From Takakia lepidozioides (lineage: Eukaryota; Plantae; Bryophyta): a stretch of DNA of 64,000 nt. The notes under the pieces were generated by a model that was not told where the DNA came from, made no database searches, and saw only the letters and a program-made list of their open reading frames with translations. Positions 1 to 64,000 of this stretch are shown here, one piece after another (within the stretch, counting starts at the first letter, position 1; every line of letters begins with the position of its first letter). Where the stretch lies: contig CM060734.1 of NCBI GenBank assembly GCA_030704615.1, positions 3,782,001-3,846,000 of the forward strand, given 5' to 3'. Made by a program: the position numbers and the translations under genes.

Positions 1-720
1 CTGCCAAAGGCGAACGGTCATCGTGTCTCACACGTTGAGACTGTCTCCCTGTGTCCAAAATGCTAACCACTGTGAGGTGTGCTGGCAGCTGCACCCCATC
101 AAATGCACGCTTGAGCAGTGCGGGTGGCATCAAGTTAGTCCTACCATAGCCGTGGACGATGAGCCCGTGACCCCACTACAGCTGCATCCAACAACACTGA
201 TGACCCAAGCCACGATCAGACTTGATACACACTGGCCATCACCCTGGCCCGAGAATCACCTATCGGTGGCACATTCTCCAAGATGTATGCTGGAGATACA
301 GCTTGATGAAGTTGCAAGTGGCGCAAAACCCGCACCATCTCCCAAAACAGACCCGTCCTTGAGTCTCGCAATCCATTGCCATGCCCGGCTGATGAATGCC
401 CTTGGCAGGGGCAACCTGCCACTACCAAATCAATGGAGCCAACCTGCTCCAAATCCTGTGCCCCCAACAACGAAATGTCTGCTGGCAAGGCTTGTTGGTA
501 TCCATGAACTGCAGACACTGACAACAAATCAGGGTACTGCTGTACCAACTAAGCAACATGGCGTAGTGAGATGCGTCGTGCAGTCTCATCCCTCTCCACA
601 TACAGGTAACGTCGAATTTGTACACCTGCCTGCAACACTACAGCCAATCCAGTGCTGATCCCGCCAAACAAGTCCAGAAGGTATATGCCTTCATCCGGGC
701 ACTGCCACACAAGAGGTGTG
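1..720 (-). pseudogene. C5 cytosine methyltransferase domain of gypsy copy 1 (disrupted)
   Basis: Motifs LLDLFGGISTG (I), YVERD (II), DLVVAGCPCQGHS (IV) and YILENV (VI). In-frame stops at 549 and 216 and a 1-nt insertion near 133. Confidence 0.9.
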
Positions 721-2256
721 GTATCCAATGGCGACAACTGAGGTGGTCCTGGTGCAATCACCGCACTCTCTTCTTCTTCTGACGGTATGAAGGCCTCTAT
801 CCAGGCTTGTTGCACCTGTCCATCAACAGCCTGCTGCAAATCCTTGCTCGTACCCCACAATGGAGTGTGAGCAACCATGGCAAGCAACTGCGCCGTACCA
901 TGCATGTCATCCTGCTCTGCTGAAGATGGCACATCCTCTGCATGGGCATTGCCTTCCAGCAACTCTCCAGGCCAACTAACCGCAGCTGTAAAGACGGCTA
1001 GTGTTGGCATCTTGCCCCGCTGGGCAGCCGCAGTACCCCCAATGAATGTCACAGGGAGCTGTGTATGACGACCATCCCTTGACTGTCATCCAGGCCTGTA
1101 GGATGCTGACTCCTCCCAAAAGTCCAGGGTGAAGCCCATGGGATATAATACTGCCCCACCAACGAGGACATCGTAAGAGACCGCGTCTGTCACAATGGCC
1201 TTGGCTCGCATCACTTAGCCATCTATAGGATAATCCAGCTGCAGTCTAATGGCCAACTCACGCCGTGTCATGCCCCGAGCCTGCTCTGATCCTCCCAGAG
1301 ATGTCTGTATCTGGAAAGGACAAGGCTCCATATCCGCCTCCATGAGGCCCAAACCTGCAATAGCAGCTCTGCCCAACATCAGTGGCTAAGCTCCCGAGTC
1401 CAACAAGACCCGCAGTGGCCGGTACTTCTTGCCTGCCGGTCCACTCAAAGAGAAAATGCCATCCTGGTTGTCTAACAAGACAACTCCAAGTGTCATCATG
1501 GCGCGCTCAAAGGCTGGCCTAGCTGATAGCTCCGTCAACCTGGTAGCTGCAGCTTGCCATGGCGCAGCCGTGGCAGTCTTGACCCTCAAATCCGAGGATC
1601 CCTCTGCCACTACACCTTCCAGTAACTCCGCAGAAGATGAAGTGACCTCCCTACTCTCACAGAGTGTTGCTGCTAGTCTGAACACTACAGCTGGTCTTAC
1701 CCCCGGCGTCGCAATCATGGTTGCCGAGAACAATGGGGCTTGACACACAGAGGTGGCTACCCCCAATAACACACCGGCTGCACTAGCCTTGGTAGCAGGT
1801 GTCAGTGATGCACGTGTAGCTCTCCCCAATGGCATAGTAACCTCCGCCTCGGTAACAGTCGGGCGATAACTAGGTGCCATGGATGGCGTCAACACTGTCT
1901 CCGCCAATGTGAATGACTGAGGAAGCCTCGCCTGACGGCTTGCCTCCCCACGTTGTGGATCCAATTCCACCTCTGCACCTCGTGACTCAGGAACTCGTGC
2001 TGCTCCTCGAGTCACGTCTGCAGCAGACTCCACCTGCTCTAGTGGTAGTGATGCTCCGTACATGAATCCCATGCCTCCCATATCTCCTCCCTCAGGAGCA
2101 GGAGGTGGACCATCCCGCCTGGGAGCCGGTACCACCTGAGCTGTAGCCATGGCAGCGAGCCTCTGCTCTAGCTGCTGAAGCCGGTTGGCCATGCCTTGGT
2201 CAACACCCTGACCTCCGCGTCCTTGGCCATGTTGAGGTTTGCCCTTGGGCTGCACC

Positions 2257-3626
2257 TCATGCCCGGCCACCTCGTCCTCTCTGGGCTGGTCCACCTTGCC
2301 CCCGGCCACCATTGTTCCCTTGGAATTGGCCTAGGCGCAACTCAGGATGCAAGTCATAACACTGGGCATCTCCATGCCCATACTTGCCACAATGCCCACA
2401 CTGCAACTGTGCAGGCTGTACTTGTGCCGGCCTTTTGCCACTCTCTGGGCAATCTTTCTTGACATGGGGTCCTCTACATGTCCAACATATCACCCCCGGT
2501 TGCTGTTGGCTTGCAAAAGATGCTACTGGCCTCTGCACCTAAGGTCCCCTATAAGCTCCATGAATTTGGGTTGGGAAACCTTGCTCCCCTGACCACGCTG
2601 TTGGGCAGTCCCTTGTGCCTGTGGGCTGGCAGCTGCGCCTCGTGTAGGCATGTCTTTGCCAAATCCAATGGTAACAACTCGCTCCTCCACCATGTTGAGC
2701 TCAATCCGCTCAGCCAGCAGAAACACATCTTCTAATGTGGGTTGGGCTGCTTGTAACAGGGTTGCATCCCGCACCCTTCTCCTGAGCTCCTTGTCCAAAA
2801 TTCCATACCAGAACTGGATTGCCTGAGCTTCAGTAACCCCTTGGGTCACACTTATTAAGCGCCTCATACGAGTGTACGCCTCTCGCAGGCTCTCACTGGG
2901 TTTGCGCTGGAAGTCTTGCAAACTTTGCAGCTTCTCTGTCCGTACACCTTGGTAGTTCCTCCGCAACTCCCGGAAGAACTCCACCACCGGGCTGAATCTA
3001 GGCACATGTGTTGTAGTCGTGGGATGATGAGTAGTAGGACCTTCTGCAGAAGTATCGGCACTACTTGTTCCACTACTAGTGCTAGCCGTGGGAGGTATTG
3101 GTGTTGATGCCGCTACTGGTCGCGTTGTTCCTCGAGTAATGGAGACGTAGTCAGGTGACCAATACATCCTCCACTCTTCAATTTCTGCTTCATGTCCTCG
3201 CCTGAACTCGTGGTAATCGTCCATAGGCGGGCCTTCCAAATGCCGGAACAATCCCTTCCACGCCATGAATGGGGTGAACAGCTGTGGATTGCACATCTGC
3301 TGCAAATCACACCAGCTGTCGAACTCCTGGATAAAGTCATCCAGCTCGATTGTGCCCACAGCTCCAGAGTACCTACGAGGCCCCTTGGTAGCTCCATACA
3401 TCTCCTCCATGTCATCCCACAACAATGGCAAAGAAAACTGCACGCTTGTTGATGAAGCCTCCGGGTCTGTGTCAGACTCTACAGTTGTTGAGGGTGGAGG
3501 TGAAGGTGGTCTGAACCGAATACTTCGTCTTGTGAACCCACTCTCACTGTTACTGTCTGTAGCCGTACTCTCCTCAAAACCCTTGGGTAACTCCGTGATG
3601 ACACTCACAATGTGCACCTCCCCCAC
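2257..3626 (-). pseudogene. Gag (capsid plus two CCHC zinc knuckles) of gypsy copy 1
   Basis: Retrotransposon Gag-like segment QRKPSESLREAYTRMRRL; knuckles CWTCRGPHVKKDC and CGHCGKYGHGDAQC; homologous to 62079-63991. Confidence 0.85.
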
Positions 3627-4152
3627 GTGACACTATAAGGCTCTAGTACTAATTCTAATAGTGACACGGGTGGGCACCTGTTGCAGTTTAAGGGTCATAT
3701 CCCAGTGGCTCAGGGCACCTGCACCTGCACCTGCATCCACCGCAAGAACTCATATGGTTGGCTGGTCATCAACCCAGTCTCACCATAGAAGAAACACTGG
3801 TGGTCTTGCTGGTCATCACTCCAGCCTCACCACCGACAACATACTCTAGGATTGACTGGTGATTAAATCTGGCCTAATCCCTATGAAAGCAAGCGCCCAC
3901 ACAAAACCAACATGGCGCACAGTCAAGCATGCAGGTGTTGGGGGGGATCCAAACACAAGAAATCAAAACATCAACACCCCCACACCAAAATCTATCTGCA
4001 ATGCTGATCCTGCAGAATATCCCAGCCCAAAACCCCGAACTGACTGGCCTCCACCAAGAGAGGCTTTGGCAACTACAAGTACAAAGTAATGAAAATAGTA
4101 AAGAGAGGGAGGGGAAGAATATAAGCCCGACCAAGCAAGATCTAATCCTGAT

Positions 4153-4902
4153 CTATGCTATCAACTGCCAGACTTCTTTGAAAGTGCCTCGCTCTGCATG
4201 ATGGTAAGGTATAGGAGGTATATCTATGTCCAGAAACCTACCACCAACCTTGTCCCAAGCTACAATAGCTCGCTGTAACCAACCCTCCTCCTCTTTCTGC
4301 CAGGTAGAGACAAAGCAATACTCCCCTATCTCCCGCTCACTGAACACTAAAGAAAATAAAGGTAGGGTCTGACAGTCTCTCAACTCGAAAGCTTTGAGAC
4401 AGTTGCGGGTGTCCTCATTGCGAATGACTGCATCTCCTTCAAGCAGAACAAACTTTTCATTGCTAATGAACCCCCGCTCGTGGTTGCCCCGTGTAGAACG
4501 TGTCCGGCTGCAACCATGTCTGATTGCACAAACTTGTGTAGCTCCTGCTCCTTTGCTCCAGTACACCACGGCCTTGTGGCTGAACACCTTGGTCCCCGGG
4601 GCTGTCTTTGGCTGTAATCCAAGCCTAGCTTTCACCCACCTTGGTATTTCACCTACAGCTGCAGAACTGCTGGTTCCAACAGAGTTCTGACTGTTCAAAG
4701 CAATATTGAGGCCCTCAACGCCAACTACAACAGTTTGTTGTCTACTGCTAATGCCTGACTCCCAGTATGCAATCAACTCGTCCAACTGCTCTCCATTCAA
4801 ATCAGTCTGAGTTCCTTGGGAAACATAAATCTTGTCCCTTTGTGTGCACAGGCTAAGAGAAGAGACCTGCCCTTCAATTACGTCCTCATTTCCCCCAGCC
4901 AT
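4153..4902 (-). CDS. Uncharacterised 249-aa ORF upstream of gag (possible accessory ORF of the element)
   Basis: Uninterrupted ATG-initiated ORF co-oriented with gag, ~530 bp upstream of it. No recognisable domain. Confidence 0.4.
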   Translation of the reverse strand: MAGGNEDVIEGQVSSLSLCTQRDKIYVSQGTQTDLNGEQLDELIAYWESGISSRQQTVVVGVEGLNIALNSQNSVGTSSSAAVGEIPRWVKARLGLQPKTAPGTKVFSHKAVVYWSKGAGATQVCAIRHGCSRTRSTRGNHERGFISNEKFVLLEGDAVIRNEDTRNCLKAFELRDCQTLPLFSLVFSEREIGEYCFVSTWQKEEEGWLQRAIVAWDKVGGRFLDIDIPPIPYHHAERGTFKEVWQLIA

Positions 4903-5574
4903 ACAAGGAGGACATCCACAGATTTGTCTCTCATGTAGACCACAACAGGTTCTAGAAACAGAATTGTGGATCTTTCATACCACACTCACACTCAAAAAAT
5001 TCCATAGATTTTTAGTAGAGTCCAAAAAACTAGATAGGTAGATTTCCCCTTTCTACAGCTATCCCCTCAAAAACTGTGTCAAACGGGGCTCATATGACAA
5101 AGATATGGCCAAAGAGGCTCTGTAAATATAATATATGGCCTTAAATAGAAACAAATACAAGAAAAAACTATTTTCATAGATAGGTAGGTCTAGATAGGTA
5201 GATTTCCCCTTTCTGTAGGTCCCTGCGCAAGTTTTGGGTCAAACGGCCTTGGTAGGCCAAAGTTATGGCCAAACAGGCTCTATCTAATTTAAATTAGATC
5301 AAAGAACGAATTTCTTTTAATTTTTCACACCCAAAACGTTCTCGCCATTAAAAACTGTTCCCACGTTTTTTGCGATTCACTGCAGGTTCCCATCACGTTC
5401 AAAATACCGTGCCCTGTGAGTGCCCGAAATGGTGGAATTGAAGTCTACCAACAGAGGTTGCTGTGCAGGGATCCTCCTTTGCAGGCACACGCTTGGCAGC
5501 TGATGCACGTCCTGCACCCCGGGTCTGCCATGCCTCTGGCGTCAGGGCTGCTCTTTCACTCTCCAGCGGCTCGC

Positions 5575-5685
5575 TCCAGAAAAGGGATGGACCCTAAGTT
5601 CTTGAGGAATCAGAGATATGCCAAGAAACATAATCGTGTGGGCGGCGACAACAGTGAAGTTGATGTTGCTGAAGAAATGGAATGA
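5575..5685 (+). pseudogene. RPL29: 60S ribosomal protein L29 C-terminal fragment (5' part missing)
   Basis: SRKGMDPKFLRNQRYAKKHN matches the conserved plant eL29 core. The N-terminal MAKSKNHT part was not seen. Confidence 0.85.
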
Positions 5686-6009
5686 GAGATGTGTAGATGG
5701 AGCAATCGATGAGTGCCCAGGTTGCAACGGGAGTCTCCTGCTTGTCTCTATGTAAGGTGGGGCACTAATGAAGGTCTACAACTACGCTTTAAAACGTTTT
5801 CGATCTGCACTCCATCAGGCTCCTTTTTGGCAATCGAGGTACTGGTTGCGGTCTATGTAGGTCAGATGTTGTCAAGAGGGCCTTTGAGCTGTTGCAAGTC
5901 TCCACTTGTGAAGGATCCTCAATGCGCTCAACTCATTCCTGATTGCGTTCTTCACCTCTTTCACGGGGATCCTACCATGTTCGAGTCCTACTGGCTGGCC
6001 CAGCCCCAG

Positions 6010-6830
6010 GCTGGGAAAATGGCGCCAAATTTCTAGTTGAGGGCCCCGAAAATGGCTAGGTCCCTGGGGTGGCTGGCACCGAATCCGGAAATTCGGCGCC
6101 ATTTTTCCATATCAAGGCAAAGTCAGCTCTGGGACTTAGCCATTTTCAGGCCCAACCTGGGAAAATGGCGCCGAATTTCCAGTGAACGGCCCCGAAAATG
6201 GCTAAGTCCCTTTAGAGGCAGGCACCGAAACAAGAAATTCGGCGCCATTTTTCCAGTTCCGGGCCCAGTGAGTTCTGGGACTTAGGCATATTCGACCCAA
6301 CCTCAGAAAATGGCGCCGGTTTTCCAGTGCAGGGCTCCAAAAATGGCTAAGTCCCTACAATGGCAGGCACCGAAACCGGAAATTCGGCGCCATTTTTCCA
6401 GTTCCGGGCTCAGTCAGTTTACGGACTTAGCCATTTTCGGGCCCAACATGGAAAAATGGCGCCGAATATCCAGTGCAGGGCCCCGAAAATGGCTAAGTCC
6501 CTACAGTGGCAGGCACTGAAACCGGAAATTCGGCGCCATTTTTCCAGTTCTGGGCCCAGTCAGTTCTGGGACTTAGCCATTTTCGGGCCCAACTAGGGAA
6601 AATGGCGCCGAATTTCCAGTGAACGGCCCCGAAAATGGCTAAGTCCCTTTAGAGGCAGGAACCGAAACAGGAAATTCGGCGCTATTTTTCCAGTTCCGGG
6701 CCCAGTGAGTTCTGGGACTTAGGCATATTCGGCCCCAACCTAGGAAAATGGCGCCGGTTTTCCAATGCAGGGCCCCTAGTGTGGCAGGCACCGAAACCGG
6801 AATTTCCAGTTCCGGGCCTAGTCATTTCCA
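6010..6830. repeat. Tandem repeat with a 146-bp unit (~5.5 copies) containing interleaved inverted motifs
   Basis: AAAATGGCGCC recurs at 6016, 6162, 6307, 6453, 6599 and 6745. Each unit holds X (AAAATGGCGCCGAATTTCC), Y (GAAAATGGCTAAGTCCC) and then their reverse complements. Confidence 0.92.
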
Positions 6831-6834
6831 TTCC

Positions 6835-7797
6835 CTAAAATTTACCTCGTTCCCGGGACCTCATTCTGTGTGTTTCTTGAATGCAGGTACTGCAAGTTCT
6901 CCCTTTTGGAGAAATGACATCTGTCCTTCGAGCCGCCATTCTTTTGCAATCCGTGCTCACAGCCGTGAAGAATTCCATCATGGATTCGAAACCAGGGGTG
7001 TCTTTAGGCTCTGTACTGGGAGCCCTCTTCTTGGCTTTCCCCTTCTGCTCCTCCACAGACTTGCTGTGTGCCACCTTCTTCGCCCTGGCAGCCAGAGCGT
7101 CAAGGAAGCTCTCATTGACACATTGAATGATGGTTGGGGGTTCTAGCTTTGGCCTCTTCGGAAACGTCACCGCCGAATACCGCCGTGTAGGCTCGCCCTC
7201 AAATGCCAACTTCTTGGCAGAGTCAGTCCCAGACCGAACTGACTTGGGAACCCGGACGACCGGTGACTTGGTAGCAGCAGCAGCAGTCGCAGGACCTTGC
7301 ACAAAGTCGTCGTCGGAGTCACTCCCTTGGGGCCCCTCCTGCGCCTCCTCTGGTGCCCCGGTGGTTTTCTGTTTTTTGGGGATTACTGTACTCCCCTGTT
7401 TCCGTGTCCTTTTCTTTTGTCCTTTATTCTTCTCATTCAATTTCTCTTGAATACCTGCCTGAGCAAGCTCTACCGCTTTCCTAGACTGGGCAAGCGCTCT
7501 CGCCTCCTTTGGACCCAGCGGAGGCAGCGGAGCCCGGTTTTGTCGAGCCTCGACATCCAGCTTCAATTGAAACTCGGATGGGTCGAGTGAGCCGGGCGGA
7601 AGGTCCACATACCAAGGATTCGGCTTGTCCCTGTCCACCGTCCACTTATCCCCAACCAAAGCGTCCTTCATTTTCCTCTCCATATTCAACTGAAAAAGAC
7701 GAAACCCCTCCCATCCATGCCGGACATAAGCACTCTCCAGCCTCATCATGTCCCTACCCCTAAAATAATCAACTACCACTTGTTTCATCCTATCCAA
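6835..7797 (-). CDS. Uncharacterised 320-aa basic/low-complexity protein, probably transposon-encoded
   Basis: Long ORF with Lys/Arg-rich NLS-like tracts (KKRTRKQ, KKQK), lying between the 146-bp array and a subterminal repeat array. Confidence 0.45.
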   Translation of the reverse strand: MDRMKQVVVDYFRGRDMMRLESAYVRHGWEGFRLFQLNMERKMKDALVGDKWTVDRDKPNPWYVDLPPGSLDPSEFQLKLDVEARQNRAPLPPLGPKEARALAQSRKAVELAQAGIQEKLNEKNKGQKKRTRKQGSTVIPKKQKTTGAPEEAQEGPQGSDSDDDFVQGPATAAAATKSPVVRVPKSVRSGTDSAKKLAFEGEPTRRYSAVTFPKRPKLEPPTIIQCVNESFLDALAARAKKVAHSKSVEEQKGKAKKRAPSTEPKDTPGFESMMEFFTAVSTDCKRMAARRTDVISPKGRTCSTCIQETHRMRSRERGKF

Positions 7798-8149
7798 GGT
7801 GTCCGGTCACAGGTAGTCTTGCCTGTTGACTTGGCTATCCCGCTCGTGGGTTTTTTTTTTCTTCCTCCGACCCCCAGACGACGACCCCGCCCCAGAACTT
7901 GAGTTCACAACCCCCGACATTGTATAAACCGCTACCCACTACAGGGGACAGAACCTAAAAAACGGTAATGGACGCATGTGGATGATATCTTCGTAGTTTA
8001 TGCAAAAACAGATCACAGGAGATCCGAAAACGGCAAAATGGTGTTAAGATGATGAAACATGTAACAAGGGTGTGGGACCGACCAATAAAAAACGGACGTA
8101 ATATTCTTAATATAAAAAAAATGTCGCTTCATTTAAAAAAAAACCCAAA

Positions 8150-8667
8150 AAAAAACGACGCGACTGCCGCATGGCGGTCCTTATATTTAAAAAAAAACCA
8201 AAAAAGGCGACCGCCTCTTGGCGGTCGCTGCATTTTTTAAAAAAATATTAAAGAAGCAACCGCCACATGGTGGTCGCTTTATTTATGAAGAAAAAGAAGC
8301 GACCGCCACTTGGCAGTCGCGTAATATTTTTTAATATACAAAAAAGAGTGATCGCTCTTGTGGCGGTCTCTTTATTTAAAAAAAAAATCCAAATTAGGGA
8401 ATATATTTTCTAAATAACAAACGCTTCATTTTAAAGAAAACAATTAGAAGCGACCGTCAATATGGGCGGTCACATGTTTTTTAAGGAATTATTAAATATT
8501 AATAATTTGCCACGTGTGTTTTACACCGTAGTTGTCATGTGATTAGAAAAGGTAGCAGTAAATCGTAAAAGTGAAATATAAAAAAATTACATGGATAAAT
8601 GTCTGGTTTCACGTCCGTCGTGACGTCTGATGTGTGAGCGCCACGTCACGTCAGGAATGATAACTAG
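8150..8667. repeat. Subterminal palindromic repeat array and end of a DNA-transposon-like element
   Basis: Repeated GCGACCGCC-N4-6-GGCGGTCGC hairpins in AT-rich spacers, as at 55380-55724. ACGTCACGTCA motifs and CTAG at 8664-8667 abut GEX2-like coding sequence. Confidence 0.7.
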
Positions 8668-9084
8668 GGTTGACACCAATGACAGGTGATCCAACGCTTA
8701 TCCCATCATGCAAGCTTCTCATAGTGGTTGTAGAAACATCAATTGCATTGCTGTAGATTTGTGGATTGCCATACATATCACATACTTCACTCTTGTCTGA
8801 ATGATTTGTCCTTCGACCACCTAATTTGTGTAATCTGGGTCCAAGCTGCTCTGCACGATCATTGTGTTTGTTGGAGAAGAGAGGTCTGGCAAAATTTTGA
8901 CAGTGAATCCACTGTTTTTGAGATCCACCAGCACCCCACCATTTGCAGATGATTGTACCCTAACATATATATTTTCGGCAAGGGTCTGAAGAGAAATGTT
9001 GAACTGGTAAGACCAACTTCCAACAATATTCTCGACGGTGAAATTGTCTTGCATCCACTCACAATTACAATAAATATAAATGAT

Positions 9085-9555
9085 GATACCATGTTGGAAT
9101 TCGACAGAGAATAGAGGTAAAAGATGAATTGATTACTGAGAACTCTCCACCCAACCATAAGACCACAACAAGATGTTTTGCCAAGTACAAAACACCCTAA
9201 AACTTTCACCAAGCACTCAAGCTTATATGTTGTAAATCAAATAGTAATTCCAAGTTTGGACCATGAAAAATAGAAATTGGCTTACGAGATACTTACGCTG
9301 GTTCACTCCTGAGCAACGACTTTTTGAGAAGTCTCATGTATGCAATGGTTTGTACTAGGCCAAATATTGCACAAGTAGTTGGGTCATAAGCCAATTTGTC
9401 GCTAACCCTGGGCAGCTCCATTGGGTTGCAGTAAAGCGGATTTTCCGTTTATCTGAGAGACACACAACTTGTTGTGGTCCTATGGTTGGATGGACAGTTC
9501 TCAGTAATCAATTCATCTTTTATCTCTATTCTCTGTTGAATTCCAACATGGTATC
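9085..9555. mobile_element. Scrambled Ty1/copia remnant: RT fragment between two inverted LTR-end/PBS junctions
   Basis: ~9330-9455 encodes SLMYAMVCTRP...NPGQLHWVAVKRIFR (copia RT C-terminus). 9085-9143 is the reverse complement of 9497-9555, and both end in CCAACA-TGGTATC (LTR end plus start of a tRNA-Met PBS). Confidence 0.75.
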
Positions 9556-10442
9556 GTCGGGATTTGGGGTAGTGATAATAAATCCATCTTTATCTGCATG
9601 GGGCTGATTTAGGAAGACGCCCAGGCTTGTAGTGTAAGATTGTAGCGTGGTAGTCAGTGGCACAAAGGTGCTCAATTCTGCTCCATTAGGGCCTACGGAG
9701 TCTGCCGGATGTCAACGGAGTCTGCAAACTCTTTTACCTTCAGGCCTGAAACGTACTTAGTCAGAGACTTATGTTGTAATACGAGGTGACGTTCAGAGGA
9801 GTGTATGTGAGAAGAGCTTTGCCGCTGCCAAGATATGCAAAGGTTGATCCATTCGCCGCCCACACTCATCAGCCATCACGGAAAGGATATTGCCTGGAAA
9901 TTCATTGAGAATGGTGCCCAGAAAATCTCTTACGCGGATATAAATGAAGGTATTCTCTCCTGCGACCCCTCCAACCTCAAGACCAGCTCCCCACATGTCA
10001 AAGTTCAAGGGTGACTCCAGGCCATACACAGATGCAGAAAATGGTCCACTCACATTGAGGAGAGGGTTGCCCGCCACCTTCAGATTCAGATACACAAATC
10101 CTGCTAAGGCGGGTGAGAATTGAATTTGGAAGAGACCTGAGGAAGCATTGAATGTGACACCTGGTGAGGTAACAGTCCTTGAAGGCGTTTCCTGAGTACG
10201 TAAATATCTGTAATATCTGTAATATCTATAATGTAATATCTATCTGTAATATTGTTGGTATGTACATCAGAAAATTGTATGAAGAAATAATCTGAATTCT
10301 GAGTAGAAAACAATGTCGTTGAGCCGAGCCTCCACATAATAAACACCACTGATCAGAATCCTGTAGGTGACATTATAGGTACCAGTCACCCTGATCCAAC
10401 ACTGCTATGGTCTGGTTGAGGCCACTTCCAGTGCCATATGTA

Positions 10443-10728
10443 TAGGGGAGGGCATTCCTCGATATAAGGGCACTGCCCTCCTGCCCCAGGGAATGCCCTT
10501 ATATCATATCGAGGAATGCCTGACACGAGGGCCCTCCCCTGCATAAAGCACGTGCAACAAAAAAAAAGGTGCAACAAAAAAGGTACGACAGTGCATTACA
10601 CCGCCCTCGCGTAACCAGTGCATTACAAATGCTTCTCGAAGAAAAAACTCAAAGTGCTTTATGTAACTTGAATAGCTGATAGCCTCATGATACAAGCGGG
10701 TGACCACTAAAATCACGAGTAAGCACTA
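10443..10728. mobile_element. Small non-coding insertion (MITE-like) in GEX2-like coding sequence
   Basis: TAG...CTA ends and an internal hairpin (GGCATTCCTCGATATAAGGGCA / TGCCCTTATATCATATCGAGGAATGCC). The reading frame stops at 10726 and GEX2-like peptide (YTYGTGSG) resumes near 10442. Confidence 0.5.
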
Positions 10729-13700
10729 GGCCGTAACCCGTATCTCCAGCACTGATAACTCTCCGGAGTACACTAACTCTGCATCATGGGTGACCTCGAT
10801 CAGAGTAGTATCTGTACAGTTGAAGGAATAGCTGTAAGCCCCATTGCCTGCTGGTGACATTATATCAGCTGTTCTCTCTTCGGGGAACCGCTCCACAGAG
10901 ACATAGAATATGTCATGGTGCTTCGTTCGAACATTTCCAAACGCGTCCCGAGACAGGAGGGTGATGTTCTTCATAGTGAACACAGGGCAGGGATCTAAGG
11001 ATGGTGGGTCAAGTATGCAATTCTGGGCTACTGGCCCAGCTTGAACAGTGACAGCGTATGGAGATCCAATGATGTTTACAGATGCCCGCCTGACAAACAA
11101 GTTGTACAAGCCAGCTTTTAGTGGGGTGTATTACACCTGGTAAGAATTCCCAGAGACGTGCACTGGGAATCCGTCTGTTGGGATGATGAGACCCGATTGA
11201 TTCAGGTTTTCCCCCCTTACTTCAAAATATGCCCTATTTTGCAGGCTACTAATGTGGTGGCCATCAAATGTTAAAATGCTGAAGGTTGTTGGGATTCCTG
11301 GGAAAAGTGGTATGCCAGTGGTGCCCACTCCATCTCCAGATGCCATGCAGGTGGCCCCCCGAATTAGCCCGGGTCCTACCTGCACACCAAGTGACTTAAG
11401 TATGGAGTTGTTGGAAAAAATCTGGAGGATGTACCATCCGGGGGTGGTTACCATGTAGAGGCACACATATGCTGGCGGATTGTTTGAGATGGTGCAATTT
11501 GCTATTGTCAGAGCGGAGTTTCTCCCCAGTGACAGTGAAACTGTGATGTGAGAATCTTCGATGTCTTGGGCTTCATATATGGGATTATTAAATGCATCAA
11601 AGAGCCTGATCATGATGGTGGCCCCCACTCCCACATATGCTGTAGAGGTCCCTGTGCCAGTCACCTGCCAAACATTCGGGATCCTTGGTGAGATTCTCTG
11701 CATTCTGGCTCTAAAAAATAGACCAAATTTAAGGTAGGGTTGGTGAATTGACCACAGCTTAGAGTGCTTCACAAATGCGTAATCTTCAAGTATGCTTTCA
11801 AAAATTAGATGTGCTTCAAAATTCAATTGATGCTCTTCTTTAGAGTAGCCTGCTTGAAGATCCTACCTTCATGTTCGTTATGGATGGCATGCCGGGTGTT
11901 GTGGACACCGTAAAAGCTGTGGTTGGTACTGGAAGTTGGGTGGTATCATTCCTCCAGATGATCACAAATGTGTAGCTGCTGCCTGGACCAGCTTGTAGGG
12001 GGAGGAAATTCAGCATCCAACTCACATATGTATTTCCAGCATCATCTGTCTGGTTAGTAGGATCGAGTGCCGTCACAGCGAAACTATTATCAGGCTGCAG
12101 TATGTTAGCCTGGAAGCCGTCGATGGGGCTCAAGACACGGTCCTGATTATTTTGGAAGAAATCTATTGGCTGGACTTGAATTCGAACCCAATCTTGGCCA
12201 ACCTGATAGCTGGTGCCATTGCTTGCTGTGGAGCCATTGCTCACCATGGACACTGCAGTGCTCTCAATAACTGTTGGTGCAGCCACGACCTACAACAGCA
12301 ACACCTCTACTCATTACCAGAATCTTTTCTAGGCAAGGTGACCATCTATACTCACAAGGCAGGACCAAAATGATAAACCTAGCAATCCATACCCTCCAAG
12401 ATATATTGCCTGAGCTCATATGGCCAGTATGAATACCAGTTGTGAGGTGGAAGAGCAACTTGGGGGGGAGTGGTCTTAGATCAGTTCCATTTCAGGGAGG
12501 GAATGTGTTCCTTTGGGAGGGGGCTGTGGAGTGGAAAGGAGATATGCCACATCAAGAAGCTCACGCGCCCTTTTTTTCCCCAACTCAACTGACCCTCATC
12601 AAGCTTTAAGAGCACATGAGGTTTGGAAGCCACTGACAAAACCCTATGTTTGCCTGCCATCTGACTGTGAAGGTGTCTGATTCATTTGATTTTGATCTAT
12701 AGATGTTTTTCCAGGGTTGGGTTCAATGTCTTTTTCAAATGACAAATGAGGAGAAACGAACCCTCTGAATTGTCAGGGGCTTTCTTTCCAATACACAAGG
12801 CTGAATCATAGCTCCAGGTGGTTGATACTGCTCAGGATGGATGTGAGAACTGCACCTATGTTGACGAGCTGGCAATCTTCTGTGAGTGTGCAGGATGACT
12901 CTAGTATGGAAAGCAAGTACCAACCTGCAGAGGGTAGCCTTGGCTCAATCCACCCAACGGTGTATCCAAACTGCCCACTACAATCACAATTGTGACGTTC
13001 CCAACTCTAGTTGTTTGGTAGAAAAGAGAGAAGGTGCCATCTCCATTGTCCTTAGAACCAACGTTAGGCACTATTGTTGCAGTGCCATTGTTGACTGCAG
13101 TGATGTTCAGTTGAACAAAATCATCACCAGAAGATGGGCTTGTTTCAACTGCTAGGCCAGCTGCATTAATGAGCTGCACCGTAATATAGCCTGAACTTCC
13201 TGCAACCATCATCCCGCCCAACACACCAAAAGCAATGCATTGGTTGGGGTCTGGATCAATTGGTGCCTCTATTAGTACAGGTACAGTGAAGAAAGTAACA
13301 CCGAATGTCACTGCTGTGGTGTTGACTGTAGGGAGCATTTTGTATGAGATTGCACAGAAGTTGTCCAAGGCAGGTTCTCCAGGGAAGCTGGTCATGATGG
13401 AGGCATTCCACCCAGTAAGAGAAAAGCCCGCACATACAAAGTCGTCAAGGATCAGGTTGTTTTCATAGCTGTCCTGGATCTTAACATACATCGTGTTCAT
13501 ATGGCAGGTGTTTCCGTCCTTACAAGCAAGGGAAGCAGTCACCCCAGGTCCAAAGACGTGGAAAGACTGGCATCCAGCCCTCCTCCTGTGATGATGGTTG
13601 CATGGAAAGGGCCTAATACAGAGCTCACAATGTTCTGTGAGCTAGCATCACTGTATGCAAGAACAATATTCATCACCCCTGCTGTCCGGGGTGTGTAAGA

Positions 13701-16700
13701 AAACACACTGACACCATTGATACTGGAAAAGCTTCCTCCGGATATGGGCACAGGCATGATGGAAAGTGTGTTCTTGCCCATTGACTTCTGAATATTAATT
13801 CTAGAGTGTGCTGAGATTCCGGTCATATATCTGCTTACCATCTTTGATGCCCATGCCTACTGCTTTCAGATGAGGGATATCTGGTTTACCAGGACTGACA
13901 ACGCAACTTGTGATAGTGGCCAACTTAGCAGGGTTTGGTTGTAACATCATGTTGTCCATGTAAACAAAAACGTCATACAGCCCTGACTTGATAACGGTGA
14001 AGGAGATGGTGTAAGTTGAATCCAAGTTATTAGTAATTGTGGGGGTAAGCAAAGAGAGCTGGCTGTTGGTGTATGTTGCCTCCACTGCCCTGCTCTCAAT
14101 ATCATCAGGAAGCATTAATGAGTTCAACTCACTGACACCACTGAACAGCGCTCCAGTGTCTGTTTTCACCAGCAGACGTCTACTCATAGGAGGTGTCCAG
14201 CTGCCTGCAGGGGCTACTATTCCAAAGATTGTCAGAGTCTGGTTGTAGAAAGGTTGGTTGCCAAATTTGTCCCTGGTTGAAAGCAGGAATATGGTGCAGA
14301 GTCATGTTGAACTGGCACCCCTTCCGGAGAGCTGGATGACTGTGCTTGGAATGTCCAAAGGTCCTGGATCAACCTGGAAGAAAAAGGGACTCCCAGCAAT
14401 GTCCATTGCAGCCATCCATGTCACCCTGAGCTCATATGTGGCACATATGGGTGGGTTTGTTCCAACTTTGTAGACTGAAGTGACTGTGAAATTGAAGGTG
14501 TAGACGCAACCTGGATCAGTGGTGCTGAGAGTAACTATGGGTGCGGCCACCAGGGGTGCTACTCCTCCTCCGGCACCATCAGTCCCAGTGTCATCAGTGC
14601 TGAGCGCCACTAAGGGTACAAATGAGGAGTTGCATTTACCAAAATCCTGGAGATTTCCATTGACGTCAACACCGACAATATTCACAAGATTTGACGTGCC
14701 AGCCACAATCCTGGCAGGGGTTTTGTCAGTAAGCAGCTTCCCGGGCAAAGCTGCAAAAGACATAAAGGTCAACCTCACATTGGTATCCGCAGGTGTTGAG
14801 TAAACTATGATAGGTGACGCAATCATAATGCCTCTGATATTGCCCCATCGTACAACAGCAGTGAAAGTTCCGGACTTGATGAGAACAAAGTAAGCCTCGA
14901 TTTTCCCAGTTCCATTTGATGGCGCAGTACTTGCATACATGTGTGGGTCATATGGCGAGCTGCCCAAACTTGCCACAACAACCGAGAACTGTCCTGAGTG
15001 ATCACCAATGCAAGGGTTGTGATACTTGTCTAGGCACTGGAATTCTATGACAGTCTTGGTCCCAGTATTGACCATATGGGGGATGAAGTTATGATATAGG
15101 AGGTGTAAGGCGAGGGATCTGCAGGAGCAATAAGCAACGGGTTTGTTAGGTTTACTTGAGCCCCATTGGCAGCAATGGAGTACATAAAGGTGTAATTTAA
15201 TCCTGCTATCTGGAGATCAGTGTAAGTGAAGGTGATATAGTTGTCACTCACTTCACATAACATCGCATGGTTGTATCCATCTGTATCAAACACTTCCGCT
15301 GAGCAGCTTAGGAGGTCATGGGTATGGGGTTCCCGTACGTGTCTTTTATGGAGTAACTTTCACAGTTCCTATGTCACCGGCCCTTGTTGTGAGCTGCATG
15401 GTTGGGAGTGGATACACCATGCAACCAACGTCTGGGGCACCTGGAGTGACTACAATGGTGGTTGCTGTTAACAGGCTACTGTTGGTACCAAGCAGCGGAA
15501 GTGTAAGCCTGTTCGAAGTGGCCAGCAGAGTGTACGTGCCGACCCTATTTAGTGTCAGCAAGGCCATATATGTGCCCTTCCCAGCAGGTAAAAAACTTAT
15601 CGCTGCCATCATCTCCTCTCCTGTATTCTTGATGGCAATGAAGTCAAATTTATCATTGGCAGCTAGGTACTGCCTGCAATCTTGTGGATTCCCCAGTGAG
15701 TCCTTTGCATTGAAAATGCCAGTGATGTTGCTGCCGGCTACATAAGTTACTGCCAGATTTGATAAGAGTTGAAAACTGGACGTGAGGGCTTTTGTTGTAT
15801 CTGGGGTGTTTGTCAGATAGATGATACTCGGCACTCCATTCACGACGGTGAGCCTAGCTGTAACCGAGTTTTGCTGAATACGATAGGGCGTAGGTTCCAT
15901 CTTCTTTATCAATGAGGTTTGTAATCTTCCCACCAGTCATGTGGACTGTTGGCATGTTGCCACCTGAGGCTATAGTGCTATTAGGACCACCAGCTGGTTC
16001 ATTGGATTCAAGGTAAAAGGTGGCCTCCTGACCAACTACTGCCCATAAAATGCTGGGCAAGTGGCTAATGAAGGTGGTATATTCTCACAGCTTGCATAGT
16101 ACTTAATGTTATCAGTTCTTTCTGAAGCCATAGTAGTCAGAGTCTGGACAGGGGAGGGGACTCCGCTGGGTGTTGACCACTGGACCTGGTAATCCCCCAC
16201 AGCAGGAGCACTCCAGCTTACAATGCGTCGACCACCAGACAAGTGCCGATCATTTACAGTAACCTGGCCACAAGTATCATTTTTGCACAGCCTCACTGTG
16301 ATTCTTTCAGCAGGCATGAAAGGGCTATCCCTTGGGAACCCTAGTCCATCTAGCGCCACCACGTAGAATTCAGAATTCTCACCAACCACCCCCTGCCTCA
16401 GTTGTTCAACTGTTGCTGAATAAAAGTTACCTGCAGCGATACTTATGGTGGTACTTGTACTTGTAGTATCAGTTCCTGACCCCTGAACTGCTATAGTACA
16501 GACCCCTGTGGTGGTTGGTGCTTTAAATGTGAGAGAGAATCCCTTGACTGGCTCTGGCTCAATCCAGCTGTCTGCAGCATCCACAGTGAATTGTCCAGCA
16601 GTTATGGTCACATTGAGTTTTTTGCCATCACCCCGCCACATGTTACCGTATTTATCTCTGGCTGTAATGAAGGTAGAGAAATTGGTGTTTGGGTAGGGTG

Positions 16701-18399
16701 TCCAACCAGTTCCATCCCCGGTAATACTAGCCGTGGATGCCACTCGGTCACCAGCTTCCACAACAATTAACGGTTGGCTCGTCAATATTTGATTTGCAAT
16801 GAGGATGCGTGCATAATAGTTTCCAGAAACTGTGGGAGCATGAAATGAAAAAGTGTATGGATTATTGAGGGTCCCATCAGGACCTGGTGTAAACACAAGT
16901 GTGGTGCCTGCCCAATGGTCATCCCTTAGCCCCAGTGAAGGGACTGAGATTGGTAGTCGAGGTGACTAGATTGCCATAAGAGTCCATCAGAGTCAGCATA
17001 AGTGATCCGCTTTCATCCACTGTAAAATTTGTTGAGGAGGTACTCATTCTGGAGATTTTGGCATCCACAGGACCTGTCCATACATTGACTGGATATTAAC
17101 CCACAAAATTGCCAAGAGGAGAGAATAAACTTAAAAGTTCCTTTCAAAGTTGACTCTATCTTTGATGTATCCTTGATACACATTTAGGGCTTTTCGAGAT
17201 TTTTTACTGAACTTGACAGCTATTATTTTACGGAGCAAGCAGTCACATGTACGTCTGTAGGGGAGACGGAAAATTTCCAGAGATTTCCTTGTCCATTGTT
17301 TAACAAAACAAACAATGTGTAGGACAAGTTGCCTTACAGTAGTGACTCTTGCAATTTGCTGCGAACAATCAGTCATGACTTTGTTCAGTAGGTTCTCAAT
17401 CACTACGTACCTTGCACACCACACCATGTTTGAAAATGATGCAAAGGGAGAGGATATTTCTTGCATTTAGCTTAATAGCTGTGCGAAGTGATTGTTTCTC
17501 TATTTCATTGTGTTTTATGCAGGGAGATGAAATAGCTATTGAGATGTATGGGAAACTCATGTGTACAAAGGGTGGCAGGTGACTTGAAGATTTTCTCATC
17601 CCAGTTAACAAACTGTCTCGCAAGTTAGCTACTCAAAGGGAAAGAATAGATCGATGTGCTGCTCTTTGATGAGATTGAAATGCTGAGGATGGTGCCTGTG
17701 ATTTGGTACTGTTGCGATGTGCAATGGCCTTCACAAATGTCACCTGGACCCTTAGATCGCTGTTAAATTGTCCCCTGCATTTGATTCATTTGAGAACAGT
17801 TCGACATGGTGCAGCCGGATTGTTGGGTCGGAATGGCACTTAGCTTTCATATGGATCTAAATCAGGAGTGCATATGGTGCAGAGATTTGGAAGTGATTGA
17901 TGAGTTTAAGACCTGGGTAACAGGTTGTGTTGAAGGAGGCCACTTGAGTGGCACCATACATAGCTGTGATGATAATTCCTGTGCCTGCAACCGTTTGTAT
18001 GAGGCCCGGAAACCCTAGAAAGATCTTGAAATCACTTTGGGCAGTGATGTTCCCATACAGATTACAAGAGGTAGAGAGCTCGTTAGCATGGAGCCACCAA
18101 TAACATTGCCATATGCGTCTTTCAAAGCCACTATCACTGGTGTATATTGGCCAGCAATCATTTTGGCAACCATCATATTACCGGTCCAACCTGCAAATGG
18201 AGCATATGATCCAAATGTTGAGATGACGAAAATCTGAACATGGACAAGAAGATCATTTGTCTTAGGGGATGGCCAGGTAGCCACCATCTAAGGTAGATTG
18301 AAACAATGAAAGATGAGGTACAGTATAGGTGTTTGGTGGTCACTCTTAGAGTAGGAAGAAATCTCATTATTCGAGGTAGAAGATTTTACCCACCGGGGA

Positions 18400-18632
18400 C
18401 AACCAACATCTAGCCCAGTGGTAAGGGCACAAGCCGCCACACTATGGTTGTGGGTTCAAACCACATGGTGGATGTCATAAAGGTGTCCACCTTCCCACCG
18501 GAAGGCAGTAGCCCTTCGGGGTCAAGTGACAGCATAAGTTACGCTTGCTTTGGCAACGCGGTCACTTTACCCACGGGGCGTAGGTGTCCTATGCCATAAC
18601 CCAAATGGAGTCATTACCGTACCTCTATTATT
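18400..18632 (+). mobile_element. tRNA-derived SINE-like element with a LINE-related structured segment
   Basis: A-box-like TAGCCCAGTGG (18411) and B-box-like GGTTCAAACC (~18453), then GGCAGTAGCC...AAGTGAC...AGTTACGC shared with 38926-38988 and 42537-42632, and a short TATTATTA tail. Confidence 0.6.
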
Positions 18633-20219
18633 ACTCTGATGTTTTGATGCACTTCAGAGTGATGGGGGCCTGACCATGAGCTGAGATTGAAGTGCATGGC
18701 CTTGAATGGATGCCAGGGATGGTGAAGGCTGCGAATCCCCCATCAATATCAAGGTGAAATTCAACATACCCAGCGGACCCTTGATGCATGAGTGCGTACA
18801 TAAATGTAGCAACTTATCTTTGAAGACATATTCCGAGTCTTGTAAGCATTGTATCATATTGGGGGCAGCAATCAGACTCCAATGATAATCCCCTTAAATT
18901 CCAACTCAAAGTCAATGGCAGTAGCCAGACTAGCTTGTAGTTGGTCCTTTACCCTTTACAGCTGCAGCCAAATGTTCCTAGGTGGTACTCTGTAATGGTC
19001 AGTTATACAACTATTTTTGTCATCCCATTGTTCAAAGGGACTTGAACACCCGAAGCTACCCCTTATGGCACAGCATATCACCATCCCTGGCTGCCTGCAC
19101 AGATCATATAATCTCTGATAGATCTAATGTAACTCCAGGACTAGGTGACCTACTGGATGGCCCCTGTACTTCCAGCTGGAAGTCTCATCAGCTGGATCCC
19201 AATTGGTGGCTGAAATGAGAACTTCGTCTGTTGGACCTGTGAGGTGTTATATGTATTCTAAGCAATTTGACTTGCTTGACATGAAGATTGTAGTCTAACC
19301 GCAAGATTTTCTATCCATTAGAATTCTACTGTGAGCAGGATGTTTATGCAAGTAGGCGACTGTTGATAGCTTATAGTGGTCTAGATAGCAGTCATATGAC
19401 AAGAAAGCTGTCATACACGGTTGGGAGGTACCTGCTGTATTAGTATCCACTTGAACCCAGAAACCATATCGGCCGGATACCCAGAGAGCATTGCCACTGG
19501 ATCCAATATAAGCAGATACAACATAGTACCCTGCTGCTGTCACTGTGGCACGAGCAGTGGTAGATCCCAAGCCGGTGTCAACATCCATTCTGACAACTGA
19601 ACCCCTATTGCTGGTAAGCATTACCCTGGTGTTCCATCCACCGAGGCTATATGCAGTGGTAGCTTCATTGCCATAGGCATCTTGGAGAGTGAGAATAGTT
19701 GTGATGACATCACCGGCAGTCCTTTGGGTGCTATTTGCACCCGGATCCCCTTGGACAGTTATGGAAGACCTTGAGCCTGATATCATTCCAGGTTCGACTG
19801 TTAGTTGGAGACCAGCCGCAAGAACAGTACTACCGTCAATGGTGACATCAATAAGATAAGTTCCAGCTTTTTGGAGAAGAAGAGGGAAGAAGCAGCCAAT
19901 TGTTGGACGCCCGAGGTCACAGAGGCTGCTGATTATTTGTGCACCAGATGGGTCTGTCACCTGAACAGGAACAAATGGAATTTTATGATTCAAAGTCACC
20001 AGCCTTTTGCTAACTGCACTTTCAATCAGTCTCAGCAGTGCCCACTGCCATTGATATCAGCATACAGCAAAAGGCCATCGTGGAGGACTTGCCCATGCAT
20101 CTGGTTCATAATCTGATTCATGAATTGGAATTCAGCCTTAGAGACAGTGTTCTGCACATCTACTCTCCCTGTCCTCTAGGAAGCCTATTGACATTGGGTG
20201 GACTTGAAACGGGAGTACA

Positions 20220-23200
20220 TTAATGTCTCTGTGACTAAATGCCGGCCTTGTGACCTCGTGTCCTTGTTTGTTTCGACCTGAAGCGCTTTGCTTCAGGTAA
20301 GGTAGTGCATTGGATTTAGTTGGAAAGCTTGGGGCCTTTCCCTCTTTAGAATATGCCTACACGGGCCATTCCCTGCAACTCCCTGGAGTGTGATCTCTGA
20401 ATGGTAACAAGCGGACTCCTACCGCTTGGGGGCAGCCCCTCCGCCCAAATTGGGCAGGCGTATGCTCTGTCTAGCATACTCGGCACTTGGGCTCGGGTTG
20501 GTTCCTGTGCTTAAACTTATGGCCTGCGAAAACAATCAAAAATTTAGCTCCTATCAACATCAACACTCCTCAGGGTGATCCCTGGGAATTGGTTACTTAT
20601 GCCAAATCTAGGGCTTCATGTGTAGTTTTTGGGGTGAATCCCAGGATGGACGATGTGTCCTTTAAAACTACATGCTCTAGCTTAGGCTTGGATTTCATGG
20701 CTAATGGTACCATCTCGAGACTTGATAGCAGGGGTACGTTGAAGGTTGCAATGACCAAAAGTGCTTCTAATAGAGTCCCGCATCAATTCAATCTCAAAGA
20801 AGTTCATCCCTTGACTGGCTGGAGAGCGGTCTTAGACATTGGTGATTCAATGGGGCGCTCTAGAAAGACAACCAAGGGCAACAACTTCAACTTGAGAGTT
20901 TCTAATCGGTTTGATGCTCTGGATGAGGTTGAATCCAAACAGCCAGAAGGACAAGATGCCCCTAAGTGTACGGAACCTGAACGTCCTGAATCTGAAGGAT
21001 TTGGTACTCTGAATGGTTTACCAATCCTCAAGGTTTACACAAGACGAACAAATTCTATACACGGGGTAATTGTCCCCAAGCCGTCAGATGGACAATCTGT
21101 CCCTAAGTGTGCAGAGCCTGAACGTCGTGTAACTGAAGGATTTGGTACTCTAAATGGTTTACCAATCCTCAAAGTCTACACAAGACGAGCAAAATCTATA
21201 CACGGGGTAATTGTCCCCAAGCAGTCTGACGGACAATCTGCCCCTATGTGTGCAGAGCCTGTGCGTCGTGTAACTGAAAGATTTGGTACCCTGAATGGTT
21301 TACCAATTCTCAAAGTTTACACAAGACGAGCAAAATCTACACATGGGATAACTGTCCCCCCTTTGCAGAACGGTTGGCCGTCCAGGAGCAATCACAAGCT
21401 ACCTAGACGACAAACAATTCACATGCAAAGGGCTGGCTTGCGGCTGGCCACTTTCAACTTCTCAGGGTTGACCAACCAAAGGAAACAACTTGAAGTGGGA
21501 CAAGTTCTTCGGACTAATGATATTCATATCTGTGCTGGGCAAGAAACATGGGAAACGTCGGATAAACTGGTTGGAGATGTCATTGGTTATAAATGGGCAG
21601 GTAAGATGTGTACTCTCAAGGCAGCCTCTGCCAAACGCGGTCAAAAAGGGGTCGGATTCTTTGTCCGTGATTTCTTGTTTGACAATTGTGAAATTATCAA
21701 CAAGGGTTTGAGGTACGAGCATAGTATCTGGCTAAAACTGAATTTGAAGGGCGGCATGAGTACAAAGGACCTCTTTGTTGGTTGTGTTTACATGCCCACA
21801 GAGGGGACCCTTAGTGCTGACGCAGACAAGGCCTTCGAAGATGTAAAGCTGGACTGTGCTTCGTTCCTTGCCAAAGGTCAGGTGGTACTATTGGGGGACT
21901 TCAATGCCCGGGTGGACAAAGGGATCCATCAGGACGATATCATTGGACCTTTTGGTGAGGACGAGCTGAATTCTAATGGCAGACGGTTAATTAACTGTCT
22001 AGAAGAGCTTCAGCTTTTGACCTTGAATAACAGGACAAGAGGTGACCAAGTGCAGTGGACTCGTGAGAAACCCCAAACTGGGGAACGTTCCATTGTGGAC
22101 TATATCATAATGGACAAAATTTTGTTCCCCCAGTGTGCCAATGTGTTGATCGACAGAACTGATATTGGTACCTCTGACCACTTCCTGGTTTGGACTGAGA
22201 TCAAAAGGTGTTTTCCCACCACCAAGAGATCTGTGAAACGTTCGATTCGGTAGTGGCGCATAGAAAAATTCCACAATGAGGAGGTCAAGGCTGAGTACGT
22301 CCAGGCCTTGCAAGAGGCTCTCCCTCATTTTGTCCAATCACTCCAAGAACTTCAGTCACGCTCTGTTAACGCAAGAAATGAAGTCGAAAGAGCAGTGGAC
22401 TCTTGGGAGAGTTTCGATTCCTCCGTGGCTGACAAGATCATTGGGAGGAAACTAATTGTCTGCGGTAGAGCAGTTAATTGGTGGACTAATGAGATTAAAC
22501 TCAAGATAGCTGAGAGACGAGCCCTCTATAAAGAGTGCTGCAATTTGGAAACCAACAGAGCATTGTGGGCGAGGTACTACCAGCTCCGTAAAGATATCAA
22601 TCAGCTTGTTAGGTCTCAGAAGAAATTATACTGGGACAAGTTATACAGTGAAATAAACTCAAACCACCATGGTGGTAATGACAAGAAATTCTGGTTGGCC
22701 CTTCAACGTTTGTACAAACCGAAAAACGGTCAGCAAGTACAAGCGCTGAAGACTACTAAAGGTGCAGTGGTGACTTCATCGGTTGACATTGTCAAAACCT
22801 TTGAAACTCACTACAGTATCCTTGGCAGAACTTCTAGGTCTAACAGTGAGGGGTCTTCTGCTGAATGGAGGGACACAGTTGGAAAAACTGTTCCTATGAT
22901 TCAAAACAGCCCTGATGAACTGGAGTATATTTCAATGGCTTATAATGCTCCCATTAGTTCTTCTGAGATTGTGGAAGCAATTGAACATTTAAATGGATAT
23001 AAAGCTGGTGGACCTGATGGTATTGTCAACGAGCTTATCAAGCACGGTGGCGATCCCATGATAGAGGCCCTAGTTCTCCTCTTTAACCTTATCTGGAAGA
23101 CTGAAATGATCCCCTTTCGCTGGCGACAGGGGGTCATTGTCAATCTATACAAGAAGGGTAACAGAGAAGAACCGGGGAACTACCGTGGCATCACACTCCT

Positions 23201-24995
23201 CAATGCTGTTGGCAAGACATTCTGCAGAGTTATAAGTACTCGTCTCGAGGTTGATCTGGAGTCTAGAGGTTGTTTCCACGAAGGCCAAGCTGGCTTTCGG
23301 CGAAACAGGGGCTGTGTGGATCATATCTTCACTCTAAGCCAGATTATCCAGGGAAGGAAAAAAGAAGGGAAACCCACTTATGTCTTTTTCCTGGATGTCA
23401 AAAAGGCTTATGACACAGTGTGGAGAGATGGCCTATGGTTCCGCCTCTGGTCTTGTGGGATCAAGGGAAAGATGTGGAGAGTTGTCCACAACTTGTATGC
23501 TCACACCAAAAGCTGTGTCACTGTTAATGGACAGAAGTCCAACTTCTTTGACATAGACCAAGGTGTAGCTCAAGGATGTACTCTCTCCCCTCTGCTCTTC
23601 AATGTTTTCATCAATCAACTCCTCGAGGATGTGGAAAGTGAGGGATTTGGGTTAAGGGTGGGTGATACCACCATACCAGCCCTTATGTTTGCGGATGACT
23701 TCGCAGGCATAGGGGAGACTCCAACCAATCTCCAGGAGTTGATTGATTGCGCGAAGAGATACTTTGATCTTTGGGGGCTAGAGGCTAATGTCAGCAAATG
23801 TGCAGTGGTAGCATTCAACGACAGAGGAGAGGGAGGAAGTGATCTTAAGTGGCAGTGGGTAGCCAAGAGATCCCGGTCCTCCCTTCCTACACTTACCTGG
23901 GCGTTGAGTTCTCCTCCAATTGTAATTGGGATGCACATATCCGGAAAGTTGTTCAAACTGGCAAGGGCAAAGCTCTGGGGCTCACTAAATTTTTCCACTG
24001 CAGAGGGGTCAACTCTGAGGTTAAGAAAACCATGCTTTGTCGCGTTATTAGACCTGCCTTGGAGTACGGATCTGCTATATGGGTTGATAACTCCAACCAG
24101 GCTAAGTCTCTAGAATCCATTCAAGTGGGGGTGCTTAAGGAGTGTATGTCAGCATGCTCCAAAACAGCCAATGTGGCTGTTCGGGGTGAGTTGGGCATTC
24201 CGTCTTAAGCTCCCGACGAGATGAATTCAAGGTCAGATGGTGGGGTCAGCTGCAACATATGCCCAACACCAGATATCCTAAATTAATCGACTCTATATCT
24301 TGGAAACAGGACCGCCCTGTCAAACAGGCTAAGTCCTGGCAGAAGAGAGTAGAAGACATCCTCAAGGACCTGGACCTGGATCCGCAAGTCTTGACCCTGC
24401 TGGATAAATCTGACTTAGTCCTCAGCCATGTCTGTTGCCATGAGATTGTCTGATGAAAATGAAGTTAGGCAGAAAACTTCCCTGAACTTGTTTCCAGTCT
24501 GTGACATGGGGGAGGACATCTTGGATGACCTCAAGGGTCTACCCACTCTCGGCACTAGACTGAAATTTAAACTCAGGGCAGGAAGCCTACCTTTGAACAT
24601 CAAACAGAAGCAGAGAGGAAAGGGAGAGTGCAATTGCCCATTGTGTGGGCAATCTGAAGACAGTATTCATTTTCTGATACACTGTCCGGGGTTCTCTCAC
24701 CAAAGAGACGCTCTCTTCAAATCTATTAAGGGTACCAACTTTGAAAGTCTCGAGGCTGAGCCAAAAGCCCAGGCCCTCCTGAGGCCTAGTTTTTGGGCAA
24801 ATCACACACAGCAGATTGATGCTTGTGTGAAGGGATTTCTAGAGGATATCTGGAAAACCCGGATTAATTCTTTATATGGAGGTAAGTCTTACTACCAACG
24901 TCAGCCCCTGACAGAGGTAGGTTCTGTCCCTTTTGTTCCCGCTCAAACTGGGCGCGGGGTCAATGGCCACAAGGCTACGGCAAACAACGTCTTAT
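20220..24995 (+). mobile_element. Near full-length LINE (RTE/RTEX-like): AP endonuclease, RT and C-terminal CCHC
   Basis: APE motifs (ATFNFSGL, AGQETW, LGDFNA, SDH); RT motifs (PGNYRGITLL, QAGFR, FLDVKKAYD, GVAQGCTLSP, FADD); CPLC...HFLIHC. TSD GAGTACA at 20213-20219 and 24996-25002. Stops at 22251 and 24206 plus frameshifts near 23860 and 24420. Confidence 0.92.
20945..21365 (+). repeat. In-frame 141-bp (47-aa) tandem repeat, three copies, in the LINE N-terminal region
   Basis: GQ..PKC.EPER...EGFGTLNGLPILKVYTRR..SIHGVIVP repeated three times (starts near 20950, 21091, 21232). Confidence 0.9.
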
Positions 24996-26929
24996 GAGTA
25001 CAATATTATGGAACATATATTCCTTGACAGACCTTTTATATGTCATTGTTGGTTGAAGGTGAGGGGGCTCATCATGTTACAAGCAATGTCATCCTTGATG
25101 CTACTGCGCAGGAGGAATCTCTTCACAAGAAGCACCTTTTGGAATGCTGTAGGATCAGCTTGCTATGGATAAACATACTGCAGTGGTCGGCACAGTTTTT
25201 GGTGAAATTTTTCTTGCAGACTATCTGCTGATTAATTTTGCTAGAGTTAAACATTTCCTCTCTGGCCCTGCCTATTAAATGTGCAATATTGGTACATTTT
25301 TCTTACATTAGCTGTAATCAGGTGAATGACCATGTACTTTGGAATGGCAGTGTCTCTTGAAGTTATGCTGAAAACAGTGGGGCCAGCAGGCCAGGGGGAT
25401 ATGGGTGAAACCAGAAATTTAGCAGCCACGTCACTTGCACTTAATGGCTTCAACGTAAAACTGAAGGCACCGTTCACAATAAGTAGGCCATTGAGTGACA
25501 CTGTTCCTGTATATGTATGTGCATGGATGTTAACAGGGCCATGAGTGACATGGGACTGACAAGAGTATGGTCAGAGTGAATAGCCAAACATCCACTGCTA
25601 CATTCAGCATGGAGGCTTCAAAGAATTCTACCAGTGCTACAATCCCATGCTACAGAAGAGGGGGTATCGTGGCTCTCAGGTACTTCTCATTTTTCCAACC
25701 CTTGCATCCCTTGACCCTCCATTGACCCTGTTACCCATAGGGCATAGACACTGTTCGTTTCATTTTATTCAAGCAGGGCACTTTTAACATGTACAAATGA
25801 TCACTAGCATAGTCATGATTCTGGGTCTCCAGGTCCTCCGGTTGGTCTTGTGCATTAACAATCTGCGTACGCAGGTGGTGGATGATCCACAATAACCCAT
25901 TTACAGATGAGTCTACTGCACCATAGGCGAACTTCCAATCATAGACTCATGCAGATTTGACCCCAGGGCACACCTACTGTGTGGCCCCAGGTGGCATTTC
26001 CCTCGCCATTAACATCCTGTTGGAAACCACAGTACAACATAGCTAACATAATTTGGAAGAGTTGCAATGGTATCGTCACTTTGAAAGTGGAAGCATTCAC
26101 CTCGTGAGTCATTTGAACATTCCTGGATTTTGTGGAAGGAAGTAGTGTGGTTGTTCTACATTTTCCAACAGGCCCTCAGATAAGACAATTTTTTTCTTAG
26201 GCAGCGGGTTTCAGCTTTGAGCACCCAAAGTGCCTGGCAGTCTGCCTGCATGAGGCACTTCATCTTCCGAATTTATTTGATGTTTTCTGTACTGGTTCTC
26301 TTGTTGTCCTACTTTGGCCCATGGGTCCTCAGGCCCCATGTGGACGTTGTAAGGTTCTTTCTTTCTCTTATGGACCTTCTCACAGAATAATCTCTCTTAA
26401 GTGGGTAAACGTGAATGATGTTTTGAAGGTCATCTGTCGGTGGCAAAAACCAGGTTGGTGTACAGGTGACATTCCAAATGCCATTTAGTTGTGAGACAAC
26501 AGTAAAGGGGACGGAGAAAGTAACATTTTCCCCACTTGCAGTAGTTGACTGTACGAGGGTCACCTGGTAAGGGATGGATCCACCAAGCTGGGCTGATGGG
26601 ATGATTCCATGGCCATCGGCAGAGGTGATGATGAACCACACAGAAGATCCTGGTGCATACCCTCCTGGGTTGAAATTTGAGCTGGTGTAACTGTATTGAG
26701 GTGAAGGAGGCCCAGAGACATTGAAAGTTGCCGGTGGACTAACACCTGTACACATTAAAATCCAAGCTGTGAAGATATTCATGTGTAATGTCTAGTTGGA
26801 AAAGAGTGCATGAATCTCAAACAAGAGTAATGGTTTTGTAGTTTTTTTACATGTTGCAACTATGATGGGGTGGCAGTTTCGATGTTGCAGAAGGTGTCCT
26901 ACCTCTAGTCCTTACCTAACTTCTACGTT

Positions 26930-29900
26930 CAAAGAAAGAAGAAATGAAATGAAACTTTACAACGTCCGCAGAAAGCTCAAAGAGCTTATGGGACAAAAGG
27001 AAAGCAAGAAACAAGAAAGAAAGACAAAGAGCCAGAAGCAGGCCAAAAGCAACTACTGCTCAAGGGATTGCCTAAGGGTCAAAGCTTCGTGCAGAAAAGC
27101 TGCCAAGCATTTCTGATCCTCATAATGGAAGACTTCAGTGAGAGATTGGGTTTCACGGAAAGAAAGAAAAAGGAAAAAGATATGTCAAGGACTCTTATGT
27201 CTGTCATGTGTATCCCAGGGACATTTAGAGAGGTAGAAATTAGTCATCCAAGGCAGGCTTCCGATTGGTTTGGGATAAGAAAATCCACCTGCACAAGTTG
27301 GTGCAAACGATGTCAATGTGTAAGTCCCTGGTGCTGTCACAATGATGCTCACCACATATGTCATTGGTCCTCCAACTCCCAAGAAAGAGCCTGCTGTGTC
27401 TGCCGTAGCTGTCACAGGACCATTTGTTGGGGTCGCAAACATCACCAAAATGGAGAGGCCAATGCCAGTATCTGTACATAAGCATGTTGGTCCAGGTGTT
27501 CCCAGCTCACGCTTTGCCTGATCAGTCAAAACCTCGGTCAGGCGGCCACATGATTTCTACATGTTTTCAAAGTGAGCTTCAAGCCATAATTGAAAACATG
27601 GATGTCAGCTCATGACTTCTTGATAGTTGGACTTGACGTCTCTGAGGGGGTTGTGGAAACGTAGTAAAAACACGAGTGAGGGGATGATTTCCTCTCTGTA
27701 GCCCAAATCAACTTGCACTCTTTATTGTGCCACCTTGCATCCTTTAGAGGGGTCAATGGGTAGGGATCGTGTATGGTAAGCTGGAGCTCCATCATGAAGG
27801 GGCAAGTAGGGGGATCATGCAAGACTACACCAGTTAGTCAAAGTTGGCTTTACTAAATGTGAGGCTCCAGTCTACCTGGCATGGTTTAGTGAAAGTTCAT
27901 GTGTCTGACACTTTCTTGCCCTTTCATGTGCTGCTCTTTGATGTCTGTCTTTCTGCTTGGGGTGGTGAGCTTTTGCATGTGGAGCCCTTCAAGTTCAGTC
28001 TGATTTGGTGCCTTGTTCCCTCTTCTGGTTTTTAGGCTAGTGAGGGATTTAGTAGAATAAATGTCTCATAACCTTGTTTGCCGTAGCCTTGTGGCCATTG
28101 ACGGGCCATTGACGAGCCATTTTTTGTGGCCATTGAGGGATTTAATAGAGATGGAGAAAGAGACCTCTGGTGAGTCAGGAACCTCTGGTTGTAAGTTCAG
28201 CTTATGTCTGTGACGTCGATAGTTCTCAGTGTCCATTTGGTATTCTGCCAATCCTACATGCACCCACGAGAAAATATCTAGTGACAAGATTCGTTTGATC
28301 TCAATTGATCAGATGAACATTACTACAGTTAGAGTTCCATTAGCTTGTGACTTGCCAAGAAAAGCAGGAACAAAATACATCACTGATGGCTTGCATTTTC
28401 GAGGCCCCAATCTACTTGAATCCTGCAAAGACTATTTATGCATGCAGGGGAGGAGCTCACTTTAGAGCATACAGACTTTGACCAGTAACTCATGAAAGGG
28501 TCTATCTGTTTGCTGAGCGTTCTTCTGTGGCATTCCAAAAGGGTCAACATGCTCTTTGATTCAGAGCAGTCTAGTTTTTTTAGGTGGTGATGAAACGAAC
28601 ATGCTTTCATCTCTGCCAAAGATGTACGCACTTGATGTGTAAGGATGCCCTTTCGCAAAAAGTTCCATCATCTCTGATTTTCGGAGACATGCACATTGAC
28701 TGTTTTCCCTGGAGGATGGCAGTAATGTACCCTTGAGGGTAGTGTCCCTCTTCTAACACCAGTCTTGGGGGTTTTATTTAAGAGGTCTGAGTTCCCACCC
28801 AATTTTTCCACATAGCTCCCTCCCCCTCCCAATTTCCAACAAACTGTAGCAGGGTAAATGATGTTAGATAAAAGGGCTGGCATTCATATGGACGCATACT
28901 TTTACTGTCATCATTACTGTAGCCCTTACCTTGATGCAGATGTCAGCATATGTGTCTTAGTTGCCCTAGCCCATGAGGGAAGGGGAGTTTACAGAGAGAG
29001 AATTGAAATGAAATGACACTTTATAACATGCGTGGAAAGCTCAAAGAGCTTATGGGGCAAGAGAAAGCAGGAGACAAGAAAAAGAGTGGGCCCTCAACAG
29101 CAGCACAAATGTAGTAGTGGCTCCCCCAGATCTCAATAGTAGAGAGTGAAAGAAGAAATGTTCTTCAGTTTCAATTTCCCTCCTGTCATCTCTAGTGCAA
29201 GCAGAGCACAAGCAATCAGCACGCTGCAGGTTGTCCCAACAACTCTGCGGACTGTGGGAGCCCACGCTAAACCTTCCCAGCACCCTTAGAAAAGAGGGAG
29301 AGAGAGTTGCAGACAAATTGGGCTGCAAGAAAGAAAGAGTGAAAGAGGAATTAGAGCTGTTCTGTTAATATAGTCTGTTATTGGGCGTTTCCCTTTTTCT
29401 CAACAAGAACAGAAATGAAAAGAAATGGAACTTCATAATGTCTGCAGAAAGCTCAAAGAGCTTATGGGACACAGAAAGAAATAGATTCCAAGAAGGATGG
29501 AAAACAGTAGATATTGTAATGCAGGATGGCAGGCATCACAGTAGGAGAAAATGGCTTATGGGGCAAGAATACGTAGCAAACAAAGAGCACTAGAAATTCA
29601 AAGGAAGTGAAAGAAGAAAGAAAAAGACGTCCATTGTGCTAGAGGGAGGTTAGATTGTGGAAGGTCGGTGTTGCAAGTCAGTACCTCTAACTTCAACGTA
29701 GTCCTGGTGATTGAGGGAGATGTGGGTGGTTTGCATGGAAGAGCTTATGTGACAGTGCACAGTCAACCTTGGATTGCTGTTGCAAGCATCTTCATAGGGA
29801 ATTGGATATTTGGCCGGTGTCACAGTACCATCTTCCAACTTACAAGCAGGCATAAAGTGTGATGACAGCAGCGATGGACAGTATATCTCAGGGCAGATGC

Positions 29901-32730
29901 CACCCTGGAGGTTCCACACGCCCTCTTCATTACTCGGACTAAGGGCAGTCTTTGCCCATTGTTCCCCATCTGTGTGGAGGTTTCAAAGAATCTGACATTA
30001 GTGTTTGATCCGTATCTTCAAATGATATAAAGTGCACTATGTGTTGCATTTTTGTGGCTGATGAGCTGTCCATACTTTGGTATGCTCTGGGCAATCGCGA
30101 TTGTACAGAGACTGGACGACAGGGTGGCAGTATCAAATGCCCTTGTCACGAAAAACAAAGAGTACTCCTATTGCAGCTTACTGTGAGTTCTTCATATCTT
30201 GAAGTTGCTACAGTGAATCCATTACTTGCAAACTTTGATGCCGCAATGAGAGGTCCAGACCCACATACCATAGTAAACAAATTTGCCAATGACAACGTAT
30301 GCTCGCCACCATGTGAATAAGAGAGTTCGAGAACGCTTTTCTTTCCACTGCTCAGAGATATGGGAGGCATAACAAACTGGGATTCCACAGTGGTGCTATT
30401 AAGTGCGAAGACATGGTTGCTGCCACAAGCTCTCCAGAGCTAACTTTAAGAAAGTGATTATGATGGGTCCATGTGCGGTCTGTCGAGTGCACTTTGATTT
30501 TAGTCCCTCCCATGTTTGTGCCCAGTTTTGGATTGAATATTGTTACGTCTCCTGCATCTTACCGAACGCCCAACTTGAAATTGCAAAGAAATAGGGTCCA
30601 TGAGATGTCAGTGTGATTTACCTCTACCCTCCGTCCCTCCTACCTCACCACCCTGTACGTCCCCTTCCCCTGCCTCCCTCCTGGTCCTCTCTCCCTTCTG
30701 TGGAAAAATGAGATTTTGTGTTTCACTTGTGGAGTCACCCTGTTATGCTTGTTGTAGTCTTTATGTGGCTGGCTGGGTGTCCCTCTTTCTGGCAGTATTA
30801 TTCTGGTGCAATCATATCATATTACTAACAGCACCTGCTTGTGTTGGGACTTTGTAAATTTCATATAAATAGGACAGAGACTACATAAAACTAAGTACAG
30901 GTGAGGGTGGAAGGTGGGGAGTCCAGTAGAAAGAAAGAAACTTCATACCATCCAGTCCAAAGTGTGATAAATATTCAAGAGATCTCGCAATGCGGGGAAG
31001 GATTGTCTCATTTTGTCCACTTTCTCCAATTTATTCTTCACTACAGCATCGTTACTAACTTGAAGGAAGTGACGACCAACAAACCTAGTGCATTGGAGAA
31101 ACTGACCTTCACCCAGTACCACTGTGGAATTGATTAGAAATCCTGTGAGAAGCAGAGAGATGAATGCTCTGCTCTCCACAATCTGCCATTGCTCTCGCAG
31201 TTGCCTCCAGGGACACACCTGTCTTGGCACATTTGACTAAGGTGAGGCTCAGTGCTAGATTATCCTGGCCTACTAAATCTGTTTCTCTGAGCAAGCAGCC
31301 CAGTGGTTGGGTGTTTGTGCTTACTTGTTCATAACCAGGGTGGTCCTGCATTCAATCTTCAAAAAGGTTCTCAACCATTCATAGGCCTCTGTGATGGGCT
31401 GTGCATTGAGCAGTAGGCTCTTTAAATTCGCTGGACAATCTTTAATCTTATATCTTTATCTACCAGGAGGTCCACACCTCATTTTTTTCCGAAAAATGCT
31501 AGATCATTAGTTCAGATGCATCAGGTCTTAAGCCGGGTTAACAAGACTGGCACATGTTTCATACAATGTATGCTTGAATTATTTGCGGTCAAGATCATCT
31601 GCTCCACAACCCCGCAGCTTTGCATACCACATATATTAGGAACATCAACCCTAGTTTAACAGGTCAGGTTACCTAGGGCTAATATTTGCCTATCAAAATG
31701 TCCCAGTCAAGGCTCTAATGTAAGGCCATCCCAACCTGCAACGGATTTCTGCACACCAGGCTCCCATGGCACGTGCCAGAGGAGAGTCATGTGCACCCAA
31801 TTTTCCTGGATCACATTGGTTATGTTGGCCCTTCAGTTTCTCAAGTTACTGCCACATTGAGTTCATTTAAAAACTGTAGTTACCTGTTCTCATGTACAAG
31901 GGTCCTCATTGATGACTTTACTGGAAAGATAGGAAGAGAGGGGTAAGGCAAAGGGCCTGCTGGTGGTAGTGTGCACATCTAGGCCACAACTATCCACTGT
32001 AAATATCATGGCTTGGGCAATGGAAAGAGGATTATACCGCCAGGGCAGAGTGAAAGACGCCCATAGCTGCCAAGGAAGTGCTTGCACTTGTGTGCCCCAG
32101 CTTGGTACGACTGTCTGTCTCTTAGGTACGCTTGGATGGTCGTGCAGCCATTCCCCTATTCAGGGATAAATTCCTCAATTCTTGGTACCGTTCTCTGTTC
32201 CTTGGGTTCTCGTCCAACAATCTCATCCCACCCATCAGCCAGAGTCGGAAAGAACAGCTAGTTAAGACATTACCAAGCTGACTCCAGCTATTAGGCTTAC
32301 TCTGAATCCTGTAGCTCAAGTTTCCAGCTGCAACACAAGTTTACCCAAAACACTGGGAAGAATATATCCTTGAAAGATGTCACGGAACCTTGACAGTCTC
32401 TGTAGCACTGGGCTCACCACTTGCAAAGCTCAAGTTCAATGGCATCAAAGCCTTAGTGTTGCTTAATGTAAAACTGTAACACGTGCTCCAACCTAAGGAT
32501 CCCCACATCAGATCTCCCGAAGGTTTCCAGCCACAGTGCTTGCTCACTGAAGTCCCCTCAGCAGGCTACTAATCTGGGTTATGAGATTTTATGGAGAGAA
32601 AAAAATGATACTTTGTAAGGTCCATGGAAAGCTCAATGAGCTTGGGGGACAAGAAATTATACTGTATATTGTCTGCAGAAAGCCCAAAGAGCTAGAGAGA
32701 GCATGAAACAAGAAATGAAATGAAATAAAT
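26930..32730 (-). repeat. Dispersed 3' ends of another LINE/SINE family with a (TTTCA)n tail (copies at ~26935-27000, 29000-29330, 29410-29470, 32590-32730)
   Basis: Recurrent plus-strand GAAATGAAATG...GAAAGCTCAAAGAGCTTATGGG. 29050-29328 (-) encodes C..C...ETEEHFFF, a LINE C-terminal zinc-finger remnant. Confidence 0.55.
28066..28140 (-). mobile_element. Isolated 3'-tail fragment of the RTE-like LINE family
   Basis: The reverse complement GTCAATGGCCACAAGGCTACGGCAAACAAGGTTATGAG matches 24959-24998, with stuttered GGCCATTGA copies next to it. Confidence 0.75.
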
Positions 32731-33998
32731 GGAGAGAGAGGGGGCCTCCACAAGCGCCCAAAAACAACTAATGTTCGAAGGGGTTGTCTAGGAGTCAGCG
32801 CCCCGTGTAGAAAGCAAGAAATCATGGGGACAATGGGGACTGCAAAGCTCAAGTATATTGGACCAAGCATGTAATAAACCTGTGGGCCTTACATGCAAAT
32901 GCATCCACAATGTCGATGGATCTGAATCCACAATGGTGGTGGAAGACAAAACACTCCTCCTTGACATGGAGAGCTATGATAGGGGCAACAGTGTAGAGAG
33001 AAAGACGATGCCTACATATCTAGACAATGCCAGCTTGCATCTTTGTGTCTGAGCTGCAACAATGCTTGTATTCGGAATATGAATGAACTCAGAAGGTGAT
33101 TGGGACTGGGAGACGCACACACAAGACGTGGATAGGGTAAAAGTGGCTCCAGGAGGTCCAAAGAGGAGGTCAAAGAGGGGAGGGGGAGCGGAAGCACAGT
33201 GAGATGGAACTTTCAAGTGTCCAACAATATCTACACTTCGCATCCGCCACTCTTTTGGAAGAAGATGACCAAGCCGCGCCGGTGCTCAGCCTCATAATGC
33301 CTGATGGGCCGGGAGGTGCAGCTCTAGGGCAAAACACGAGACAGAGACAGGATCAGGAAGAGACTGGATCCCAGGTTGATAGCAGTGATCTAGTGTGAAA
33401 TTGGTCACGTTGAATTTGCAAGTCTTGGAAGAGACGATGATCCCTAGCGAGGGAAATTGGTGATCGCTTTTCAGGAAAAACTCTTTGGAAGACGATGATG
33501 GGAGGCGGTTGTGGCGGTTGATGTCAACTGACATGCCGCAGCCATGGGACATTACCGTTAAATACTAAATACTGTTGTTAATTAGAAGTTAACCCTGGTC
33601 TGAAACTAACCAAAGGTGGATAACCTCGGTTTGGTTAGCGTTCATAACCATAACGAGGACTGGGAAACCCGTGACACAGTTTTAGGCATCTGTCGACGTG
33701 GCGCATCCTAGAGCCTCCAACATTCTGGCCTTACTATTGCCACATCACTCTCCGAACGGATATTCTACCTACTGTTCTGTACTGTAGTTTGGTATTATAC
33801 ATGTACAGTTGGATAGTGCACTTGGTGGCACCCCAGTGGTTTGGGGCTCGAATTCTGCTACCGTGTCCTGGCCGCTCGATGGTGTCTACTGTACGCTATA
33901 TGAATGGGGGTTAATTTTTCCCCTTCCTCTGTAAAGGGCCTGAATTGTGAGCTGTGGCTTCATATATATATATATAATTGAATAAATGAATAATACTG

Positions 33999-35094
33999 TT
34001 TTTCAAGTATTAAGTTGGGCTACTCCTTGTTGTTGCCAAAGAAAAAATTTGATGATAAGTGGAACAACCAGTGGGCTCATCTCTCGGGTCCTCCTATTGC
34101 TTGGAAGGCGGTGTGGGCTGACATTTGGAAGAAACACAGGGCTTCCAAAGTGACTGCCTTTTTGTGGAAGGTTGCTAATAGAATCCTTCCGGTGGCCTCT
34201 ATGATCTCTGATACACCTGATGCTTGTCCTTCCTGCAATCTGCAGTCTCCTGAAACTTTGGAGCACCGCTTGGTGGATTGCCCTTTAGCTCAATCTGTTT
34301 GGAGGAAAGCCTTCACTTTCAATTCTTTCTGGAATCCCAATCTCAATCACTCCACTTCTGCTCTGTTGCTGAATTGTACAGAGGGAAGTTCTTTCTGCTC
34401 ATGCCCTGTGTGGGAATCTTTAAGAGGGGTCATTCTTTGGAATATCTGGAAGATGCGATGTGAGGTCATCTTTCAAAATGTGAATCCATGTTTGCAGAAA
34501 GTGTTGTATAAGGCTCATTCAGACCTCGTGTCTGAAGCTCGCAAGGCGTGGCTTGTTATTGTGACAGCTCTTCCCAGGTGTAGTCAATCAAGAAGGGACC
34601 AGCTTCTTACCACATTTGATGACACATTGGGGAAAAGCAACATCTTTTGGAGAAGAGTATCAGACTCTAGGGTAAGGTGGATAGACACTCTCCCTTCCTG
34701 CTGGCAACACTATGAACTCGAAGGCTTTCCTCTGGAGGCTGAAGAAGAGATTAATTGGAGGCACAAGCGGTAGGAAAAGCAGATCAAGCACGCAACTTTC
34801 GATGCTCCAAAGCGTAAAAGGGGTAGTTCTTAGTCTGCTGCTTTCTTGTTATCGCTTGAGCCTTGCTAGTTCTCAAACCTTGGCACTCTAGCTGGCTGCA
34901 GCTATTCTAGCTTCTCTGCAGGATTACTCTGGCTCTGAAGTTCTTACTCTTATAGTCTCTCTTCTCACATCTTCGTTTTTTTGGCTCTGAGTGAACCTCG
35001 TTACTGAGTCCACCTTATGGCTCTTTGTAAGGTTATTTTTTCCTTACCTCCTTTTAATAAAATTCTCAGGAGAAAAAATAATAATAATAATAAT
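33999..35094 (+). mobile_element. 5'-truncated L1/Tx1-clade LINE (zf-RVT C-terminus, 3' UTR, (AAT)n tail)
   Basis: ORF 34015-34773 contains KVTAFLWKVANRILP...CPSC...ETLEHRLVDCP.A..VW and LWNIWKMRC. (AAT)n tail at 35077-35100; candidate TSD AATAATACTG at 33989-33998 and 35095-35104. Confidence 0.85.
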
Positions 35095-35334
35095 AATAAT
35101 ACTGGTATTACCGGCGGTGACCAGTGGTACTGCTGGTGGCCGGTTATTGCCGGCTATGCTGTGGAGGGAGAGGAACGGAGGGAGGGGGAGAGAGATAGAG
35201 AGAGAGAGAGAGACGAATGGACAGAGAATATGTGAAAAGGGGAGTGCGAGATTGTTGCTGCCACGCACGTATTTGGAGTCTGAGAGGAGAGAAGCGGGTC
35301 TGAGAAGAAGGTTGATTGCAAGAGGCGTAGAGCG

Positions 35335-37413
35335 ATGGCGGGAGTGACTTCTGCAGCTCCCCCTGTGGCCATTGCAGGTGTTGCAGGCTGACCTGCATAC
35401 TAACGTGTTTTCCTTGCCTTCGACTCCGGCGCTGAGAAGAATCTCAACAGAGGCTCTCGCTGATCTCCGCTTTCAGTCAGTGAATGCTGCCAGAGCCGGT
35501 TCCTGTGGCTTCCAACAGCCGTTGAGGAGGCGGAGGGTTTTGTTTGTCGCTGCTGCTGCCACTGAAGGGTAATTCGCCTGCCCCCGAACTCTCTCTCTCT
35601 TGTGCTTCCAATGGTTCTCAAACCGTTATGATTATGAGGATTTGGAGGTACAGGAGTGAAGAAAGTGATCCTGACTTCATCTGCAGCTCCTTTCTCTCCC
35701 GGGGGGGGGTAACCGTGCGAAGGACTGAATCTCTGCATGTTGAGGTAGATGGATGTCCGAAGAGGATAAGGTTGCAGAATGTCTAACCTTATGCATGGCC
35801 GTGCTTCTGTGAGCAACTAATCTGTGCATTGTGAGAGGTGGACTAAGCTTTGTGAACGGCATACAATAGGTCACAAGCATTCACTTCAGGCAAGCGCGTA
35901 TTGCCGTCTGTGCCTTTTGGAGGGATTTGTACAAAATAAATTATAGACCTTGTTGTAGCTTTGTCACTCAGCCTGTGTCAAAAGCAGATATCAGAGAGCC
36001 AAAAGGAAACAATGGAGGAACTGATTAACTCCTGTGTTGAAACTGACATTGTATGATTGGAACTGTACTAGGGATGACGCTGAGGTAGCTGGACTCCTTG
36101 CACCTCCTTCAGACGATGGTATTGATAGCAGCTTTGAGGATGTTGCGACGACCGTGAGAGAGGATGTGACAGGGGTGGAGGAGCTGAAGCAAGGACTGGT
36201 GTATGCTCTCTATGGGACGCAGCGCGGTCTCCGCGCCAGTAGTGACACACGGGGCGAGGTTATCGAGCTCATTACACAGCTGGAGGCGAAGAACCCCACC
36301 CCAGCCCCACCGAAGCTCTCACCCTTCTCAATGGCAAATGGATCCTGGCGTATGTCCTCCCTTACTCTCTTACTTTCTTACTCTGGTTACCTCCATCACA
36401 TACCTCACCAACTTCTGGTTGTTCACAATCAGATGCCTCTAACCATGCACCGAAGAGTTCACAGTTTGCGTCAACAAGGTTTCCTAAATTCTTCTTGTAT
36501 CAATGCTAGTTATCATTGTCAAATGCTGGTCATGATATGCTTACTATCAACCTGAGGTAGACCAGAGTTTGTATGCCAAATAAAAGCAGCATACAAACAA
36601 TGTCAATCATGTCGTTGTCTTCTTTGCAGCAGTTCCTCTATTCTGGAACAGTCTCTGCCATGGGTCCCCTGGACCTTGCAAGGAGCTGAGCGACAAGAAA
36701 ACATCAGAAATGGACTTGGGTGCTGCAGGTATACATCATATTCCGAACTGTACCCACTGTTGGCTGCTGGCAACTGAGCACTGCCATTGACTGGGTTGCA
36801 GAGGCCATGGTTTTGACATAACAGATCACATGGACAATGGCTTAAACAGGATCTTGAGGCTCAACCCTAGCACTGTAGACTTTTGGATAAAGACTTCGAT
36901 AATTTTGGCGTGTTTGCGCCAGTCGTGCCATAGAGAATAGAGTGGAGTAAATGTTTCGTAGCACAGAAGTGACATATGTGGCACATTGGTGGGGCACAAT
37001 GAACCCCATGGATCATGGTAGAAGAGATCCCCAGAGAGAGATAAAGGTGAAGATGACAAGTGAAGTAGGGCTGGTAAACTAACTCCAGAAAGTTTGTGGT
37101 TGTGTGGGAGGGAATCATCAGCACACCACAGCTGACAGACTCCATCCAGTTTCCAGCTACTGTGGAGTTCCTTGGACAGAAGATTGACGTAAGACCCATC
37201 CAAGGATTGCTACGTCCACTCCAAGAGGCTGCAACGTCAGTAGCCAAAACCATATCGGGGCAACCACCTCTAAAATTCCCAATCCAAGCAGACAGTGCAC
37301 AGTCATGGTTGTTGACTACATACCTTGATGATGACCTCCGAATTTCTCGTGGAGATGGTGGTAGTGTGTTTGTGCTTATAAGGGAGGGCAGCCAGTTGCT
37401 GTCTGCTATGTAG
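35335..37413 (+). pseudogene. Plastid lipid-associated protein / fibrillin FBN1-like, intron-containing pseudogene
   Basis: Transit-peptide-like exon 1 (frameshifted). Exon ~36071-36348 reads [42 protein letters not shown] with a 1-nt frameshift before [27 protein letters not shown] at ~36730. Last exon ...[25 protein letters not shown]. The central part is replaced by unrelated DNA (~36776-37107). Confidence 0.88.
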
Positions 37414-38923
37414 TATGTCTGTCTCCATGGCTGTCTGCTATGCCAGGGCCTCCTAAGGTAGGTGAAGTCCCCTCAATGAATGGGCCACACCTGTAAGCTA
37501 GTGGTGCCTGGCAGATGTAATTCAAAAGAGACAACAACCTCTGCCGAGCTGGAAATAAGGGTTTGAATCCATTATGAGGCTCACATGAGCTTCTCCTTAC
37601 TTTGTCTTTGTTTGAAGGTTAATTCAACTCAAAAGGGTTAGCGATGGATCCTCCTTCTGTCATCACCATAACAATCATATGGTGCTGCGCTGGGTCGTAC
37701 AAATCAATAGATATCACAACAATCATTTGTGGGAACCTGGGTCTGTTTTGAGATAGCTAACCACGAATAGCCATGGTTACGAGCCTCCGGGTTTTTTTCC
37801 TTCTCAGGATCTGCGCTCGAGGCTAGTTGATCTTATGTACTCCACAGACTCATTCAGATACTTGAAAATCTCTTCTACCCTTTCCCACCAAGACTTAGCC
37901 TGTTTAATAGGATGGTCTTTTGGAAACCTGAGCAGCTATACCTATCTTTCGACGCAGCTGAAAATAGGGAAGTGGTGTCCTTTCTGTCTTTGAAGCTTGC
38001 ATTGTTGCACATTCACAGTGCTATATCTTTAAGTTGTCATCAGATTTTGCATGGAACAGTAGCCCGAAGGATGTCCATATAAGTTCCATGGACAGGGAAT
38101 CCATAGGGAGACAAGGAAACAATGTGCAGAATGTGGACCACTACATGATCCATCACAATGGGGATCTTTCAATGACATTCAGAAATGTTACAAATGCACA
38201 AACTTATGTTCAGTTTATATCAATGTAACTAATTGAACTTTGACCCTCATCTGGTACTCGACCCACTGTTGTTTGCCTGCATCAATTACATACATAGCTG
38301 AATTGGAGGTTGATGGAGGAAGGCGGCATCTACAGGAGGCCAGGGGTTAGTTTTGACTTGTCTCATCAATGTTCACAAACCTTGTGAGAGAGAAAATTCA
38401 AGAGCTTTGACTTAGCAAAACAGATGGACACCTCTCTAGTAAGGATTCTCCGACAATAGTTGGTATTGATCAAATGAACCTCAATGTCATCACCAGTCTC
38501 TCACTAGTTTTTCTATTTAATTTTCTTTTTTGGAGCAGCCTTCCATGTACCCAGCCCACCGTTTAAGGGAAGACACCCAGGGCCCGATACTGTTAGCACT
38601 CCATGTATAGGGCAGCGGGGCCGGCCGCCGAGTCAACGCATTTGTAGCACTGTTGGGAGGTTCTTTGATGGATCAGCTACAAAACCCCAGAGGTTATCAG
38701 GAAGGTTATATGGATATATAACCGCGGTTCTCAAAAAAACAACGATGAACATATGCGGTATTGAGATCTAGGGGCTGTTTTATACATGATTCTTCATCAA
38801 AATATCGTGGACCTCGCTTCACGGTGTCATGAAAAAAGATATCCGTTACTGGTGGTTTCTTGAAGCATCAAGATTGTCCGCCATAAAGCTTCACACCTGC
38901 CCAGATTCATACCCTTCTGCAAC

Positions 38924-40300
38924 GAGAGAAGACTCCGGCCGAAGCCGGCGTAACTAAGAGTCACTTCGTTTTGTGGCTACTGCCCCTTTTCAGGAGTTGG
39001 CCCTATGTGAAAAATCCGGTGTCCAGGGGACACCAAGTGACCGAGGGGGAGGCGATGGAATCCGTGGAGCTATGGGTACCCAATGGCGTCCTGGATACCT
39101 AGGGAGCAAGGGGAGGGTTGGATTCAAGCTGTCGTTTGTTGGTAAAGATGGCAGTGAGAGAGCGAAGCGCCATGAGGTGTATGGCTTTAAAGCATTTATG
39201 GATAGAAGTGATGGGGAGTTTAAGATTATTTTGTAGTGCAGAGATGTTGGCATTATGGATGCCCCCTCTGGTGCTGGCAGTGATGGCAGTAAGTGGGCCT
39301 ATGGCCCACCCCCTCCTGCGGCTCCTGCGGAGAGCAAAGATGAGTGGTGCATATTTCTGGCATTTCTCGAAGATAGAGGAGCTAGGGAATCGGTCGTGGC
39401 AGTATGTAAATTCTATGAAATGTATGGTAAGGGCTGGGGATGGGTCAGTGGGTGGAGAAGCATTTATGGGAAGTCCCTAGACTAGCAGGATGTCTGGGCA
39501 GGGTCTGGCAGGGCCTGTGCAAGATGCGAGGGGTCGGCATACACAAAGAAGTAGTCATGTAAGTACCGTATGATTAGGACTTCTGCCTTGGTAGGTGCCA
39601 ACGTTGATGAGTGAAAACCATCTAGTTTCATTACGGTGTAATATGAGTTTATGGATATGCCAAACTGCATGATTATGCCTAGCAATACGAAGTCTGTGGA
39701 TGACGAGGTGGGGACATTCGCTAAGAAGATGTGGCCAGGTATCGCGAATCGCATGTATGTGGGAATAGAGTGGGCAGTGCGGAGATGAGTATATGGTTGG
39801 CCAAAATGTATGTTTACGTTGGTGGCCCATGTACTCAGCGTATCTGAATTTGAATATTTGTCGTTGGGCATTAGATGCGGCTTGATCAGTGTGCCAGAAG
39901 TGGTTTGACAATTTATGGTGGAGTACTGTTGTCGCGGCCCTTTGCCTTGAGGGCGGGGGGCCGAGACACAAGAGGGCCTGCCCCCGTGGTGGGGGCAGTA
40001 GCAGCAAATAGGAAAGGGGGCTGAAGCACCTTGAGTGCCTTCGGCACTCAAGGAGGTGGAGGCGCTCACTAGGTGGAGCCCCGCAAACTGGATGGCGGTG
40101 GTGGGGGCTCCACGAGGGGTGGTGGTAGCGTAGGGAGTCGTACTAGGGGTGGCATAGGACTCACCATGAGGCTGAGGCCTTGTGGTGGGAGTCGTGGGGA
40201 GTCTTGGGACTCACCTCGGTCCATTGGGGCCGTAGTGGGTGGGCCAAGACTCACCACGACTCACCACTGGGACGATCGAGGGTCTAAGTGGTGGTGCACC
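38924..40300 (-). mobile_element. 3' part of a LINE with a restriction-like endonuclease (RLE), Dualen/RandI-like
   Basis: CPLY...DTWPHLLSEC (CCHC-like), RIARHNHAV, PDILLV, IEFTYCHD and KCQKY form the RHN-PD-E-K RLE signature. Structured 3' UTR ending in a TC-rich tail near 38924. Confidence 0.75.
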
Positions 40301-40319
40301 AGATTTGGACTGGGCTACT

Positions 40320-43030
40320 TGTGGAACCCCCGCGGACACTTACAAAAGTATATATAAGGAGTAGTAACCCCGAGAACGGTGCAAGCCCGTTGGTGACCAA
40401 AAACTAGTGAGTAAGCGTGCGAGCTGGAAAGCGACCAAGGTGTGGGGAGTTGTTCCGAATTGCCATCTATCAAAGGGAATTTCCACTGAGCCCCATAAGT
40501 AGAGGGTCGAGTGGGAGTGTGAGGGGGACCGTTATGCCCCGGTGAGGAGCCGAAGCTCCAAGTTGGCCCGACGGCCAGTTTGGGAGTTAGGCGCGCGCAT
40601 CAAAGCAAGTAACTATGACTTGACGGGGAGCTTACCGAAGTGAGATGCGCGAAACTTGGTATCAGAGCTTAGAGTTCAGTACGTGATCGTCCTTGAGATC
40701 GGCCTCACCATAGGGTCGGGCAAGACAAAGCGAAAGTGGAACGGCCCGAAAAATGATGATCCTGGTGAGCCCGGTAGGGGTGACGTGTCCCCGAAGCAGC
40801 AAATGGAAGAGGCGATTTATGCTTCTGAAAACGAGGCCGCTCAAGAACGGGAGGAATTTGGGGAGTCGGAGCCCGAGGACTTCCCAGAGGCTCCGCCAGA
40901 CCAACAGATGTCTCCCGTGCCAGCAGCCTTTTGGGAAGGGTTGTTGGCGCAGTTTGGCGGGACATTGAAAGACGTGATGAGGGCGGCTGATGCCACTTCC
41001 ACTAAGGCGAAGTTTAAGGTGAAGCCTAAGGAACCCGACACCCTCGAGGGTGTCCGAAATCGGAAGGCACTCAACACCTGGCTCTTGGAGCTGGAGCAGT
41101 ACTTCCGGGCGGCCAAGTTGAGTGACGAAGATCGGGTGGAAGTGGCTCCCACTATTTGAGGGGCTATGCTCAACAATGGTGGCAGAAGCGCCTTCATGAC
41201 CAAAAGCCAAACCTAGAAACCTTGAGCTGGAGTGGGTTCAAGGAACTTATGAAAAGACAGTTTGTGCCTCTCAACACGTCCTGGGCTCGCCCGGGACAAG
41301 ATGAGGAACTTGAAGCAAACGGATGACATTCAGGGATATATTCAGGCTTTCAATGTGTTGTTGCTCGAAGTCGCGGATATGGCGGAACCAGAAATGGTCT
41401 TCAACTTTGTGGCGGGACTGGCCCCATGGGCCATGCGGAAGTTGGAGGAGAGGCCACCAAAGACTTTGAACGAGGCAATTGAAAGGGCTGAATGTTTCTC
41501 GGATGTCCCTAGGGGCGAAAGACAGGGCCGTACGGAGCTGAACCATAAAAAGGTCCGGCGAGAGGGTGACTCCTTCCGACCGGAAAAGAAGTGGGATAGG
41601 CCACGCGGCGACAATAGCACATGGAAATCGAAGGGAAGGTCTTCACACGTCAAGGCGACGCCCGGTGCTCTGAAAGGCAAATCAGGTGCAGCGGCTTATG
41701 GCGGATAGATGGCGACCTTTGATAAGGTGTGCTTTAATTGCGGGGAGCCCGGGCACATTGCTAAGAAGTGCGCCAAACCCGACAATTGAACATGACTCGA
41801 GCGACAACGGAGTTGTCCGAATACTCCGTCAGCCGCTTGGTGGAGGCGGTGGTCGCCAAGACTGACAAGGTAGGCAACTACTCTTGTGAGTTGTATCAAG
41901 AGACGGGAGCCTTGTGTAAAGGGAGTCAGTTAATGTTCGTGAGCGGGATAATTTCCGGAACTAACGTGTCGTTGTTGGTAGACATAGGAGCGTCGCACTC
42001 CTTCATGACACCGGCAAAGGCAGGGAAGCTGGGACTCCCGACAAATGAAGTGGGGGGGGGGCTCCGTAAGGTGACTTACTTGGCCGGATGTACCCCTTTG
42101 CCATTAGATCCTTGAGCTGGGCCTTACTATTCGCAGATAAGAAGGATGGACGCTGCGGATGTGTGTCGATTACATGGCTCTGAATAATATGACTATAAAA
42201 AACCGGTACCTTTTGCCAAGGATCGACGACCTTTTCGATCGGTTGGCAGGAGCAAAGTATTTCAGCCGGATCGATTTACGCTCGGGTTACCACCAGATCC
42301 GGATAGCAGAAGGAGATTCGGGATCACAAAAGTGGAGTTCCTAGGGCATGTGATTACACAGGATGGAATCAAAATGGATGGCAGAAAGGTGAAGGCAATC
42401 TTGGACTGGGAATCTCCGACTTCGGTCCCGGGAGTGCGATCCTTTCTAGGACTCGCCTCCTACTACCAAAAGTATGTGAGAAATTTCGCCAAGATCGCGG
42501 GGCCGCTGTCAGACCTTCTGTGTAAGTCCAAGGTATAATAGGGTCCACCCCCGGAAGGGGGCAGTAGCCGAAAGGTGAAGTGACTCTTAGTTACGCCGGC
42601 TTCGACCGGAGTCTTCTCTCTCTCTCTCTCTCAGTCCAAGGTATGGGTATGGAACATTTTTTGTGGCCAAGCTTTTGCCGAGTTGAAGCAGCAGATGGCG
42701 GAAGCTCCGGTCTTGAAAATCACGGAGTTCGATCGTCCATTTGATATTCATACAGATGCATCGGACTTCGCAATCGGGGGTGTGCTCATGCAAGATGGAC
42801 GTCCAGTGGCTTACGAAAATAAGAAACTGAATGAAGTGGAGCGACGGAGGCCTACGCATGAGAAAGAAATTAAGACGGTGGTGCATTGCCTTGAGCTTTG
42901 GCGCCACTATGTTGGTTCCAACCTGGTGATGGTGTTCACAGACAATGTCGCAGTGAAGTACTTACCACACAGCCTAAGTTGTCCCACAAAACAACTTAGG
43001 TGGCAAGATACTTTGACCGTGTTCGACCGC
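40320..43030 (+). mobile_element. Degenerate Ty3/gypsy (chromovirus-type) retrotransposon: LTR, PBS, gag, PR, partial RT, RNase H
   Basis: PBS TGGTATCAGAGC at 40657; knuckle CFNCGEPGHIAKKC; protease LVDIGASHSF; [36 protein letters not shown]; RNase H TDASDFAIGGVL. Internal deletions, no integrase or 3' LTR; LTR start approximate. Confidence 0.88.
42537..42632 (+). mobile_element. 96-bp retroposed 3' tail of the RLE LINE family with a (TC)n tail
   Basis: Flanked by a 12-bp TSD AGTCCAAGGTAT (42525-42536 and 42633-42644); matches the reverse complement of 38926-38988. Confidence 0.88.
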
Positions 43031-43346
43031 TAGCCTTAGGTACATCCCCTAACCATGACTAATTTTTAGGGTTCTGCCAACTTTATGATACTCTCTTATT
43101 TCCCTCGTTCTTTAGTGAAGCCGCTAGTTTACCCCCCTCCTCCAGTTCTCGCTAGGCCTTCATCGCCGCCATGGCCATGGCTCCTGCTTACAACGCTGCT
43201 GTGCAGCGGCCCTGTCTCGTTGCTCATAGACACTTCTACCCCCTTTACCGCCTCTCTCTAGCGCTTCTTCTCAGCTTTATTTTGATTGATTCAACAAAGT
43301 TTTGTACTTTTAAGATCAAAAGTAGCGCTCTAGTTCTACACACTGT

Positions 43347-45026
43347 TTGCTGCCTATCGGGATCTCCATCCGCTCAAATGGTCGAACCAGCAGCTCGATA
43401 CCATGGTTGTCCATCAGCGCGCGCCCCAAGCATTCCTGCGCCTGCACAGGGCTACTCTCCTCATTGGCCCCGAAGGCTCTGCTTGATCTCCACCACCGAA
43501 GCGACCTCTCTAAGAAGCATGTTACTAAGCTCGACAAGCTGCTGCCTAACCACTATGCGAAGGCTTCTACCCGGCTGGCTTCGCCCTGGCATCCCACTGT
43601 TACACACTCAAGCGACAGTTCACCCCGTATCTTCTGTTGTTTCCCTCCCCGGAATGTCTACGAGACCGAATACCCCCAGTTTCGTCGACCACATTGGGCC
43701 CAGGAGACCATGCTTGAGCTTCTACATGGACATACCATTTTTGTTATGGCGGACACTGTTGTCGTTCAGCTTATGCGCTACTGCCACACCGAGTCGTCCA
43801 GAGACGGTCTGTATGATACTGGAGCTCTTCTTAAAGGTTGGAAAGTGCTACCGCTGCTGCGGGTTTGTTACCGTGCTGGGAGGGATATGTCCCAACGTTT
43901 GTACCTCAAGCCGATTCCCCGGCTATCCTCAGATTTGTACCTCTCATACTCTCAAGCTAGGCGTCCGAGCAATACTGCTGCGGCCTGCCGACCGCACCCA
44001 CCAGCACTTCGGCAGCCAGTCGGCCCTCTAAGAGACAGGGGGTTCCGGAACTACGGAGGGTTGCGGCTAGCTGCTAAGTACTGCCATCACTGGGGCCCCA
44101 AAACTGCTCTGCTACAGTGCACCGTCTCTCCCACAGCAACCATCCACTGGTGCAGTCACCCCCCTCACCTCTGCATCGTGCTCTCGTACCATCGTGATAC
44201 TCTTGGTAAGCCCCCTCTTACCCCAAGCCTGTGGAATTACACACATGCTCTACTTGTTCAAGTTTCCAGGGCCCGAGGAGGCTCGCAGGACAATTTTAAT
44301 GCCCCAGATGTACTTCCGCTGGCTCTCACACCACAGAGAAACTTCTTCTATGGAGGGAGCATTCACCACCGCGCTGCGATGATCCAGGGTCTCTCACGAA
44401 TGTGCTTTGAACTAAAGGGCGTCATTACTGGAACTGTGAAGGACCTCACATTCGGTGTGCCTGGCTGGACCCTGTTAGTAACCCCAAAAACATACATCAG
44501 GGAAGCAGGTGTAGTGATGGGAAAGTATGTAGCTAACCTGGCTGATCGACTGAGTCTCTGCTACTGCGATCTAAAAGGCAACCACACTGCAAACCCTAGT
44601 TCTACTACTAAGATGTCCAAGCAAGCATTTGGTTATAGCTTGGAAGACCAGGCACCACCTGCAAGCCCCGCATCAGGCAATGGAGTAGTCGCATCTCTGC
44701 TCGTGGACCCTGAAGCATCCGTGGATACTGAACCAGATGGGCCAAAATGCGAGACTCAACAGTTAATCTACCTCTCAGGTTATCACATCTACTTGACTGG
44801 CTTTGAGGCTGCTGTAAAGAGGAACCCTGTAAATACCGTCCGAGATGGAGGAAGAACACGACACATGGAGTTGAATGCAATAGTCACCCATGTCATTCTT
44901 GGACAGGCCCTGATTCACATGACTTCAGACGACTGGTGGAAGGCAGGGCCCCTCGCCATGGGCCAGGTTAATTGTCTACTGCAGCCTCTCTCTAAATCAG
45001 GTGCCCCTCCCACTTACGTGCTATAG
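43347..45026 (+). CDS. Uncharacterised 559-aa ORF (true start possibly ATG 43171 via a frameshift)
   Basis: Long open frame with no recognisable domain; continues after stops into repeated peptide modules at 45090-45550. Confidence 0.4.
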   Translation: MLPIGISIRSNGRTSSSIPWLSISARPKHSCACTGLLSSLAPKALLDLHHRSDLSKKHVTKLDKLLPNHYAKASTRLASPWHPTVTHSSDSSPRIFCCFPPRNVYETEYPQFRRPHWAQETMLELLHGHTIFVMADTVVVQLMRYCHTESSRDGLYDTGALLKGWKVLPLLRVCYRAGRDMSQRLYLKPIPRLSSDLYLSYSQARRPSNTAAACRPHPPALRQPVGPLRDRGFRNYGGLRLAAKYCHHWGPKTALLQCTVSPTATIHWCSHPPHLCIVLSYHRDTLGKPPLTPSLWNYTHALLVQVSRARGGSQDNFNAPDVLPLALTPQRNFFYGGSIHHRAAMIQGLSRMCFELKGVITGTVKDLTFGVPGWTLLVTPKTYIREAGVVMGKYVANLADRLSLCYCDLKGNHTANPSSTTKMSKQAFGYSLEDQAPPASPASGNGVVASLLVDPEASVDTEPDGPKCETQQLIYLSGYHIYLTGFEAAVKRNPVNTVRDGGRTRHMELNAIVTHVILGQALIHMTSDDWWKAGPLAMGQVNCLLQPLSKSGAPPTYVL

Positions 45027-45664
45027 GTGCTTACAGTTCCATGACCACATCTTCAAAAGTGGATTTGAGCTAAACATCTTCCTGGCAAACAGCCTGGAAA
45101 CATGTACATGACGGGCTGCCAGCCAGCTGATGCCAATCGAGATCGGCTGCTGCCCCAAGACCATGCAGACTCCTCATATGTTGGGCATGATTGTCCCCTT
45201 GAAATTGCTCTGGATTCCCCCTCAATAGATGATCATGTGGTGCTCACAGAGAAGGCGAAAGCCAAATTTCTGCAGTGGGTCGGCCATGTATTCTGGTCAT
45301 TACGGCATTCTCAACGCCGCACACGCATGCAACCAGCTCCTCTCAAAGTGGGAGCTCACTTGAAGACTGCACCAGCTAGGGTTTATGTCGAAAATATGCT
45401 CGTGTACCTTGCTACAGGTCTGTATAATCCCAAGGATTGGAAAATGTACATGGAGGATTGTCAACCAGTAGAGGCCAATTGGACGCTGCTCCACAACAAC
45501 GCAGATTCCTTCGTGATTGTTCCCTTGATATTGCTCCAGACTACCCCTTAATTGCTAGGTGGCTGACAAGACCAGCTGTGAAGATAGACAGTACCAGCCG
45601 ATGGAATGTGGATAAACCTTTCTACTTCAGCATGGAGACAAGCCATTTTGGTGAAAACCCCCAA

Positions 45665-46278
45665 GGATATTCTAAACGTGGGCAGGCTGAGGAGGCTTTT
45701 AAAATCTATAAGCAAATGCAAGGCAAAGGGCTATTGCCCGATCACAAGACTATGCTCACTTGCACCCTCAATGTGGGTGGTAGCCTAGGAACCCTGGAAA
45801 AGGGCAAAGAGATCCATGCCAACGTCCTGTATGCTGGAATTGCACGAGGGGTCATTCTGGAGATCGCCCTCGCTGACTTGTATGTAAAGTGTGGAAGCAG
45901 GAAGGATGCGCATCAAGTGTTTGCTAATATGGCGCACAGAAATGTGATATCATGGAGCGCTATGATTACCAGACATGCTCAGCAAGGGTGTGGCAGAGAT
46001 GCTTTGATTAAAGATGAGCAAATGCTTCAGGAAGGGGTAGCACCCAACGGAGTTACATTCTTTGGCCTTCTAAATGCTGGTGCCAGTATTGGACTCTTGG
46101 AAAAGGGCAAACAGGTCCATGCTAACACCCTGAAATCTGGTACTCAACCTGATATCATTATGGAGAATACCCGTGTTGACATGTACGCCAAATGTGGGAG
46201 TGTAGAGGTTGCACGCCAAATGTTCAATAATATTGCTCGACGGGATCTGGTCTCTTGGAACTCTAGGATCGCTGGATA
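45665..46278 (+). pseudogene. PLS-class pentatricopeptide repeat fragment
   Basis: LEKGKEIHA...LYVKCGS.KDAHQVFANM..RNVISWSAMI and VDMYAKCGSVEVARQMFNNI..RDLVSWNS.IAGY: about two P-L-S triplets. Confidence 0.85.
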
Positions 46279-48037
46279 CTGCCCCAGTAAGCCACCAGAA
46301 TACTTCAAAGTGGGACGTCATTGGCAGATTACACCAGCTGATTTCTCTGTTGGGAATTTGCCCGTGTATCTTGCAGAAGGGCCAAAGACGTCCTCAAATA
46401 CCAGACCAAGTGCATGTTGCTGCGAAAGATTTCACTCAGAGATACCCTCAGAGTGACGTGGCTGATGTAGTGGACCCTATTGGAGAATTCAGTTCCAAAT
46501 GCACTGTTTCAACAGGGCTCTTTCTTCCCCCGGGCTCTTCTTTCAAGTTGGCACTTACAATCACTACCACCTACTGCGGCTCCACTACCTGGATGGTGAT
46601 CTATAAGTCCACATTGGCAACATCAGGGCTCCCCCACGCACTAAGGATTCAGCTGATTACCATCTATGGCAGCTCCACTACCTGGACAGTCCTATATACA
46701 TATACACCAACGACATTAAGGCCTCCCGGAACCCAACACTCACAACAGCCGCTGCTTGGAGCTCTACCTACCCTGAAGCACTTGTTGAGATCTGCCACAA
46801 TGCTACCTGCTCCTTGGTCTGTACACAAAGCAGAGTGGACAGCACCCACTACTACCGGCCAACTCCCACAGCCCGTCGTGCAGGACAGATCTGGCTTAGT
46901 TCGCATGCCATCCGTAACTCTAGCAAGCTCATTCTCTCAACAACCCAGGCACATCACTCTGAGTTCTTACAGAGCTGGCGACAAGGGGCTACAACCCCCC
47001 ACACTCCCCCAACGATTCACCCCCTCTACTTGGAGTGCTCAGATTACCCCACCTCCACGCTTAAGTCTGCTATCCAGAGAAGGATGGAGAGCTATCCCAT
47101 CAAGCCCAGGCGTAATGCTGACACAACTGGCGAACACATACTCTGCTGCAGCCCACTCCTATGCCTGCCAGGAACACAACGTTGCACCAATGTGCGCCCC
47201 ACCATTCGAGCTTTTGGACCCCCCCAGGCCATCGTGTGGCTACTCTTTGGCATCAATCGCTCACCTCTGTGGGGTCTCTTCCTTTTGTGCTTCATATCAA
47301 CTGCTTGCTTCTTACATTACATATCAATAGCGTTACACCAATGATCTTACAGCTCATTTGCTTATTAAATGTGATGCTCCTAGATTGTGGTACTCAATTC
47401 ACATTATTTGATTATGCCCGCCTGGGTTATATCAAAGTCTGGCTCAAACCCAGCACACTACCCTCACATCACTCCCTCACACCGCTTACCCACACTACTT
47501 CCCACACTACTTCCCCCACACCTTCTCACAATGTTTTATGAAACTCTCTCATGCTATTATTACCCAAACACATCCTCTCACTCATAACCGACACCTCATC
47601 CAATTACAGGTCCCTTCATCCGTGCCTCTGGCCGAACTCATTCATCCGAGTATGTCGCCCATTTATCCTATTTCCCCCACTCTAATTAAAGCTATATTTC
47701 CCACCCACCATACACTCATATTAAGTTTTTACCAACCCCACCATATGAGCTCTCGCACAACAAACCCCTTCCATGGCCACCGGACGAATCCACACACTTA
47801 TCTAAACACAATAAAATCCCCCCCACACACACAAGCAACCAGCTCCACTCATACCCACTACGCTACCACCAAATCCATCCCCCTCATACACCTTTTTAAC
47901 AGCTACCCCCCCTTTCCCTCAAAATCCAACTTATAACCCACTCCCCACATGGGAGATATCACTAGAAACCTCTCGCATGTAAACATTCTTCTCACCATCC
48001 ACCATCCCACTTTAAGTCCTATAAACTTACCTGTGAA

Positions 48038-49144
48038 ATGCTTATACTACTACGTTGCGGCGACATCCACCCAAACCCAGGCCCCTCTACCATCATTAGC
48101 ATCATCAACAAGCTTTCAAAGGACCATAAAGACAGATATGCACTATATTTCCAAATAGACATTGTCTCACTCGTACCTGCATATCAACACCTTAGTGGCC
48201 ACTTCTCTCCCTTTCTCCCAAACCCTTCCACCAATAACCGCAAACCCACACACCCAATTGCCGCCTTTGGGCTCCATGCCTGCCAACACCCATTTCTAGT
48301 CAATGCCACCCATAAACTTAGCACATACCCCATACAACACCTCCTATTCTCACTAATCATCAACATCTCCCCAATACCCTCAATATGCAACGACTACTTT
48401 CGAACCCAACCAGACACACACATTTGTTCACTACTACAACAACTGCATGATTTACCCACACTACCTCATAGATATCTAGCACCCCCACACTACCTACACA
48501 ACCTCCACGAATCTCTCGGCCTACTACAAGCCAAACCCGGAGAAGTCCATAGGATTCTCGGCGAACACCTGACACACCCAACTGCAACGATACACTAGCT
48601 AGATACTATCGCCAACAAATTCCCATTCCTCTCCAAAAAAATTCTCACTGCAACCCTTCAAGCCAAGACAGGCATCCCTGGATATCAACCCCAGTCCATG
48701 ACACCGCCATCCACCACCCTATCCTGCATGCCCAGCTCCACCAGTGACCCACCTCCAACACCCCCTAGATCCCACAGTCCCCCACACACCTCCTCCTCCC
48801 AGCAAGCACACGCACTCAACATACTTACTTGGAATGTAGGATCACTTGCCACCAACATTCAAAGCCTTATCCATCTCACGGATTCTACACCCCCGCATAT
48901 CATCCTATTACAAGAAACTAGACTCAACACATACAACCCCAATAGTTTCTATATCAACAAACTACTTCCAGCCTACTATATGTTGTATGATAACTCATTC
49001 ACAGCCGTACAGTGCCTAACTAGACGCTCCGCGCCATACCATCCTACCCAGGGCGGGGTGGCTTTTGGTATCCTCCGCACACATCACTCCCCTAGGACCA
49101 CGGTCAAAATACCTGTCGCTCTCCCCCTCCGATCACACCTTTAA
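48038..49144 (+). mobile_element. LINE ORF N-terminal fragment: 2A-like peptide plus AP endonuclease start
   Basis: LLRCGDIHPNPGP (~48047-48085), then LNILTWNVGSL, PHIILLQETRL and GGVAF. C/A-rich coding strand like the RLE fragment; truncated by the MULE remnant. Confidence 0.75.
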
Positions 49145-50330
49145 ATCCTTGGCTGGACCCCCTGTGTGCTCGGGCAATTGCACGTTGGAATCTGGAATCT
49201 GCCTAGCCATCCACACCGCATTTTGCACGAAATGCTCCATCCTAGAGTTGTGAATGAAACCTTCAGCTTTCAAGGTTGAAATATACCAGTTTTGTGTGAG
49301 GAGGCTACCTGTTAGGATATAGACCAACCAATCCAGTTGGCGCCCGTCCATCTTCTGTCTCGTTTGGACAAGTGTCTCTTCAGGTTGGCATGGTACGCTT
49401 CAATTCCAGCATTCGTATCTTGTCCGGCATGTGGGATGTTCCTCGCTCCAACAACCCACATGTCCACTTTTGGGATCCACCATTTGTGGATATACAAGAA
49501 GAACAGTTCAGCTGCAGGATACTTTGTTTGTAAGTCATACACTTGAAACACAGCCCAGGCCTGGGAAGTGTCACCAAGGGGCCACCTTTATTGTACATGA
49601 TGTCCCCCATACCTTACAAGGCATCGGCCCTCAATTGGGCATCCTTGATCTTCTCAATGGCATTCCTCATTCAAGCCTTTCGAACATGCCAAAGGCATAG
49701 GAAAACCGGCACCCATGCGATCGTATGGTTGAGCCAGCCACAAAACCGCATCAGCAAGGCCACAACAAAAACAGTAGAAGACCACTACAATCTAATACAA
49801 GTCTGATTCTTTGATCCGCGTTCCCCTGCTCCTGATCCCGTGATTCCTGAGTCTCCTGGTCACCCGAACATTGATCCCCTTTGACTGAAACCCCTCATAC
49901 AGAACTAGATAAGGCTGCAATGAAACTGTATTGGCCACTACAAGAGTACTGCAAGACCAATACAAGACTGATTGAAGTCCGATGACATAGGGCCCACCCC
50001 TGAAAAGGGGCATGCGCACTACAAGGAATAGGTGCTTTTCGCACCCGACTCGCGGTTGCGATTCTTTCCGAAACGACTGCGCCTTGGACTCCAGGTTTTG
50101 AATGACGACTTGCCAGTCGTCATAGACAAATTGGGGCCACGGTGGCATGGCGGATGAGGATCAGAAGTCGCCGAAACCACTGCGGGTTTGGCGCTGATTT
50201 ATATGTCGATTTCCAAAAAATAGAAAACTGGATATTTTTAATATTATGATAAATTGGAGTTGTTTTAACGACTGCGGGTTGGACCCCCCAGGGACATATT
50301 TATTAATTGTAACCTATATGGCATTATTTC
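49145..50330 (-). mobile_element. Mutator-like (MULE) transposase fragment with SWIM remnant
   Basis: FLCLWHVRKA (~49672-49703), WWIPK...W...R...DTNAGIEAYHANLK (49312-49551) and CNCP (~49172-49183). Deleted and frameshifted; the terminal region ~50160-50330 is approximate. Confidence 0.75.
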
Positions 50331-50569
50331 TTAACTATAATGACATGCATCGATTTTCTATAGAGTAAATGAGACTCTCTCTGCTTCGTAAGTCGCGGTG
50401 AGGGGGCTGAGGACTTAGCGAGTTTTGCAAGTCAGATGCGACCTCCATCTCCATCGTCTTCCCTTCCCTCATCTACTCCGACGATTGCAGCCCCTCTTCT
50501 TTCATATTCCATTTTCTTTTTGTAAACATCCGCCCTCGCCGCCCCCTTTGTACATCGACACAGGAAGTA

Positions 50570-52657
50570 CATAACCCATGTTTGTGTTTGCAATGCGTGT
50601 GTGATCCTGGCAGCCCTGGAAAAGGGCAAAGAGGTCCATGCTGACATTGTCGAAACTGGAATCGTACCAGATGTTGTTTTGAACACTGCTCTGATGAACA
50701 TGTATGTGAAATGTGGGAGCATCGAGGATGGAAAGGGAGTGTTGGACAATATGGCCGAACGAGATGTGTTGTCTTGGACTGCGATGATCACAGCTTATAC
50801 ACAGCAGGGGCGCGGGATGGAGGCTTTGGATACCTATGAGCAAATGATGAGGGAAGGGGTGAAGCTCGACCAGATCACCCCAGGTTAGGTTTGCAAGGTG
50901 TGTGCAAGCCTAGCAGCGCTGGATAAGGGCAAGGAAGTCCATGAGGACATTGTCAAAGCTGGAATTTTACCAGATGTCCTTCTGAATAGTACCCTGGTGG
51001 ACATGTATGTTAAATGTAATGGCTGAACGAAATGTGGTATCTTGGAGCGGAATGATTGCAGGATATGCACAGCATAGGTGCGGGATGGAGACCTATGAGC
51101 AAATGTGTGGGAAGGGGTGAAGCCCAACCACATCACCTTTATTTGTGTCTGCAATGCGTGTGCAAGCCTAGCAGCCCTGGAAAAGGGCAGAGAGGTCCAT
51201 GGTGACATCATCAAAGCAGGAATTGAACCAGATATTGTTCTGAACAATACCCTCGTGGACATGTATGCCAATAATTATGGGTGCATCGAGGATGCAAAGG
51301 GAGTGTTCGACAATATGACCGAAGGAGATGTGGTGTCTTGTAACGCCATGATCACATGATATGCACAGCTTGGGGGCGGGATCGAGGCTCGGACCTGAGA
51401 TGCATACTGAATTCTGTAAGTTAGCTCGTTGGCTTCTGAAAGAGGATCAAGAGAGGGAGTCCATAATGCCTCTTCTAGCTCTTCTGGGCATGTGAAGATG
51501 CTTTGTGAGGTAGGCAGACTGAAAGAGGCTCTATAGACTTTAAACCAAGGAGCAATTCAGCAGATTCAGATATGTATATGGTACGATGTTTTGGATGAGC
51601 GAATGATGCACGAGGGGTGAAGCCGAACCACATCACGATTGTGGTTGTGTTTGCAATGCGTGTGCAAGCCTGGGAGCCCTAGAAAAGCATTTGCAATGCT
51701 TGTGCAAGCCTGGCAGCGCTGGAAAAGGGCAAAGAGGTGCATGGAGACATCATCAAAGCTGGAATTGTACCCAACGTCATTCTAAACACTGCCCTGGCAA
51801 CTCTGGACACTCTCTATTCGTACTAACTCTGCTTCATTACAACATAGACTTTTAAATATCCGAATCGATATATCTCTTGGTAATCCAAGGATTAATTCAC
51901 ACATAGAATTCTTATCTTCTCCATTTGTGCACATTCTCACTATCTCACGCAATTATAATTCTTCAATCATTGCATTTAGAATTGGATTTACATTTCATCA
52001 TTCCATTCTTCACACAGAACAAATTGAATTGAACTTTTTTTTTCTCCTTTTTCTCTTCTATTCATTCACAAACATTACATCACGATAACGCAATACTAAT
52101 CTACCATTGAGAAATAACTTTATCTTCTAGCACCCACTCACTCTACTCTGCTCTGCTCTGGAAGAGGTCCATGGTGACATCATCAGAGCTGGAATTGTAG
52201 CAAATGTCATTCTGAACACTGCCCTAGTGGACATGTATGCACAATGTGGGTGCATCGAGGATGCAAAGGGAGTGTTCGACACTATGGCTGAACGAGATGT
52301 GGTGTCGTGGAGTGCGATGCTTGCAGGGTATGCACAGCAGGAACGTGGGATGGAGGCTTTGGAGACCTATGAGCAAATGATGGGGGAAGCACATCATGTT
52401 TGTGTGCATTTGCAATGCTTGTGCAAGCCTGACAGCCCTGGAGAAAGGCAAAGAGGTGCATGGGGATATCATCAAAGCTGGAATTGTACCAAACGTCATT
52501 CTGAACACTGCCCTGGTAGCTCTAGAAAAGGGGAAAGATGTCCATGGCGACATCTTCAGAGTTGGAATTGTACCAGATTTCATTCTGAGCAATACCATGG
52601 TGGACATATTTGTAAAATGTGGGTGCATCTAGGATACAAAGGGAGTGTTCAATACTA
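50570..52657 (+). pseudogene. Cluster of degenerate PLS-class PPR repeats
   Basis: Repeated C.CNACASLAALEKGKEVHGDIIKAGI.P.V.LN.ALVDMY..CG.IEDAKGVFD.MAERDVVSW with stops and frameshifts; cut at 52658 by a DNA element. Confidence 0.88.
51808..52155 (+). mobile_element. Short retroposed insertion in a PPR repeat
   Basis: AT-rich segment ending in (CTCTG)n, flanked by TSD CTCTGGA at 51801-51807 and 52156-52162. Confidence 0.65.
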
Positions 52658-53319
52658 TCAGGGTTGCACACGCCAATGACGTCACGTCACGTCAGACCTG
52701 ACGCTAACGCGACCAACGTCACGTCAGTTTTGCCGAAAAATCGGTAAAACATGAGTTACGTGAAAAATATGTCACGTAGGTGGATACGTTGTATTCCAAG
52801 CGACACCTTGGCAAGTGAATGAATTGTTTTATAAATTACTCCATCCGCCAATAGTTGAGGTCATTTTTAAATCATTATTGTTAAATTGGTGCGACCTCCA
52901 AATGGTGGTGGTCGCAGAATTTATCTTATTTTTTAATAGTTGCGACCACCAGCAGAGGGGTTGTCGCAGCATTTTTTGTTTTTTAAAAATAGATGCGACC
53001 ACCAGCAGGGGTGGTCGCATTTTTTTCTTTTTTTAAACAGTTGCGACCACCGCTACTGGTGGTCGCACAATTTTTATTTTATTTGTAATAGGTACGACCA
53101 CCATCAGGGGGGTGGTCGCAACATTTTTCTATTTTTTAATATCTGCGACCATCAGCATGGGGGTGGTCGCAGCATTTTTCTGTTTCTTTAATAGGTGCGA
53201 CCACCGGCAGGGGGGTGGTCGCAGAATTTTTATTTATTGTTTTTAAAATATATATATTCTCTGTGACCACGAGCATGGGGGTGGTCGCAACATTTTTCTT
53301 TTTTTTAATAGGGATTGTT

Positions 53320-54170
53320 GGCGATTCTAGAATACCGGAGCGTTGGGAGCTAGCGGGAAAAAAACCCAAGTCCAAAAATCCAGAAAAGGCGTTGAGACAA
53401 CATAACGACGAGTGTTCGGTAGTGAAGTTCCAGCATCCGGGTGTTATTTCGTATTTTGCTATGAATGCACGTGAGGTAGAGGGTTACACTCGCTGGTGGA
53501 ATGGGGGGACAATACGCGACATGATGAACCTTGATAGAAAATGGGGCAACGATTTGGACAACAGGGTGATTTTGGAACAAAGGGGAACGGAAGCAGAGTT
53601 CCAAGAATACGATCGCTTGCTTCGTTTCCGAAAAGTGCGTAGTAAACTTGCATGGGCACTGGTGTGCATCATGGATATTGTCCACAAAAACGGTGTCATG
53701 CACAACGACTTGTCCCCCGATAACATCTTGTTGCATTTTCCAGATGGCACCGAGAAGATCAAAATTGGGGTGTGTGATTGGGGCTTAGCCACCCCATTGG
53801 GCATACGCAAAGCCTCGCCGTACCAGTTTGAAAACCAAGACAAGCTGGACCGGGAACTCGCGAAAAGATGGTGGGTGGAAAAAGATATTGCATCGGTTTT
53901 CAATGTGAATGTCACGCCCCCCCCCCCCCCCAGGACATGACGTCGAAGGCCTTTGCCGTTGGGAAGATAGCGGTACAAATAAATGACGGCGTTCATTATG
54001 ATCAAAGTATGTTCCAGGACCAATTTACGGGAGGTTATCGGCATTCAATGCTACAAAGGTTGTACGACAACAATAAGAATGAGAGAGTCACATTAGCCCA
54101 TGTAGTACTTCGGTTCATGGGCAAGCCATTCAATTGGCCTGAGCCGAAAGATGTATATAGGACGGAGTAG
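53320..54170 (+). CDS. Protein kinase-like domain (N-terminally truncated; frameshift in poly-C at 53917-53931)
   Basis: LAGKK (beta3 Lys), HPGVI, VHKNGVMHNDLSPDNILL (catalytic loop, ~53701) and VCDWGLA (DFG-like); the C-lobe continues in ORF 53868-54170. Confidence 0.75.
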
Positions 54171-54253
54171 ACCATAGTCTCGTAGATATGACATTTCTGG
54201 CGGTACAATGGTTCTTTTATGAAAACATAACTCAATTTTGATCGTGCATATAA

Positions 54254-54782
54254 TAAATAAAGTCCCATTGTAAATACTACATTGCATATGCTCGACCCTG
54301 GCTGTCATCGCAATATAAATGGTTTGTGTACTGGCTCACTGTTTATATTTGTAATGTTCCAAGGTTTCGGATAGGGTTATGAGAAAACGATGTATTAGTT
54401 CTGTAGGAGTTAGACAACAAACGTCTCCTCTCATTTAACTGTGCGACGCTACCATGAGAGGCATGGATCGGAAAGTAATAGGTACACATGTGACCTCCGA
54501 ACGTTTGATACTAGGTCTTTATTTAAACGTGCGGAGGTCGCATGTACACCTATTACTTTTTTATCCATGCCACTCATGGTAGTAGCGCACAGTTGAATGA
54601 GATATGGAACGTTTGTTGTCCAACTCCTATGAATCCAATATATCATTTTCTCAGTACCCTGTCAGAAACATTGAAACATTCGCAGTTACAAACAGTGCCA
54701 CAATACACGGCCGATTTTGTTGAAATGACATTTGTGAGGTTCGAGCGTATGCAATTTATTATTTACAACGGAATTTTATTTA
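54254..54782. repeat. Long imperfect inverted repeat (~260-bp arms, short loop near 54515)
   Basis: Paired blocks include CATGTGACCTCCGAACGTTT/AAACGTGCGGAGGTCGCATG, TCTCATTTAACTGTGCG/CGCACAGTTGAATGAGA and AGGAGTTAGACAACAAACGT/ACGTTTGTTGTCCAACTCCT. Confidence 0.85.
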
Positions 54783-54850
54783 CTCGGGGGGACCGGTACT
54801 GCTGTTGGAGCGCAACTGATGGTGCGAGTGGAGCTGTCATAACCAATGTC

Positions 54851-55207
54851 AACAATCATATTTACAGTAAGGTGTTTCATGCTATTGTTGTTCCTCTAGC
54901 TGAATTCTGTAGTACTCTTTTTGCTATTCTCATGTCAACGTCATCTGAGACTGTCATGTTCAAACGGATGTATCAGCCACCCCGGCCAACTTGCAGACTG
55001 CAGCCATGGCCCACCATAAATTGAATGAATTGGAGATTTTGTGCGAAGTTCCTGGTTTCATGTCCTTGGTGGCTGATACGGAATTCGGAATATGACAGTC
55101 GCAATGGACCTGATGTTGTTGGCATGGGAGTAGCAAAACGATTCCTAAATAATTCTGCTACATGAACATCGGCAGTATGAAACACCTTGCAGTACATATG
55201 ATTCTTC
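54851..55207. repeat. Second long imperfect inverted repeat (~135-bp arms)
   Basis: AAGGTGTTTCATGCT/AGTATGAAACACCTT, TTTGCTATTCTCATGTCAAC/GTTGGCATGGGAGTAGCAAA, GACTGTCATGTTC/GAATATGACAGTC and GTATCAGCCACC/GGTGGCTGATAC. Confidence 0.85.
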
Positions 55208-55724
55208 ATATTGTTTGCACGGATTATTTGTGTTTGTGCCTTCAAGTGGCGAACATTTCCGCCATGGTGCGGAAGACGTGCATTGGCCACATTAAACGGT
55301 TGATGTGATATCATTTCACAAATGTATCACATCGCATTTGTGAAAATGTTGCTTCATTTTAAAAAAATCAAAAAAAATAAGCGACCGCCAGCATTGGCGG
55401 TCGCTTCATTTTCAAAACATTTAGAATAAATAAGCGACCGCAACCATAGGCGGTCGCTTCACTTTCAAAAACTTTAAAAAAAATAAGCGACCGCCAACAT
55501 AGGCGGTCCCTTCATTTTTTAAAAATTAAAAAAAAATAAGTGACCGCCAACATAGGCGGTCGCTTCATTTTTAAAAAATTAAAAAAAAATAAGCGACTGC
55601 CAACATAGGCAGTCGCTTCATTTTCAAAATATTTAAAATATATAAGCGACCACCAACATAGGCGGTTGCTTCATTTAAGAAAAAAAAATAAAAAAAAAAT
55701 AAGCGACCGCCAACATAGGCGGTC

Positions 55725-56427
55725 TGTCGTGCGCATACATATCGCTACACAACTACATCGCTGTCCAAAACCACACAACACATGTGCACACCACACACTA
55801 GTATACCACTAGTCTACCACTAGTCCAACCACTAGTCCAACCACTAGGCTACAACTAGTCAGTCACTAGGCTGCCACTACGCTGCCCACTATGGCAGTCA
55901 CTAGTCCACACAATAAAGAGGAAGAATACAAGCACAAGCTCATGCGAGCTCACAAAGCTGAAGCATAAACTCAGGCATATATAACCTCATCACTCAAATA
56001 CAAGTCAAGCCAAGTGCACCCCACGCCATGGGGAATCCACACTACGGCGCCATAGCTAGGCGCGGTGAGGCTCAACTCGAGAAAGATGAGCCTCCCGCGC
56101 TTGCCGTGAAGATAACCACTCCAGGGCCTAAATCTGCCTTGACCCCTGGATTGACACTTGGGCCAATCCCAAATGTCAATATGTAAAAGCTAGCTATTTC
56201 CTAGCTAGTTTCACACTAGTGGTAAAATAACTTGACAGCTGTCGTGCGCATACATATCGCTACACAACTACATCGCTGTCCAAAACCACACAACACATGT
56301 GCACACCACACACTAGTATACCACTAGTCTACCACTAGTCCAACCACTAGTCCAACCACTAGGCTACAACTAGTCAGTCACTAGGCTGCCACTACGCTGC
56401 CCACTATGGCAGTCACTAGTCCACACA
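55725..56427 (-). repeat. 3' LTR with A-B-A structure (188-bp unit A at both ends)
   Basis: 55725-55912 appears identical to 56240-56427. On the minus strand the PPT-like AGGGGGGCGAT (56428-56438) precedes TGTGTGG and the LTR ends ...GCACGACA. A TATA-like TTATATATG lies in B (~55976-55984). Confidence 0.85.
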
Positions 56428-56687
56428 ATCGCCCCCCTAGCTGGTGCTTAGGTCCCTCTAAGTCCAGGTAGCCACAAGATGTGATAGTGACCATAGCCTC
56501 ACTAAGTCCTCCACCACTATCCCTACTACACTCAAACTCGATAGATCAAGAGGCCGGGTGCAAGAGTTGCCCCATCGTTAGTCGCCGTCTTGCAACCTGT
56601 GAACTTGAGCTTGGGATCTCATGTATTGACTCCTATGAGCTTGGCCTCCCATGTCTTGTTAGCTGCCTCCAGTCATGTCCACTACCA

Positions 56688-57950
56688 CTATCCCAAGCAG
56701 TGTGGACACAACCAATCTCCGTCAGGAACCTTCTCAAGGGGTGGTGTCAAGCATCCCATATGCCAACCCCTTGAGCACCGATCACACACCAGCATGGTGG
56801 CTGCCCCTTTGGCAGACCCACAGAGCATGCACCTCAAACCTGCAGGTACCACTGCCAAGTTTGGGTCAACTCTGCCATCGACATTGGGAAGGTGACATGG
56901 CGCACAATTACGCACATGGTCTTTCCAAGTCATGCCATCCCGACCCTCTAAGATCAGGACCCCTGAGGGCAACACCTCTCGAACCCTCAGAATAACACGC
57001 CCTGCAGTAACATCCAGAGTCGTAGGAGCAGTCTGCTGCAAATAAACATAGTCACCAGGGCTAAACCTCCGAACCCCAGGACGATATCCTCCACCACGTA
57101 TAGTGGCATACCTCAACGTATCACGGTGTTGTGCAATGGCAAGGTTCTCAAAAGCCATGGGCATGACTTTCTTGAACAACTCTGCACGCTGATCACATGC
57201 ACGTACCCACATGTCCGGATCGTCAAGGTTAAGGACTTGAGCAGTGTCCCTACGAATGGCTGCAGGCAAATCCGGCTCTCGGCCAAAGAGAAGGAAATAT
57301 GGTGAGAAGGAGGCAAGTGATGCTTGTTTGCTGAACCTGTAGCCCATGGCTAACCAAGGAACCTGAAGATCCCAATCTCCTAGGTGTCCCTTCTGCAAGC
57401 CATACTTGCGCAAACCCCTCTTCACCGTCTGAACAACTCTCTCTGCTAAGCCATCGGCCTCAGGATGATCCCGAGAAGTGGTGCGGTGGTCTATCAAGGC
57501 TTTATCACACAAAGCCTGAAACTCCCCCAAGAACTCTCTCCCTTGGTCCGTGAGTACCTCAGCTGGAGCACCAAATCGGCTAAGCACACGATCCAAGAAT
57601 GCATACGCAGCCCCCTCACTAGCCTTGTCAGGCAATGGAACCAACTCAATCCACTTGGAGAAGTGCTCCACCATCACCAACACATATCTGTGGTGGCGCA
57701 TAGTCAGTGGCAACGGTCCTGCGAAGTCAAGACTCCACCTGTAGCCCAATCCCATGATTGGTAAAGGATGCAACTGTGGTGTAGGGGCGTTGAATGAAGC
57801 ACGCACCCTGTCACACACCATGCACCTAGCCACAAATGTTGCACCTCTGTATGCATACCACGCCACCAATACTGCCCTTGCAGTAAACTGTGAGTGCGTC
57901 GCACTCCAAAATGCCCCAACTCCTCATGGGCATGCCGCACTAACCGTGCA
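56688..57950 (-). CDS. Integrase with a C-terminal PHD finger
   Basis: HEELGH...CMVC, WSLDFAGP, LTDQGREF, LAERVVQT and FSPYFLLFG. C4HC3 finger CMLC-X11-CDRC-X4-HMGC-X14-CPHC with PDGDW at 56697-56831. One frameshift near 57835. Confidence 0.92.
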
Positions 57951-58339
57951 CGCTGTGTGGGGTGAGGCACAATCCTCACCCGACCATCCTCCCACACTCG
58001 AAGTAGGTGTATCCCCTCCCACTTGAACCTCTTGGCTCGTTGCAGGATCCGATCCCTCTCCCTGGCAGTCACAATGGCTGCCGTGTCTCCCGTGCGGAGG
58101 TAGTCCAACACAGCCGAATCCTCATGTATATCTCTGGCACCACCTAGCTCATCACTAGCCTCAGGGTCCTCAGACACTCCGTCTACAGTCATCCCTGTTG
58201 TAGGTCCAATCTGACCTCCCGATGCCAAGATACACAAAAATGCAGATGCGTGCCATCCCGGCACCATCTCCTCGTCCGTCTCACCATGCCACCGAGCTCC
58301 AGTGTCATCCTGCTGGCTCATGCATGGATTGCGACTCAA

Positions 58340-59662
58340 TCCATCCGCATCCCGATTGACCAAACCCGGTCGATGCACAACCTGAAAGTCATACTCCTGG
58401 AGTATAAGTGCCCACCGTGCAAGCTTCCCCGTAAGCTTGTCTGACTCCATCAACCACTTGAGTGGCTGGTGATCCGTGACAAGGGTGAAAAGATTGCCGT
58501 ATAGATAGCACCTGAAGTGTGCCACGGCCCACACTGCAGCTAAGCACTCTCCCTCATATGAGCTGTACTTAGCCTCTGCAGCGTTGTTCGAGCGGCTAGC
58601 GTAAGCCACTACGAACTCTCTTCCCTCATCATCCACCTGTGTGAGCACCGCTCCAAGCCCCAGCATGCTCCAATCCGTATGCAGCTGAAAGGGACGCCCC
58701 CTGATAGGTCGTCTCAAGATAGGCGCCGAGGTCAACCTCACCTTGAGCTCTTGAAAAGCTCGTTCCTGCTCATCTTCCCACTGCCACTCCTGGTCCACCT
58801 TGGTCAGCTTGGTTAGAGCCTTTGCAATGGTACTAAATCCCTTGACAAACCGTCTATAATAGTTTGCCAACCCCATGAAAGCTCGAACTCGGCTCACATC
58901 CGTGGGGCGTGGAATTTGTGCAATGGCCTCTACCTTAGTCTGCTGTACCCCCAATCCTCCAGGATATATCATGTGACCCAGATACTCAATCTGGTTGTGG
59001 AAAAACTTGCACTTCCCCGGATGCAACTTCAATCCGTGCGCTCTCAAGCGCTCCAATACCACCTGAAGGTGTCTCTCATGCTCCTCCATCGTAACACTAA
59101 AGATGATGATGTCATCTATGTAGCACCGAGCAAAGTCCACCCCTGCTAGAATCCTATCCATGACTCTCTGAAACTCTGCAGGAGCATTCTTAAGCCCAAA
59201 TGGTAAGAACCGCCACTGATATAGGCAATCCTTGCCGTGCTCATTGATCCCCCAGAATGTCGTCTTCTGCTTGTCCGCCTCCTTGATTGGCAACTGGTGA
59301 TATCCGGATCGTAAATCCAAAGTGCTAAAGGCCTTAGCATGCCCGATGGCATCAAAGATCTCCTCTGGTGTTGGCATGGCATACTTATCGGACTTGGTCT
59401 GACGATTTACAGGCCGGTAATCACCGCACATACGTCTCTCCGTCCAATTGCCATAGACATCCTTCTTGGCTGGCATCACTGTGGCTGAAGCATACTCTCC
59501 ACCAGAGAGCTCCACCAAACCTGCCTCCCAGAGATCTTGAGTCCTCATCTGAATCAAAGACCTCTCCATGTCACTGTATCTATAGGGTCTCCGAAAGATT
59601 GGCGTGTCAGTGGCCAACTCAATACGGATCTCTTGACCCTTCAGTGCTCCCAAGTCCTTCAA
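58340..59662 (-). CDS. Reverse transcriptase and RNase H of gypsy copy 2
   Basis: [67 protein letters not shown] and TDHQPL. Confidence 0.95.
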
Positions 59663-60109
59663 ACTGAAGGCAAAGCAATTCCTGTAAGCCCTCAGGAACC
59701 GCCGTATACGTCGTCTCTCTCCTCCGGTGACAATGGGTCCAATGTCAGGCTCCCAATTGTCCTCCGTAACTACAACCTTAAGTCCAGTGGGCTTAGAGGT
59801 AGAGGACGCGTCCCGTGGTTGCTATGCTGCAACCTCTTGAGCAGTACTCCCTACCTGCTCAGTCAATGACAAGGTATCATCCTGCCCCATCATCTCATCC
59901 TTGAGGACCTCCTCAACTCGAGAAGAATCCCCAACCTCATCCATCACAGCCGCCTTGGCTGCCAACTCCCTCTGAACCTCGAGCACCTCCCACGTGTGCC
60001 ATGGATGCATGCACCCCGTGGTCCTCATATGCTCGCCCCCACTCACTGCCTGTACCGTCTCGGTAGGCAGAGAGACCATTGAGGGAAGTGTATTCCGCAC
60101 TCTGCGTTG

Positions 60110-61080
60110 CTCAGCTAGAGCCAAGCTGATAATCCAGGTCAAGCAATTGAGATCCATTGCTTGCCCCAACACTTGACGACGTGATGCCTCAGAAAGAGAC
60201 GACACCGCCGTGGTACCAGTGGTAAAACCCATTGCCCGCTCACGCTCGTCAGCATTAGGCTCCACTAACTGCTGCAACTGAGCATCCCACAGGAGGCCAG
60301 GTCCACTATCCCGGAAAGCATGCGATCCTGGGAAGCTGAGCAGTGTAGGTAATGCTGCTCGTGGTTGACCCACCTTGTTGACCACTGCCAAAGGCGAACG
60401 GTCATCGTGTCTCACACGTTGAGACTGCCTCCCTGTGTCCAGAATGTTATCCACTGTGAGATGTGCTGGCCGCTGCACCCCATCAAATGCACGCTTGAGC
60501 AGTGCGGGTGGCATCATGTTAGTCCACCATAGCCGTGGACGATGAGCCCGTGACCCCACTGTAGCTGCATCTAGCAACACTGCTGACCCAAGCCACGACC
60601 GGACTTGATGCACACTGGCCATCACCCTGGCCCGAGAATCGCCCATCAGTGGCACATTCTCCAAGATGTATGCTGGAGATACAGCTTGATGAAGCTGCAA
60701 GTGGCGCAAAACCCGCACCATCTCCCAAAACAGACCCGACCTCGAGTCTCGCAATCCATTGCCATGCCCGGCTGATGAATGCCCTTGGCAGGGCCAACCT
60801 GCCACTACCAGATCAATGGAGCCAACCCGCTCCAAATCCTGCGCCCCCAGCAACGAAATGTCTGCTGGCAAGGCCTGCTGATATCCACGAATTGCAGACA
60901 CCGACAACAACTCAGGGTACCGCTGCACCAACTGAGCAACATGGCGAAGTGAAACGCGTCGTGCAGTCTCATCCCTCTCCACATACAGGTAACGCCGAAC
61001 TCGTACACCTGCCTGTAACACAGCAGCCAATCCGGTGCTGATCCCGCCAAACAAGTCCAGAAGACAAATGCCTTCATCCG
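60110..61080 (-). CDS. C5 cytosine DNA methyltransferase domain (DNMT3-like, non-permuted) within the polyprotein
   Basis: Uninterrupted frame with motifs I LLDLFGGISTG, II YVERD, III ADI, IV DLVVAGWPCQGHS, VI YILENV, VIII AHRPRLWWTN, IX ERERAMGF and X RRQVLGQAM. Confidence 0.93.
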
Positions 61081-61149
61081 GAGACTGCCACACAATAGGT
61101 GTGGTGTCCAATGGAGACAATTGAGGTGGTCCTGGTGCAATCCCCACAC

Positions 61150-63991
61150 TCTCCTCCTCTCTGACGGTACAAAAGCCTCCACCCAGGCTTGTTGCACCCG
61201 TCGATCAGCATCCCGCTGCAAATCCTTGCTCGTGCCCCACAATGGAGTCTGAGCAACCATGGTAGGCAACTCCGCCATACCATACATGTCATCCTGCTCT
61301 CCCGGAGGTGGTACATCCTCTGAATGAGCATTGCCCTCAAGCAACTCTCTAGGCCAACTCACTGCCGCTGTGAATGCTGCTAGTGTCGGCATCTTGCCTC
61401 GCTGGGCAACCGCAACTCCTCCTATGAACGTCACAGGGAGCTGCACACGCCGGCCCTCCCCTGACTGCCATGCAGGCCTATAGGAAGCTGACTCCTCCCA
61501 AAAATCCAGGGTGAAGCCCATGGGGTACAACACTGCCCCACCAACCAGGACATCGTATGAGACTGCGTCTGTCACAATGGCCTTGGCTCGCATCACTGAG
61601 CCATCTGTAGGGTGATCCGGCCGTAGTCTGATAGCCAACTCATGCCGTGTCATGCCCCGAGCCTGCTCCGATCCTCCCAGAGACGTCTGTATCTGGAAAG
61701 GACAAGGCTCCATATCCGCCTCCGTGAGGCCCAAGCCTGCAATAGCAGCTCTGCCCAGCATCAGTGGCTGAGCTCCCGAGTCCAACAAGACTCGCAGTGG
61801 CCGGTACCTCTTGCCTGCCGGTCCACTCAAACAGAAAATGCCATCCTGGTTGTCTAACATGACAACTCCAGGTGTCACCATGGCGCGCTCAATGGCTGGC
61901 CTAGCTGGCAGCTCCATCAACCTGGCAGCTGCAGCTTGCCATGGCGCCGCCGTGGCAGTCTTGACCCTCAAATCCGAGGATCCCTCCGGCACTACACCTC
62001 CCACTATCTCCGCAGAAGATGAAGTAACCTCCCCACTCTCACAGAGTGTAGCTGCCAGCCTGAACACCTCAGCTGGTCTTACCCCGGCGTCGCAATCATG
62101 GTAGCCGAGAACAATGGAGCCTGGCACACAGATGTGGCCGCTCCTAGCAGCACACTAGCTGCCGTAGCCTTGGCAACACTAGGTAGTGGTGCTACCCGTG
62201 TAGCTCTCCCCAATGGCATAGTAACCTCCGCCTCGGTAATAGTCGGGCGAGAACTAGGTGCCATGGATGGCGTCGACACTGTCTCCGCCAATGTGAATGA
62301 CTGAGGAAGCCTAGCCTGACGGCTTGCCTCCCCACGCTGTGGATCCAACTCCACCTCTGCACCTCGTGGCTCAGGAACTCGTGCTGCTCCTCGAGTCACG
62401 GCTGCAGCAGACTCCACCTGCACTAGTGGTAGTGCTGCTCCACACATGAATCCCATGCCTCCCATATCTCCTCCCTCAGGAGCAGGAGGTGGACCATCCG
62501 GCCTTAGAGCCGGTACCACCTGAGCTGTAGCCATGGCAGCGAGCCTCTGCTCTAGCTGCTGAAGCCGGTTGGCCATGCCTTGGTCAACACCCTGACCTCC
62601 GCGTCCTTGGCCACGTTGAGCTTGCCCTTGGCCTGCACCTCGTGGCTGGCCACCTCGTCCTCTCTGGGCTGCTCCACCTCGCCCCCGGCCACCATTGTTC
62701 CCTTGGAACTGGCCTGGGCGCAACTCAGGATGCAAACCATAACACTGGGCCTCTCCATGCCCGTGCTTGCCACAATGCCCACACTGCAACTGTGCAGGCT
62801 GTGCATGTGCCGACCCTTTGCCTCCCTCTGGGCAATCCTTCTTGACATGGGGTCCTCCACATGTCCAGCACACCACATCCGCCCGTTGTTGGCCAGCAAA
62901 TGAAGGGAGAGACCCCTGCATTGAGGTCCTCTCTGCCCTTCCCTGAGCTTCACCTGAGCCCCCTTGTTGCCTTGAGCACGTTGAGGTAGTGGTTGGCTAG
63001 GAGCACCACTACCCCGTGGTGTCTCCTTAGCAAATCCCACCATGACCACTCGTTCCTCCACCATGTTGAGCTCTATCCGCTCTGCCAGCAAAAACACATT
63101 TGCTAAGGTGGGTTGGGCCGCTTGTAGGAGAGTTGCATCCCGCACCCTTCTCCTCAGCTCCTTGTCCAATATCCCATACCAGAATTGGACTGCCTGAGCT
63201 TCCGTAACCCCTTGGGTTACATTTATCAAGCGCCTCATGCGAGTGAAAGCCTCCCTCAAGCTCTCGGTCGGCTTCCGTTGGAACTCTTGCAAGCTCCGCA
63301 ACTTCTCTGTCCTCACCCCTTGGTAGTTCCCTCTCAACTCTTCGAAGAACTCCACAACAGGGTTGAAGGCAGGCACGGGTGCTAGTGCTGGTGCGGTAGT
63401 GGCTTGGGTGGACGTCGTAGCTACTGTACCACCAGTCCCACTGCTGCTTGCTGAAGCTGCCGGTGCAGCGGCAGGTGTAGCCACTGCCCTCGTGGCTCTA
63501 GTGCCCCTAGTGATGGAGACATAGTCGGGTGACCAGTACATCCTCCACTCCTCGATCTCAACCTCATGCCCCCGCCTGAACTCATGGTAATCATCCATAG
63601 GCGGCCCCTCAAGGTGCTGAAACAGCCCTTTCCATGCCATGAACGGCGTAAATAGTTGTGGATTGCGCATTTGCTGCAAATCACACCAACTATCAAACTC
63701 TTGGATAAAATCATCCAACTCAATGGTGCCCACCGCCCCAGAGTACCTTCGTGGCCCCTTGGTAGCTCCATACATCTCCTCCATTGTGTCCCACAACAAT
63801 GGCAAAGAAACAACTTGCACCGCCGGTATGAGCCCTCCTGATTCACAATCCGAATCAGAACCTTCCGTGGAAGACACAGGAGGTGAAGGTGGCCTAAACC
63901 GCACACCTCGTCTCGTGTACCCACTAGTATCGCTAGTGCTCGAACCGGCACTGTCCCCAGCAACTAGTGGCACCTCCGTGTTGACACTCAA
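61150..63991 (-). CDS. Gag, zinc knuckles and aspartic protease of gypsy copy 2 (frameshifted)
   Basis: ORFs 62552-63991, 62079-62921 and 60805-62127 join into one protein through 1-nt shifts; CWTCGGPHVKKDC, CGHCGKHGHGEAQC, LLDSGAQ and DVLVG. Confidence 0.88.
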
Positions 63992-64000
63992 CCGGTCATG

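What the first reader, a model, noticed from the sequence alone, without database searches (positions are those of the whole stretch)
55725..64000. LTR retrotransposon encoding its own DNMT3-like DNA methyltransferase between protease and RT
Seen: a complete C5-MTase domain (motifs I, II, IV with catalytic PC, VI ENV, VIII RxR, IX, X in canonical order) lies in the polyprotein between protease and RT. The same arrangement recurs in a diverged second copy at 1-3626, so it is a heritable family trait and not a one-off capture. Established: the motif wording (LFGGI, AHRPRLWWTN, ERAMGF, RQVLGQ) resembles DNMT3 rather than MET1, CMT or permuted DRM. DNMT-bearing retrotransposons were reported from Symbiodinium and the charophyte Klebsormidium (de Mendoza et al. 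2018) but are not a standard part of land-plant gypsy lineages. Inference: the flanking genes point to a seed-free land plant, which would extend the system there. Protease cleavage would release the MTase inside the particle, where it could methylate new cDNA (self-marking or host mimicry) or act on host chromatin.
Basis: partly seen in the sequence, partly recalled or inferred. Interest (0 to 1): 0.93.

Follow-up and report, generated by a model that had tools for sequence, protein, structure and literature searches.

The report
Plant retrotransposon carrying its own methyltransferase
This is a damaged copy of a jumping gene, likely from a seed-free land plant and with relatives in liverworts and peat mosses, that carries its own DNMT3-like DNA-methylating domain just before a conserved, likely leaky, stop codon, so the domain would be made in bulk with the capsid protein and would likely mark the element's new DNA.

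Summary
Confirmed: a Ty3/gypsy element (minus strand) carries a complete DNMT3-like C5-methyltransferase between protease and RT; it is under purifying selection and catalytic residues are kept across relatives. Two corrections. (1) It is not one polyprotein: an in-frame TAG-CAA-CCA follows the methyltransferase. The same stop with a TMV-type CAR-YY context occurs in three further lineages, and intact Marchantia ORFs end there, so Gag-protease-DNMT is ORF1 and RT-RNaseH-integrase-PHD is likely a readthrough product. (2) The ends are not an LTR pair but permuted repeats, TG-A...PPT-B-CA|GC|TG-A-B-CA, with 4-bp target duplications and a self-priming signal in relatives. Named relatives occur in Marchantia, Riccia, Calypogeia, Sphagnum, Closterium and Chromochloris; sister families place the DNMT in Pol or between RNase H and integrase. 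The kind is known (KnitGypsy-Dnmt3, Klebsormidium, 2018; inactive in a yeast test), and this scan noted peat-moss copies with split repeats and self-priming before. I found no paper on land-plant copies or the Gag-side position. This copy has four frame breaks; enzyme activity, readthrough and the circular intermediate are inferred.

The parts
62960..64000 (-). gag capsid region, cut by the window end
   Evidence: Pfam Retrotrans_gag E 0.0022, below cut-off; about 60% identical to the N-terminus of Marchantia ORF1 proteins
62741..62870 (-). two zinc-knuckle motifs (CCHC type) of Gag
   Evidence: read from the translation; relatives are named CCHC-type domain proteins
61180..62076 (-). aspartic protease region, DSG motif at 61774-61782
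   Evidence: sequence; no Pfam hit in the window copy; relatives P0019, P0030, P0033, P0065 carry PF13650
60086..61120 (-). DNMT3-like C5 cytosine methyltransferase domain; catalytic Cys codon 60788-60790
   Evidence: catalytic C kept in 86 of 91 and ENV glutamate in 90 of 91 near-full-length relatives
59816..59824 (-). in-frame TAG followed by CAA CCA: end of ORF1, likely readthrough signal
   Evidence: stop plus CAR-YY in 21 of 21 junctions of >=50%-identity relatives, window included, from three lineages, and in the otherwise stop-free element L098
58391..59750 (-). reverse transcriptase and RNase H
   Evidence: Pfam RVT_1 6e-33, RT_RNaseH 6e-36; best PDB hit Ty3 RT, 8.5e-74
56874..57961 (-). 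DDE integrase (H2C2 zinc finger and core), with a frame break near 57833
   Evidence: Pfam Integrase_H2C2 and rve
56697..56831 (-). PHD finger at the C-terminus of integrase; no chromodomain found
   Evidence: Pfam PHD 1.4e-10; best PDB hits CHD4, KDM5B/5A PHD1, PHF12, ATXR5, PHF21A
56432..56440 (-). polypurine tract (G run) just before repeat B1
   Evidence: same position in relatives
56240..56429 (-). repeat B1, ending in CA
   Evidence: 100% identical to B2 over 191 nt
56236..56241 (-). internal palindromic junction CA-GC-TG that joins the element's two ends
   Evidence: CA-NN-T(G/A)TCA found in 13 of 29 3' tails examined, the rest truncated or mutated; also L098
55915..56237 (-). repeat A2 (323 nt, starts TG); its 5' twin A1 lies outside the window
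   Evidence: A1/A2 pairs seen in L005, L019, L029, L031, L033, L039, L042, L060
55725..55914 (-). repeat B2, element's 3' end (CA at 55726-55725)
   Evidence: contigs of public runs end or start at the matching CA and TG with mixed flanks (table 7)
1..3567 (-). second, dead copy: gag, zinc knuckles, protease and part of the DNMT
   Evidence: 85.4% identity over 3567 bp; Pfam; stops and frame breaks

Best explanation
A damaged copy of a Ty3/gypsy retrotransposon family whose first reading frame is Gag-protease-DNMT3-like methyltransferase, followed by a conserved stop that is likely read through to make RT, RNase H, integrase and a PHD finger, so the methyltransferase would be packed at capsid-protein level and would likely methylate the element's new cDNA. 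Shown: domain order, conserved stop and context, purifying selection, permuted repeats, 4-bp target duplications and a complement of the 5' leader inside repeat A in relatives. Inferred cycle: RNA starts inside A about 30 nt after a TATA-like box and primes itself (Tf1 style); RT makes [B-GC-A]-internal-PPT-[B-GC-A]; the two ends are joined; integrase cuts the internal CA|GC|TG site, giving the A-internal-B-A-B form found in genomes; the PHD finger likely reads unmodified H3 tails to choose the site. The methyl marks would make the cDNA or circle look like host DNA, or set the chromatin state of the new insertion.
For: Stop plus CAR-YY in four lineages whose flanking residues differ: window TAG CAA CCA, Sphagnum-like TAG/TAA CAA CCC, L010/L012 TAG CAG TTA, L098 TAG CAA TCA; CAR-YY occurs at 0.9% of positions in the element. 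In L098 it is the only stop from gag to PHD. Five Marchantia proteins of 1278-1281 aa run gag to DNMT and end 95 aa after motif X. CAR-YYA is the TMV readthrough signal, about 10% in vivo (PMC2754532, passages; PMC2194720, passages). DNMT dN/dS 0.30 (95% CI 0.17-0.54) between the window copies, 0.15 for L010 v L012, 0.07-0.10 v five Sphagnum-like copies with dS near saturation. DNMT and RT trees group the families alike. 4-bp TSD in 5 of 6 elements with both ends. Self-priming complement of 10-17 nt above the control maximum in 6 of 8 5' ends, and 13 and 16 nt in L098 and L010 without a control. The A|B joint differs by 1-3 nt in 4 of 7 copies of one family.
Against: No activity, readthrough or circular DNA was measured. 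The Klebsormidium domain did not methylate yeast DNA, which the authors call inconclusive. C-to-T decay alone made a stop shared by 8 of 12 copies at another site, so sharing within one family proves little; the 21 junctions are three lineages, not 21 events. The Sphagnum-like context is CAA CCC, not CAR-YYA. The A|B joint is the same length in 3 of 3 copies of the Sphagnum-like family. The window copy's own 5' end, primer site and TSD are outside the window. L031 lacks a TSD; L039 and L060 lack the priming match. Trees are quick searches with SH-aLRT only and no reference Ty3 lineages.
Confidence: 0.6

Rival explanations
1. Same element, but the DNMT acts on host chromatin or on integrated copies (self-limiting silencing) or serves as a nucleic-acid-binding scaffold in the particle, not on new cDNA.
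For: Gag-level production would exceed what one cDNA per particle needs; the Klebsormidium domain was inactive in yeast; de Mendoza et al. raise self-limitation; the element is CpG-depleted (o/e 0.53), though no more than the window (0.50).
Against: Catalytic C, E and R residues are kept in 86-90 of 91 relatives, which argues for catalysis; the domain stays inside the replicative ORFs in all three arrangements.
Confidence: 0.22
2. ORF2 (RT-integrase) is made from a spliced or internally started RNA, not by readthrough; the stop simply ends ORF1.
For: Some Marchantia gene models join DNMT to RT (P0006, P0009, P0011, P0015); Tca2's gag stop showed no readthrough in a yeast reporter.
Against: The two frames are in register in 16 intact junctions plus the window and the six bases after the stop are kept while the flanking codons are not; those gene models are automatic predictions of differing structure.
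Confidence: 0.12
3. The permuted repeats arise by extra RT strand jumps that give a linear A...B-A-B cDNA with TG and CA ends directly, with no circle cut by integrase.
For: Integrases of LTR elements normally use linear DNA (established knowledge, recalled); 1-nt microhomology at the A|B joint fits a template jump.
Against: The fixed CA-NN-TG palindrome inside the repeat that begins at the PPT needs an internal cut to free the TG end in either model.
Confidence: 0.35
4. A one-off capture or a decaying passenger with no function.
For: Most fetched copies are broken: 8 of 50 near-full-length DNMT segments are free of stops; the window copy has four frame breaks.
Against: Hundreds of relatives across liverworts, peat mosses and algae, dN/dS well under 1, congruent trees.
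Confidence: 0.02

Closest known systems
KnitGypsy-Dnmt3 of Klebsormidium nitens (de Mendoza et al. 2018, PMC5890265; read: abstract, sections 9-11 whole, passages; figure 4c and the main supplementary PDF not seen)
   Same: Gypsy domains, unpermuted DNMT3-like domain, purifying selection, repeats described as DIRS-like
   Different: [quoted passage not shown] The text does not mention PHD, readthrough, self-priming, TSD or land-plant copies. No Klebsormidium sequence was among the listed hits, so direct kinship was not tested.
Tf1/sushi and Tcn1 self-priming Ty3/gypsy elements (Neumann et al. 2019, PMC6317226, passages)
   Same: Primer site complementary to the element's own repeat instead of a tRNA; found in mosses and club-mosses
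   Different: Those have a normal LTR pair and mostly a chromodomain; this family has permuted repeats, a PHD finger and a DNMT
TMV-type UAG-CAR-YYA readthrough; stop-separated ORFs of SIRE1, Tca2, MuLV (PMC2754532, PMC2194720, passages)
   Same: In-frame stop with CAR-YY context between an abundant upstream product and a polymerase
   Different: Here the stop lies after protease and DNMT, not at gag|pol or pol|env
DIRS-order elements with split direct repeats (Ngaro, PAT, TOC1; recalled, search listing only)
   Same: A ... B-A-B repeat layout that copies the junction of the two ends
   Different: Those use a tyrosine recombinase; this element has a DDE integrase, TG/CA ends, a PPT and a 4-bp TSD
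EpiLTRs and DAM-LTRs (bioRxiv 10.64898/2026.05.21.726589, passages)
   Same: LTR elements with methyltransferase plus a chromatin reader
   Different: Their DNMT is near DNMT4 and comes with DAM and a chromodomain; the preprint names 'streptophytes (Gypsy-DNMT3)' as a separate, earlier case

Membership tests
Ty3/gypsy retrotransposons | order gag-PR-RT-RH-INT and Ty3-like RT | tested here: met
   Ty3 RT best PDB hit
Ty3/gypsy retrotransposons | two direct LTRs, 3' LTR starting at the PPT | tested here: not met
   A...PPT-B-A-B layout in full-length relatives; window 3' end agrees
Ty3/gypsy retrotransposons | TG...CA ends and 4-6 bp TSD | tested here: met
   4-bp TSD in 5 of 6 relatives with both ends; up to three candidate 3' ends tried in three of them; window 5' end not held
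DNMT3 family | unpermuted motifs I-X with catalytic PC, ENV, RxR; DNMT3 closest by sequence and fold | tested here: met
DNMT3 family | branches with host DNMT3 against DRM, CMT, MET1 in a tree | tested here: inconclusive
   only one reference (insect DNMT3B, long branch) was in the tree
DNMT3 family | de novo C5 methylation of DNA | not testable with these tools
   needs an assay
KnitGypsy-Dnmt3 kind | DNMT3 in a gypsy element with DIRS-like repeats, under purifying selection | tested here: met
KnitGypsy-Dnmt3 kind | DNMT inside the Pol ORF | tested here: not met
   DNMT ends the Gag ORF in this clade; the ~40%-identity sister family does have it in Pol
KnitGypsy-Dnmt3 kind | one clade with the Klebsormidium sequences | not tested
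   no Klebsormidium sequence among the 80 and 120 listed hits (172 further hits not listed)
Tf1/sushi-Tcn1 chromoviruses | self-priming primer site | tested here: met
   6 of 8 relatives above control, plus L098 and L010; not testable on the window copy
Tf1/sushi-Tcn1 chromoviruses | C-terminal chromodomain | tested here: not met
   PHD, no chromodomain hit
DIRS order (split direct repeats) | tyrosine recombinase, no DDE integrase | tested here: not met
   rve and H2C2 integrase

The most novel reading that the evidence does not exclude
An old green-lineage clade of Ty3/gypsy elements, present in Marchantia with intact ORF1 copies, that moved its gag/pol recoding point downstream so that a DNMT3 is made at capsid level, methylates its own cDNA, and integrates by cutting a joined-end circle at an internal CA|GC|TG site with a PHD-guided DDE integrase; its spare DNMT3 could add to bryophyte genome methylation.
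Probability: 0.3. Interest if true: 0.88.

Novelty: new variant of a known kind. Interest (0 to 1): 0.66.

Why it matters
Why a retrotransposon keeps the enzyme class that silences it has been open since 2018, and the only gypsy case sat in an alga with few tools. Marchantia polymorpha holds several intact Gag-PR-DNMT frames already listed as genes (Mp_4g09160, Mp_5g06330, Mp_5g06860, Mp_Vg00370, Mp_Vg00540), so activity, readthrough and cDNA methylation can be tested in a model plant. The DNMT sits in three places across the clade (Gag side of a stop, in Pol, between RNase H and integrase), a natural series for dosage. The repeat layout predicts integration from a circle by a DDE integrase, which LTR elements are not thought to use. 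Surveys that demand an LTR pair would miss the clade, and its ORFs can inflate DNMT counts in bryophyte genomes.

Tried and rejected
No whole genome is held, so copies could not be counted; 14,170 variant contigs of run X1 lie on 1.5 kb of the 3' end, which suggests many copies but is no copy number. No RNA holder was listed; the few contigs of the guessed RNA run X12 are 85-99% alike and are no evidence on expression. Whether other copies in this organism share the stop was not read from its runs. The protein atlas gave no answer. The RT and RNase H rows were out of frame and were dropped; one search replaces them. I first took stop-sharing within the Sphagnum-like family as proof of a programmed stop; the control site at L001:994 (8 of 12 copies, CAG/CAA in the other 4) showed that decay can do this, so the case rests on cross-lineage and intact copies. 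IMG/VR gave 17 loci, all weak partial matches (E 2e-15 or worse), not followed. GTDB gave one locus, L098, a complete element inside a cyanobacterial MAG, taken as binned eukaryotic DNA. Host placement from fibrillin: Calypogeia is the best named hit for both exons but by small margins (77% v 69-76%); no finer claim is made. Literature: ten searches found no paper on land-plant copies, the Gag-side stop or the permuted repeats beyond the 2018 legend; most subscription journals, Repbase reports, the 2018 main supplement and the 2026 preprint's supplements were not visible and could list bryophyte members.
Full report
Observation. The element lies on the minus strand and runs off the window's right end inside gag. 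In order: gag, two zinc knuckles, protease (DSG), a C5 methyltransferase (Pfam DNA_methylase, E 5.7e-13), RT, RNase H, integrase and a PHD finger. The methyltransferase is DNMT3-like by sequence (DNMT3A E 1.6e-11, DRM2 about 1e-5 to 1e-4) and by fold (pLDDT 89.8; DNMT3A first, E 7.6e-20). The second copy at 1-3567 is 85.4% identical and dead. The main copy has four frame breaks, two of them in short single-base runs, while its two B repeats are identical over 191 nt; it is either a recent non-autonomous insertion or partly an assembly error.

A family trait. A search for longer proteins gave 80 hits, with named ones from Marchantia polymorpha, Calypogeia fissa, Sphagnum fallax and Closterium; a profile search gave 292 hits, 120 listed, adding M. 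paleacea, Riccia, two more Sphagnum species and the chlorophyte Chromochloris. No fern, lycophyte, seed-plant or Klebsormidium name was among the listed rows. The metagenome scan kept 80 of at least 261 loci. Catalytic C, E and R residues are kept in 86-90 of 91 near-full-length relatives. DNMT dN/dS is 0.30 (95% CI 0.17-0.54) between the window copies, 0.15 between two stop-free relatives, and 0.07-0.10 against five Sphagnum-like copies where dS is near saturation, as for RT. Quick DNMT and RT trees group the families alike; the window element is sister to a Marchantia plus Sphagnum-like clade.

The stop. DNMT and RT are in one frame, split by TAG CAA CCA at 59824-59816. Of 61 DNMT-RT junctions examined, the 21 from relatives of at least 50% identity, window included, all hold a stop followed by CAR-YY; these are three lineages. 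A fourth, L098, is a complete element whose only stop from gag to PHD is TAG CAA TCA. Five Marchantia proteins of 1278-1281 aa run from gag through DNMT and end 95 residues after motif X. CAR-YYA is the TMV readthrough signal, about 10% efficient (PMC2754532 and PMC2194720, passages). Against over-reading: a decay hotspot gave a stop shared by 8 of 12 copies at another site. A sister family at about 40% identity has no shared stop from protease to PHD and overlaps gag in another frame, so its DNMT is in Pol; algal-type relatives have RT-RNase H-DNMT-integrase-PHD. I infer that in the window's clade the methyltransferase is made at Gag level.

The ends. Full-length relatives have the layout A1 ... 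PPT-B1-A2-B2. A starts with TG, B ends with CA, and B1 joins A2 through CA-NN-TG (13 of 29 tails). Five of six elements with both ends have a 4-bp target duplication. The bases right after A1 are complementary to 10-17 nt inside A in 6 of 8 cases, above the control maximum, about 30 nt after a TATA-like box in the sister family; L098 and L010 show 13 and 16 nt. This is the Tf1-type self-priming known for Tcn1 elements (PMC6317226, passages). The window shows the same 3' layout, and contigs from public runs stop at the matching CA and TG with mixed flanks. Read as a cycle, the repeat that RT would make is B-GC-A, which starts at the PPT and ends at the primer site and has the integrase sites in its middle. 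Joining the two cDNA ends and cutting at CA|GC|TG gives exactly the genomic form. The A|B joint varies by 1-3 nt in 4 of 7 copies of one family but not in 3 of 3 of another, so this step is only suggested. One algal-type family has TG right after the PPT, the ordinary position.

Host. Flanking genes are an intron-bearing fibrillin, a GEX2-like filamin-repeat gene, PPR genes and L29e. Fibrillin's best named hit is Calypogeia for both exons, by small margins over lycophyte, fern, moss and angiosperm proteins. A seed-free land plant is likely; finer placement is not shown.

Mechanism. Most likely Gag-PR-DNMT builds the particle, protease frees the DNMT (inferred), rare readthrough supplies RT and integrase, and the DNMT methylates the cDNA before insertion. 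The PHD is closest to CHD4, KDM5 PHD1 and PHF21A fingers, which I recall as readers of unmethylated H3K4; that would echo the ADD domain of animal DNMT3. None of these steps was measured, and the Klebsormidium domain was inactive in yeast.

What is known. De Mendoza et al. 2018 describe KnitGypsy-Dnmt3 with the DNMT in Pol, Ka/Ks under 0.2 and DIRS-like repeats. Later papers cite it as a streptophyte case (passages). Ten searches found nothing on land-plant copies, the stop or the end mechanism, with the limits given under Tried and rejected. Two unchecked notes of this scan report peat-moss copies with split repeats and self-priming; I read them after searches had shown the same. A third notes a TGA between gag and a methyltransferase-Pol gene in another element, the opposite side from here.

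Verdict. Real, and a new variant of a known kind: a land-plant clade of Gypsy-DNMT3 elements with the enzyme on the Gag side of a likely leaky stop, a PHD finger and permuted ends, testable in Marchantia. Interest 0.66.

Noticed in passing
window 63100-63800 v 2750-3450: The two copies differ far more in gag (dS 1.3, 72-80% identity) than downstream (dS 0.15-0.24, 84-95%), with a step near 62950: one is likely a recombinant between subfamilies.
   Followed up: partly
window 55304-55724 and 8123-8385: The element ends in an array of 53-bp repeats, each with a short palindrome; a related array lies near 8.2 kb.
   Followed up: no
window 9500-30500 (-): Long multi-exon gene with filamin and GEX2 Ig-like repeats, with a LINE on the opposite strand inside it.
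   Followed up: no
window 20475-24997 (+): LINE whose endonuclease and RT frames are in register and split by one stop at 22251-22253.
   Followed up: no
window 53140-53940 (+) and 54254-55216: Intronless kinase-like ORF (Pfam Pkinase 2.6e-8) beside long imperfect palindromes; perhaps carried by a DNA transposon.
   Followed up: no
window 43326-45026 (+), 6835-7806 (-), 4153-4974 (-): ORFs of 566, 323 and 273 aa with no Pfam match.
   Followed up: no
L098:1-9285; proteins P0070, P0201: A complete element sits in a cyanobacterial MAG, and two relatives carry bacterial MAG labels; likely binned eukaryotic DNA that could be misread as bacterial methylases.
   Followed up: partly
L047:1-1648, L049:9030-9909: An algal-type family (DNMT between RNase H and integrase) has an 824-bp repeat that starts with TG right after the PPT and is assembled in tandem.
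   Followed up: partly
L027, L030-L080 (sister family): Its motif IV reads GWECQ, not GWPCQ, as do Closterium and Chromochloris relatives; some proteins in another family have C in place of the motif I F (10 of 91).
   Followed up: no
window 40644-42620: An unrelated, broken gypsy element (gag and RT fragments).
   Followed up: no

Follow-up and report, generated by a model that had tools for sequence, protein, structure and literature searches.

A PHD finger at the end of the integrase in a Ty3/Gypsy retrotransposon of Takakia lepidozioides that carries a DNMT3-like methyltransferase

Introduction

An integrase that ends in a PHD finger raises the question of what the finger does for its retrotransposon, and the question takes a particular form when the same element also encodes a cytosine methyltransferase (DNMT). 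Such an element lies in a stretch of 64,000 nucleotides from Takakia lepidozioides (assembly GCA_030704615.1, contig CM060734.1, positions 3,782,001 to 3,846,000 of the forward strand), referred to here as the window. A preliminary description of the window proposed that the element had rebuilt, from separate parts, the combination of methyltransferase and H3-tail reader known from DNMT3, and that this might steer integration to heterochromatin. PHD fingers are described as widespread in retrotransposons and have already been proposed as targeting modules (PMC6673714, 10.1101/2021.11.30.470311, PMC9940879). The role of retrotransposon-encoded DNMTs is itself an open question, according to the discussion of PMC5890265.

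Results

Layout of the element and its surroundings

The element, whose features are collected in Table 1, has reverse transcriptase (RT), RNase H and an integrase with a DDE triad in the Ty3/Gypsy order. Among solved structures the family profile matches Ty3 best. The integrase core (PF00665) spans residues 61-154 of its ORF (E 6.7e-14). Upstream of RT is a stretch read as cytosine methyltransferase (59822-61204), and on the Gag side the element runs past the end of the window at 64000. The protease regions of two relatives, P0186 and P0203, homologous to that of the window, give weak matches to protease families.

The copy in the window is broken by four frameshifts: one near 57836, which splits the zinc-binding N-terminal part of the integrase, one near 61160, just upstream of the DNMT, one near 62081 in the protease region, and one near 62921 in Gag. 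Many sister contigs differ at these places. The family is very abundant, with 98,028 contigs of one sequencing run matching the element. Between sister copies, the variants listed (40 of 581) include 24 in the integrase, 19 of them synonymous, and 3 in the PHD finger, all synonymous.

Table 1. Coordinates of the element and of its target sequence within the window
Feature	Position	Strand	Basis or remark
Target sequence, probable non-autonomous DNA transposon	52650-55724	.	Inverse arrays, kinase fragment, hairpins; transposon identity inferred
Repeat B2, 3' end of the element, ends CGACA	55725-55913	-	Repeat comparison
Repeat A2, 326 bp	55914-56239	-	B1-A2 junction is the palindrome GACA-GC-TGTC
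Repeat B1, 189 bp	56240-56428	-	100% identical to B2
Polypurine tract	56429-56438	-	Same motif in related loci
Integrase ORF, 411 aa	56688-57923	-	ORF list and Pfam; D66, D126, E161
C4HC3 PHD finger, integrase C-terminus	56697-56831	-	Pfam and ligand inspection
Beta-stranded integrase C-terminal domain, then conserved linker to PHD	56892-57050	-	Predicted structure model
RT, RNase H and first half of integrase zinc finger	57704-59821	-	Pfam, ORFs
In-frame stop TAG CAA CCA between DNMT and RT	59816-59824	-	CAR-YYA context, predicted readthrough signal
DNMT3-like cytosine methyltransferase	60064-61090	-	Pfam PF00145, motifs
Aspartic protease region, LLDSGA at 61771-61788	61161-62154	-	ORF and motif
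Gag, two zinc-knuckle-like motifs	62079-64000	-	PF03732 weak, E 0.002

Another copy of this family, further decayed, occupies 1-3632 on the minus strand, where it is cut by the start of the window; it extends from Gag to DNMT, and identity over 3.5 kb is 85%. It shows no 5' A repeat that would correspond to A2 of the element. Elsewhere the window holds a series of minus-strand ORFs with weak Filamin/GEX2-type Ig-like repeats (11131-20056); a LINE endonuclease and reverse transcriptase, LINE fragments and another Gypsy gag (20475-24113 on the plus strand, 33994-34773, 41253-41708 and 48599-49144); and degenerate arrays of PPR genes (45428-46456 and 50500-52680, plus strand).

The PHD finger

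The last domain of the integrase ORF matches the Pfam PHD family (PF00628) over residues 365-409 (E 1.4e-10; 41.5 bits, cut-off 24), and the ORF ends two residues later. All eight C4HC3 ligands are present in the window copy (C365, C368, C380, C383, H388, C391, C406 and C409), and the motifs quoted in the preliminary description match, confirming that a canonical C4HC3 finger closes the integrase.

That description also placed the finger where chromoviruses have a chromodomain. By position the claim stands, the finger being C-terminal: no chromodomain family matches the window at E<=0.01 in Pfam, and none appears in the domain annotations of the listed homologues or in 13 proteins that were rescanned, which include 5 of the 12 relatives (see below) without an intact finger. 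Positional equivalence is as far as the claim goes. In a predicted model of the integrase, built on 81 sequences, the finger is confident (block pLDDT 83-92). Because the model can be superposed on the C-terminal domains of retroviral integrases as far as residue 318 or so, the finger lies beyond the integrase's own C-terminal domain, as an addition behind a complete integrase.

Distribution of the finger and the methyltransferase

To remove the bias of a query that contains the finger, relatives were collected with a PHD-free integrase query, the best 150 of 47,291 matches yielding 134 informative relatives, whose sequence extends far enough past the integrase. In 122 of these the finger is intact, in 9 it is partial (by eye) and in 3 absent. 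It is also present in all 120 of the longer homologues listed (120 of 418 matches, PHD being part of that query). Among DNA loci, which come mostly from one family and were ranked with a PHD-containing query, the finger is found in 65 of 66 with room for it, DNMT in 32 of 38, and both in 24 of 29. Proteins give the same picture, with the two domains together in at least 55 of 120. The co-occurrence that the preliminary description proposed to look for is therefore widespread.

An integrase tree (121 rows, quick search) divides the relatives into two groups split at SH-aLRT 99: a short-tail group, to which the window element belongs, and a long-tail group with the named chlorophytes. In the window's group DNMT precedes RT; chlorophyte-type members have it between RNase H and integrase (an order seen in 32 of 120 proteins). 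The finger is always on the integrase in both. Finger and integrase core are conserved to about the same degree: mean identity is 0.51 for the finger vs 0.49 for the core, and pN is 0.25 vs 0.22 (four loci, with synonymous sites saturated). Among named relatives the nearest come from Marchantia, Sphagnum and Coleochaete, and others occur in chlorophytes; no match among the relatives listed is named as Klebsormidium nitens, and the viral contigs searched contained no relative of the element. The PHD finger defines a large green-lineage clade of Ty3/Gypsy elements.

Several Marchantia polymorpha genes annotated as hypothetical (Mp4g09160, Mp8g17980, Mp6g11220 and others, P0191-P0202) are Gag-protease-DNMT ORFs of this family, which is therefore present in a model plant. 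Members of the chlorophyte-type group extend beyond the finger, with a Tudor-like domain in 72 of 82 (found with a profile for which 42 of them served as training set; PF21743 matches weakly) and an amino-methyltransferase fold in 43 of 82 (M.TaqI, Z 14.1, rmsd 2.9 over 158 aligned residues), whose motifs DPFxG and SPPF/SPWF are often degenerate. Residues 424-766 of P0070 and its relatives are an example, and named matches include Chromochloris, Pleodorina and Volvox. This tail is absent from all 38 members of the window's group. One further protein, P0238, has RT, a Dam domain and DNMT within a single ORF and resembles the dual-methylase elements of a 2026 preprint.

The methyltransferase and a conserved stop

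The DNMT that the preliminary description took for granted is present: it matches PF00145, and its best solved relatives are DNMT3A (E 1.6e-11). Motifs I, IV (PC), VI (ENV), VIII and X occur in normal order, non-permuted and intronless, and the domain shares 74% identity with a protein of Marchantia polymorpha. The catalytic PC motif is PC in 50 of 98 aligned relatives and EC in 35.

DNMT and RT share a reading frame, split by TAG CAA CCA (59824-59816, minus strand), a stop that separates Gag-protease-DNMT from RT-RNaseH-integrase-PHD and thus stands behind the DNMT, not between gag and protease. In 668 contigs of one run every variant at 59816-59826 stays below 2%, while variation is 20% at 59827 and 10% at 59828. 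All 27 loci that cover the junction have a stop there, 25 of them in frame with both domain matches; their junction sequences are TAGCAACCC (19 loci), TAACAACCC (3), TAGTAACCC (2), TAGCAACCT (1), TAGCAATCA (1) and TAGCAGTTA (1). Decay of the window copy, considered as a source of the stop, was rejected on the grounds of this invariance among host copies and of the stop in 27 of 27 loci.

The stop-bearing loci represent four lineages, counting that of the window. Exact CAR-YYA contexts occur in three (the window, L029 and L030), whose linkers align neither with one another nor with the main family. That family supplies 25 of the 27 loci and has CAA-CCC, not an exact CAR-YYA. Tobacco mosaic virus has CAR-YYA at its readthrough stop (PMC2754532), and leaky stops between gag and pol are rare in retrotransposons (PMC3441728). 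In the window the first Met after the stop is residue 85, within the region homologous to the RT of relatives. TAG CAA CCA is best described as a stop in a context of the readthrough type, its leakiness being predicted. Several observations count against leakiness: no stable RNA structure was found 3' of the stop (z -0.56 vs shuffles); in the largest family the context is inexact and an ATG usually lies two codons past the stop, which makes reinitiation possible there; and three proteins, P0186 (2,811 aa), P0012 and P0014, have no stop and run from DNMT to PHD in a single ORF.

The preliminary description saw in the two domains a rebuilt combination of writer and reader. In a coupled pair of this kind the finger would dock on H3K4me0 chromatin and bring or activate the DNMT3-like enzyme at the insertion site, as the ADD domain does in animal DNMT3. 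The co-occurrence counted above fits such a pair; where DNMT directly precedes the integrase in one ORF, a chain of DNMT, integrase and PHD could persist, and in the window's group a readthrough product would hold both domains before cleavage. Against it, DNMT and finger are separated in the window element by the conserved stop and about 1,100 residues (RT, RNase H and integrase), with no reader adjoining the methyltransferase in one chain as an ADD domain does; the protease motif LLDSGA is intact; and DNMT occupies two positions in the clade, the finger never any but the end of the integrase. The finger is kept, moreover, in 5 of 82 chlorophyte-type members without DNMT between RNase H and integrase (in which an upstream DNMT is possible). 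Correlations of pairwise distances (Spearman, 91 sequences) are 0.41 for integrase and DNMT, 0.20 for integrase and PHD and 0.12 for PHD and DNMT, the last matched in 10 of 300 permutations; in this test, a weak one on a short domain, the finger appears to follow the integrase more than DNMT, with no sign of special coupling. Cellular DNMT3s of plants and algae have no ADD domain (PMC12344493), and therefore nothing is being rebuilt. The idea of a rebuilt reader-writer pair is weakened by the stop, the intervening domains, the protease and the separate positions of DNMT, and I consider it unlikely.

Split ends and the insertion site

In the window the terminal repeats stand in the order B-A-B, and the matching 5' copy, A1, lies outside it. 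A1 is seen in two related loci, L002 (1676-10805) and L045 (2684-11887), which are complete, with the DIRS-like order A-coding-B-A-B and 4-bp target duplications. Their ends are TGTCA and (C/T)GACA, and the internal B/A palindrome joins the two, which suggests that the ends may be cut by the DDE integrase from an internal or circle junction. No tRNA primer site is apparent after A1. A 191-bp repeat pair was also considered as the LTRs of an ordinary element and as a miniature element; both readings were rejected in view of the A-B-A-B layout in L002 and L045.

The end of the element at 55725 interrupts an array of 53-bp repeats (55304-55724); a second array, in inverse orientation, lies at 52919-53310. 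The insertion had been described as lying inside another transposon. The interrupted array resembles the subterminal array of a non-autonomous DNA transposon, which is consistent with that description in part; no transposase was found for the target element, and the other side of the insertion is outside the window. The target element contains a protein-kinase fragment (53140-53940) and long hairpins (54254-54782 and 54841-55216), with PPR fragments adjoining, and its repeat unit recurs near 8.2 kb (8118-8391). CpG is undepleted in it (o/e 1.05 vs 0.3-0.5 elsewhere). A search of 52600-57000 with Rfam gave only sub-threshold hairpin matches.

The nested position had further been said to fit a steering of integration to heterochromatin. 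The window is rich in repeats (LINE, Gypsy), so nesting is expected by chance, and a single insertion site neither supports nor opposes chromatin targeting. At 14 related loci the target-side 4-mers are varied, with no sequence preference, and the flanks are AT-rich and CpG-poor (as seen without a background set), 10 of the 14 matching another locus and several being the same site twice.

What the finger could bind

Residue roles were mapped by alignment to KDM5A PHD1 (10.1101/715474). The A1/T3 pocket of KDM5A (L309, V330, P331, G333 and W335) is kept entirely, as L378, V399, P400, G402 and W404, and so is the essential R2 aspartate (D312, here D381). The cage position for methylated K4, which I take to be two residues before the PHD histidine, is G386 and not Trp. 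The principle of the cage Trp is set out in PMC5415848. The acidic contacts to K4 and R8 are gone, D292, E305/D306 and D315 of KDM5A being replaced by A361, A374/A375 and S384. Across 120 relatives the eight ligands are found in 118, D381 in 112, the pair of A1-pocket residues in 117 and a cage Trp in none; pocket and R2 aspartate are near-universal in both groups of the clade, while in the window's group 8 of 38 members have the acidic wall, vs 68 of 82 in the other.

The solved relatives of the finger, among 60 of 83 matches listed, are KDM5A/B PHD1, CHD4, PHF12, ATXR5, DPF, BAZ2A/B, PHF21A, AIRE, UHRF1, ORC1B and their kin. The nearest among them are readers of the unmethylated or R2-anchored H3 tail, a preference that 10.1101/715474 and PMC5415848 document for a part of them. 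Loss of the acidic wall makes binding by BAZ2A 2- to 17-fold weaker, and some K4me0 readers have no such wall (PMC5415848). By residue comparison, then, the finger likely binds the H3 N-terminus and is unlikely to prefer K4me3. Whether the window copy selects K4me0 is uncertain, because its acidic K4/R8 contacts are absent. The earlier assignment as an H3-tail reader is upheld in part: pocket, R2 aspartate, lack of a cage Trp and kinship with unmethylated-tail readers argue for it, whereas strong selectivity for K4me0 is not to be expected of the window copy.

That 30 of 38 members of the window's group have lost the acidic wall could also mean that the finger there has become an interaction or structural module, contacting the intasome, Gag, a host factor or an H3-like peptide, with no meaningful function as a histone reader. 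Atypical PHD ligands are reported (PMC10124903). The surface for the H3 N-terminus (A1 pocket and R2 aspartate) is kept nearly everywhere in both groups, however, and I find this account, too, improbable.

A last account begins from the family profile, which also matches the PHD of rice EHD3 (9vno, E 1.4e-13). H3K4me1 marks gene bodies in land plants, and a finger that preferred this mark, or gripped nucleosomes generically, would bind H3 without avoiding genes. The missing K4-selective acids, the description of a plant reader named EHD3 as H3K4me1-specific (PMC13022364) and the lack of sequence preference at the 14 target sites accord with this, but with a cage Trp in 0 of 120 relatives and unmethylated-tail readers as the closest solved relatives among the matches listed it is highly doubtful.

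Discussion

A proposed division of labour

The explanation I favour, and judge somewhat more probable than its negation, is that the PHD finger belongs to the integrase as a fixed module at its C-terminus, likely a tether to the free, unmethylated H3 N-terminus, and that the DNMT is a separate matter. The finger would tether the integration complex to nucleosomes by way of H3 A1-R2-T3, probably weakly and, in the sub-clade of the window, with only moderate selectivity for K4. Unmethylated H3K4 is not exclusive to heterochromatin; the effect to be expected is therefore avoidance of active promoters, insertions being biased away from those trimethylated at K4. For a PHD-bearing Gypsy element of Chlamydomonas, intergenic insertion is 2.6 times that expected by chance, to which selection may contribute (PMC9940879). 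In the literature searched I found no test of a retrotransposon PHD steering integration.

On the favoured explanation Gag-protease-DNMT would be made in bulk, and RT-RNaseH-integrase-PHD only through leaky readthrough of UAG. The protease would then free DNMT and integrase-PHD as separate proteins, a step that I infer from the conserved stop and the intact protease motif. The DNMT, packaged at an abundance like that of Gag, would methylate the element's own cDNA with no guidance from the finger. Self-methylation of cDNA has been proposed for DIRS elements (PMC5890265). For the DNMT of KnitGypsy-Dnmt3 no activity was seen in yeast, a result that its authors call inconclusive.

A fuller scheme can be offered only tentatively, in which an ancient clade of green-lineage Gypsy elements would follow an epigenetic programme in two tiers, governed by recoding during translation. 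Through the leaky UAG, particles would receive as much DNMT3 as Gag, for methylation of the cDNA in advance; the rare readthrough product would be a PHD-guided integrase that cuts the ends from the B/A palindrome; and the chlorophyte tail would add a Tudor domain and an adenine methyltransferase, so that a single polyprotein would contain two readers along with two writers. The stop and the geometry of the split ends are the less expected features of these elements; the finger itself is an expected add-on. Given the conserved stop behind it, DNMT should be made in large excess relative to integrase. Such an imbalance would point to methylation of cDNA or of particle contents, and the clade offers PHD together with DNMT in Marchantia and in chlorophyte models.

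Comparison with known systems

Gypsy-DNMT3 elements have already been published, and so, in a 2026 preprint, has the combination of chromodomain and DNMT. The nearest described system is KnitGypsy-Dnmt3 and the Gypsy-DNMT3 elements of streptophytes (de Mendoza et al. 2018, PMC5890265), which share with the window element the Gypsy domains, a non-permuted DNMT3-like domain and split repeats in the order A-coding-B-A-B. There DNMT is in the Pol ORF, whereas the window element has a conserved stop between DNMT and RT. The text and three supplement files of that paper make no mention of a PHD finger, though its Figure 4c may show one. In the parts of the literature available, a PHD on Gypsy-DNMT3 elements, the stop after DNMT and the PHD-Tudor-methyltransferase tail of chlorophytes were not found; Figure 4c of the 2018 paper or the supplements of the preprint may show them. 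The available parts of the REXdb survey (PMC6317226) do not mention PHD, and those of PMC8226300, PMC9977147, PMC3350952 and PMC2774666 have nothing on an integrase-terminal PHD.

Two elements of Chlamydomonas, Gypsy-7a_cRei (PMC9940879) and REM1 (Perez-Alegre 2005, as cited in PMC2774666 and PMC6673714), are likewise green-lineage Ty3/Gypsy elements with a PHD proposed to lessen harmful insertions. Compared by description only, they differ from the window element in that no DNMT is listed for Gypsy-7a_cRei in the available account, and that the integrase of REM1 is truncated, lies in the reverse frame and carries a chromodomain. EpiLTRs (bioRxiv 10.64898/2026.05.21.726589) are LTR elements that also join a histone reader to a cytosine methyltransferase. 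They combine a chromodomain, DAM and a DNMT sister to DNMT4, while the window element has PHD and a DNMT3-like enzyme, with neither a chromodomain nor, in a search with the profile of the tail methyltransferase, a match to an adenine methyltransferase in the window.

Among cellular proteins, the fingers of KDM5A/B PHD1, BAZ2A/B and ATXR5 share with that of the window the C4HC3 spacing, the A1/T3 pocket, the R2 aspartate and the lack of a cage Trp; unlike them, the window finger has no acidic wall and no N-terminal Asp. Chromoviruses (PMC6317226, PMC3350952) provide the closest parallel in architecture, with a histone reader appended behind the C-terminal domain of the integrase. The window element differs from them in its PHD and its split terminal repeats, and its ORF ends two residues past the finger, with no chromodomain. 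The chromovirus chromodomain reads methylated H3K9, a positive mark of heterochromatin, whereas the finger of the window element would read at most the absence of methylation at K4.
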